Shown: positions 1 to 64,000, numbered from the stretch's first letter. The stretch: 64,000 nucleotides of DNA from Eledone cirrhosa (GCA_964016885.1 OZ024752.1:29388001-29452000); one strand, 5' to 3'. Translations and numbers: made by a program. The notes: generated by a model from the sequence alone, not told the origin.

Positions 1-3000
1 GTAGGTAGAGTTTATCATGACACCAGCACTAGAGAGGTAGAGTTTATCATGTCACCAGCACTAGAGAGGTAGAGTTTATCATGTTACCAGCACTACAGTA
101 GGTAGAGTTTATCATGACACCAGCACTAGAGAGGTAGAGTTTATCATGTAACTAGCACTAGAGAGGTAGAGTTTATCATGTCACCAGCACTACAGTAGGT
201 AGAGTTTATCATGTCACCAGCACTAGACAGGTAGAGTTTATCATGTAACCAGCAGTACAGTAGGTAGTTTATAATGTCACCAGCACTAGAGAGGTAGAGC
301 TTATCATGACACCAGCACTACAGTAGGTAGTGTTTATCATGTCACCAGCACTAGAGAGATAGAGTTTATCATGTCACCAGAACTAGAGAGGTAGAGTTTA
401 TCATGTCACCAGCACTACAGTAGGTAGTGCTTATCATGTCACCAGCACTAGAGAGATAGAGTTTATCATGTCACCAGAACTAGAGAGGTAGAGTTTATCA
501 TGTCACCAGCACTACAGTAGGTAGAGTATATCATGACACCACCACTAGAGAGGTAGAGTTTATCATGTCACCAGCACTAGACAGGTAGAGTTTATCATGT
601 CACCAGCACTACAGTAGGTAGTGCTTATCATGACACCAGCACTACAGTAGGTACAGTTAATCATGTCACCAGCAGTACAGTAGGTAGAGTTTATCATGTC
701 ACCAGCACTAGAGAGGTAGAGTTTATCATGTAACCAGCACTCCAGTAGGTAGTTTATAATGTCACCAGCACTACAGTAGGTAGTGTTTATCATGTCACCA
801 GCACTAGAGAGGTAGAGTTTATCATGTCACCAATACTAGAGAGGTAAAGTTTATCATGACACCAGCACTACAGTAGGTAGTGTTTACCATGACACCAGCA
901 CTAGAGAGGTAGAGTTTATCATGTCACCAGCACTACAGTAGGTAGTGTTTATCATGTCACCAGCACTAGAGAGGTAGAGTTTATCATGTCACCAGCACTA
1001 GAGAGGTAGTGTTTATCATGTTACCAGCACTACAGTAGGTAGTGTTTATCATGACACCAGCACTAGAGAGGTAGAGTTTATCATGTCACTAGCACTAGAG
1101 AGGTAGAGTTTATCATGTCACCAATACTAGAGAGGTAAAGTTTATCATGACACCAGCAATACAGTAGGTGGAGTTTATCATGTCACCAGCACTAACGAGG
1201 TAGAATTTATCATGTCACCACCACTAGAGAGGTAGTGTTTATCATGTCACCAGCACTACAGTAGGTAGTGTTTATCATGACACCAGCACTAGAGAGGTAG
1301 AGTTTATCATGACACCAGCACTAGAGAGGTAGAGTTTATCATGACACCAACAGTACAGTAGGTAGAGTTTATCATGACACCAGCAGTACAGTAGGTAGTG
1401 TTTATCATGTCACCAGCACTAGAGAGGTAGAGTTTATCATGACACCAGCACTACAGTAGGTAGTGTTTATCATGACACCACCACTAGAGAGGTAGAGTGT
1501 ATCATGTCACCAGCACTACAGTAGGTAGTTTATCATGTCACCAGCACTAGAGGTAGAGTTTATCATGTCACCAGCACTAGAGAGGTAGAGTTTATCATGT
1601 CACCAGCACTACAGTAGGTAGAGTTTATCATGACACCACCACTAGAGAGGTAGAGTGTATCATGTCACCAGCACTAGAGAGGTAGAGTTTATCATGTCAC
1701 CAGCACTACAGTAGGTAGTGTTTATCATGTCACCAGCACTAGTGAGGTAGAGTTTATCATGTCACCAGCACTAGAGAGGTAGTGTTTATCATGTCACCAG
1801 CACTACAGTAGGTAGTGTTTATCATGACACCAGCACTAGAGAGGTAGAGTTTATCATGACACCAACAGTACAGTAGGTAGAATTTATCATGACACCAGCA
1901 GTACAGTAGGTAGAGTTTATCATGTCACCAGCACTAGAGAGGTAGAGTTTATCATGACACCAGCACTAGAAAGGTACAGTTTATCATGACACCAACAGTA
2001 CAGTAGGTAGAGTTTATCATGTCACCAGCACTCCAGTAGGTAGTTTATAATGTAACCAGCACTACAGTAGGTAGTGTTTATCATGTCACTAGCACTAGAG
2101 AGGTAGAGTTTATCATGTCACCAATACTAGAGAGGTAAAGTTTATCATGACACCAGCACTACAGTAGGTAGTGTTTATCATGACACCAGCACTAGAGAGG
2201 TAGAGTTTATCATGTCACCAGCACTACAGTAGGTAGTGTTTATCATGTCACCAGCACTAGAGAGGTAGAGTTTATCATGTCACCAGCACTAGAGAGGTAG
2301 TTTTTATCATGTCACCAGCACTACAGTAGGTAGTGTTTATCATGACACCAGCACTAGAAAGGTAGTGTTTATCATGACACCAGCACTACAGTAGGTAGAG
2401 TTTATCATGTCACCAGCAGTACAGTAGGTAGAGTTTATCATGTCACCAGCACTAGAGAGGTAGAGTTTATCATGTCACCAGCACTCCAGTAGGTAGTTTA
2501 TAATGTCACCAGCACTACAGTAGGTAGAGTTTATCATGTCACCAGCACTAGAGAGGTAGAGTTTATCATGACACCAGCAATACAGTAGGTAGAGTTTATC
2601 ATGTCACCAGCACTAACGAGGTAGAGTTTATCGTCACCAGCACTAGAGAGGTAGAGTTTATCATATCACCAATACTAGAGAGGTAAAGTTTATCATGACA
2701 CCAGCACTACAGTAGGTAGTGTTTATCATGTCACCAGCACTAGAGAGGTAGTGTTTATCATGTCACCAGCACTACAGTAGGTAGTGTTTATCATGACACC
2801 AGCACTAGAGAGGTAGAGTTTATCATGTCACCAGCACTAGAGAGGTAGAGTTTATCATGTCACTAGCACTACAGTAGGTAGTGTTTATCATGTCACCAGC
2901 ACTACAGTAGGTAGTGTTTATCATGTCACCAGCACTAGAGAGGTAGAGTTTATCATGTCACCAGCACTAGAGAGGTAGAGTTTATCATGTCACCAGCACT

Positions 3001-6000
3001 AGAAAGGTAGAGTTTATCATGACACCAGCACTAGAGAGGTAGAGTTTATCATGTCACCAGTACTCCAGTAGGTAGTGTTTATCATGACACCAGCACTAGA
3101 GAGGTAGAGTTTATCATGAAACCAGCAGTACAGTAGGTAGAGTTTATCATGACACCAGCACTACAGTAGGTAGTTTATCATGTCACCAGCACTAGAGAGG
3201 TTGAGTTTATCATGACACCAGCACTAGAGAGGTAGAGTTTATCATGACACCAGCACTAGAGAGGTAGAGTTTATCATGACACCAACAGTACAGTAGGTAG
3301 AGTTTATCATGACACCAGCAGTACAGTAGGTAGAGTTTATCATGTCACCAGCACTAGAGAGGTAGAGTTTATCATGTCACCAATACTAGAGAGGTAAAGT
3401 TTATCATGACACCAGCAATACAGTAGGTAGAGTTTATCATGTCACCAGCACTAGAGAGGTAGAGTTTATCATGTCACCAGCACTACAGTAGGTAGTGTTT
3501 ATCATGTCACCAGCACTAGAGAGGTAGAGTGTATCGTGTCACGAACACTACAGTAGGTAGTGTTTATCATGACACCAGCACTAGAGAGGTAGAGTTTATC
3601 ATGTCACCAGCACTAACGAGGTAGAGTTTATCATGTCACCAGCACTAACGAGGTAGTGTTTATCATGTCACCAGCACTAGAGAGGTAGAGTTTATCATGT
3701 CACCACCACTAGAGAGGTAGTGTTTATCATGTCACCAGCACTACAGTAGGTAGTGTTTATCATGGCACCAGCACTAGAGAGGTAGAGTTTATCATGACAC
3801 CAGCACTAGAGAGGTAGAGTTTATCATGACACCAACAGTACAGTAGGTAGAGTTTATCATGACACCAGCAGTACAGTAGGTAGAGTTTATCATGTCACCA
3901 GCACTAGAAAGGTAGAGTTTATCATGTCACCAGTACTACAGTAGGTAGTGTTTATCATGACACCAGCACTACAGTAGGTAGTTTATCATGTCACCAGCAC
4001 TAGAGAGGTAGAGATTATCATGTCACCAGCATGAGAGAGGTAGAATTTATCATGTCACCAGCACTAGAGAGGTCGAGTGTATCATGTCACCAGCACTACA
4101 GTAGGTAGTTTATCATGTCACCAGCACTAGAGGTAGAGTTTATCATGTCACCAGCACTAGAGAGGTAGAGTTTATCATGTCACCAGCACTACAGTAGGTA
4201 GAGTTTATCATGACACAACCAATAGAGAGGTAGAGTGTATCATGTCACCAGCACTAGAGAGGTAGAGTTTATCATGTCACCAGCACTAGAGAGGTAGAGT
4301 TTATCATGTCACCAGCACTAGAGAGGTAGAATTTATCATGTCACCAGCACTAGACAGGTAGAGTTTATCATGTCACCAGCACTAGAGAGGTAGAGTTTAT
4401 CATGTCACCAGCACTACAGTAGGTAGTTTATAATGTCACCAGCACTACAGTAGGTAGTGTTTATCATGTCACCAGCACTAGAGAGGTAGAGTTTATCATG
4501 TCACCAATACTAGAGAGGTAAAGTTTATCATGACACCAGCACTACAGTAGGTAGTGTTTATCATGACACCAGCACTAGAGAGGTAGAGTTTATCATGACA
4601 CCAGCAATACAGTAGGTAGAGTTTATCATGACACCAGCAGTACAGTAGGTAGAGTTTATCATGACACCAGCACTAGAGAGGTAGAGTGTATCATGTCACC
4701 AGCACTAGAGAGGTAGAGTTTATCATGACACCAATACTACAGTAGGTAGTGTTTATCATGTCACCAGCACTAAAGAGGTAGAGTTTATCATGTCACCAGA
4801 ACTAGAGAGGTAGAGTTTATCATGTCACGAGTACTACAGTAGGTAGTGCTTATCATGACACCAGCACTACAGTAGGTACAGTTTATCATGTCACCAGCAC
4901 TAGAGAGGTAGAGTTTATCATGTCACCAGCACTCCAGTAGGTAGTTTATAATGTCACCAGCACTACAGTAGGTAGTGTTTATCATGACACCAGCACTAGA
5001 AAGGTAGAGTTTATCATGTCACCAGTACTACAGTAGGTAGAGTTTATCATGTCACCAGCTCTAGAGAGGTAGAGTTTATCATGTCACCAATACTAGAGAG
5101 GTAAAGTTTATCATGTCACCAGCTCTAGAGAGGTAGAGTTTATCATGACACCAACACTACAGTAGGTAGAGATTATCATGACACCAGCACTACAGTAGGT
5201 AGTGTTTATCATGAGACCAGCACTACAGTAGGTAGTGTTTATCATGTCACCAGCACTAGAGAGGTAGAGTTGATCATGTCACCAGCACTAGAGAGGTAGA
5301 GTTTATCATGTCACCAGCACTAGAGAGGTAGAGTTTATCATGTCACCAGCACTAGAAAGGTAGAGTTTATCATGACACCAGCTCTAGAGAGGTAGAGTTT
5401 ATCATGAGACCAACAGTACAGTAGGTAGAGTTTATCATGACACCAGCAGTACAGTAGGTAGAGTTTATCATGTCACCAGCACTAGAGAGGTAGAGTTTAT
5501 CATGTCACCAGTACTACAGTAGGTAGTGTTTATCATGACACCAGCACTACAGTAGGTAGTTTATCATGTCACCAGCACTAGAGAGGTAGAGCTTATCATG
5601 TCACCAGCATGAGAGAGGTAGAGTTTATCATGTCACCAGCACTACAGTAGGTAGAGTTTATCATGACACCAGCACTAGAGAGGTCGAGTGTATCATGTCA
5701 CCAGCACTACAGTAGGTAGTTTATCATGTCACCAGCACTAGAGGTAGAGTTTATCATGTCACCAGCACTAGAGAGGTAGAGTGTATCATGTCACCAGCAC
5801 TAGAGAGGTAGAGTTTATCATGACACCAGCACTAGAGAGGTAGAGTTTATCATGTCACCAGCACTAGAGAGGTAGAGTTTATCATGTCACCAGCACTAGA
5901 GAGGTAGAGTTTATCATGTCACCAGCACTAGACAGGTAGAGTTTATCATGTCACCAGCACTAGAGAGGTAGAGTTTATCATGTCACCAGCACTAGAGAGG

Positions 6001-8949
6001 TAGAGTTTATCATGTCACCAATACTAGAGAGGTAAAGTTTATCATGACACCAGCAATACAGTAGGTAGAGTTTATCATGTCACCAGCACTAACGAGGTAG
6101 AGTTTATCATGTCACCAGCACTAGAGAGGTAGAGTTTATCATGTCACCAATACTAGAGAGGTAAAGTTTATCACGACACCAGCACTACAGTAGGTAGTGT
6201 TTATCATGTCACCAGCACTAGAGGTAGAGTTTATCATGTCACCAGCACTAGAGAGGTAGATTTTATCATGTCACCAGCACTACAGTAGGTAGAGTTTATC
6301 ATGACACCACCACTAGAGAGGTAGAGTGAATCATGTCACCAGCAGTACAGTAGATAGTGTTTATCATGACACCAGCACTAGAGAGGTAGAGTTTATCATG
6401 TCACCAGCACTAGAGAGGTAGAGTTTATCATGTCACCAGCACTAGAGAGGTAGAGTTTATCATGTCACCAGCACTAGACAGGTAGAGTTTATCATATCAC
6501 CAGCACTAGAGAGGTAGAGTTTATCATGTCTCCAGAACTAGAGAGGTAGAGTTTATCATGTCACCATCACTAGAGAGGTAGAGTTTATCATGTCACCAAT
6601 ACTAGAGAAGTAAAGTTTATCATGACACCAGCAATACAGTAGGTAGAGTTTATCATGTCACCAGCACTAACGAGGTAGAGTTTATCATGTCACCAGCACT
6701 AGAGAGGTAGAGTTTATCATGTCACCAGCATTAGAGAGGTAGAGTTTATCATGTCACCAGCACAAGAAAGGTAGAGTTTATCATGACACCAGCACTAGAG
6801 AGGTAGAGTTTATCATGACACCAACAGTACAGTAGGTAGAGTTTATCATGACACCAGCAGTACTTTAGGGAGAGTTTATCATGTCACCAGCAGTACAGTA
6901 GGTAGAGTTTATCATGTCACCAGCACTAGAGAGGTAGAGTTTATCATGACACCAGCACTAGAAAGGTAGAATTTATCATGTCACCAGCACTACAGTAGGT
7001 AGTGTTTATCATGTCACCAGCACTAGAGAGGTAGAGTTTATCATGTCACCAGCACTAGAGAGGTAGTGCTTATCATGTCGCCAGCACTACAGTAGGTAGT
7101 GTTTATCATGACACCAGCACTAGAGAGGTAGAGTTTATCATGTCACCAGCACTAGAGAGGTAGAGTTTATCATGTCACCAGCACTAGAAAGGTAGTGTTT
7201 ATCATGACACCAGCACTACAGTAGGTAGTGTTTATCATGTCACCAGCACTAGAGAGGTAGATTTTATCATGTCACCAGCACTAGAAAGGTAGAGTTTATC
7301 ATGACACCAGCACTAGAGAGGTAGAGTTTATCATGACACCAACAGTACAGTAGGTAGAGTTTATCATGTCACCAGCACTAGAGAGGTAGAGTTTATCATG
7401 ACACCAGCACTAGAAAGGTAGAATTTATCATATCACCAGTACTACAGTAGGTAGTGTTTATCATGACACCAGCACTACAGTAGGTAGTTTATCATGTCAC
7501 CAGCACTAGAGAGGTAGAGCTTATCATGTCACCAGCATGAGAGAGGTAGAGTTTATCATGTCACCAGCACTACAGTAGGTAGAGTTTATCATGACCCCAG
7601 CACTAGAGAGGTCGAGTGTATTATGTCATCAGCACTACAGTAGGTAGTTTATCATGTCACCAGCACTAGAGGTAGAGTTTATCATGTCACCAGCACTAGA
7701 GAGGTAGAGTTTATCATGTCACCAGCACTACAGTAGGTAGAGTTTATCATGACACCACCACTAGAGAGGTAGAGTGTATCATGTCACCAGCACTAGAGAG
7801 GTAGAGTTTATCATGACACCAGCACTAGAGAGGTAGAGTTTAACATGTCACCAGCACTAGAGAGGTAGAGTTTATCATGTCACCAGCACTAGAAAGGTAG
7901 AGTTTATCATGACACCAGCACTAGAGAGGTAGAGTTTATCATGACACCAACAGTACAGTAGGTAGAGTTTATCATGACACCAGCAGTACAGTAGGTAGAG
8001 TTTATCATGTCATCAGCACTAGAGTGGTAGAGTTTATCATGTCACCAGCACTACAGTAGGTAGTTTATCATGTCACCAGCACTAGAGGTAGAGTTTATCA
8101 TGTCACCAGCACTAGAGAGGTAGAGTTTATCATGTCACCAGCACTAGAGAGGTAGAGTTTATCATGTCACCAGCACTAGAAAGGTAGTGTTTATCATGAC
8201 ACCAGCACTACAGTAGGTAGTGTTTATCATGTCACCAGCACTACAGTAGGTAGTGTTTATCATGTCACCAGCACTAGAGAGGTAGAGTTTATCATGTCAC
8301 CAGCACTAGAGAGGTAGAGTTTATCATGTCACCAGCACTACAAAGGTAGAGTTTATCATGACACCAGCACTAGAGAGGTAGAGTTTATCATGTCACCAAT
8401 ACTAGAGAGGTAAAGTTTATCATGACACCAGCACTACAGTAGGTAGTGTTTATCATGTCACCAGCACTAGAGAGGTAGAGTTTATCATGTCACCAATACT
8501 AGAGAGGTAAAGTTTATCATGACACCAGCACTACAGTAGGTAGTGTTTATCATGTCACCAGCACTAGAGAGGTAGAGTTTATCATGTCACCAATACTAGA
8601 GAGGTAAAGTTTATCATGACACCAGTACTACAGTAGGTAGAGTTTATCATGTCACCAGCACTAGAGGTAGAGTTTATCATGTTACCAGCACTAGAGAGGT
8701 AGAGTTTATCATGTCACCAGCACTAGAGAGGTAGTGTTTATCATGTCACCAGCACTACAGTAGGTAGTGTTTATCATGACACCAGAACTAGAGAGGTAGA
8801 GTTTATCATGTCACCAGCACTAGAGAGGTAGAGTTTATCATGTCACCAGCACTAGACAGGTAGAGTTTATCATGTCACCAGCACTAGAGAGGTAGAGTTT
8901 ATCATGTCACCAGCACTAGAGAGGTAGAGTTTATCATGTCACCATCACT

Positions 8950-11010
8950 AGAGAGGTAGAGTTTATCATGTCACCAGCACTAGAGAGGTAGAGTTTATCA
9001 TGTCACCAATACTAGACAGGTAGAGTTTATCATGTCACCAGCACTAGACAGGTAGAGATTATCATGTCACCAGCACTAGAGAGGTAGAGTTTATCATGTC
9101 ACCAGCACTAGAGAGGTAGAGTTTATCATGTCACCAGCACTAGAGAGGTAGAGTTTATCATGTCACCAGCACTAGACAGGTAGAGTTTATCATGTCACCA
9201 GCACTAGAGAGGTAGAGTTTATCATGTCACCAGCACTACAGTAGGTAGTGTTTATCATGTCACCAGCACTAGAGAGGTAGAGTTTATCATGTCACCAGCA
9301 CTAGAGAGGTAGTGTTTATCATGTCACCAGCACTACAGTAGGTAGTGTTTATCATGACACCAGAACTAGAGAGGTAGAGTTTATCATGTCACCAGCACTA
9401 GAGAGGTAGAGTTTATCATGTCACCAGCACTAGACAGGTAGAGTTTATCATGTCACCAGCACTAGAGAGGTAGAGTTTATCATGTCACCAGCACTAGAGA
9501 GGTAGAGTTTATCATGTCACCAGCACTAGAGAGGTAGAGTTTATCATGTCACCAATACTAGAGAAGTAAAGTTTATCATGACACCAGCAATACAGTAGGT
9601 AGAGTTTATCATGTCACCAGCACTAGAGAGGTAGAGTTTATCATGTCACCACCACTAGAGAGGTAGTGTTTATCATGTCACCAGCACTAACGAGGTAGAG
9701 TTTATCATGTCACCAGCACTAGAGAGGTAGAGTTTATCATGTCACCAATACTAGAGAGGTAAAGTTTATCACGACACCAGCACTACAGTAGGTAGTGTTT
9801 ATCATGTCACCAGCACTAGAGAGGTAGAGTTTATCATGTCACCACCACTAGAGAGGTAGTGTTTATCATGTCACCAGCACTACAGTAGGTAGTGTTTATC
9901 ATGACACCAGCACTAGAGAGGTAGAGTTTATCATTTCAACAGCACTAGAGAGGTAGAGTTTATCATGTCACCAGCACTAGAGAGGTAGAGTTTATCATGT
10001 CACCAGCACTAGAGAGGTAGAGTTTATCATGTCACCAATACTAGACAGGTAGAGTTTATCATGTCACCAGCACTAGACAGGTAGAGATTATCATGTCACC
10101 AGCACTAGAGAGGTAGAGTTTATCATGTCACCAGCACTAGAGAGGTAGAGTTTATCATGTCACCAGCACTAGAGAGGTAGAGTTTATCATGTCACCAGCA
10201 CTAGACAGGTAGAGTTTATCATGTCACCAGCACTAGAGAGGTAGAGTTTATCATGTCACCAGCACTACAGTAGGTAGTGTTTATCATGTCACCAGCACTA
10301 GAGAGGTAGAGTTTATCATGTCACCAGCACTAGAGAGGTAGTGTTTATCATGTCACCAGCACTACAGTAGGTAGTGTTTATCATGACACCAGAACTAGAG
10401 AGGTAGAGTTTATCATGTCACCAGCACTAGAGAGGTAGAGTTTATCATGTCACCAGCACTAGACAGGTAGAGTTTATCATGTCACCAGCACTAGAGAGGT
10501 AGAGTTTATCATGTCACCAGCACTAGAGAGGTAGAGTTTATCATGTCACCAGCACTAGAGAGGTAGAGTTTATCATGTCACCAATACTAGAGAAGTAAAG
10601 TTTATCATGACACCAGCAATACAGTAGGTAGAGTTTATCATGTCACCAGCACTAGAGAGGTAGAGTTTATCATGTCACCACCACTAGAGAGGTAGTGTTT
10701 ATCATGTCACCAGCACTAACGAGGTAGAGTTTATCATGTCACCAGCACTAGAGAGGTAGAGTTTATCATGTCACCAATACTAGAGAGGTAAAGTTTATCA
10801 CGACACCAGCACTACAGTAGGTAGTGTTTATCATGTCACCAGCACTAGAGAGGTAGAGTTTATCATGTCACCACCACTAGAGAGGTAGTGTTTATCATGT
10901 CACCAGCACTACAGTAGGTAGTGTTTATCATGACACCAGCACTAGAGAGGTAGAGTTTATCATTTCAACAGCACTAGAGAGGTAGAGTTTATCATGTCAC
11001 CAGCACTAGA
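8950..11010. repeat. Higher-order tandem duplication within the satellite, period 1029 bp (27x32 + 5x33)
   Basis: Rare variants recur at +1029: gagatta 9058/10087, gagaagtaaa 9561/10590, catttcaac 9932/10961. Boundaries are approximate. Confidence 0.9.
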
Positions 11011-14000
11011 GAGGTAGAGTTTATCATGTCACCAGCACTAGAGAGGTAGTGCTTATCATGTCGCCAGCACTAGAGAGGTAGAGTTTATCATGTCACCAGC
11101 ACTAAAGAGGTAGAGTTTATCATGTCACCAGCACTAGAAAGGTAGTGTTTATCATGACACCAGCACTACAGTAGGTAGTGTTTATCATGTCACCAGCACT
11201 AGAGAGGTAGATTTTATCATGTCACCAGCACTAGAAAGGTAGAGTTTATCATGACACCAGCACTAGAGAGGTAGAGTTTATCATGACACCAACAGTACAG
11301 TAGGTAGAGTTTATCATGACACTAGCAGTACAGTAGGTAGAGTTTATCATGTCACCAGCACTAGAGAGGTAGAGTTTATCATGACACCAGCACTAGAAAG
11401 GTAGAATTTATCATATCACCAGTACTACAGTAGGTAGTGTTTATCATGACACCAGCACTGCAGTAGGTAGTTTATCATGTCACCAGCACTAGAGGTAGAG
11501 TTTATCATGTCACCAGCACTAGAGAGGTAGAGTTTATCATGTCACCAGCACTACAGTAGGTAGAGTTTATCATGACACCACCACTAGAGAGGTAGAGTGT
11601 ATCATGTCACCAGCACTAGAGAGGTAGAGTTTATCATGACACCAGCACTAGAGAGGTAGAGTTTAACATGTCACCAGCACTAGAGAGGTAGAGTTTATCA
11701 TGTCACCAGCACTAGAAAGGTAGAGTTTATCATGACACCAACAGTACAGTAGGTAGAGTTTATCATGACACCAGCAGTACAGTAGGTAGAGTTTATCATG
11801 ACACCAGCACTAGAGAGGTAGAGTTTATCATGACACCAACAGTACAGTAGGTAGAGTTTATCATGACACCAGCAGTACAGTAGGTAGTGTTTATCATGAC
11901 ACCAGCACTAGAGAGGTAGAGTTTATCATGACACCAACAGTACAGTAGGTAGAGTTTATCATGTCATCAGCACTAGAGTGGTAGAGTTTATCATGACACC
12001 AGCACTACTGTAGGTAGTGCTTATCATGTCACCAGAACTAGAGAGGTAGAGATTATCATGTCACCAGCACTACAGTACGTAGAGTTTATCATTATACCAG
12101 CACTAGAGAGGTAGAGTTTATCATGTCACCAGTACTACAGTAGGTAGTGTTTATCATGACACCAACAGTACAGTAGGTAGAGTTTATCATGTCACCAGCA
12201 CTACAGTAGGTAGTTTATCATGTCACCAGCACTAGAGGTAGAGTTTATCATGTCACCAGCACTAGAGAGGTAGAGTTTATCATGTCACCAGCACTAGAGA
12301 GGTAGAGTTTATCATGTCACCAGCACTAGAAAGGTAGTGTTTATCATGACACCAGCACTACAGTAGGTAGTGTTTATCATGTCACCAGCACTACAGTAGG
12401 TAGTGTTTATCATGTCACCAGCACTAGAGAGGTAGAGTTTATCATGTCACCAGCACTAGAAAGGTAGAGTTTATCATGACACCAGCACTAGAGAGGTAGA
12501 GTTTATCATGACACCAACAGTACAGTAGGTAGAGTTTATCATGACACCAGCACTAGAAAGGTAGAGTTTATCATGTCACCAATACTAGAGAGGTAAAGTT
12601 TATCATGACACCAGCACTACAGTAGGTAGTGTTTATCATGTCACCAGCACTAGAGAGGTAGAGTTTATCATGTCACCAATACTAGAGAGGTAAAGTTTAT
12701 CATGACACCAGTACTACAGTAGGTAGTGTTTATCATGTCACCAGCACTAGAGGTAGAGTTTATCATGTTACCAGCACTAGAGAGGTAGAGTTTATCATGT
12801 CACCAGCACTAGAGAGGTAGTGTTTATCATGTCACCAGCACTACAGTAGGTAGTGTTTATCATGACACCAGAACTAGAGAGGTAGAGTTTATCATGTCAC
12901 CAGCACTAGAGAGGTAGAGTTTATCATGTCACCAGCACTAGACAGGTAGAGTTTATCATGTCACCAGCACTAGAGAGGTAGAGTTTATCATGTCACCAGC
13001 ACTAGAGAGGTAGAGTTTATCATGTCACCAGCACTAGAGAGGTAGAGTTTATCATGTCACCAGCACTAGAGAGGTAGAGTTTATCATGTCACCACCACTA
13101 GAGAGGTAGTGTTTATCATGTCACCAGCACTAACGAGGTAGAGTTTATCATGTCACCAGCACTAGAGAGGTAGAGTTTATCATGTCACCAATACTAGAGA
13201 GGTAAAGTTTATCACGACACCAGCACTACAGTAGGTAGTGTTTATCATGTCACCAGCACTAGAGAGGTAGAGTTTATCATGTCACCACCACTAGAGAGGT
13301 AGTGTTTATCATGTCACCAGCACTACAGTAGGTAGTGTTTATCATGAGACCAGCACTAGAGAGGTAGAGTTTATCATTTCAACAGCACTAGAGAGGTAGA
13401 GTTTATCATGTCACCAGCACTAGAAAGGTAGTGTTTATCATGACACCAGCACTACAGTAGGTAGAGTTTATCATGTCACCAGCACTACAGTAGGTAGTCT
13501 ATCATGTCACCAGCACTAGAGAGGTAGAGTTTATCATGTCACCAGCATTAGAGAGGTAAAGTTTATCATGTCACCAGCACTAGAAAGGTAGAATTTATCA
13601 TGACACCAGCACTAGAGAGGTAGAGTTTATCATGACACCAACAGTACAGTAGGTAGAGTTTATCATGACCCCAGCAGTACAGTAGGTAGTGTTTATCATG
13701 ACACCAGCACTACAGTAGGTAGTTTATCATGTCACCAGCACTAGAGAGGTAGAGCTTATCATGTCACCAGCATGAGAGAGGTAGAGTTTATCATGTCACC
13801 AGCACTACAGTAGGTAGTGTTTATCATGTCACCAGCACTAGAAAGGTAGAGTTTATCATGACACCAGCACTAGAGAGGTCGAGTGTATCATGTCACCAGC
13901 ACTACAGTAGGTAGTTCATCATGTCACCAGCACTAGAGAGGTAGAGTTTATCATGTCACCAGCACTACAGTAGGTAGAGTTTATCATGACACCACCACTA

Positions 14001-17000
14001 GAGAGGTAGAGTGTATCATGTCACCAGCACTAGAGAGGTAGAGTTTATCATGACACCAGCACTAGAGAGGTAGAGTTTATCATGTCACCAGCACTAGAGA
14101 GGTAGAGTTTATCATGTCACCAGCACTAGAAAGGTAGAGTTTATCATGACACCAGCACTAGAGAGGTAGAGTTTATCATGACACCAACAGTACAGTCGGT
14201 AGAGTTTATCATGACACCAGCAGTACAGTAGGTAGAGTTTATCATGTCACCAGCACTAGAGAGGTAAGTTTATCATGACACCAGCACTAGAAAGGTAGAA
14301 TTTATCATGTCACCAGTACTACAGTAGGTAGTGTTTATCATGACACCAGCACTACAGTAGGTAGTTTATCATGTCACCAGCACTAGAGAGGTAGAGCTTA
14401 TCATGTCACCAGCACTACAGTAGGTAGAGTTTATCATGACACCAGCACTAGAGAGGTCGAGTGTATCATGTCACCAGCACTACAGTAGGCAGTTTATCAT
14501 GTCACCAGCACTAGAGGTAGAGTTTATCATGTCACCAGCACTAGAGAGGTAGACTTTATCATGTCACCAGCACTAGAGAGGTAGAGTTTATCATGACACC
14601 AGCACTACAGTAGGTAGTGTTTATCATGTCACCAGCACTAGAAAGGTAGTGTTTATCATGACACCAGCACTAGAAAGGTAGTGTTTATCATGACACCAGC
14701 ACTACAGTAGGTAGTGTTTATCATGTCACCAGCACTAGAGAGGTAGAGTTTATCATGTCACCAGCACTAGAGAGGTAGAGTTTATCATGTCACCAGCACT
14801 AGAAAGGTAGAGTTTATCATGACACCAGCACTAGAGAGGTAGAGTTTATCATGACACCAGCACTAGAGAGGTAGAGTTTATCATGTCACCAGCACTAGAG
14901 AGGTAGAGTTTATCATGTCACCAGCACTAGAAAGGTAGAGTTTATCATGTCACCAGCACTAGAGAGGTAGAGTTTATCATGTCACCAGCACTAGAAAGGT
15001 AGAGTTTATCATGTCACCAGCACTAGAAAGGTAGTGTTTATCATGACACCAGCACTACAGTAGGTAGTGTTTATCATGTCACCAGCACTAGAGAGGTAGA
15101 GTTTATCATGTCACCAGCACTAGAGAGGTAGAGTTTATCATGTCACCAGCACTAGAAAGGTAGAGTTTATCATGACACCAGCACTAGAGAGGTAGAGTTT
15201 ATCATGACACCAACAGTACAGTAGGTAGAGTTTATCATGACACCAGCAGTACAGTAGGTAGAGTTTATCATGTCACCAGCACTAGAGAGGTAGAGTTTAT
15301 CATGACACCAGCACTAGAAAGGTAGAGTTTATCATGTCACGAGTACTACAGTAGGTAGAGTTTATCATGACACCAGCACTAGAGAGGTAGAGTTTATCAT
15401 GTCACCAGCACTAGAAAGGTAGACTTTATCATGTCACCAGCACTAGAGAGGTAGAGTTTATCATGACACCAACAGTACAGTAGGTAGTGTTTATCATGTC
15501 ACCAGCACTAGAGAGGTAGAGTTTATCATGACACCAACAGTACAGTAGGTAGAGTTTATCATGACACCAGCACTAGAAAGGTAGAGTTTATCATGTCACC
15601 ACTACTACAGTAGGTAGTGTTTATCATGTCACCAGCACTAGAGAGGTAGAGTTTATCATGTCACCAATACTAGAGAGGTAGTGTTTATCATGTCACCAGC
15701 ACTAGAGAGGTAGTGTTTATCATGTCACCAGCACTAGAGAGGTAGAGTTTATCATGTCACCAGCACTACAGTAGGTAGAGTTTATCATGTCAGCAGCACT
15801 AGAGAGGTAGAGTTTATCATGTCACCAGCACTAGAAAGGTAGAGTTTATCATGTCACCAGCACTAGAGAGGTAGTGTTTATCATGTCACCAGCACTACAG
15901 TAGGTAGTGTTTATCATGACACCAGAACTAGAGAGGTAGAGTTTATCATGTCACCAGCACTAGAGAGGTAGAGTTTATCATGTCACCAGCACTAGAGAGG
16001 TAGAGTTTATCATGTCACCAGCACTGGAGAGGTAGAGTTTATCATGTCACCAGCACTAGAGAGGTAGAGTTTATCATGTCACCAGCACTAGAGAGGTAGA
16101 GTTTATCATGTCACCAATACTAGACAGGTAGAGTTTATCATGTCACCAGCACTAGACAGGTAGAGTTTATCATGTCACCAGCACTAGAGAGGTAGAGTTT
16201 ATCATGTCACCAGCACTACAGTAGGTAGTGTTTATCATGTCACCAGCACTAGAGAGGTAGAGTTTATCATGTCACCAGCACTAGAGAGGTAGTGTTTATC
16301 ATGTCACCAGCACTACAGTAGGTAGTGTTTATCATGACACCAGAACTAGAGAGGTAGAGTTTATCATGTCACCAGCACTAGAGAGGTAGAGTTTATCATG
16401 TCACCAGCACTAGAGAGGTAGAGTTTATCATGTCACCAGCACTAGAGAGATAGAGTTTATCATGTCACCAGCACTAGAGAGGTAGAGTTTATCATGTCAC
16501 CAATACTAGAGAAGTAAAGTTTATCATGACACCAGCAATACAGTAGGTAGAGTTTATCATGTCACCAGCACTAACGAGGTAGAGTTTATCATGTCACCAG
16601 CACTAGAGAGGTAGAGTTTATCATGTCACCAATACTAGAGAGGTAAAGTTTATCACGACACCAGCACTACAGTAGGTAGTGTTTATCATGTCACCAGCAC
16701 TAGAGAGGTAGAGTTTATCATGTCACCACCACTAGAGAGGTAGTGTTTATCATGTCACCAGTACTACAGTAGGTAGTGTTTATCATGACACCAGCACTAC
16801 AGTAGGTAGTTTATCATGTCACCAGCACTAGAGAGGTAGAGCTTATCATGTCACCAGCATGAGAGAGGTAGAGTTTATCATGTCACCAGCACTACAGTAG
16901 GTAGAGTTTATCATGACACCAGCACTAGAGAGGTCGAGTGTATCATGTCACCAGCACTAGAGAGGTAGAGTTTATCATGTCACCAGCACTAGAAAGGTAG

Positions 17001-20000
17001 AGTTTATCATGTCACCAGCATTAGAGAGGTAAAGTTTATCATGTCACCAGCACTAGAAAGGTAGAATTTATCATGACACCAGCACTAGAGAGGTAGAGTT
17101 TATCATGACACCAACAGTACAGTAGGTAGAGTTTATCATGACCCCAGCAGTACAGTAGGTAGTGTTTATCATGACACCAGCACTACAGTAGGTAGTTTAT
17201 CATGTCACCAGCACTAGAGAGGTAGAGCTTATCATGTCACCAGCATGAGAGAGGTAGAGTTTATCATGTCACCAGCACTACAGTAGGTAGTGTTTATCAT
17301 GTCACCAGCACTAGAAAGGTAGAGTTTATCATGACACCAGCACTAGAGAGTTCGAGTGTATCATGTCACCAGCACTACAGTAGGTAGTTCATCATGTCAC
17401 CAGCACTAGAGAGGTAGAGTTTATCATGTCACCAGCACTACAGTAGGTAGAGTTTATCATGACACCACCACTAGAGAGGTAGAGTGTATCATGTCACCAG
17501 CACTAGAGAGGTAGAGTTTATCATGACACCAGCACTAGAGAGGTAGAGTTTATCATGTCACCAGCACTAGAGAGGTAGAGTTTATCATGTCACCAGCACT
17601 AGAAAGGTAGAGTTTATCATGACACCAGCACTAGAGAGGTAGAGTTTATCATGACACCAACAGTACAGTCGGTAGAGTTTATCATGACACCAGCAGTACA
17701 GTAGGTAGAGTTTATCATGTCACCAGCACTAGAGAGGTAGAGTTTATCAAGACACCAGCACTAGAAAGGTAGAATTTATCATGTCACCAGTACTACAGTA
17801 GGTAGTGTTTATCATGACACCAGCACTACAGTAGGTAGTTTATCATGTCACCAGCACTAGAGAGGTAGAGCTTATCATGTCACCAGCATGAGAGAGGTAG
17901 AGTTTATCATGTCACCAGCACTACAGTAGGTAGAGTTTATCATGACACCAGCACTAGAGAGGTCGAGTGTATCATGTCACCAGCACTACAGTAGGCAGTT
18001 TATCATGTCACCAGCACTAGAGGTAGAGTTTATCATGTCACCAGCACTAGAGAGGTAGAGTTTATCATGTCACCAGCACTAGAGAGGTAGAGTTTATCAT
18101 GTCACCAGCACTAGAAAGGTAGTGTTTATCATGACACCAGCACTACAGTAGGTAGTGTTTATCATGTCACCAGCACTAGAGAGGTAGAGTTTATCATGTC
18201 ACCAGCACTAGAGAGGTAGAGTTTATCATGTCACCAGCACTAGAAAGGTAGAGTTTATCATGACACCAGCACTAGAGAGGTAGAGTTTATCATGACACCA
18301 ACAGTACAGTAGGTAGAGTTTATCATGACACCAGCAGTACAGTAGGTAGAGTTTATCATGTCACCAGCACTAGAGAGGTAGAGTTTATCATGACACCAGC
18401 ACTAGAAAGGTAGAGTTTATCATGTCACGAGTACTACAGTAGGTAGAGTTTATCATGACACCAGCACTAGAGAGGTAGAGTTTATCATGTCACCAGCACT
18501 AGAAAGGTAGAGTTTATCATGTCACCAGCACTAGAGAGGTAGAGTTTATCATGACACCAACAGTACAGTAGGTAGTGTTTATCATGTCACCAGCACTAGA
18601 GAGGTAGAGTTTATCATGACACCAACAGTACAGTAGGTAGAGTTTATCATGACACCAGCACTAGAAAGGTAGAGTTTATCATGTCACCAGTACTACAGTA
18701 GGTAGTGTTTATCATGTCACCAGCACTAGAGAGGTAGAGTTTATCATGTCACCAGCATTAGAGAGGTAGAGTTTATCATGTCACCAGCACTAGAAAGGTA
18801 GAATTTATCATGACACCAGCACTAGAGAGGTAGAGTTTATCATGACCCCAGCAGTACAGTAGGTAGTGTTTATCATGACACCAGCACTACAGTAGGTAGT
18901 TTATCATGTCACCAGCACTAGAGAGGTAGAGCTTATCATGTCACCAGCATGAGAGAGGTAGAGGTTATCATGTCACCAGCACTACAGTAGGTAGTGTTTA
19001 TCATGTCACCAGCACTAGAAAGGTAGAGTTTATCATGACACCAGCACTAGAGAGGTCGAGTGTATCATGTCACCAGCACTACAGTAGGTAGTTCATCATG
19101 TCACCAGCACTAGAGAGGTAGAGTTTATCATGTCACCAGCACTACAGTAGGTAGAGTTTATCATGACACCACCACTAGAGAGGTAGAGTGTATCATGTCA
19201 CCAGCACTAGAGGGGTAGAGTTTATCATGACACCAGCACTAGAGAGGTAGAGTTTATCATGTCACCAGCACTAGAGAGGTAGAGTTTATCATGTCACCAG
19301 CACTAGAAAGGTAGAGTTTATCATGACACCAGCACTAGAGAGGTAGAGTTTATCATGACACCAACAGTACAGTCGGTAGAGTTTATCATGACACCAGCAG
19401 TACAGTAGGTAGAGTTTATCATGTCACCAGCACTAGAGAGGTAGAGTTTATCATGACACCAGCACTAGAAAGGTCGAATTTATCATGTCACCAGTACTAC
19501 AGTAGATAGTGTTTATCATGACACCAGCACTACAGTAGGTAGTTTATCATGTCACCAGCACTAGAGAGGTAGAGCTTATCATGTCACCAGCATGAGAGAG
19601 GTAGAGTTTATCATGTCACCAGCACTACAGTAGGTAGAGTTTATCATGACACCAGCACTAGAGAGGTCGAGTGTATCATGTCACCAGCACTACAGTAGGC
19701 AGTTTATCATGTCACCAGCACTAGAGAGGTAGAGTTTATCATGTCACCAGCACTAGAGAGGTAGAGTTTATCATGTCACCAGCACTAGAAAGGTAGTGTT
19801 TATCATGACACCAGCACTACAGTAGGTAGTGTTTATCATGTCACCAGCACTAGAGAGGTAGAGTTTATCATGTCACCAGCACTAGAGAGGTAGAGTTTAT
19901 CATGCCACCAGCACTAGAAAGGTAGAGTTTATCATGACACCAGCACTAGAGAGGTAGAGTTTATCATGACACCAACAGTACAGTAGGTAGAGTTTATCAT

Positions 20001-23000
20001 GACACCAGCAGTACAGTAGGTAGAGTTTATCATGTCACCAGCACTAGAGAGGTAGAGTTTATCATGACACGAGCACTAGAAAGGTAGAGTTTATCATGTC
20101 ACGAGTACTACAGTAGGTAGAGTTTATCATGACACCAGCACTAGAGAGGTAGAGTTTATCATGTCACCAGCACTAGAAAGGTAGAGTTTATCATGTCACC
20201 AGCACTAGAGAGGTAGAGTTTATCATGACACCAACAGTACAGTAGGTAGTGTTTATCATGTCACCAGCACTAGAGAGGTAGAGTTTATCATGACACCAAC
20301 AGTACAGTAGGTAGAGTTTATCATGACACCAGCACTAGAAAGGTAGAGTTTATCATGTCACCAGCACTAGAGAGGTAGAGTTTATCATGTCACCAGCACT
20401 AGAGAGGTAGTGTTTATCATGTCACCAGCACTAGAGAGGTAGAGTTTATCATGTCACCAGCACTACAGTAGGTAGAGTTTATCATGTCAGCAGCACTAGA
20501 GAGGTAGAGTTTATCATGTCACCAGTACAAGAAAGGTAGAGTTTATCATGTCACCAGCACTAGAGAGGTAGTGTTTATCATGTCACCAGCACTACAGTAG
20601 GTAGTGTTTATCATGACACCAGAACTAGAGAGGTAGAGTTTATCATGTCACCAGCACTAGAGAGGTAGAGTTTATCATGTCACCAGCACTAGACAGGTAG
20701 AGTTTATCATGTCACCAGCACTAGAGAGGTAGAGTTTATCATGTCACCAGCACTAGAGAGGTAGAGTTTATCATGTCACCAGCACTAGAGAGGTAGAGTT
20801 TATCATGTCACCAGCACTAGAGAGGTAGAGTTTATAATGTCACCAATACTAGACAGGTAGAGTTTATCATGTCACCAGCACTAGACAGGTAGAGTTTATC
20901 ATGTCACCAGCACTAGAGAGGTAGAGTTTATCATGTCACCAGCACTAGAGAGGTAGAGTTTATCATGTCACCAGCACTAGAGAGGTAGAGTTTATCATGT
21001 CACCAGCACTAGACAGGTAGAGTTTATCATGTCACCAGCACTAGAGAGGTAGAGTTTATCATGTCACCAGCACTACAGTAGGTAGTGTTTATCATGTCAC
21101 CAGCACTAGAGAGGTAGAGTTTATCATGTCACCAGCACTAGAGAGGTAGTGTTTATCATGTCACCAGCACTACAGTAGGTAGTGTTTATCATGACACCAG
21201 AACTAGAGAGGTAGAGTTTATCATGTCACCAGCACTAGAGAGGTAGAGTTTATCATGTCACCAGCACTAGACAGGTAGAGTTTATCATGTCACCAGCACT
21301 AGAGAGGTAGAGTTTATCATGTCACCAGCACTAGAGAGATAGAGTTTATCATGTCACCAGCACTAGAGAGATAGAGTTTATGATGTCACCAATACTAGAG
21401 AAGTAAAGTTTATCGTGACACCAGCAATACAGTAGGTAGAGTTTATCATGTCACCAGCACTAACGAGGTAGAGTTTATCATGTCACCAGCACTAGAGAGG
21501 TAGAGTTTATCATGTCACCAATACTAGAGAGGTAAAGTTTATCACGACACCAGCACTACAGTAGGTAGTGTTTATCATGTCACCAGCACTAGAGAGGTAG
21601 AGTTTATCATGTCACCACCACTAGAGAGGTAGTGTTTATCATGTCACCAGTACTACAGTAGGTAGTGTTTATCATGACACCAGCACTACAGTAGGTAGTT
21701 TATCATGTCACCAGCACTAGAGAGGTAGAGCTTATCATGTCACCAGCATGAGAGAGGTAGAGTTTATCATGTCACCAGCACTACAGTAGGTAGTGTTTAT
21801 CATGTCACCAGCACTAGAAAGGTAGAGTTTATCATGACACCAGCACTAGAGAGTTCGAGTGTATCATGTCACCAGCACTACAGTAGGTAGTTCATCATGT
21901 CACCAGCACTAGAGAGGTAGAGTTTATCATGTCACCAGCACTACAGTAGGTAGAGTTTATCATGACACCACCACTAGAGAGGTAGAGTGTATCATGTCAC
22001 CAGCACTAGAGAGGTAGAGTTTATCATGACACCAGCACTAGAGAGGTAGAGTTTATCATGTCACCAGCACTAGAGAGGTAGAGTTTATCATGTCACCAGC
22101 ACTAGAAAGGTAGAGTTTATCATGACACCAGCACTAGAGAGGTAGAGTTTATCATGACACCAACAGTACAGTCGGTAGAGTTTATAATGACACCAGCAGT
22201 ACAGTAGGTAGAGTTTATCATGTCACCAGCACTAGAGAGGTAGAGTTTATCATGACACCAGCACTAGAAAGGTAGAATTTATCATGTCACCAGTACTACA
22301 GTAGGTAGTGTTTATCATGACACCAGCACTACAGTAGGTAGTTTATCATGTCACCAGCACTAGAGAGGTAGAGCTTATCATGTCACCAGCATGAGAGAGG
22401 TAGAGTTTATCATGTCACCAGCACTACAGTAGGTAGAGTTTATCATGACACCAGCACTAGAGAGGTCGAGTGTATCATGTCACCAGCACTACAGTAGGCA
22501 GTTTATCATGTCACCAGCACTAGAGGTAGAGTTTATCATGTCACCAGCACTAGAGAGGTAGAGTTTATCATGTCACCAGCACTAGAGAGGTAGAGTTTAT
22601 CATGTCACCAGCACTAGAAAGGTAGTGTTTATCATGACACCAGCACTACAGTAGGTAGTGTTTATCATGTCACCAGCACTAGAGAGGTAGAGTTTATCAT
22701 GTCACCAGCACTAGAGAGGTAGAGTTTATCATGTCACCAGCACTAGAAAGGTAGAGTTTATCATGACACCAGCACTAGAGAGGTAGAGTTTATCATGACA
22801 CCAACAGTACAGTAGGTAGAGTTTATCATGACACCAGCAGTACAGTAGGTAGAGTTTATCATGTCACCAGCACTAGAGAGGTAGAGTTTATCATGACACC
22901 AGCACTAGAAAGGTAGAGTTTATCATGTCACGAGTACTACAGTAGGTAGAGTTTATCATGACACCAGCACTAGAGAGGTAGAGTTTATCATGTCACCAGC

Positions 23001-26000
23001 ACTAGAAAGGTAGAGTTTATCATGTCACCAGCACTAGAGAGGTAGAGTTTATCATGTCACCAGCACTAGAGAGGTAGAGTTTATCATGTCACCAGCACTA
23101 GAAAGGTAGAGTTTATCATGACACCAGCACTAGAGAGGTAGAGTTTATCATGACACCAACAGTACAGTCGGTAGAGTTTATCATGACACCAGCAGTACAG
23201 TAGGTAGTGTTTATCATGTCACCAGCACTAGAAAGGTAGAGTTTATCATGACACCAGCACTAGAGAGGTCGAGTGTATCATGTCACCAGCACTACAGTAG
23301 GTAGTTCATCATGTCACCAGCACTAGAGAGGTAGAGTTTATCATGTCACCAGCACTACAGTAGGTAGAGTTTATCATGACACCACCACTAGAGAGGTAGA
23401 GTGTATCATGTCACCAGCACTAGAGAGGTAGAGTTTATCATGACACCAGCACTAGAGAGGTAGAGTTTATCATGTCACCAGCACTAGAGAGGTAGAGTTT
23501 ATCATGACACCAGCACTAGAGAGGTAGAGTTTATCATGTCACCAGCACTAGAGAGGTAGAGCTTATCATGTCACCAGCATGAGAGAGGTAGAGGTTATCA
23601 TGTCACCAGCACTACAGTAGGTAGTGTTTATCATGTCACCAGCACTAGAAAGGTAGAGTTTATCATGACACCAGCACTAGAGAGGTCGAGTGTATCATGT
23701 CACCAGCACTACAGTAGGTAGTTCATCATGTCACCAGCACTAGAGAGGTAGAGTTTATCATGTCACCAGCACTACAGTAGGTAGAGTTTATCATGACACC
23801 ACCACTAGAGAGGTAGAGTGTATCATGTCACCAGCACTAGAGAGGTAGAGTTTATCATGACACCAGCACTAGAGAGGTAGAGTTTATCATGTCACCAGCA
23901 CTAGAGAGGTAGAGTTTATCATGTCACCAGCACTAGAAAGGTAGAGTTTATCATGACACCAGCACTAGAGAGGTAGAGTTTATCATGACACTAACAGTAC
24001 AGTCGGTAGAGTTTATCATGACACCAGCAGTACAGTAGGTAGAGTTTATCATGTCACCAGCACTAGAGAGGTAGAGTTTATCATGACACCAGCACTAGAA
24101 AGGTCGAATTTATCATGTCACCAGTACTACAGTAGATAGTGTTTATCATGACACCAGCACTACAGTAGGTAGTTTATCATGTCACCAGCACTAGAGAGGT
24201 AGAGCTTATCATGTCACCAGCATGAGAGAGGTAGAGTTTATCATGTCACCAGCACTACAGTAGGTAGAGTTTATCATGACACCAGCACTAGAGAGGTCGA
24301 GTGTATCACGTCACCAGCACTACAGTAGGCAGTTTATCATGTCACCAGCACTAGAGGTAGAGTTTATCATGTCACCAGCACTAGAGAGGTAGAGTTTATC
24401 ATGTCACCAGCACTAGAGAGGTAGAGTTTATCATGTCACCAGCACTAGAAAGGTAGTGTTTATCATGACACCAGCACTACAGTAGGTAGTGTTTATCATG
24501 TCACCAGCACTAGAGAGGTAGAGTTTATCATGTCACCAGCACTAGAGAGGTAGAGTTTATCATGTCACCAGCACTAGAAAGGTAGAGTTTATCATGACAC
24601 CAGCACTAGAGAGGTAGAGTTTATCATGACACCAACAGTACAGTAGGTAGAGTTTATCATGACACCAGCAGTACAGTAGGTAGAGTTTATCATGTCACCA
24701 GCACTAGAGAGGTAGAGTTTATCATGACACGAGCACTAGAAAGGTAGAGTTTATCATGTCACGAGTACTACAGTAGGTAGAGTTTATCATGACACCAGCA
24801 CTAGAGAGGTAGAGTTTATCATGTCACCAGCACTAGAAAGGTAGAGTTTATCATGTCACCAGCACTAGAGAGGTAGAGTTTATCATGACACCAACAGTAC
24901 AGTAGGTAGTGTTTATCATGTCACCAGCACTAGAGAGGTAGAGTTTATCATGACACCAACAGTACAGTAGGTAGAGTTTATCATGACACCAGCACTAGAA
25001 AGGTAGAGTTTATCATGTCACCAGCACTAGAGAGGTAGAGTTTATCATGTCACCAGCACTAGAGAGGTAGTGTTTATCATGTCACCAGCACTAGAGAGGT
25101 AGAGTTTATCATGTCACCAGCACTACAGTAGGTAGAGTTTATCATGTCAGCAGCACTAGAGAGGTAGAGTTTATCATGTCACCAGCACTAGAAAGGTAGA
25201 GTTTATCATGTCACCAGCACTAGAGAGGTAGTGTTTATCATGTCACCAGCACTACAGTAGGTAGTGTTTATCATGACACCAGAACTAGAGAGGTAGAGTT
25301 TATCATGTCACCAGCACTAGAGAGGTAGAGTTTATCATGTCACCAGCACTAGACAGGTAGAGTTTATCATGTCACCAGCACTAGAGAGGTAGAGTTTATC
25401 ATGTCACCAGCACTAGAGAGGTAGAGTTTATCATGTCACCAGCACTAGAGAGGTAGAGTTTATCATGTCACCAGCACTAGAGAGGTAGAGTTTATCATGT
25501 CACCAATACTAGACAGGTAGAGTTTATCATGTCACCAGCACTAGAGAGGTAGTGTTTATCATGTCACCAGCACTACAGTAGGTAGTGTTTATCATGACAC
25601 CAGAACTAGAGAGGTAGAGTTTATCATGTCACCAGCACTAGAGAGGTAGAGTTTATCATGTCACCAGCACTAGACAGGTAGAGTTTATCATGTCACCAGC
25701 ACTAGAGAGGTAGAGTTTATCATGTCACCAGCACTAGAGAGATAGAGTTTATCATGTCACCAGCACTAGAGAGGTAGAGTTTATCATGTCACCAATACTA
25801 GAGAAGTAAAGTTTATCGTGACACCAGCAATACAGTAGGTAGAGTTTATCATGTCACCAGCACTAACGAGGTAGAGTTTATCATGTCACCAGCACTAGAG
25901 AGGTAGAGTTTATCATGTCACCAATACTAGAGAGGTAAAGTTTATCACGACACCAGCACTACAGTAGGTAGTGTTTATCATGTCACCAGCACTAGAGAGG

Positions 26001-26139
26001 TAGAGTTTATCATGTCACCACCACTAGAGAGGTAGTGTTTATCATGTCACCAGTACTACAGTAGGTAGTGTTTATCATGACACCAGCACTACAGTAGGTA
26101 GTTTATCATGTCACCAGCACTAGAGAGGTAGAGCTTATC

Positions 26140-29100
26140 ATGTCACCAGCATGAGAGAGGTAGAGTTTATCATGTCACCAGCACTACAGTAGGTAGAGTT
26201 TATCATGACACCAGCACTAGAGAGGTCGAGTGTATCATGTCACCAGCACTAGAGAGGTAGAGTTTATCATGTCACCAGCACTAGAAAGGTAGAGTTTATC
26301 ATGTCACCAGCACTAGAGAGGTAGAGTTTATCATGTCAACAGCACTAGACAGGTAGAGTTTATCATGTCACCAGCACTAGAGAGGTACAGTTTATCATGT
26401 CACCAGCACTAGAGAGGTAGAGTTTATCATGTCACCAATACTAGAGAGGTAAAGTTTATCATGACACCAGCAATACAGTAGGTAGAGTTTATCATGTCAC
26501 CAGCACTAACAAGGTAGAGTTTATCATGTCACCAGCACTAGAGAGGTAGAGTTTATCATGTCACCAATACTAGAGAGGTAAAGTTTATCACGACACCAGC
26601 ACTACAGTAGGTAGTGTTTATCATGACACCAGCACTAGAGAGGTAGAGTCTATCATGTCACCAGCACTAGAGAGGTAGAGTTTATCATGTCACCAGCAGT
26701 AGAAAGGTAGTGTTTATCATGACACCAGCACTACAGTAGGGAGTGTTTATCATGTCACCAGCACTACAGTAGGTAGTGTTTATCATGTCACCAGCACTAG
26801 AGAGGTAGAGTTTATCATGTCACCAGCACTAGAGAGGTAGAGTTTATCATGTCACCAGCACTAGAAAGGTAGAGTTTATCATGACACCAGCACTAGAGAG
26901 GTAGAGTTTATCATGACACCAACAGTACAGTAGGTAGAGTTTATCATGACACCAGCAGTACAGTAGGTAGAGTTTATCATGTCACCAGCACTAGAGAGGT
27001 AGAGTTTATCATGACACCAGCACTAGAAAGGTAGAGTTTATCATGTCACGAGTACTACAGTAGGTAGAGTTTATCATGACACCAGCACTAGAGAGGTAGA
27101 GTTTATCATGTCACCAGCACTAGAAAGGTAGAGTTTATCATGTCACCAGCACTAGAGAGGTAGAGTTTATCATGACACCAACAGTACAGTAGGTAGTGTT
27201 TATCATGTCACCAGCACTAGAGAGGTAGAGTTTATCATGACACCAACAGTACAGTAGGTAGAGTTTATCATGACACCAGCACTAGAAAGGTAGAGTTTAT
27301 CATGTCACCAGTACTACAGTAGGTAGTGTTTATCATGTCACCAGCACTAGAGAGGTAGAGTTTATCATGTCACCAATACTAGAGAGGTAGTGTTTATCAT
27401 GTCACCAGCACTACAGAGGTAGTGTTTATCATGTCACCAGCACTAGAGAGGTAGAGTTTATCATGTCACCAGCACTACAGTAGGTAGAGTTTATCATGTC
27501 ACCAGCACTAGAGAGGTAGAGTTTATCATGTCACCAGCACTAGAAAGGTAGAGTTTATCATGTCACCAGCACTAGAGAGGTAGTGTTTATCATGTCACCA
27601 GCACTACAGTAGGTAGTGTTTATCATGACACCAGAACTAGAGAGGTAGAGTTTATCATGTCACCAGCACTAGAGAGGTAGAGTTTATCATGTCACCAGCA
27701 CTAGACAGGTAGAGTTTATCATGTCACCAGCACTAGAGAGGTAGAGTTTATCATGTCACCAGCACTAGAGAGGTAGAGTTTATCATGTCACCAGCACTAG
27801 AGAGGTAGAGTTTATCATGTCACCAATACTAGACAGGTAGAGTTTATCATGTCACCAGCACTAGACAGGTAGAGTTTATCATGTCACCAGCACTAGAGAG
27901 GTAGAGTTTATCATGTCACCAGCACTAGAGAGGTAGAGTTTATCATGTCACCAGCACTAGAGAGGTAGAGTTTATCATGTCACCAGCACTAGACAGGTAA
28001 AGTTTATCATGTCACCAGCACTAGAGAGGTAGAGTTTATCATGTCACCAGCACTAGAAAGGTAGAGTTTATCATGTCACCAGCACTAGAGAGGTAGTGTT
28101 TATCATGTCACCAGCACTACAGTAGGTAGAGTTTATCATGACACCAGCACTAGAGAGGTCGAGTGTATCATGTCACCAGCACTAGAGAGGTAGAGTTTAT
28201 CATGTCACCAGCACTAGACAGGTAAAGTTTATCATGTCACCAGCACTAGAGAGGTACAGTTTATCATGTCACCAGCACTAGAGAGGTAGAGTTTATCATG
28301 TCACCAATACTAGAGAGGTAAAGTTTATCATGACACCAGCAATACAGTAGGTAGAGTTTATCATGTCACCAGCACTAACGAGGTAGAGTTTATCATGTCA
28401 CCAGCACTAGAGAGGTAGAGTTTATCATGTCACCAATACTAGAGAGGTAAAGTTTATCACGACACCAGCACTACAGTAGGTAGTGTTTATCATGTCACCA
28501 GCACTAGAGAGGTAGAGTTTATCATGTCACCACCACTAGAGAGGTAGTGTTTATCATGTCACCAGCACTACAGTAGGTAGTGTTTATCATGACACCAGCA
28601 CTAGAGAGGTAGAGTTTATCATGTCACTAGCACTAGAGAGGTAGAGTTTATCATGTCACCAGCACTAGAAAGGTAGAGTTTATCATGACACCAGCACTAG
28701 AGAGGTAGAGTTTATCATGACACCAACAGTACAGTAGGTAGAGTTTATCATGACACCAGCAGTACAGTAGGTAGAGTTTATCATGTCACCAGCACTAGAG
28801 AGGTAGAGTTTATCATGACACGAGCACTAGAAAGGTAGAGTTTATCATGTCACGAGTACTACAGTAGGTAGAGTTTATCATGACACCAGCACTAGAGAGG
28901 TAGAGTTTATCATGTCACCAGCACTAGAAAGGTAGAGTTTATCATGTCACCAGCACTAGAGAGGTAGAGTTTATCATGACACCAACAGTACAGTAGGTAG
29001 TGTTTATCATGTCACCAGCACTAGAGAGGTAGAGTTTATCATGACACCAACAGTACAGTAGGTAGAGTTTATCATGACACCAGCACTAGAAAGGTAGAGT

Positions 29101-32100
29101 TTATCATGTCACCAATACTAGAGAGGTAGTGTTTATCATGTCACCAGCACTAGAGAGGTAGTGTTTATCATGTCACCAGCACTAGAGAGGTAGAGTTTAT
29201 CATGTCACCAGCACTACAGTAGGTAGAGTTTATCATGTCAGCAGCACTAGAGAGGTAGAGTTTATCATGTCACCAGCACTAGAAAGGTAGAGTTTATCAT
29301 GTCACCAGCACTAGAGAGGTAGTGTTTATCATGTCACCAGCACTACAGTAGGTAGTGTTTATCATGACACCAGAACTAGAGAGGTAGAGTTTATCATGTC
29401 ACCAGCACTAGAGAGGTAGAGTTTATCATGTCACCAGCACTAGAGAGGTAGAGTTTATCATGTCACCAGCACTAGAGAGGTAGAGTTTATCATGTCACCA
29501 GCACTACAGTAGGTAGTGTTTATCATGACACCAGAACTAGAGAGGTAGAGTTTATCATGTCACCAGCACTAGAGAGGTAGAGTTTATCATGTCACCAGCA
29601 CTAGACAGGTAGAGTTTATCATGTCACCAGCACTAGAGAGGTAGAGTTTATCATGTCACCAGCACTAGAGAGGTAGAGTTTATCATGTCACCAGCACTAG
29701 AGAGGTAGAATTTATCATGTCACCAGCACTAGAGAGGTAGAGTTTATCATGTCACCAATACTAGACAGGTAGAGTTTATCATGTCACCAGCACTAGAAAG
29801 GTAGAGTTTATCATGTCACCAGCATGAGAGAGGTAGAGTTTATCATGTCACCAGCACTACAGTAGGTAGAGTTTATCATGACACCAGCACTAGAGAGGTC
29901 GAGTGTATCATGTCACCAGCACTAGAGAGGTAGAGTTTATCATGTCACCAGCACTAGAAAGGTAGAGTTTATCATGTCACCAGCACTAGAGAGGTAGAGT
30001 TTATCATGTCAACAGCACTAGACAGGTAGAGTTTATCATGTCACCAGCACTAGAGAGGTAGAGTTTATCATGTCACCAGCACTAGAGAGGTAGAGTTTAT
30101 CATGTCACCAATACTAGAGAGGTAAAGTTTATCATGACACCAGCAATACAGTAGGTAGAGTTTATCATGTCACCAGCACTAACAAGGTAGAGTTTATCAT
30201 GTCACCAGCACTAGAGAGGTAGAGTTTATCATGTCACCAATACTAGAGAGGTAAAGTTTATCACGACACCAGCACTACAGTAGGTAGTGTTTATCATGAC
30301 ACCAGCACTAGAGAGGTAGAGTCTATCATGTCACCAGCACTAGAGAGGTAGAGTTTATCATGTCACCAGCAGTAGAAAGGTAGTGTTTATCATGACACCA
30401 GCACTACAGTAGGGAGTGTTTATCATGTCACCAGCACTACAGTAGGTAGTGTTTATCATGTCACCAGCACTAGAGAGGTAGAGTTTATCATGTCACCAGC
30501 ACTAGAGAGGTAGAGTTTATCATGTCACCAGCACTAGAAAGGTAGAGTTTATCATGACACCAGCACTAGAGAGGTAGAGTTTATCATGACACCAACAGTA
30601 CAGTAGGTAGAGTTTATCATGACACCAGCAGTACAGTAGGTAGAGTTTATCATGTCACCAGCACTAGAGAGGTAGAGTTTATCATGACACCAGCACTAGA
30701 AAGGTAGAGTTTATCATGTCACGAGTACTACAGTAGGTAGAGTTTATCATGACACCAGCACTAGAGAGGTAGAGTTTATCATGTCACCAGCACTAGAAAG
30801 GTAGAGTTTATCATGTCACCAGCACTAGAGAGGTAGAGTTTATCATGACACCAACAGTACAGTAGGTAGTGTTTATCATGTCACCAGCACTAGAGAGGTA
30901 GAGTTTATCATGACACCAACAGTACAGTAGGTAGAGTTTATCATGACACCAGCACTAGAAAGGTAGAGTTTATCATGTCAACAGTACTACAGTAGGTAGT
31001 GTTTATCATGTCACCAGCACTAGAGAGGTAGAGTTTATCATGTCACCAATACTAGAGAGGTAGTGTTTATCATGTCACCAGCACTACAGAGGTAGTGTTT
31101 ATCATGTCACCAGCACTAGAGAGGTAGAGTTTATCATGTCACCAGCACTACAGTAGGTAGAGTTTATCATGTCACCAGCACTAGAGAGGTAGAGTTTATC
31201 ATGTCACCAGCACTAGAAAGGTAGAGTTTATCATGTCACCAGCACTAGAGAGGTAGTGTTTATCATGTCACCAGCACTACAGTAGGTAGTGTTTATCATG
31301 ACACCAGAACTAGAGAGGTAGAGTTTATCATGTCACCAGCACTAGAGAGGTAGAGTTTATCATGTCACCAGCACTAGACAGGTAGAGTTTATCATGTCAC
31401 CAGCACTAGAGAGGTAGAGTTTATCATGTCACCAGCACTAGAGAGGTAGAGTTTATCATGTCACCAGCACTAGAGAGGTAGAGTTTATCATGTCACCAAT
31501 ACTAGACAGGTAGAGTTTATCATGTCACCAGCACTAGACAGGTAGAGTTTATCATGTCACCAGCACTAGAGAGGTAGAGTTTATCATGTCACCAGCACTA
31601 GAGAGGTAGAGTTTATCATGTCACCAGCACTAGAGAGGTAGAGTTTATCATGTCACCAGCACTAGACAGGTAAAGTTTATCATGTCACCAGCACTAGAGA
31701 GGTAGAGTTTATCATGTCACCAGCACTAGAAAGGTAGAGTTTATCATGTCACCAGCACTAGAGAGGTAGTGTTTATCATGTCACCAGCACTACAGTAGGT
31801 AGAGTTTATCATGACACCAGCACTAGAGAGGTCGAGTGTATCATGTCACCAGCACTAGAGAGGTAGAGTTTATCATGTCACCAGCACTAGACAGGTAAAG
31901 TTTATCATGTCACCAGCACTAGAGAGGTACAGTTTATCATGTCACCAGCACTAGAGAGGTAGAGTTTATCATGTCACCAATACTAGAGAGGTAAAGTTTA
32001 TCATGACACCAGCAATACAGTAGGTAGAGTTTATCATGTCACCAGCACTAACGAGGTAGAGTTTATCATGTCACCAGCACTAGAGAGGTAGAGTTTATCA

Positions 32101-32750
32101 TGTCACCAATACTAGAGAGGTAAAGTTTATCACGACACCAGCACTACAGTAGGTAGTGTTTATCATGTCACCAGCACTAGAGAGGTAGAGTTTATCATGT
32201 CACCACCACTAGAGAGGTAGTGTTTATCATGTCACCAGCACTACAGTAGGTAGTGTTTATCATGACACCAGCACTAGAGAGGTAGAGTTTATCATGTCAC
32301 CAGCACTAGAGAGGTAGAGTTTATCATGTCACCAGCACTAGAAAGGTAGAGTTTATCATGACACCAGCACTAGAGAGGTAGAGTTTATCATGACACCAAC
32401 AGTACAGTAGGTAGAGTTTATCATGACACCAGCAGTACAGTAGGTAGAGTTTATCATGTCACCAGCACTAGAGAGGTAGAGTTTATCATGACACGAGCAC
32501 TAGAAAGGTAGAGTTTATCATGTCACGAGTACTACAGTAGGTAGAGTTTATCATGACACCAGCACTAGAGAGGTAGAGTTTATCATGTCACCAGCACTAG
32601 AAAGGTAGAGTTTATCATGTCACCAGCACTAGAGAGGTAGAGTTTATCATGACACCAACAGTACAGTAGGTAGTGTTTATCATGTCACCAGCACTAGAGA
32701 GGTAGATTTTATCATGACACCAACAGTACAGTAGGTAGAGTTTATCATGT
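26140..32750. repeat. Higher-order duplication within the satellite, period 3673 bp
   Basis: Rare variants recur at +3673: gtcaac 26340/30013, aacaagg 26508/30181, gagtct 26650/30323, aggga 26741/30414, ctacagagg 27414/31087, caggtaa 28000/31673. The copies differ at a few sites (26388/30061, 27308/30981). Confidence 0.9.
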
Positions 32751-35659
32751 CACCAGCACTAGAGAGGTAGTGTTTATCATGTCACCAGCACTACAGTAGG
32801 TAGTGTTTATCATGACACCAGAACTAGAGAGGTAGAGTTTATCATGTCACCAGCACTAGAGAGGTAGAGTTTATCATGTCACCAGCACTAGAGAGGTAGA
32901 GTTTATCATGTCACCAGCACTAGAGAGGTAGAGTTTATCATGTCACCAGCACTACAGTAGGTAGTGTTTATCATGACACCAGAACTAGAGAGGTAGAGTT
33001 TATCATGTCACCAGCACTAGAGAGGTAGAGTTTATCATGTCACCAGCACTAGACAGGTAGAGTTTATCATGTCACCAGCACTAGAGAGGTAGAGTTTATC
33101 ATGTCACCAGCACTAGAGAGGTAGAGTTTATCATGTCACCAGCACTAGAGAGGTAGAGTTTATCATGTCACCAGCACTAGAGAGGTAGAGTTTATCATGT
33201 CACCAATACTAGACAGGTAGAGTTTATCATGTCACCAGCACTAGACAGGTAGAGTTTATCATGTCACCAGCACTAGAGAGGTAGAGTTTATCATGTCACC
33301 AGCACTAGAGAGGTAGAGTTTATCATGTCACCAGCACTAGAGAGGTAGAGTTTATCATGTCACCAGCACTAGACAGGTAGAGTTTATCATGTCACCAGCA
33401 CTAGAGAGGTAGAGTTTATCATGTCACCAGCACTACAGTAGGTAGTGTTTATCATGTCACCAGCACTAGAGAGGTAGAGTTTATCATGTCACCAGCACTA
33501 GAGAGGTAGAGCTTATCATGTCACCAGCATGAGAGAGGTAGAGTTTATCATGTCACCAGCACTACAGTAGGTAGAGTTTATCATGACACCAGCACTAGAG
33601 AGGTCGAGTGTATCATGTCACCAGCACTAGAGAGGTAGAGTTTATCATGTCACCAGCACTAGAAAGGTAGAGTTTATCATGTCACCAGCACTAGAGAGGT
33701 AGAGTTTATCATGTCACCAGCACTAGACAGGTAGAGTTTATCATGTCACCAGCACTAGAGAGGTACAGTTTATCATGTCACCAGCAGTAGAAAGGTAGAG
33801 TTTATCATGACACCAGCACTAGAGAGGTAGAGTTTATCATGACACCAACAGTACAGTAGGTAGAGTTTATCATGACACCAGCAGTACAGTAGGTAGAGTT
33901 TATCATGTCACCAGCACTAGAGAGGTAGAGTTTATCATGACACCAGCACTAGAAAGGTAGAGTTTATCATGTCACCAGCACTACAGTAGGTAGAGTTTAT
34001 CATGACACCAGCACTAGAGAGGTCGAGTGTATCATGTCACCAGCACTAGAGAGGTAGAGTTTATCATGTCACCAATACTAGAGAGGTAAAGTTTATCATG
34101 ACACCAGCAATACAGTAGGTAGAGTTTATCATGTCACCAGCACTAACGAGGTAGAGTTTATCATGTCACCAGCACTAGAGAGGTAGAGTTTATCATGTCA
34201 CCAATACTAGAGAGGTAAAGTTTATCACGACACCAGCACTACAGTAGGTAGTGTTTATCATGTCACCAGCACTAGAGAGGTAGAGTTTATCATGTCACCA
34301 CCACTAGAGAGGTAGTGTTTATCATGTCACCAGCACTACAGTAGGTAGTGTTTATCATGACACCAGCACTAGAGAGGTAGAGTTTATCATGTCACCAGCA
34401 CTAGAGAGGTAGAGTTTATCATGTCACCAGCACTAGAGAGGTAGAGTTTATCATGTCACCAGCAGTAGAAAGGTAGTGTTTATCATGACACCAGCACTAC
34501 AGTAGGTAGTGTTTATCATGTCACCAGCACTACAGTAGGTAGAGTTTATCATGACACCAGCAGTACAGTAGGTAGAGTTTATCATGTCACCAGCAGTACA
34601 GTAGGTAGAGTTTATCATGTCACCAGCACTAGAGAGGTAGAGTTTATCATGTCACCAACACTAGAAAGGTAGAGTTTATCATGACACCAGCACTAGAAAG
34701 GTAGAATTTATCATGTCACCAGTACTACAGTAGGTAGTGTTTATCATGACACCAGCACTACAGTAGGTAGTTTATCATGTCACCAGCACTAGAGAGGTAG
34801 AGCTTATCATGTCACCAGCATGAGAGAGGTAGAGTTTATCATGTCACCAGCACTACAGTAGGTAGAGTTTATCATGACACCAGCACTACAGTAGGTAGTT
34901 TATCATGTCACCAGCACTAGAGGTAGAGTTTATCATGTCACCAGCACTAGAGAGGTAGAGTTTATCATGTCACCAGCACTAGAGAGGTAGAGTTTATGAT
35001 GTCACCAGCACTAGAAATGTAGAGTTTATCATGACACCAGCACTAGAGAGGTAGAGTTTATCATGACACCAACAGTACAGTAGGTAGAGTTTATCATGAC
35101 ACCAGCAGTACAGTAGGTAGTGTTTATCATGTCACCAGCACTAGAGAGGTAGAGTTTATCATGACACCAGCACTAGAGAGGTAGAGTTTATCATGACACC
35201 AACAGTACAGTAGGTAGAGTTTATCATGACACCAGCACGAGAGAGGTAGAGTTTATCATGACACCAACAGTACAGTAGGTAGAGTTTATCATGACACCAG
35301 CACTAGAGAGGTAGAGTTTATCATGACACCAACAGTACAGTAGGTAGAGTTTATCATGACACCAGCAGTACAGTAGGTAGAGTTTATCATGTCACCAGCA
35401 CTAGAGAGGTAGAGTTTATCATGACACCAGCACTAGAAAGGTAGAGTTTATCATGTCACGAGTACTACAGTAGGTAGAGTTTATCATGACACCAGCACTA
35501 GAGAGGTAGAGTTTATCATGTCACCAGCACTAGAATGGTAGAGTGTATCATGTCACCAGCACTAGAGAGGTAGAGTTTATCATGACACCAACAGTACAGT
35601 AGGTAGTGTTTATCATGTCACCAGCACTAGAGAGGTAGAGTTTATCATGACACCAACAG

Positions 35660-38600
35660 TACAGTAGGTAGAGTTTATCATGACACCAGCACTAGAAAGG
35701 TAGAGTTTATCATGTCACCAGTACTACAGTAGGTAGTGTTTATCATGTCACCAGCACTAGAGAGGTAGAGTTTATCATGTCACCAATACTAGAGAGGTAG
35801 TGTTTATCATGTCACCAGCACTAAAGAGGTAGTGTTTATCATGTCACCAGCACTAGAGAGGTAGAGTTTATCATGTCACCAGCACTACAGTAGGTAGAGT
35901 TTATCATGTCACCAGCACTAGAGAGGTAGAGTTTATCATGTCACCAGCACTAGAAAGGTAGAGTTTATCATGTCACCAGCACTAGAGAGGTAGTGTTTAT
36001 CATGTCACCAGCACTACAGTAGGTAGTGTTTATCATGACACCAGAACTAGAGAGGTAGATTTTATCATGTCACCAGCACTAGAGAGGTAGAGTTTATCAT
36101 GTCACCAGCACTAGACAGGTAGAGTTTATCATGTCACCAGCACTAGAGAGGTAGAGTTTATCATGTCACCAGCACTAGAGAGGTAGAGTTTATCATGTCA
36201 CCAGCACTAGAGAGGTAGAGTTTATCATGTCACCAGCACTAGAAAGGTAGAGTTTATCATGACACCAGCACTAGAGAGGTAGAGTTTATCATGACACCAA
36301 CAGTACAGTAGGTAGAGTTTATCATGACACCAGCAGTACAGTAGGTAGAGTTTATCATGTCACCAGCACTAGAGAGGTAGAGTTTATCATGACACCAGCA
36401 CTAGAAAGGTAGAGTTTATCATGTCACGAGTACTACAGTAGGTAGAGTTTATCATGACACCAGCACTAGAGAGGTAGAGTTTATTATGTCACCAGCACTA
36501 GAAAGGTAGAGTTTATCATGTCACCAGCACTAGAGAGGTAGAGTTTATCATGACACCAACAGTACAGTAGGTAGTGTTTATCATGTCACCAGCACTAGAG
36601 AGGTAGAGTTTATCATGACACCAACAGTACAGTAGGTAGAGTTTATCATGACACCAGCACTAGAAAGGTAGAGTTTATCATGTCACCAGTACTACAGTAG
36701 GTAGTGTTTATCATGTCACCAGCACTAGAGAGGTAGAGTTTATCATGTCACCAATACTAGAGAGGTAGTGTTTATCATGTCACCAGCACTAGAGAGGTAG
36801 TGTTTATCATGTCACCGGCACTAGAGAGGTAGAGTTTATCATGTCACCAGCACTACAGTAGGTAGAGTTTATCATGTCACCAGCACTAGAGAGGTAGAGT
36901 TTATCATGTCACCAGCACTAGAAAGGTAGAGTTTATCATGTCACCAGCACTAGAGAGGTAGTGTTTATCATGTCACCAGCACTACAGTAGGTAGTGTTTA
37001 TCATGACACCAGAACTAGAGAGGTAGAGTTTATCATGTCACCAGCACTAGAGAGGTATAGTTTATCATGTCACCAGCACTAGACAGGTAGAGTTTATCAT
37101 GTCACCAGCACTAGAGAGGTAGAGTTTATCATGTCACCAGCACTAGAGAGGTAGAGTTTATCATGTCACCAGCACTAGAGAGGTAGAGTTTATCATGTCA
37201 CCAATACTAGACAGGTAGAGTTTATCATGTCACCAGCACTAGACAGGTAGAGTTTATCATGTCACCAGCACTAGAGAGGTAGAGTTTATCATGTCACCAG
37301 CACTAGAGAGGTAGAGTTTATCATGTCACCAGCACTAGAGAGGTAGAGTTTATCATGTCACCAGCACTAGACAGGTAGAGTTTATCATGTCACCAGCACT
37401 AGAGAGCTAGAGTTTATCATGTCACCAGCACTAGAGAGATAGAGTTTATCATGTCACCAGCACTAGAGAGGTAGAGTTTATCATGTCACCAATACTAGAG
37501 AAGTAAAGTTTATCATGACACCAGCAATACAGTAGGTAGAGTTTATCATGTCACCAGCACTAACGAGGTAGAGTTTATCATGTCACCAGCACTAGAGAGG
37601 TAGAGTTTATCATGTCACCAATACTAGAGAGGTAAAGTTTATCACGACACCAGCACTACAGTAGGTAGTGTTTATCATGTCACCAGCACTAGAGAGGTAG
37701 AGTTTATCATGTCACCACCACTAGAGAGGTAGTGTTTATCATGTCACCAGTACTACAGTAGGTAGTGTTTATCATGACACCAGCACTACAGTAGGTAGTT
37801 TATCATGTCACCAGCACTAGAGAGGTAGAGCTTATCATGTCACCAGCATGAGAGAGGTAGAGTTTATCATGTCACCAGCACTACAGTAGGTAGAGTTTAT
37901 CATGACACCAGCACTAGAAAGGTAGAGTTTATCATGTCACCAGTACTACAGTAGGTAGTGTTTATCATGTCACCAGCACTAGAGAGGTAGAGTTTATCAT
38001 GTCACCAATACTAGAGAGGTAGTGTTTATCATGTCACCAGCACTAAAGAGGTAGTGTTTATCATGTCACCAGCACTAGAGAGGTAGAGTTTATCATGTCA
38101 CCAGCACTACAGTAGGTAGAGTTTATCATGTCACCAGCACTAGAGAGGTAGAGTTTATCATGTCACCAGCACTAGAAAGGTAGAGTTTATCATGTCACCA
38201 GCACTAGAGAGGTAGTGTTTATCATGTCACCAGCACTACAGTAGGTAGTGTTTATCATGACACCAGAACTAGAGAGGTAGATTTTATCATGTCACCAGCA
38301 CTAGAGAGGTAGAGTTTATCATGTCACCAGCACTAGACAGGTAGAGTTTATCATGTCACCAGCACTAGAGAGGTAGAGTTTATCATGTCACCAGCACTAG
38401 AGAGGTAGAGTTTATCATGTCACCAGCACTAGAGAGGTAGAGTTTATCATGTCACCAGCACTAGAAAGGTAGAGTTTATCATGACACCAGCACTAGAGAG
38501 GTAGAGTTTATCATGACACCAACAGTACAGTAGGTAGAGTTTATCATGACACCAGCAGTACAGTAGGTAGAGTTTATCATGTCACCAGCACTAGAGAGGT

Positions 38601-40139
38601 AGAGTTTATCATGACACCAGCACTAGAAAGGTAGAGTTTATCATGTCACGAGTACTACAGTAGGTAGAGTTTATCATGACACCAGCACTAGAGAGGTAGA
38701 GTTTATTATGTCACCAGCACTAGAAAGGTAGAGTTTATCATGTCACCAGCACTAGAGAGGTAGAGTTTATCATGACACCAACAGTACAGTAGGTAGTGTT
38801 TATCATGTCACCAGCACTAGAGAGGTAGAGTTTATCATGACACCAACAGTACAGTAGGTAGAGTTTATCATGACACCAGCACTAGAAAGGTAGAGTTTAT
38901 CATGTCACCAGTACTACAGTAGGTAGTGTTTATCATGTCACCAGCACTAGAGAGGTAGAGTTTATCATGTCACCAATACTAGAGAGGTAGTGTTTATCAT
39001 GTCACCAGCACTAGAGAGGTAGTGTTTATCATGTCACCGGCACTAGAGAGGTAGAGTTTATCATGTCACCAGCACTACAGTAGGTAGAGTTTATCATGTC
39101 ACCAGCACTAGAGAGGTAGAGTTTATCATGTCACCAGCACTAGAAAGGTAGAGTTTATCATGTCACCAGCACTAGAGAGGTAGTGTTTATCATGTCACCA
39201 GCACTACAGTAGGTAGTGTTTATCATGACACCAGAACTAGAGAGGTAGAGTTTATCATGTCACCAGCACTAGAGAGGTATAGTTTATCATGTCACCAGCA
39301 CTAGACAGGTAGAGTTTATCATGTCACCAGCACTAGAGAGGTAGAGTTTATCATGTCACCAGCACTAGAGAGGTAGAGTTTATCATGTCACCAGCACTAG
39401 AGAGGTAGAGTTTATCATGTCACCAATACTAGACAGGTAGAGTTTATCATGTCACCAGCACTAGACAGGTAGAGTTTATCATGTCACCAGCACTAGAGAG
39501 GTAGAGTTTATCATGTCACCAGCACTAGAGAGGTAGAGTTTATCATGTCACCAGCACTAGAGAGGTAGAGTTTATCATGTCACCAGCACTAGACAGGTAG
39601 AGTTTATCATGTCACCAGCACTAGAGAGCTAGAGTTTATCATGTCACCAGCACTAGAGAGATAGAGTTTATCATGTCACCAGCACTAGAGAGGTAGAGTT
39701 TATCATGTCACCAATACTAGAGAAGTAAAGTTTATCATGACACCAGCAATACAGTAGGTAGAGTTTATCATGTCACCAGCACTAACGAGGTAGAGTTTAT
39801 CATGTCACCAGCACTAGAGAGGTAGAGTTTATCATGTCACCAATACTAGAGAGGTAAAGTTTATCACGACACCAGCACTACAGTAGGTAGTGTTTATCAT
39901 GTCACCAGCACTAGAGAGGTAGAGTTTATCATGTCACCACCACTAGAGAGGTAGTGTTTATCATGTCACCAGTACTACAGTAGGTAGTGTTTATCATGAC
40001 ACCAGCACTACAGTAGGTAGTTTATCATGTCACCAGCACTAGAGAGGTAGAGCTTATCATGTCACCAGCATGAGAGAGGTAGAGTTTATCATGTCACCAG
40101 CACTACAGTAGGTAGAGTTTATCATGACACCAGCACTAG
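35660..40139. repeat. Higher-order tandem duplication within the satellite, period 2222 bp
   Basis: Rare variants recur at +2222: ctaaag 35824/38046, ggtagat 36060/38282, ttatt 36485/38707, caccgg 36817/39039, ggtat 37058/39280, gagct 37407/39629. Confidence 0.92.
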
Positions 40140-43100
40140 AGAGGTCGAGTGTATCATGTCACCAGCACTAGAGAGGTAGAGTTTATCATGTCACCAGCAC
40201 TAGAAAGGTAGAGTTTATCATGTCACCAGCACTAGAGAGGTAGAGTTTATCATGTCACCAGCACTAGACAGGTAGAGTTTATCATGTCACCAGCACTAGA
40301 GAGGTACAGTTTATCATGTCACCAGCACTAGAGAGGTAGAGTTTATCATGTCACCAATACTAGAGAGGTAAAGTTTATCATGACACCAGCAATACAGTAG
40401 GTAGAGTTTATCATGTCACCAGCACTAACGAGGTAGAGTTTATCATGTCACCAGCACTAGAGAGGTAGAGTTTATCATGTCACCAATACTAGAGAGGTAA
40501 AGTTTATCACGACACCAGCACTACAGTAGGTAGTGTTTATCATGTCACCAGCACTAGAGAGGTAGAGTTTATCATGTCACCACCACTAGAGAGGTAGTGT
40601 TTATCATGTCACCAGCACTACAGTAGGTAGTGTTTATCATGACACCAGCACTAGAGAGGTAGAGTTTATCATGTCACCAGCACTAGAGAGGTAGAGTTTA
40701 TCATGTCACCAGCACTAGAGAGGTAGAGTTTATCATGTCACCAGCACTAGAGAGGTAGAGTTTATCATGTCACCAGCAGTAGAAAGGTAGTGTTTATCAT
40801 GACACCAGCACTACAGTAGGTAGTGTTTATCATGTCACCAGCACTACAGTAGGTAGTGTTTATCATGTCACCAGCACTAGAGAGGTAGAGTTTATCATGT
40901 CACCAGCACTAGAAAGGTAGAGTTTATCATGACACCAGCACTAGAGAGGTAGAGTTTATCATGACACCAACAGTACAGTAGGTAGAGTTTATCATGACAC
41001 CAGCAGTACAGTAGGTAGAGTTTATCATGTCACCAGCAGTACAGTAGGTAGAGTTTATCATGTCACCAGCACTAGAGAGGTAGAGTTTATCATGTCACCA
41101 ACACTAGAAAGGTAGAGTTTATCATGACACCAGCACTAGAAAGGTAGAATTTATCATGTCACCAGTACTACAGTAGGTAGTGTTTATCATGACACCAGCA
41201 CTACAGTAGGTAGTTTATCATGTCACCAGCACTAGAGAGGTAGAGCTTATCATGTCACCAGCATGAGAGAGGTAGAGTTTATCATGTCACCAGCACTACA
41301 GTAGGTAGAGTTTATCATGACACCAGCACTACAGTAGGTAGTTTATCATGTCACCAGCACTAGAGGTAGAGTTTATCATGTCACCAGCACTAGAGAGGTA
41401 GAGTTTATCATGTCACCAGCACTAGAGAGGTAGAGTTTATGATGTCACCAGCACTAGAAAGGTAGAGTTTATCATGACACCAGCACTAGAGAGGTAGAGT
41501 TTATCATGACACCAACAGTACAGTAGGTAGAGTTTATCATGACACCAGCAGTACAGTAGGTAGTGTTTATCATGTCACCAGCACTAGAGAGGTAGAGTTT
41601 ATCATGACACCAGCACTAGAGAGGTAGAGTTTATCATGACACCAACAGTACAGTAGGTAGAGTTTATCATGACACCAGCACTAGAGAGGTAGAGTTTATC
41701 ATGACACCAACAGTATAGTAGGTAGAGTTTATCATGACACCAGCACTAGAGAGGTAGAGTTTATCATGACACCAACAGTACAGTAGGTAGAGTTTATCAT
41801 GACACCAGCAGTACAGTAGGTAGAGTTTATCATGTCACCAGCACTAGAGAGGTAGAGTTTATCATGACACCAGCACTAGAAAGGTAGAGTTTATCATGTC
41901 ACGAGTACTACAGTAGGTAGAGTTTATCATGACACCAGCACTAGAGAGGTAGAGTTTATCATGTCACCAGCACTAGAATGGTAGAGTTTATCATGTCACC
42001 AGCACTAGAGAGGTAGAGTTTATCATGACACCAACAGTACAGTAGGTAGTGTTTATCATGTCACCAGCACTAGAGAGGTAGAGTTTATCATGACACCAAC
42101 AGTACAGTAGGTAGAGTTTATCATGACACCAGCACTAGAAAGGTAGAGTTTATCATGTCACCAGTACTACAGTAGGTAGTGTTTATCATGTCACCAGCAC
42201 TAGAGAGGTAGAGTTTATCATGTCACCAATACTAGAGAGGTAGTGTTTATCCTGTCACCAGCACTAAAGAGGTAGTGTTTATCATGTCACCAGCACTAGA
42301 GAGGTAGAGTTTATCATGTCACCAGCACTACAGTAGGTAGAGTTTATCATGTCACCAGCACTAGAGAGGTAGAGTTTATCATGTCACCAGCACTAGAAAG
42401 GTAGAGTTTATCATGTCACCAGCACTAGAGAGGTAGTGTTTATCATGTCACCAGCACTACAGTAGGTAGTGTTTATCATGACACCAGAACTAGAGAGGTA
42501 GAGTTTATCATGTCACCAGCACTAGAGAGGTAGAGTTTATCATGTCACCAGCACTAGACAGGTAGAGTTTATCATGTCACCAGCACTAGAGAGGTAGAGT
42601 TTATCATGTCACCACCACTAGAGAGGTAGAGTTTATCATGTCACCAGCACTAGAGAGGTAGAGTTTATCATGTCACCAGCACTAGAGAGGTAGAGTTTAT
42701 CATGTCACCAATACTAGACAGGTAGAGTTTATCATGTCACCAGCACTAGACAGGTAGAGTTTATCATGTCACCAGCACTAGAGAGGTAGAGTTTATCATG
42801 TCACCAGCACTAGAGAGGTAGAGTTTATCATGTCACCAGCACTAGAGAGGTAGAGTTTATCATGTCACCAGCACTAGACAGGTAGAGTTTATCATGTCAC
42901 CAGCACTAGAGAGGTAGAGTTTATCATGTCACCAGCACTACAGTAGGTAGTGTTTATCATGTCACCAGCACTAGAGAGGTAGAGTTTATCATGTCACCAG
43001 CACTAGAGAGGTAGTGTTTATCATGTCACCAGCACTACAGTAGGTAGTGTTTATCATGACACCAGAACTAGAGAGGTAGAGTTTATCATGTCACCAGCAC

Positions 43101-45749
43101 TAGAGAGGTAGAGTTTATCATGTCACCAACACTAGACAGGTAGAGTTTATCATGTCACCAGCACTAGAGAGGTAGAGTTTATCATGTCACCAGCACTAGA
43201 GAGATAGAGTTTATCATGTCACCAGCACTAGAGAGGTAGTGTTTATCATGTCACCAGTACTACAGTAGGTAGTGTTTATCATGACACCAGCACTACAGTA
43301 GGTAGTTTATCATGTCACCAGCACTAGAGAGGTAGAGCTTATCATGTCACCAGCATGAGAGAGGTAGAGTTTATCATGTCACCAGCACTACAGTAGGTAG
43401 AGTTTATCATGTCACCAGCACTAACGAGGTAGAGTTTATCATGTCACCAGCACTAGAGAGGTAGAGTTTATCATGTCACCAATACTAGAGAGGTAAAGTT
43501 TATCACGACACCAGCACTACAGTAGGTAGTGTTTATCATGTCACCAGCACTAGAGAGGTAGAGTTTATCATGTCACCATCACTAGAGAGGTAGAGTTTAT
43601 CATGTCACCACCACTAGAGAGGTAGTGTTTATCATGTCACCAGTACTACAGTAGGTAGTGTTTATCATGACACCAGCACTACAGTAGGTAGTTTATCATG
43701 TCACCAGCACTAGAGAGGTAGAGCTTATCATGTCACCAGCATGAGAGAGGTAGAGTTTATCATGTCACCAGCACTACAGTAGGTAGAGTTTATCATGTCA
43801 CCAGCACTAGAGAGGTAGAGTTTATCATGTCACCAGCACTAGAGAGGTAGAGTTTATCATGTCACCAGCACTACAGTAGGTAGTGTTTATCATGTCACCA
43901 ATACTAGAGAGGTAAAGTTTATCATGTCACCAGTACTAGAGAGGTAGAGTTTATCATGTCACCAGCACTACAGTAGGTAGTGTTTATCATGTCACCAGCA
44001 CTAGAGAGGTAGTGTTTATCATGTCACCAGCACTACAGTAGGTAGTGTTTATCATGACACCAGCACTAGAGAGGTAGAGTTTATCATGTCACCAGCACTA
44101 GAGAGGTAGAGTTTATCATGTCACCAGCACTACAGTAGGTAGTGTTTATCATGTCACCAGCACTACAGTAGGTAGTGTTTATCATGTCACCAGCACTAGA
44201 GAGGTAGAGTTTATCATGTCACCAGCACTAGAGAGGTAGAGTTTATCATGTCACCAGCACTAGAAAGCTAGAATTTATCATGTCACCAGCACTAGAGAGG
44301 TAGTGTTTATCATGACACCAGCACTACAGTAGGTAGTGTTTATCATGACACCAGCACTACAGTAGGTAGTTTATCATGTCACCAGCACTAGAGAGGTAGA
44401 GCTTATCATGTCACCAGCATGAGAGAGGTAGAGTTTATCATGTCACCAGCACTACAGTAGGTAGAGTTTATCATGACACCAGCACTAGAGAGGTCGAGTG
44501 TATCATGTCACCAACACTACAGTAGGTAGTTTATCATGTCACCAATACTAGAGAGGTAAAGTTTATCACGACACCAGCACTACAGTAGGTAGTGTTTATC
44601 ATGTCACCAGCACTAGAGAGGTAGAGTTTATCATGTCACCACCACTAGAGAGGTAGTGTTTATCATGTCACCAGCACTACAGTAGGTAGTGTTTATCATG
44701 ACACCAGCACTAGAGAGGTAGAGTTTATCATGTCACCAGCACTAGAGAGGTAGAGTTTATCATGTCACCAGCAGTAGAAAGGTAGTGTTTATCATGACAC
44801 CAGCACTACAGTAGGTAGTGTTTATCATGTCACCAGCACTACAGTAGGTAGTGTTTATCATGTCACCAGCACTAGAGAGGTAGAGTTTATCATGTCACCA
44901 GCACTAGAGAGGTAGAGTTTATCATGTCACCAGCAGTAGAAAGGTAGTGTTTATCATGACACCAGCACTACAGTAGGTAGTGTTTATCATGTCACCAGCA
45001 CTACAGTAGGTAGAGTTTATCATGACACCAGCAGTACAGTAGGTAGAGTTTATCATGTCACCAGCAGTACAGTAGGTAGAGTTTATCATGTCACCAGCGC
45101 TAGAGAGGTAGAGTTTATCATGTCACCAACACTAGAAAGGTAGAATTTATCATGTCACCAGCACTAGAGAGGTAGTGTTTATCATGACACCAGCACTACA
45201 GTAGGTAGTGTTTATCATGACACCAGCACTACAGTAGGTAGTTTATCATGTCACCAGCACTAGAGAGGTAGAGCTTATCATGTCACCAGCATGAGAGAGG
45301 TAGAGTTTATCATGTCACCAGCACTACAGTAGGTAGAGTTTATCATGACACCAGCACTAGAGAGGTCGAGTGTATCATGTCACCAACACTACAGTAGGTA
45401 GTTTATCATGTCACCAGCACTAGAGGTAGAGTTTATCATGTCACCAGCACTAGAGAGGTAGAGTTTATCATGTCACCAGCACTAGAAAGGTAGAGTTTAT
45501 CATGTCACCAGCACTAGAGAGGTAGAGTTTATCATGTCACCAGCACTAGACAGGTAGAGTTTATCATGTCACCAGCACTAGACAGGTAGAGTTTATCATG
45601 TCACCAGCACTAGAGAGGTACAGTTTATCATGTCACCAGCACTAGAGAGGTAGAGTTTATCATGTCACCAATACTAGAGAGGTAAAGTTTATCATGACAC
45701 CAGCAATACAGTAGGTAGAGTTTATCATGTCACCAGCACTAACGAGGTA

Positions 45750-48700
45750 GAGTTTATCATGTCACCAGCACTAGAGAGGTAGAGTTTATCATGTCACCAA
45801 TACTAGAGAGGTAAAGTTTATCACGACACCAGCACTACAGTAGGTAGTGTTTATCATGTCACCAGCACTAGAGAGGTAGAGTTTATCATGTCACCACCAC
45901 TAGAGAGGTAGTGTTTATCATGTCACCAGCACTACAGTAGGTAGTGTTTATCATGACACCAGCACTAGAGAGGTAGAGTTTATCATGTCACCAGCACTAG
46001 AGAGGTAGAGTTTATCATGTCACCAGCAGTAGAAAGGTAGTGTTTATCATGACACCAGCACTACAGTAGGTAGTGTTTATCATGTCACCAGCACTACAGT
46101 AGGTAGTGTTTATCATGTCACCAGCACTAGAGAGGTAGAGTTTATCATGTCACCAGCACTAGAGAGGTAGAGTTTATCATGTCACCAGCACTAGAAAGGT
46201 AGAGTTTATCATGACACCAGCACTAGAGAGGTAGAGTTTATCATGACACCAACAGTACAGTAGGTAGAGTTTATCATGACACCAGCAGTACAGTAGGTAG
46301 AGTTTATCATGTCACCAGCAGTACAGTAGGTAGAGTTTATCATGTCACCAGCACTAGAGAGGTAGAGTTTATCATGTCACCAACACTAGAAAGGTAGAGT
46401 TTATCATGACACCAGCACTAGAAAAGTAGAATTTATCATGTCACCAGTACTACAGTAGGTAGTGTTTATCATGACACCAGCACTACAGTAGGTAGTTTAT
46501 CATGTCACCAGCACTAGAGAGGTAGAGCTTATCATGTCACCAGCATGAGAGAGGTAGAGTTTATCATGTCACCAGCACTACAGTAGGTAGAGTTTATCAT
46601 GACACCAGCACTACAGTAGGTAGTTTATCATGTCACCAGCACTAGAGGTAGAGTTTATCATGTCACCAGCACTAGAGAGGTGGAGTTTATCATGTCACCA
46701 ACACTAGAGAGGTAGAGTTTATGATGTCACCAGCACTAGAAAGGTAGAGTTTATCATGACACCAGCACTAGAGAGGTAGAGTTTATCATGACACCAACAG
46801 TACAGTAGGTAGAGTTTATCATGACACCAGTAGTACAGTAGGTAGTGTTTATCATGTCACCAGCACTAGAGAGGTAGAGTTTATCATGACACCAGCACTA
46901 GAGAGGTAGAGTTTATCATGACACCAACAGTACAGTAGGTAGAGTTTATCATGACACCAGCACTAGAGAGGTAGAGTTTATCATGACACCAACAGTACAG
47001 TAGGTAGAGTTTATCATGACACCAGCACTAGAGAGGTAGAGTTTATCATGACACCAGCACTACAGTAGGTAGTGTTTATCATGTCACCAGCACTAGAGAG
47101 GTAGAGTTTATCATGTCACCAGCACTACAGTAGGTAGAGTTTATCATGTCACCAGCACTAGAGAGGTAGACTTTATCATGACACCAGCACTACAGTAGGT
47201 AGTGTTTATCATGACACCAGCACTAGAGAGGTAGAGTTTATCATGTCACCAGTACTACAGTAGGTAGTTTATCATGTCACCAGCACTAGAGAGGTAGAGT
47301 TTATCATGTCACCAGCACTACAGTAGGTAGTGTTTATCATGACACCAGCACTAGAGAGGTAGAGTTTATCATGTCACCAGCACTAGAGAGGTAGAGTTTA
47401 TCATGTCACCAGCACTACAGTAGGTAGAGTTTATCATGTCACCAGCACTAGAGAGGTAGACTTTATCATGACACCAGCACTACAGTAGGTAGTGTTTATC
47501 ATGACACCAGCACTAGAGAGGTAGAGTTTATCATGTCACCAGTACTACAGTAGGTAGTTTATCATGTCACCAGCACTAGAGGTAGAGTTTATCATGTCAC
47601 CAGCACTAGAGAGGTAGAGTTTATCATGTCACCAGCACTAGAAAGGTAGAGTTTATCATGTCACCAGCACTAGAGAGGTAGAGTTTATCATGTCACCAGC
47701 ACTAGACAGGTAGAGTTTATCATGTCACCAGCACTAGACAGGTAGAGTTTATCATGTCACCAGCACTAGAGAGGTACAGTTTATCATGTCACCAGCACTA
47801 GAGAGGTAGAGTTTATCATGTCACCAATACTAGAGAGGTAAAGTTTATCACGACACCAGCACTACAGTAGGTAGTGTTTATCATGTCACCAGCACTAGAG
47901 AGGTAGAGTTTATCATGTCACCACCACTAGAGAGGTAGTGTTTATCATGTCACCAGCACTACAGTAGGTAGTGTTTATCATGACACCAGCACTAGAGAGG
48001 TAGAGTTTATCATGTCACCAGCACTAGAGAGGTAGAGTTTATCATGTCACCAGCAGTAGAAAGGTAGTGTTTATCATGACACCAGCACTACAGTAGGTAG
48101 TGTTTATCATGTCACCAGCACTACAGTAGGTAGTGTTTATCATGTCACCAGCACTAGAGAGGTAGAGTTTATCATGTCACCAGCACTAGAGAGGTAGAGT
48201 TTATCATGTCACCAGCACTAGAAAGGTAGAGTTTATCATGACACCAGCACTAGAGAGGTAGAGTTTATCATGACACCAACAGTACAGTAGGTAGAGTTTA
48301 TCATGACACCAGCAGTACAGTAGGTAGAGTTTATCATGTCACCAGCAGTACAGTAGGTAGAGTTTATCATGTCACCAGCACTAGAGAGGTAGAGTTTATC
48401 ATGTCACCAACACTAGAAAGGTAGAATTTATCATGTCACCAGCACTAGAGAGGTAGTGTTTATCATGACACCAGCACTACAGTAGGTAGTGTTTATCATG
48501 ACACCAGCACTACAGTAGGTAGTTTATCATGTCACCAGCACTAGAGAGGTAGAGCTTATCATGTCACCAGCATGAGAGAGGTAGAGTTTATCATGTCACC
48601 AGCACTACAGTAGGTAGAGTTTATCATGACACCAGCACTAGAGAGGTCGAGTGTATCATGTCACCAACACTACAGTAGGTAGTTTATCATGTCACCAGCA

Positions 48701-51700
48701 CTAGAGGTAGAGTTTATCATGTCACCAGCACTAGAGAGGTAGAGTTTATCATGTCACCAGCACTAGAAAGGTAGAGTTTATCATGTCACCAGCACTAGAG
48801 AGGTAGAGTTTATCATGTCACCAGCACTAGACAGGTAGAGTTTATCATGTCACCAGCACTAGACAGGTAGAGTTTATCATGTCACCAGCACTAGAGAGGT
48901 AGAGTTTATCATGTCACCAGCACTAGAGAGGTAGAGTTTATCATGTCACCAATACTAGAGAGGTAAAGTTTATCATGACACCAGCAATACAGTAGGTAGA
49001 GTTTATCATGTCACCAGCACTAACGAGGTAGAGTTTATCATGTCACCAGCACTAGAGAGGTAGATTTTATCATGTCACCAATACTAGAGAGGTAAAGTTT
49101 ATCACGACACCAGCACTACAGTAGGTAGTGTTTATCATGTCACCAGCACTAGAGAGGTAGAGTTTATCATGTCACCACCACTAGAGAGGTAGTGTTTATC
49201 ATGTCACCAGCACTACAGTAGGTAGTGTTTATCATGACACCAGCACTAGAGAGGTAGAGTTTATCATGTCACCAGCACTAGAGAGGTAGAGTTTATCATG
49301 TCACCAGCAGTAGAAAGGTAGTGTTTATCATGACACCAGCACTACAGTAGGTAGTGTTTATCATGTCACCAGCACTACAGTAGGTAGTGTTTATCATGTC
49401 ACCAGCACTAGAGAGGTAGAGTTTATCATGTCACCAGCACTAGAGAGGTAGAGTTTATCATGTCACCAGCACTAGAAAGGTAGAGTTTATCATGACACCA
49501 GCACTAGAGAGGTAGAGTTTATCATGACACCAACAGTACAGTAGGTAGAGTTTATCATGACACCAGCAGTACAGTAGGTAGAGTTTATCATGTCACCAGC
49601 AGTACAGTAGGTAGAGTTTATCATGTCACCAGCACTAGAGAGGTAGAGTTTATCATGTCACCAACACTAGAAAGGTAGAGTTTATCATGACACCAGCACT
49701 AGAAAAGTAGAATTTATCATGTCACCAGTACTACAGTAGGTAGTGTTTATCATGACACCAGCACTACAGTAGGTAGTTTATCATGTCACCAGCACTAGAG
49801 AGGTAGAGCTTATCATGTCACCAGCATGAGAGAGGTAGAGTTTATCATGTCACCAGCACTACAGTAGGTAGAGTTTATCATGACACCAGCACTACAGTAG
49901 GTAGTTTATCATGTCACCAGCACTAGAGGTAGAGTTTATCATGTCACCAGCACTAGAGAGGTAGAGTTTATCATGTCACCAACACTAGAGAGGTAGAGTT
50001 TATGATGTCACCAGCACTAGAAAGGTAGAGTTTATCATGACACCAGCACTAGAGAGGTAGAGTTTATCATGACACCAACAGTACAGTAGGTAGAGTTTAT
50101 CATGACACCAGTAGTACAGTAGGTAGTGTTTATCATGTCACCAGCACTAGAGAGGTAGAGTTTATCATGACACCAGCAGTAGAGAGGTAGAGTTTATCAT
50201 GACACCAACAGTACAGTAGGTAGAGTTTATCATGACACCAGCACTAGAGAGGTAGAGTTTATCATGACACCAACAGTACAGTAGGTAGAGTTTATCATGA
50301 CACCAGCACTAGAGAGGTAGAGTTTATCATGACACCAGCACTACAGTAGGTAGTGTTTATCATGTCACCAGCACTAGAGAGGTAGAGTTTATCATGTCAC
50401 CAGCACTACAGTAGGTAGAGTTTATCATGTCACCAGCACTAGAGAGGTAGACTTTATCATGACACCAGCACTACAGTAGGTAGTGTTTATCATGACACCA
50501 GCACTAGAGAGGTAGAGTTTATCATGTCACCAGTACTACAGTAGGTAGTTTATCATGTCACCAGCACTAGAGAGGTAGAGTTTATCATGTCACCAGCACT
50601 ACAGTAGGTAGTGTTTATCATGACACCAGCACTAGAGAGGTAGAGTTTATCATGTCACCAGCACTAGAGAGGTAGAGTTTATCATGTCACCAGTACTACA
50701 GTAGGTAGAGTTTATCATGTCACCAGCACTAGAGAGGTAGAGTTTATCATGTCACCAATACTAGAGAGGTAAAGTTTATCACGACACCAGCACTACAGTA
50801 GGTAGTGTTTATCATGTCACCAGCACTAGAGAGGTAGAGTTTATCATGTCACCACCACTAGAGAGGTAGTGTTTATCATGTCACCAGCACTACAGTAGGT
50901 AGTGTTTATCATGACACCAGCACTAGAGAGGTAGAGTTTATCATGTCACCAGCACTAGAGAGGTAGAGTTTATCATGTCACCAGCAGTAGAAAGGTAGTG
51001 TTTATCATGACACCAGCACTACAGTAGGTAGTGTTTATCATGTCACCAGCACTACAGTAGGTAGTGTTTATCATGTCACCAGCACTAGAGAGGTAGAGTT
51101 TATCATGTCACCAGCACTAGAGAGGTAGAGTTTATCATGTCACCAGCACTAGAAAGGTAGAGTTTATCATGACACCAGCACTAGAGAGGTAGAGTTTATC
51201 ATGACACCAACAGTACAGTAGGTAGAGTTTATCATGACACCAGCAGTACAGTAGGTAGAGTTTATCATGTCACCAGCAGTACAGTAGGTAGAGTTTATCA
51301 TGTCACCAGCACTAGAGAGGTAGAGTTTATCATGTCACCAACACTAGAAAGGTAGAGTTTATCATGACACCAGCACTAGAAAAGTAGAATTTATCATGTC
51401 ACCAGTACTACAGTAGGTAGTGTTTATCATGACACCAGCACTACAGTAGGTAGTTTATCATGTCACCAGCACTAGAGAGGTAGAGCTTATCATGTCACCA
51501 GCATGAGAGAGGTAGAGTTTATCATGTCACCAGCACTACAGTAGGTAGAGTTTATCATGACACCAGCACTACAGTAGGTAGTTTATCATGTCACCAGCAC
51601 TAGAGGTAGAGTTTATCATGTCACCAGCACTAGAGAGGTAGAGTTTATCATGTCACCAACACTAGAGAGGTAGAGTTTATGATGTCACCAGCACTAGAAA

Positions 51701-54700
51701 GGTAGAGTTTATCATGACACCAGCACTAGAGAGGTAGAGTTTATCATGACACCAACAGTACAGTAGGTAGAGTTTATCATGACACCAGTAGTACAGTAGG
51801 TAGTGTTTATCATGTCACCAGCACTAGAGAGGTAGAGTTTATCATGACACCAGCACTAGAGAGGTAGAGTTTATCATGACACCAACAGTACAGTAGGTAG
51901 AGTTTATCATGACACCAGCACTAGAGAGGTAGAGTTTATCATGACACCAACAGTACAGTAGGTAGAGTTTATCATGACACCAGCACTAGAGAGGTAGAGT
52001 TTATCATGACACCAGCACTACAGTAGGTAGTGTTTATCATGTCACCAGCACTAGAGAGGTAGAGTTTATCATGTCACCAGCACTACAGTAGGTAGAGTTT
52101 ATCATGTCACCAGCACTAGAGAGGTAGACTTTATCATGACACCAGCACTACAGTAGGTAGTGTTTATCATGACACCAGCACTAGAGAGGTAGAGTTTATC
52201 ATGTCACCAGTACTACAGTAGGTAGTTTATCATGTCACCAGCACTAGAGAGGTAGAGTTTATCATGTCACCAGCACTACAGTAGGTAGTGTTTATCATGA
52301 CACCAGCACTAGAGAGGTAGAGTTTATCATGTCACCAGCACTAGAGAGGTAGAGTTTATCATGTCACCAGTACTACAGTAGGTAGAGTTTATCATGTCAC
52401 CAGCACTACAGTAGGTAGAGTTTATCATGTCACCAGTACTACAGTAGGTAGTGTTTATCATGTCACCAGCACTACAGTAGGTAGTGTTTATCATGTCACC
52501 AGCACTAGAGAGGTAGATTTTATCATGTCACCAGCACTACAGTAGGTAGTGTTTATCATGACACCAGCACTACAGTAGGTAGAGTTTATCATGTCACCAA
52601 TACTACAGTAGGTAGTGTTTATCATGTCAACAGCACTAGAGAGGTAGATTTTATCATGTCACCAGCACTAGAGAGGTAGTGCTTATCATGTCACCAGCAC
52701 TACAGTAGGTAGTGTTTATCATGACACCAGCACTAGAGAGGTAGATTTTATCATGTCACCAGCACTAGAAAGGTAGTGCTTATCATGTCACCAGCACTAC
52801 AGTAGGTAGTGTTTATCATGACACCAGCACTAGAGAGGTAGTGTTTATCATGTCACCAGCACTAGAGAGGTAGAGTTTATCATGTCACCAGCACTACAGT
52901 AGGTAGAGTGTATCATGTCACCAGCACTAGAGAGGTAGAGTTTATCATGACACCAGCACTAGAGAGGTAGAGTTTATCATGTCACCAGCACTAGAGAGGT
53001 AGAGTTTATAATGTCACCAGCACTAGAAAGGTAGAGTTTATCATGACACCAGCACTAGAGAGGTAGAGTTTATCATGACACCAACAGTACAGTAGGTAGA
53101 GTTTATCATGACACCAGCAGTACAGTAGGTAGAGTTTATCATGTCACCAGCACTAGAGAGGTAGAATTTATCATGTCACCAGTACTACAGTAGGTAGTGT
53201 TTATCATGACACCAGCACTACAGTAGGTAGTTTATCATGTCACCAGCACTAGAGAGGTAGAGCTTATTATGTCACCAGCATGAGAGAGGTAGAGTTTATC
53301 ATGTCACCAGCACTACAGTAGGTAGAGTTTATCATGACACCAGCACTAGAGAGGTCGAGTGTATCATGTCACCAACACTACAGTAGGTAGTTTATCATGT
53401 CACCAGCACTAGAGGTAGAGTTTATCATGTCACCAGCACTAGAGAGGTAGAGTTTATCATGTCACCAGCACTAGAAAGGTAGAGTTTATCATGTCACCAG
53501 CACTAGAGAGGTAGAGTTTATCATGTCACCAGCACTAGACAGATAGAGTTTATCATGTCACCAGCACTAGACAGGTAGAGTTTATCATGTCACCAGCACT
53601 AGAGAGGTACAGTTTATCATGTCACCAGCACTAGAGAGGTAGAGTTTATCATGTCACCAATACTAGAGAGGTAAAGTTTATCATGACACCAGCAATACAG
53701 TAGGTAGAGTTTATCATGTCACCAGCACTAACGAGGTAGAGTTTATCATGTCACCAGCACTAGAGAGGTAGAGTTTATCATGTCACCAATACTAGAGAGG
53801 TAAAGTTTATCACGACACCAGCACTACAGTAGGTAGTGTTTATCATGTCACCAGCACTAGAGAGGTAGAGTTTATCATGTCACCACCACTAGAGAGGTAG
53901 TGTTTATCATGTCACCAGCACTACAGTAGGTAGTGTTTATCATGACACCAGCACTAGAGAGGTAGAGTTTATCATGTCACCAGCACTAGAGAGGTAGAGT
54001 TTATCATGTCACCAGCAGTAGAAAGGTAGTGTTTATCATGACACCAGCACTACAGTAGGTAGTGTTTATCATGTCACCAGCACTACAGTAGGTAGTGTTT
54101 ATCATGTCACCAGCACTAGAGAGGTAGAGTTTATCATGTCACCAGCACTAGAAAGGTAGAGTTTATCATGACACCAGCACTAGAGAGGTAGAGTTTATCA
54201 TGACACCAACAGTACAGTAGGTAGAGTTTATCATGACACCAGCAGTACAGTAGGTAGAGTTTATCATGTCACCAGCAGTACAGTAGGTAGAGTTTATCAT
54301 GTCACCAGCACTAGAGAGGTAGAGTTTATCATGTCACCAACACTAGAAAGGTAGAGTTTATCATGACACCAGCACTAGAAAAGTAGAATTTATCATGTCA
54401 CCAGTACTACAGTAGGTAGTGTTTATCATGACACCAGCACTACAGTAGGTAGTTTATCATGTCACCAGCACTAGAGAGGTAGAGCTTATCATGTCACCAG
54501 CATGAGAGAGGTAGAGTTTATCATGTCACCAGCACTACAGTAGGTAGAGTTTATCATGACACCAGCACTACAGTAGGTAGTTTATCATGTCACCAGCACT
54601 AGAGGTAGAGTTTATCATGTCACCAGCACTAGAGAGGTAGAGTTTATCATGTCACCAGCACTAGAGAGGTAGAGTTTATGATGTCACCAGCACTAGAAAG

Positions 54701-55400
54701 GTAGAGTTTATCATGACACCAGCACTAGAGAGGTAGAGTTTATCATGACACCAACAGTACAGTAGGTAGAGTTTATCATGACACCAGTAGTACAGTAGGT
54801 AGTGTTTATCATGTCACCAGCACTAGAGAGGTAGAGTTTATCATGACACCAGCACTAGAGAGGTAGAGTTTATCATGACACCAACAGTACAGTAGGTAGA
54901 GTTTATCATGACACCAGCACTAGAGAGGTAGAGTTTATCATGACACCAACAGTACAGTAGGTAGAGTTTATCATGACACCAGCACTAGAGAGGTAGAGTT
55001 TATCATGACACCAGCACTACAGTAGGTAGTGTTTATCATGTCACCAGCACTAGAGAGGTAGAGTTTATCATGTCACCAGCACTACAGTAGGTAGAGTTTA
55101 TCATGTCACCAGCACTAGAGAGGTAGACTTTATCATGACACCAGCACTACAGTAGGTAGTGTTTATCATGACACCAGCACTAGAGAGGTAGAGTTTATCA
55201 TGTCACCAGTACTACAGTAGGTAGTTTATCATGTCACCAGCACTAGAGAGGTAGAGTTTATCATGTCACCAGCACTACAGTAGGTAGTGTTTATCATGAC
55301 ACCAGCACTAGAGAGGTAGAGTTTATCATGTCACCAGCACTAGAGAGGTAGAGTTTATCATGTCACCAGTACTACAGTAGGTAGAGTTTATCATGTCACC
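45750..55400. repeat. Four copies of a ~1.3-1.7 kb satellite block at uneven spacing (3281, 1677 and 2999 bp)
   Basis: gaaaagtagaa occurs at 46426, 49707, 51384 and 54383. ccagtagtacag occurs at 46831, 50112, 51789 and 54788, with the same offsets. Boundaries are approximate. Confidence 0.85.
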
Positions 55401-58400
55401 AGCACTACAGTAGGTAGTGTTTATCATGTCACCAGCACTACAGTAGGTAGTGTTTATCATGTCACCAGCACTAGAGAGGTAGATTTTATCATGTCACCAG
55501 CACTACAGTAGGTAGTGTTTATCATGACACCAGCACTACAGTAGGTAGAGTTTATCATGTCACCAGCACTACAGTAGGTAGTGTTTATCATGACACCAGC
55601 ACTAGAGAGGTAGATTTTATCATGTCACCAGCACTAGAAAGGTAGTGCTTATCATGTCACCAGCACTACAGTAGGTAGTGTTTATCATGACACCAGCACT
55701 AGAGAGGTAGTGTTTATGATGTCACCAGCACTAGAGAGGTAGAGTTTATCAAGTCACCAGCACTACAGTAGGTAGAGTGTATCATGTCACCAGCACTAGA
55801 GAGGTAGAGTTTATCATGACACCAGCACTAGAGAGGTAGAGTTTATCATGTCACCAGCACTAGAGAGGTAGAGTTTATAATGTCACCAGCACTACAGTAG
55901 GTAGAGTTTATCATGTCACCAGCACTAGAAAGGTAGAGTTTATCATGACACCAGCACTAGAGAGGTAGAGTTTATCATGACACCAACAGTACAGTAGGTA
56001 GAGTTTATCATGACACCAGCAGTACAGTAGGTAGAGTTTATCATGTCACCAGCACTAGAGAGGTAGAATTTATCATGTCACCAGTACTACAGTAGGTAGT
56101 GTTTATCATGACACCAGCACTACAGTAGGTAGTTTATCATGTCACCAGCACTAGAGAGGTAGAGCTTATTATGTCACCAGCATGAGAGAGGTAGAGTTTA
56201 TCATGTCACCAGCACTACAGTAGGTAGAGTTTATCATGACACCAGCACTAGAGAGGTCGAGTGTATCATGTCACCAGCACTAGAGGTAGAGTTTATCATG
56301 TCACCAGCACTAGAGAGGTAGAGTTTATCATGTCACCAGCACTACAGTAGGTAGAGTTTATCATGACACCACCACTAGAGAGGTAGAGTGTATCATGTCA
56401 CCAGCACTAGAGAGGTAGAGTTTATCATGACACCAGCACTAGAGAGGTAGAGTTTATCATGTCACCAGCACTAGAGAGGTAGAGTTCATCATGTCACCAG
56501 CACTAGAGAGGTAGAGTTTATCATGTCACCAGCACTAGACAGGTAGAGTTTATCATGTCACCAGCACTAGAGAGGTAGAGTTTATCATGTCACCAGCACT
56601 ACAGTAGGTAGAATTTATCATGTCACCAGCACTAGAGAGGTAGAGTTTATCATGTCACCAGCAGTACAGTAGGTAGTTTATAATGTCACCAGCACTAGAG
56701 AGGTAGAGCTTATCATGACACCAGCACTAGAGAGGTAGAGTTTATCATGACACCAACAGTACAGTAGGTAGAGTTTATCATGACACCAGCACTAGAGAGG
56801 TAGAGTTTATCATGACACCAGCACTACAGTAGGTAGTGTTTATCATGTCACCAGCACTAGAGAGGTAGAGTTTATCATGTCACCAGCACTACAGTAGGTA
56901 GAGTTTATCATGTCACCAGCACTAGAGAGGTAGAGTTTATCATGACACCAGCACTACAGTAGGTAGTGTTTATCATGACACCAGCACTAGAGAGGTAGAG
57001 TTTATCATGTCACCAGTACTACAGTAGGTAGTTTATCATGTCACCAGCACTAGAGAGGTAGAGTTTATCATGTCACCAGCACTACAGTAGGTAGTGTTTA
57101 TCATGACACCAGCACTAGAGAGGTAGAGTTTATCATGTCACCAGCACTAGAGAGGTAGAGTTTATCATGTCACCAGTACTACAGTAGGTAGAGTTTATCA
57201 TGTCACCAGCACTACAGTAGGTAGAGTTTATCATGTCACCAGTACTACAGTAGGTAGTGTTTATCATGTCACCAGCACTACAGTAGGTAGTGTTTATCAT
57301 GACACCAGCACTAGAGAGGTAGAGTTTATCATGTCACCAGTACTACAGTAGGTAGTTTATCATGTCACCAGCACTAGAGAGGTAGAGTTTATCATGTCAC
57401 CAGCACTACAGTAGGTAGTGTTTATCATGACACCAGCACTAGAGAGGTAGAGTTTATCATGTCACCAGCACTAGAGAGGTAGATTTTATCATGTCACCAG
57501 CACTACAGTAGGTAGTGTTTATCATGACACCAGCACTACAGTAGGTAGAGTTTATCATGTCACCAGTACTACAGTAGGTAGTGTTTATCATGTCACCAGC
57601 ACTACTGTAAGTAGTGTTTATCATGACACCAGCACTAGAGAGGTAGAGTTTATCATGTCACCAGTACTACAGTAGGTAGATTTTATCATGTCACCAGCAC
57701 TAGAGAGGTAGTGCTTATCATGTCACCAGCACTACAGTAGGTAGTGTTTATCATGACACCAGCACTAGAGAGGTAGATTTTATCATGTCACCAGCACTAG
57801 AAAGGTAGTGCTTATCATGTCACCAGCACTACAGTAGGTAGTGTTTATCATGACACCAGCACTAGAGAGGTAGTGTTTATCATGTCACCAGCACTAGAGA
57901 GGTAGAGTTTATCATGTCACCAGCACTACAGTAGGTAGAGTGTATCATGTCACCAGCACTAGAGAGGTAGAGTTTATCATGACACCAGCACTAGAGAGGT
58001 AGAGTTTATCATGTCACCAGCACTAGAGAGGTAGAGTTTATAATGTCACCAGCACTAGAAAGGTAGAGTTTATCATGACACCAGCACTAGAGAGGTAGAG
58101 TTTATCATGACACCAACAGTACAGTAGGTAGAGTTTATCATGACACCAGCAGTACAGTAGGTAGAGTTTATCATGTCACCAGCACTAGAGAGGTAGAATT
58201 TATCATGTCACCAGCACTACAGTAGGTAGTGTTTATCATGACACCAGCACTACAGTAGGTAGTTTATCATGTCACCAGCACTAGAGAGGTAGAGCTTATT
58301 ATGTCACCAGCATGAGAGAGGTAGAGTTTATCATGTCACCAGCACTACAGTAGGTAGAGTTTATCATGACACCAGCACTAGAGAGGTCGAGTGTATCATG

Positions 58401-60329
58401 TCACCAGCACTAGAGGTAGAGTTTATCATGTCACCAGCACTAGAGAGGTAGAGTTTATCATGTCACCAGCACTACAGTAGGTAGAGTTTATCATGACACC
58501 ACCACTAGAGAGGTAGAGTGTATCATGTCACCAGCACTAGAGAGGTAGAGTTTATCATGACACCAGCACTAGAGAGGTAGAGTTTATCATGTCACCAGCA
58601 CTAGAGAGGTAGAGTTCATCATGTCACCAGCACTAGAGAGGTAGAGTTTATCATGTCACCAGCACTAGACAGGTAGAGTTTATCATGTCACCAGCACTAG
58701 AGAGGTAGAGTTTATCATGTCACCAGCACTACAGTAGGTAGAATTTATCATGTCACCAGCACTAGAGAGGTAGAGTTTATCATGTCACCAGCAGTACAGT
58801 AGGTAGTTTATAATGTCACCAGCACTAGAGAGGTAGAGCTTATCATGACACCAGCACTAGAGAGGTAGAGTTTATCATGTCACCAGCACTAGACAGGTAG
58901 AGTTTATCATGACACCAGCACTAGAGAGGTAGAGTTTATCATGTCACCAGCACTCCAGTAGGTAGTTTATAATGTCACCAGCACTACAGTAGGTAGTGTT
59001 TATCATGTAACCAGCAGTACAGTAGGTAGTATTTATCATGTCACCAGCACTACAGCAGGTAGTTTTTCATGTCACCAGCACTAGAGAGGTAGAGTTTATT
59101 ATGACACCAGCACTAGAAATGTAGAGTTTATCATGACACCAGCACTAGAGAGGTAGAGTTTATCATTACACCAGCACTAGAGAGGTAGAGTTTATCGTGA
59201 TACCAGCACTAGAGTATGTAGTTTATCATGTCACCAGTACTAGAGAGGTAGAGTTTATTATGTCACCAGCGCTAGAGAGGTAGAGTTTATCATGTCACCA
59301 GCACTAGAGAGGTAGAGTTTATCATGTCACCAGCACTAGAGAGGTAGAGTTTATCATGTCACCAGCACTAGACAGGTAGAGTTTATCATGTCACCAGCAC
59401 TAGAGAGGTAGAGTTTATCATGTCACCAGCAGTACAGTAGGTAGAGTTTATCATGTCACTAGCACTAGAGAGGTAGAGTTTATCATGTCACCAGCAGTAC
59501 AGTAGGTAGTTTATAATGTCACCAGCAGTAGAGAGGTAGAGCTTATCATGACACCAGCACTACAGTAGGTAGTGTTTATCATGTTACCAGCACTACAGTA
59601 GGTAGTGCTTATCATGACACCAGCACTACAGTAGGTACAGTTTATCATGTCACCAGCAGTACAGTAGGTAGAGTTTATCATGTCACCAGCACTAGAGAGG
59701 TAGAGTTTATCATGTCACTAGCACTCCAGTAGGTAGTTTATAATGTCACCAGCACTACAGTAGGTAGTGTTTATCATGTTACCAGCACTACAGTAGGTAG
59801 TGCTTATCATGACACCAGCACTACAGTAGGTACAGTTTATCATGTCACCAGCAGTACAGTAGGTAGAGTTTATCATGTCACCAGCACTAGAGAGGTAGAG
59901 TTTATCATGACACCAGCACTAGAGAGGTAGAGTTTATCATGTCACCAGCACTACAGCAGGTAGTTTATCATGTCACCAGCACTAGAGAGGTAGAGTTTAT
60001 TATGACACCAGCACTAGAGATGTAGAGTTTATCATGACACCAGCACTAGAGAGGTAGAGTTTATTATTACACCAGCACTAGAGAGGTAGAGTTTATCGTG
60101 ATACCAGCACTAGAGTATGTAGTTTATCATGTCACCAGCACTAGAGAGGTAGAGTTTATCATGTCACCAGCACTAGAGAGGTAGAGTTTATCATGTCACC
60201 AGCACTAGAGAGGTAGATTTTATCATGTCACCAGCACTAACGAGGTAGAGTTTATCATGACACCAGCACTAGAGGTTGCCTTGTTCTTGACAAGTCCTTT
60301 CTACCTAACTTGTCTTTGTTTGATTGTCA

Positions 60330-60383
60330 ACTGCTTTACAGAATGTACTGGATGCATTTTATTGTGGCATCAACACTAGAAGG
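60330..60383. repeat. Single diverged copy of the motif amplified in the 48-bp minisatellite, ending in satellite-like sequence
   Basis: 60330-60371 aligns without gaps to accactttacattgtggactgggtgctttttgttgtgacacc at 31/42 identity. It is followed by aacactagaagg (compare satellite agcactagaaagg). Confidence 0.75.
60358..60363 (-). terminator. Candidate distal polyadenylation signal (AATAAA) for CIAO1
   Basis: tttatt on the + strand, ~750 bp downstream of the stop codon and ~80 bp from the satellite edge. Motif match only. Confidence 0.3.
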
Positions 60384-60439
60384 CTTGTCTTGCCTACTAC
60401 AATGCTAAAGAAACCTCTGTTCCATGCAATCTGTGATTG

Positions 60440-60745
60440 TGAAGAGGAGAAACAGTGTAACAGGATGATAGAGTGAGAGATGGTGTGTCAGAGCATGACT
60501 AATGTTACTAATAGTGATATGTCATGGTGAGAGAGAGAGTAAGTGGGATAAGTACCATAGAGAAGAAGATAGAGTGAGAAATGTCAGTGAAGGGTATCAA
60601 TCAGATGTGGGTGATGGTAATTGAAAGTGGTAAATGTTAGTAAAAAGTCTCACAGAGGTTGAGAGAGAGAGAGGGAGTGAGAATATGGCCAGATTCAGTG
60701 TGAAGATGATGAGTGTGGTAGTGGTAATGGAAGTGAAACAGATGA
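60440..60745. repeat. Purine-rich low-complexity stretch with decayed (GA)n and (GTG/GAT)n microsatellites
   Basis: gagagagag runs near 60530 and 60661, many gtg/gat triplets and few C on the + strand. Confidence 0.55.
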
Positions 60746-60814
60746 TAACAACAGCAATATTATATATAGCTGTTTCAAGTACTGCTACTTATTTCCAAGA
60801 ACTAAGTCAAATAA

Positions 60815-60862
60815 ACAAGATGGAATGAAGTGTCTTGTCCAAAGAAAAGGAATTTGAACACA
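60815..60862 (-). mobile_element. Possible decayed tRNA-derived SINE fragment
   Basis: The minus strand reads gttcaaattcc (B-box-like) and then tttggacaagacacttcattcca, resembling the ttgggcaagacactt segment that often follows the tRNA head of animal SINEs. Short, and recognised from memory. Confidence 0.35.
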
Positions 60863-60985
60863 AGTGCATCTAGTCGGTCGTTTTATCTCCATCTCCACTT
60901 TGTATGAATTCATGTGTGATTAGATAAAATATATGGAATGTATGAATGAGATGGGATCGCTCTGACATGTCTGGTCTCAGATCTT

Positions 60986-61040
60986 GACAACCTGTCCAAC
61001 CCATGGCAGTATGGAAAGCAGACATAAAAACGATGATGAT
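60986..61040 (+). mobile_element. 5'-truncated 3'-terminal fragment of the same retroelement tail as at 61778-61846, in opposite orientation
   Basis: The reverse complement of 60986-61016 matches 61816-61846 at 27/31, and 19/20 over catgggttggaca(a/g)gttgtc. It ends in gatgatgat like the other copy. Confidence 0.75.
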
Positions 61041-61110
61041 ATTATCTAGTTGGTTTTTTTTTTTACAAGTAATTAGATAATAAAAAAAAAAAATCTGTTT
61101 TTAAAGCAAT

Positions 61111-61116
61111 TTTAAT
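61111..61116 (-). terminator. Candidate proximal polyadenylation signal (ATTAAA) overlapping the CIAO1 stop codon
   Basis: The minus strand reads TGATTAAA, then CA ~14 nt downstream (61097-61096) and a T12 tract (61093-61082). Confidence 0.35.
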
Positions 61117-61726
61117 CATTCTTGAGGTAAATTCCATAGTTTTACTAAACCATCATCACTACAAGATGCTAACAAACCAGGTATTTTAGGGTTCCACGAA
61201 ACACAATTTACATCCTGTAAATGAGCTGATTTCGCTATGGCAGTTAGTGTAAAAGATGGTTGATTTTTCTCTGAATTAGGTTCTTCGTGAAACACCCGAA
61301 TACAGTCATCCCCACAAGATGTAGCAATATCCCCAGTAAGATGATCCCAATCAACAGAATATATTGTCCTAGAATGGTAACCTGACAGAGTACATACACA
61401 TTTCCATGCACAATCGTCTTCATTTGTTGGTAAACCCAAGTTATTGTCTGACTGGTAACACTGCCATATGCGAATCGTTTTATCATCACTGCACGAGACA
61501 AGTCGGTCGCCTGTTTTATCAAAGCAACTCATCCACACGGTAGACTGGTGGCTATCCAAGGAGGCTAACACTTGCCAATCATCGGTACTTTCTTTTATAA
61601 ACTTGATGGTGTCATCGTAACTACTGGATACAACAATGTCTTGATGTGGGTGCCACGTGACATGTTTGACATCTTGGTTGTGGCAGTTCATCACGCTAGC
61701 ACATTCAAAATCTTCATCTGCTGTAA
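61116..61726 (-). CDS. CIAO1: Terminal coding exon of cytosolic iron-sulfur assembly protein CIAO1/Cia1 (WD40 repeats); upstream exons lie outside the window
   Basis: The translation contains family-typical motifs HNQDVKHVTWHP, SSSYDDTIK, HQSTVW, LVSCSDDKTIRIW, WKCVCTLSGYHSRTIY, IATSCGDDCIRVF and AHLQDVNCVSWNPK..GLLASCSDDG. The frame extends upstream of the ORF call as (V)TADEDFECASVMNCH to an AG acceptor at 61728-61727. The exon is 611 nt = 2 + 203 codons (phase 1 intron), with the TGA stop at 61118-61116. Confidence 0.95.
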
Positions 61727-61754
61727 CTAGAATTTGTGAAAAAGAAAAAAGAAA
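61727..61754 (-). promoter_or_regulatory. 3' splice site (polypyrimidine tract plus AG) of the CIAO1 intron
   Basis: The minus strand reads tttcttttttctttttcacaaattctag|TTACAGCAG. Protein similarity starts at this point. Confidence 0.85.
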
Positions 61755-61794
61755 TATATATATATATACACATATATATCATCATCATCATCAT
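61754..61794. repeat. Compound microsatellite, (AT)n followed by (ATC)5-6
   Basis: atatatatatatatacacatatatatcatcatcatcatcat. The (ATC)n part reads (GAT)n on the minus strand, the probable retroelement tail. Confidence 0.9.
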
Positions 61795-62640
61795 ATTACC
61801 GTATTACGGCCATTCTTCCATGCTAGCATGGGTTGGACAAGTTGTCCTGTTGTTGGCAATGCTAGGTCAAGTGACCATGCCTTGCTTATACAGAACTGAT
61901 TTTGGCTTGGTTTCTACAGCTGGATGCCCTTCCTAGTACTGGGTGCTTGTTGTTGTGACACCTTCATGACCACTTTACATTGTGGGCTGGGTGCTTTTTG
62001 TTGTGACACCTTCATGACCACTTTACATTGTGGACTGGGTGCTTTTTGTTGTGACACCTTCATGACCACTTTACATTGTGGGCTGGGTGCTTTTTGTTGT
62101 GACACCTTCATGACCACTTTACATTGTGGGCTGGGTGCTTTTTGTTGTGACACCTTCATGACCACTTTACATTGTGGACTGGGTGCTTTTTGTTGTGACA
62201 CCTTCATGACCACTTTACATTGTGGGCTGGGTGCTTTTTGTTGTGACACCTTCATGACCACTTTACATTGTGGGCTGGGTGCTTTTTGTTGTGACACCTT
62301 CATGACCACTTTACATTGTGGACTGGGTGCTTTTTGTTGTGACACCTTCATGACCTCTTTACATTGTGGGCTGGGTGCTTTTCGTCGTGATACCTTCATG
62401 ACCACTTTACCATGTGGACTGGATGCTTTTTGCCATGACACCTTTCCAAAAACTTTACATTGTGGGCTGGGTGCTTTTTATCGTGACACCTTCACAACCA
62501 CTTTAGAGTGTGGGCTGGGTGCTTTTTGTCGTGACACCAGCACAACCACTTTATAGTGTGGACTGGGTGCTTTTTGTCGTGACACCTACACGACCACTTT
62601 ACAGTGGGAGGGTGGGGTGGGGCATACAGTATATATGCTT
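61778..62640 (-). mobile_element. Probable 3' UTR and tail of the adjacent LINE (or a partner SINE), containing the 48-bp minisatellite
   Basis: It lies directly 3' of the LINE C-terminal coding remnant on the same strand and ends in a palindrome plus (GAT)n tail. A second copy of the tail at 60986-61040 shows it is a dispersed repeat. Continuity with the LINE is inferred. Confidence 0.6.
61938..62608. repeat. 48-bp minisatellite, ~14 units
   Basis: Unit gacaccttcatgaccactttacattgtgg(g/a)ctgggtgctttttgttgt. The ga(c/t)acc anchor falls every 48 bp from 61957 to 62581 with no indels. Confidence 0.98.
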
Positions 62641-64000
62641 CGGCTTGTGCTCGTGGGAAGTTGCATCTTCTGTATTACTGCATATCACCAGAGATCTCGG
62701 TCCTGTGTCATCGCCTTTGAGGTGCAATTGGGCAAGGTCGGCTTTTATCACTTCAACCCAAGTCTTTCTGGGTCTCCCCACTCCAAGGCTTTCATTGACT
62801 TTGAGCGCTCTGCACCTTTTATGCAGCTGTCATCCATCATACACATCACATATCCATACCAACGCAATCTCCTCTCTTGCACACAACATTTGATTCCTCT
62901 TATGCTTAGTTTCTCTCTCAGTTCGTTTATGCTTTGCCATTTACGTATATTACAATTATACATCCATCGAAGCAGGCAAGCTTCATTTCTTTCCAACTGC
63001 CGCAAGTCTTCTGCACACAGCGCCCATGTCTAACTACCATGCAACATTGCTGTTTGTATGCATGCATCATACAGTCTGCCTTTCATTTTGAGGGAAAAGC
63101 CCTTTGTAGCTAGCAGTGGTAGTAGCTCCTTGAACTTCTTCCATCCTGTTCTTACCCTGGTTACTGTACTTTCAGAACACCCACCTCAGCTGCTAATTTG
63201 GTCACCCAGGTAGCAGAAGTTGTCTACTGTTTCTACTGAGCCCTCCCAGAATTTGGTAGTGCTTGTTTCCTGAGGTCATTTGCTGCTTATTTTCCCGATG
63301 CAACTGCTACATGTAAAGCCTACATTCTTAGCTAAACTTCCTGAGATCCCACTACATCTGTGTACCCATAGTTTGCATATGGGGCAGAGGATGGAGTTTC
63401 TACCTACACCTTTCCTATTTACCGAGTAAGGCCATTCCCTCGAGGGGATCTGTGTTCTGTTTTCTTTTCTACTTTCTAGGACCTTAGTCTTTGCCAGGTT
63501 GACTTTAAAACCCCTTTCTCGGCCCTCCATGTTTGGAATTTCTTCTCTAGTTCTACCATAGATTCAGCTATGAGTTTAAGATGATCTGTGTACAGAGAAG
63601 TTCCTATAGGCATCTGGTCTTAAACTCCTCTGTTATAGCCTGCAAAACAATAATAAACAACTTGTATGCTAAATTCTTCACTATAGTCATTGTTAATCTA
63701 ACTTTGCTAACTGCTCCTCTATACATGGTTTGTACAGTCTTCATAAGTCACTCATATACTCTAGTTTTCTAAGAGCCCACCAGATTATGGCATTGGGCAC
63801 TCTGCCAAAAGCATTCTCCAGATCAACAAATGTTAGGTAGAGAGGCTTACTTTTAGCTACGTACTTTTCCAGTAACTGCCTCACAATTTACCCGGTCCCT
63901 AAACAACTGTGCTATGACTCTTTCTGTTACTTTCATTACCTAGTTCATCAGTTTCATACCTCTATAGTTTCCTCTATCTAGTGGATCTCCTTTACCCTTG
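62640..64000 (-). mobile_element. Decayed non-LTR retrotransposon (RTE-like LINE): reverse transcriptase and C-terminal remnant, continuing past the right edge
   Basis: Minus-strand fragments in the expected order: KGKGDPLDRGNYRGMKL (window end), LYLTFVDLENAFGRVP..IWWALRKL (~63843-63765), YTDH in place of YADD (~63592-63581), GFKVNLAKTKVL, a Cys/His cluster SILCPICKLWVHRCSGI, RRLRWYGYV and GRPRKTW. It carries stops and frameshifts, and the QG..LSP segment appears deleted. Confidence 0.9.

What the first reader, a model, noticed from the sequence alone, without database searches (positions are those of the whole stretch)
60241..62608. One retroelement 3'-UTR motif appears to have seeded two different tandem arrays around CIAO1
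Seen: (1) A diverged unit of the 48-bp minisatellite (62525-62543, tttgtcgtgacaccagcac) matches the core of the 60-kb satellite (tttatcatgacaccagcac) at 17/19, both differences being A/G transitions, in the same orientation. (2) The single copy at 60330-60383 bridges the two: 31/42 gap-free identity to the 48-mer, then aacactagaagg like the satellite. Established: satellites can arise from segments of transposable elements. Inference: this LINE/SINE 3'-UTR segment is prone to tandem amplification and is seen here at three scales (1 copy, ~14 copies, ~1,900 copies) with different unit boundaries.
Basis: partly seen in the sequence, partly recalled or inferred. Interest (0 to 1): 0.75.

Follow-up and report, generated by a model that had tools for sequence, protein, structure and literature searches.

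The report
Giant satellite grown inside retrotransposon tail
A 151,000-letter block of a 32-letter repeat sits in the middle of one decayed jumping-gene tail and matches the piece it interrupts, so it most likely grew there in place; this is an unusually large and clean example of a known way in which satellite DNA is born.

Summary
The 32/33-bp array is 151,025 bp (4,686 units, unbroken, single-locus) and lies inside one old copy of a dispersed retroelement 3' tail: its left flank aligns to family positions 11-237, its right flank to 204-390, and the monomer is the overlap (27/32 gap-free; 0 of 2,000 shuffles as good). Two corrections: the 'single copy' at 60330-60383 is the same host copy continuing (a second internal repeat), and the 48-mer is an inherited variable repeat of a sister RTE-like LINE, mostly 1-3 units, expanded here to 14. 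Genome-wide the segment is heavily tandem (3,639 of 11,439 motif copies versus 4 of 2,946 for a control), with other arrays of 25, 30, 41 and 44-48 bp, but about 93% is the 45-54-bp class; a special tendency to form new arrays is not shown (3/75 vs 0/72, p=0.25). No link to CIAO1 function was found. Known kind: reptile SINE-derived satellites, Ogre 3'-UTR satellites. This scan noted 48-bp satellites from this kind of tail elsewhere in this genome before.

The parts
1..60276 (.). Right 60 kb of the 32/33-bp satellite array (whole array G000:C12:29297252-29448276, 151,025 bp, 4,686 units); monomer = about positions 207-238 of the host element tail
   Evidence: (no N, longest anchor gap 62 nt)
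60277..60418 (-). Right-hand remainder of the host retroelement copy, colinear with family positions 239-390 (112/141 identical); strand given as inferred element sense
60330..60383 (-).
   Evidence: alignment; a second motif 107-119 nt after the first in 5 of 24 family copies, 89-137 nt in 8 of 24
61116..61730 (-). CIAO1 last coding exon (WD40); first coding exon lies beyond the window at about L039:1460-1863
61778..61938 (-). 3' end of an RTE-like LINE in the CIAO1 intron: (ATG)n tail and tail-proximal UTR
   Evidence: (5,020 candidates, 40 scored)
61939..62603 (-). 48-bp variable tandem repeat in that LINE's 3' UTR, 14 units; units 2-8 carry the same 3 differences from the family form, the last unit differs by 1
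62599..64000 (-). Broken reverse-transcriptase ORF of the same LINE (continues about 0.5 kb past the window)
   Evidence: RVT_1 in 3 of 5 frames tested from 80-85% identical relatives; no RT family in the window's own 10 short fragments

Best explanation
The 151-kb array sits inside one decayed retroelement 3' tail and matches the 32-nt piece it interrupts, so it most likely grew in place by a local duplication followed by repeated DNA-level expansion. Shown: host tail on the left, host continuation on the right, monomer equal to the overlap, array confined to this locus. Inferred: the old copy (about 18-20% from the family majority) duplicated positions about 207-238 with at most 1-3 nt of end homology; slippage and unequal exchange then multiplied units and copied 1-7-kb blocks. 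The 48-bp array 1.7 kb away is a separate event: a sister RTE-like LINE carries 1-3 copies of a 48-nt unit in its 3' UTR, and some inserted copies expand it afterwards. The two arrays look alike because both subfamilies share this stretch of tail. Inferred reason for the skew along the tail: duplications 140-300 nt from the end are tolerated by active elements and spread with them, whereas the end next to the tail is likely needed for copying.
For: Left flank to family 11-237 and right flank to 204-390; identities 142/172 and 112/141, like the 82% mean of the 18 training copies. Monomer score 57 against a shuffle maximum of 39, 0 of 2,000; 27/32 gap-free. An exact 31-mer occurs 1,276 times in the genome and 1,276 times in this locus. 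Two letters that differ from the family are in the junction unit and nearly fixed in the array: G at position 210 in 4,511 of 4,685 units (family T in 16 of 17), family G at 220 in 2 of 4,686. Exact 1-kb repeats recur at 1.0-6.8 kb distances, with no regular higher-order period. 48-bp units in 18 sister-family copies: 15 have 1-3, three have 4, 5 and 13; two other copies have 35 and 41. Eleven 48-bp arrays differ by 3.2% within and 26.5% between arrays, so they expanded or were homogenised after insertion.
Against: No pre-expansion allele was seen, so the order of events is inferred. The breakpoint is uncertain by a few bases: one family copy (L066) reads like the monomer further than the host's own right junction does. 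The spacer 60277-60335 alone beat shuffles in only 4 of 24 family copies, since many copies end or diverge there. The training copies were found with the left flank, which favours that flank's fit (the right flank and shuffles are independent of this). Whether the host family is a LINE tail or a SINE was not settled: no RT lies beside this copy. Shared variants within arrays cannot tell late expansion from later homogenisation of an RT-made array.
Confidence: 0.85

Rival explanations
1. The segment has an intrinsic tendency (hairpin, internal repeat or a bound protein) to form new tandem arrays again and again; this is the reader's strong reading.
For: Units with different breakpoints all include the segment: 32/33 (here), 30, 36/41, 22/25, 61, 89, 111. 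13 of 88 complex arrays in 1.11 Mb come from positions 176-245 and none from 15-130 (75 and 72 copies; Fisher p 1.4e-4). The family majority folds into a stem-loop over 197-230.
Against: 10 of the 13 sample arrays and about 3,390 of 3,639 genome-wide pairs belong to the 45-54-bp class with one shared junction phase. Without it: 3 of 75 vs 0 of 72, p 0.25. The control motif also formed tandem pairs at 2 loci. Folding z-scores of four real copies were -0.76 to +0.28, both strands fold alike over 17 copies (-6.2 vs -5.9), and best self-matches at offsets 32 and 48 are 4/10 and 3/10.
Confidence: 0.25
2. The first duplication was made by the reverse transcriptase slipping back on its RNA during insertion; only the later growth was at DNA level.
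For: The 48-nt junction has the same phase in several subfamilies, as expected if it arose once in an active element and was then copied; such an origin during element replication is hypothesised for Ogre UTR repeats (PMC7004042, Discussion).
Against: For the 32-mer, the monomer carries letters that differ from the family and the unit is found at one locus only, which fits duplication in an already diverged copy.
Confidence: 0.15
3. A satellite that arose elsewhere was inserted into, or recombined with, this element copy by homology.
For: The monomer resembles thousands of dispersed copies (11,439 exact 14-mers), so homologous integration is possible in principle.
Against: No second locus holds the 31-mer; both junctions are in register with the host.
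Confidence: 0.05
4. The array or its length is an assembly artefact.
For: Short-read contigs cannot span it; no record laid bridged the junction at length.
Against: Units vary (32-mers 93.9% pairwise), no exact 4-kb repeat, no N. In run X1 summed contig depth on the array end is 72,153 against 9.8 on unique DNA (not a copy number, and X1 may be the source sample).
Confidence: 0.04

Closest known systems
SINE-derived satellites (sSat) of squamate reptiles, PMC10702118 (abstract, passages and Discussion read)
   Same: Tandem repeats of part of a retroposon with element sequence left at one or both ends; long loci more uniform; one lizard locus with over 1,200 monomers.
   Different: Here the source is a non-LTR 3' tail, the unit is 32 nt, the array has 4,686 units at one locus with both flanks kept, and it lies mid-contig (29.3-29.4 Mb of 50.4 Mb) beside a gene rather than near an end.
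Satellites from 3'-UTR tandem repeats of Ogre LTR retrotransposons (PisTR-A; nine of eleven Lathyrus satellites), PMC7004042 (abstract and Discussion read)
   Same: A hypervariable 3' UTR carries short arrays that the element disperses and that occasionally expand; this fits the 48-bp class closely.
   Different: Non-LTR element in an animal; the 32-bp unit is not a repeat carried by the family but private to one copy.
Alu-, B1- and MaLR-derived minisatellites, as listed in the review PMC9659126 (passages only)
   Same: Minisatellite-length units amplified from part of a dispersed retroelement.
   Different: Satellite-scale length here; the primary papers were not read.
Octopus RTE LINEs such as RTE-2_OV, PMC9115989 (passages only)
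   Same: Single ORF with endonuclease, RT and zinc finger, and a microsatellite in the 3' UTR; relatives of this RT have endonuclease + RT + PHD-type finger in about 1,050 aa, and one of the named hits is from Octopus bimaculoides at 63%.
   Different: Sequence identity with RTE-2_OV was not tested; the passages read mention no 48-bp repeat ('tandem' 0 occurrences).

Membership tests
Transposon-derived satellite DNA | Monomer homologous to part of a dispersed element beyond chance | tested here: met
   27/32 gap-free; 0 of 2,000 shuffles
Transposon-derived satellite DNA | Element sequence in register at the array ends | tested here: met
   Both junctions
Transposon-derived satellite DNA | Long, contiguous, homogenised head-to-tail array | tested here: met
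   151,025 bp, 4,686 units, 32-mers 96.7% to their consensus
Transposon-derived satellite DNA | Heterochromatic or centromeric location | not testable with these tools
   No chromatin data
Ogre-type 3'-UTR tandem repeat (for the 48-mer, works-like only) | Short array carried in the 3' UTR of many element copies, with occasional expansion | tested here: met
   1-3 units in 15 of 18 copies; 13, 14, 35, 41 in others; lies between ORF end and tail
Ogre-type 3'-UTR tandem repeat (for the 48-mer, works-like only) | Host is an LTR (Ty3/gypsy Tat/Ogre) element | tested here: not met
   RT matches R2 and L1 ORF2 proteins; element ends in a microsatellite tail
Non-LTR retrotransposon (intronic element 61778-64000) | Non-LTR type RT upstream of a 3' UTR and simple-repeat tail | tested here: met
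   RVT_1 in relatives, PDB hits R2/L1, tail seen directly
RTE clade | RT groups with RTE elements in a tree | not tested
   No named clade references were available in the calls; the label rests on recalled features and on the domain layout
Host element of the big array: LINE tail or SINE | RT ORF or RNA-derived head upstream of the tail | tested here: inconclusive
   Shares tail with the LINE (alignment L013/L066); similarity ends near 60418 and the search with 60277-61110 gave no upstream body

The most novel reading that the evidence does not exclude
One 60-nt stretch of a very common retrotransposon tail is a recurrent satellite seed in this genome: it has yielded several large, locus-private arrays with different units (151 kb of 32/33 bp; at least 70 kb of 25 bp; at least 41 kb of 48 bp; about 18 kb of 44/47 bp), because the sequence itself favours duplication and growth. 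The genome would then hold hundreds of replicate 'experiments' showing which units and places become satellites.
Probability: 0.25. Interest if true: 0.62.

Novelty: new member of a known kind. Interest (0 to 1): 0.42.

Why it matters
Most satellites have lost the traces of their origin. Here the parent copy survives on both sides of a 151-kb array, so the first duplicated unit can be read to within a few bases. With many other arrays from the same stretch, from 2 units to thousands, the genome lets one ask why a few seeds grow to satellite size while most stay short. It also puts a large array 840 bp behind an iron-sulfur assembly gene, a place to test effects on neighbours. No function is shown.

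Tried and rejected
Hairpin-driven duplication: the family majority folds, but four real copies are no better than shuffles and neither strand is favoured; inconclusive to negative. Built-in direct repeats at the used spacings: not found; the best self-match (8/10 at offset 26) is a period seen in no array. Regular higher-order repeat in the big array: none (best lag 0.089 against 0.064 baseline). Coding role of the 48-mer's open frames: they arise because 48 is a multiple of 3; not pursued. Pfam on the window's own RT fragments: no RT family in 10 fragments. Target-site duplication of the intronic LINE: looked at, none identified. Expression: no RNA holder listed. Run X5 (organism B, share 0.07) covers only repeat parts at 90% likeness; not used. 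Run X6 (RAD-seq, other sample, same species label) has a few reads with array-type variants (5 reads, 3 starts, for the 33-mer insertion): weak, no length. Junctions of the other large arrays were mostly not reached: the script stopped with an error before the C1:110 Mb and C1:57.7 Mb ends were aligned, and the 25-bp array's one end seen matched only by the 14-mer, so its origin from this element is likely, not shown. Literature: seven searches listed no paper on satellites from cephalopod LINE tails; PMC13282606 has no occurrence of 'satellite' at a word start (passages); PMC12628747 and PMC5786205 seen as passages only. No supplements were read; repeat libraries in them could hold these families.

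Full report
Observation. The window is 60.3 kb of a 32/33-bp array, then unique DNA, a CIAO1 exon, and a LINE with a 48-bp array of 13.9 units. The 17/19 is a best case (best unit, minority variant), yet joint shuffles reached it in 1 of 500 trials. The exon at 61119-61724 (-) is CIAO1 (E 2e-94 to PDB 3fm0), with the first coding exon just beyond the window.

The big array. The window is G000:C12:29388001-29452000. Fetching leftwards put the start at 29297252. The whole array is 151,025 bp, 4,686 units, without N or interruption; 32-mers are 93.9% alike pairwise; exact 1-kb repeats recur at 1.0-6.8 kb and there is no regular higher-order period. An exact 31-mer occurs 1,276 times in the genome, all on one strand, and 1,276 times in this locus: the satellite is single-locus in the assembly.

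Its origin. The 180 bases left of the first unit are the tail end of a dispersed element; a search found 39 other places among 40 scored of 274 candidates, and 24 were fetched. A majority line was built from 18 of the 24 (six left out: two with arrays, four partial). The left flank aligns to positions 11-237 and the right flank (window 60244-60418) to 204-390; they overlap at the monomer. Identities outside the monomer are 142/172 and 112/141, similar to the 82% of the training copies. The commonest monomer matches 207-238 at 27/32 without gaps and beats 2,000 of 2,000 shuffles. Two letters that differ from the family are in the junction unit and almost fixed in the array. So the array interrupts one copy, in register at both ends. 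Against: the 59-nt spacer alone was significant in only 4 of 24 copies.

The 48-mer. It lies between the ORF end and the (ATG)n tail of a LINE on the minus strand in the CIAO1 intron. Relatives 80-85% identical carry RVT_1, match R2 and L1 proteins, and their homologues have endonuclease, RT and a finger domain in one ORF of about 1,050 aa. RTE is the likely clade, from recalled features; no tree was built. The animal is likely an octopus (one named hit, plus recall). Among 18 other copies, 15 have 1-3 units and three have 4, 5 and 13 (an earlier, stricter count undercounted some); two further copies hold 35 and 41. Eleven 48-bp arrays differ by 3.2% inside and 26.5% between arrays, so each grew or was homogenised after insertion. 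This subfamily and the host family share the tail end and the motif but differ between.

Is the segment special? In 111 stretches of 10 kb taken at fixed steps, 13 of 88 complex arrays (period 20 or more, 2.5 or more copies, entropy 1.75 or more) came from positions 176-245 and none from 15-130, with 75 and 72 element copies covering the two (p 1.4e-4). Genome-wide, a motif 14-mer has a twin 24-54 nt away in 3,639 of 11,439 cases, a control 14-mer in 4 of 2,946. These counts are inflated by long arrays; by place, the first 100 rows cover 23 loci in 235 Mb, against 2 loci for the control in the whole genome. Only 250 pairs have spacing 18-44. Of the 100 listed, 15 are a 36/41-bp array present twice, 11 a 30-bp array of 53 units that starts inside a host-family copy, 70 a 22/25-bp array, and 4 are shortened units in 47/48-bp arrays. 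Sampling shows at least 70 kb for the 25-mer, at least 41 kb for a 48-mer and about 18 kb for a 44/47-mer (continuity and most junctions not seen). So the segment feeds many arrays, mainly through one inherited unit. Leaving that class out gives 3 of 75 against 0 of 72 (p 0.25). A hairpin in the majority line was not supported in real copies, and no strong internal repeat marks offsets 32 or 48.

Mechanism. Shown: position inside one copy, identity of the monomer, single locus, block duplications. Inferred: one local duplication with little end homology in an old copy, then slippage and unequal exchange (established for tandem arrays, from my own knowledge). Inferred: the part of the tail 140-300 nt from the end tolerates duplications in active elements, so these spread, while the end is constrained. 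Position around CIAO1 needs no special cause: the sample held 96 copies in 1.11 Mb.

Comparison. The same kind is described for reptile SINEs, including loci with both element ends and one with over 1,200 units (PMC10702118), and for Ogre 3' UTRs (PMC7004042); reviews list LINE untranslated regions as satellite sources (PMC12628747, PMC9659126; passages). Seven searches listed no cephalopod case. Earlier notes of this scan report 48-bp and other LINE-derived satellites in this genome.

Verdict. Real, ordinary in kind, unusual in size and clarity. New member of a known kind; interest 0.42.

Noticed in passing
L039:2339-2577 (G000:C12, about 0.5 kb upstream of the CIAO1 start): A third array from the same segment, 46 bp x 5.2, preceded by two partial tail copies.
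   Followed up: partly
G000:C3:186260596 to at least 186331000: 25-bp (with 22-bp) array of at least 70 kb holding the same 14-nt motif; likely a deletion derivative, tail-side junction not seen.
   Followed up: partly
G000:C1:110060001-110101625 and C1:57.678-57.697 Mb: Large 48-bp (at least 41 kb) and 44/47-bp (about 18 kb) arrays from the same segment.
   Followed up: partly
G000:C1:219.78 and 219.80 Mb; C1:205.29 and 205.63 Mb: Pairs of near-identical motif arrays with shared flanks or units, suggesting segmental duplications.
   Followed up: no
window 60358-60363: The host element's second repeat gives an AATAAA on the CIAO1 strand, 750 nt after the stop; the only such hexamer between the array and the stop apart from one ATTAAA at 61111. 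Use not tested.
   Followed up: no
window 61110-61728: A 1,269-nt contig of run X4 matches the CIAO1 exon exactly and continues off the window near the splice site, as a spliced transcript would; the run's kind is not on record.
   Followed up: no
window 60931-61042: Another dispersed repeat of about 110 bp in the CIAO1 3' region.
   Followed up: no
L090-L167, L175-L207: Several 10-kb sample stretches are wholly unrelated satellite (25, 26, 55 bp); complex arrays fill 99 kb of 1.11 Mb.
   Followed up: no
L183:3970-4420 and L274:4689-4919: A 111/112-bp unit with the same layout at two loci, likely another subfamily with its own built-in duplication.
   Followed up: no
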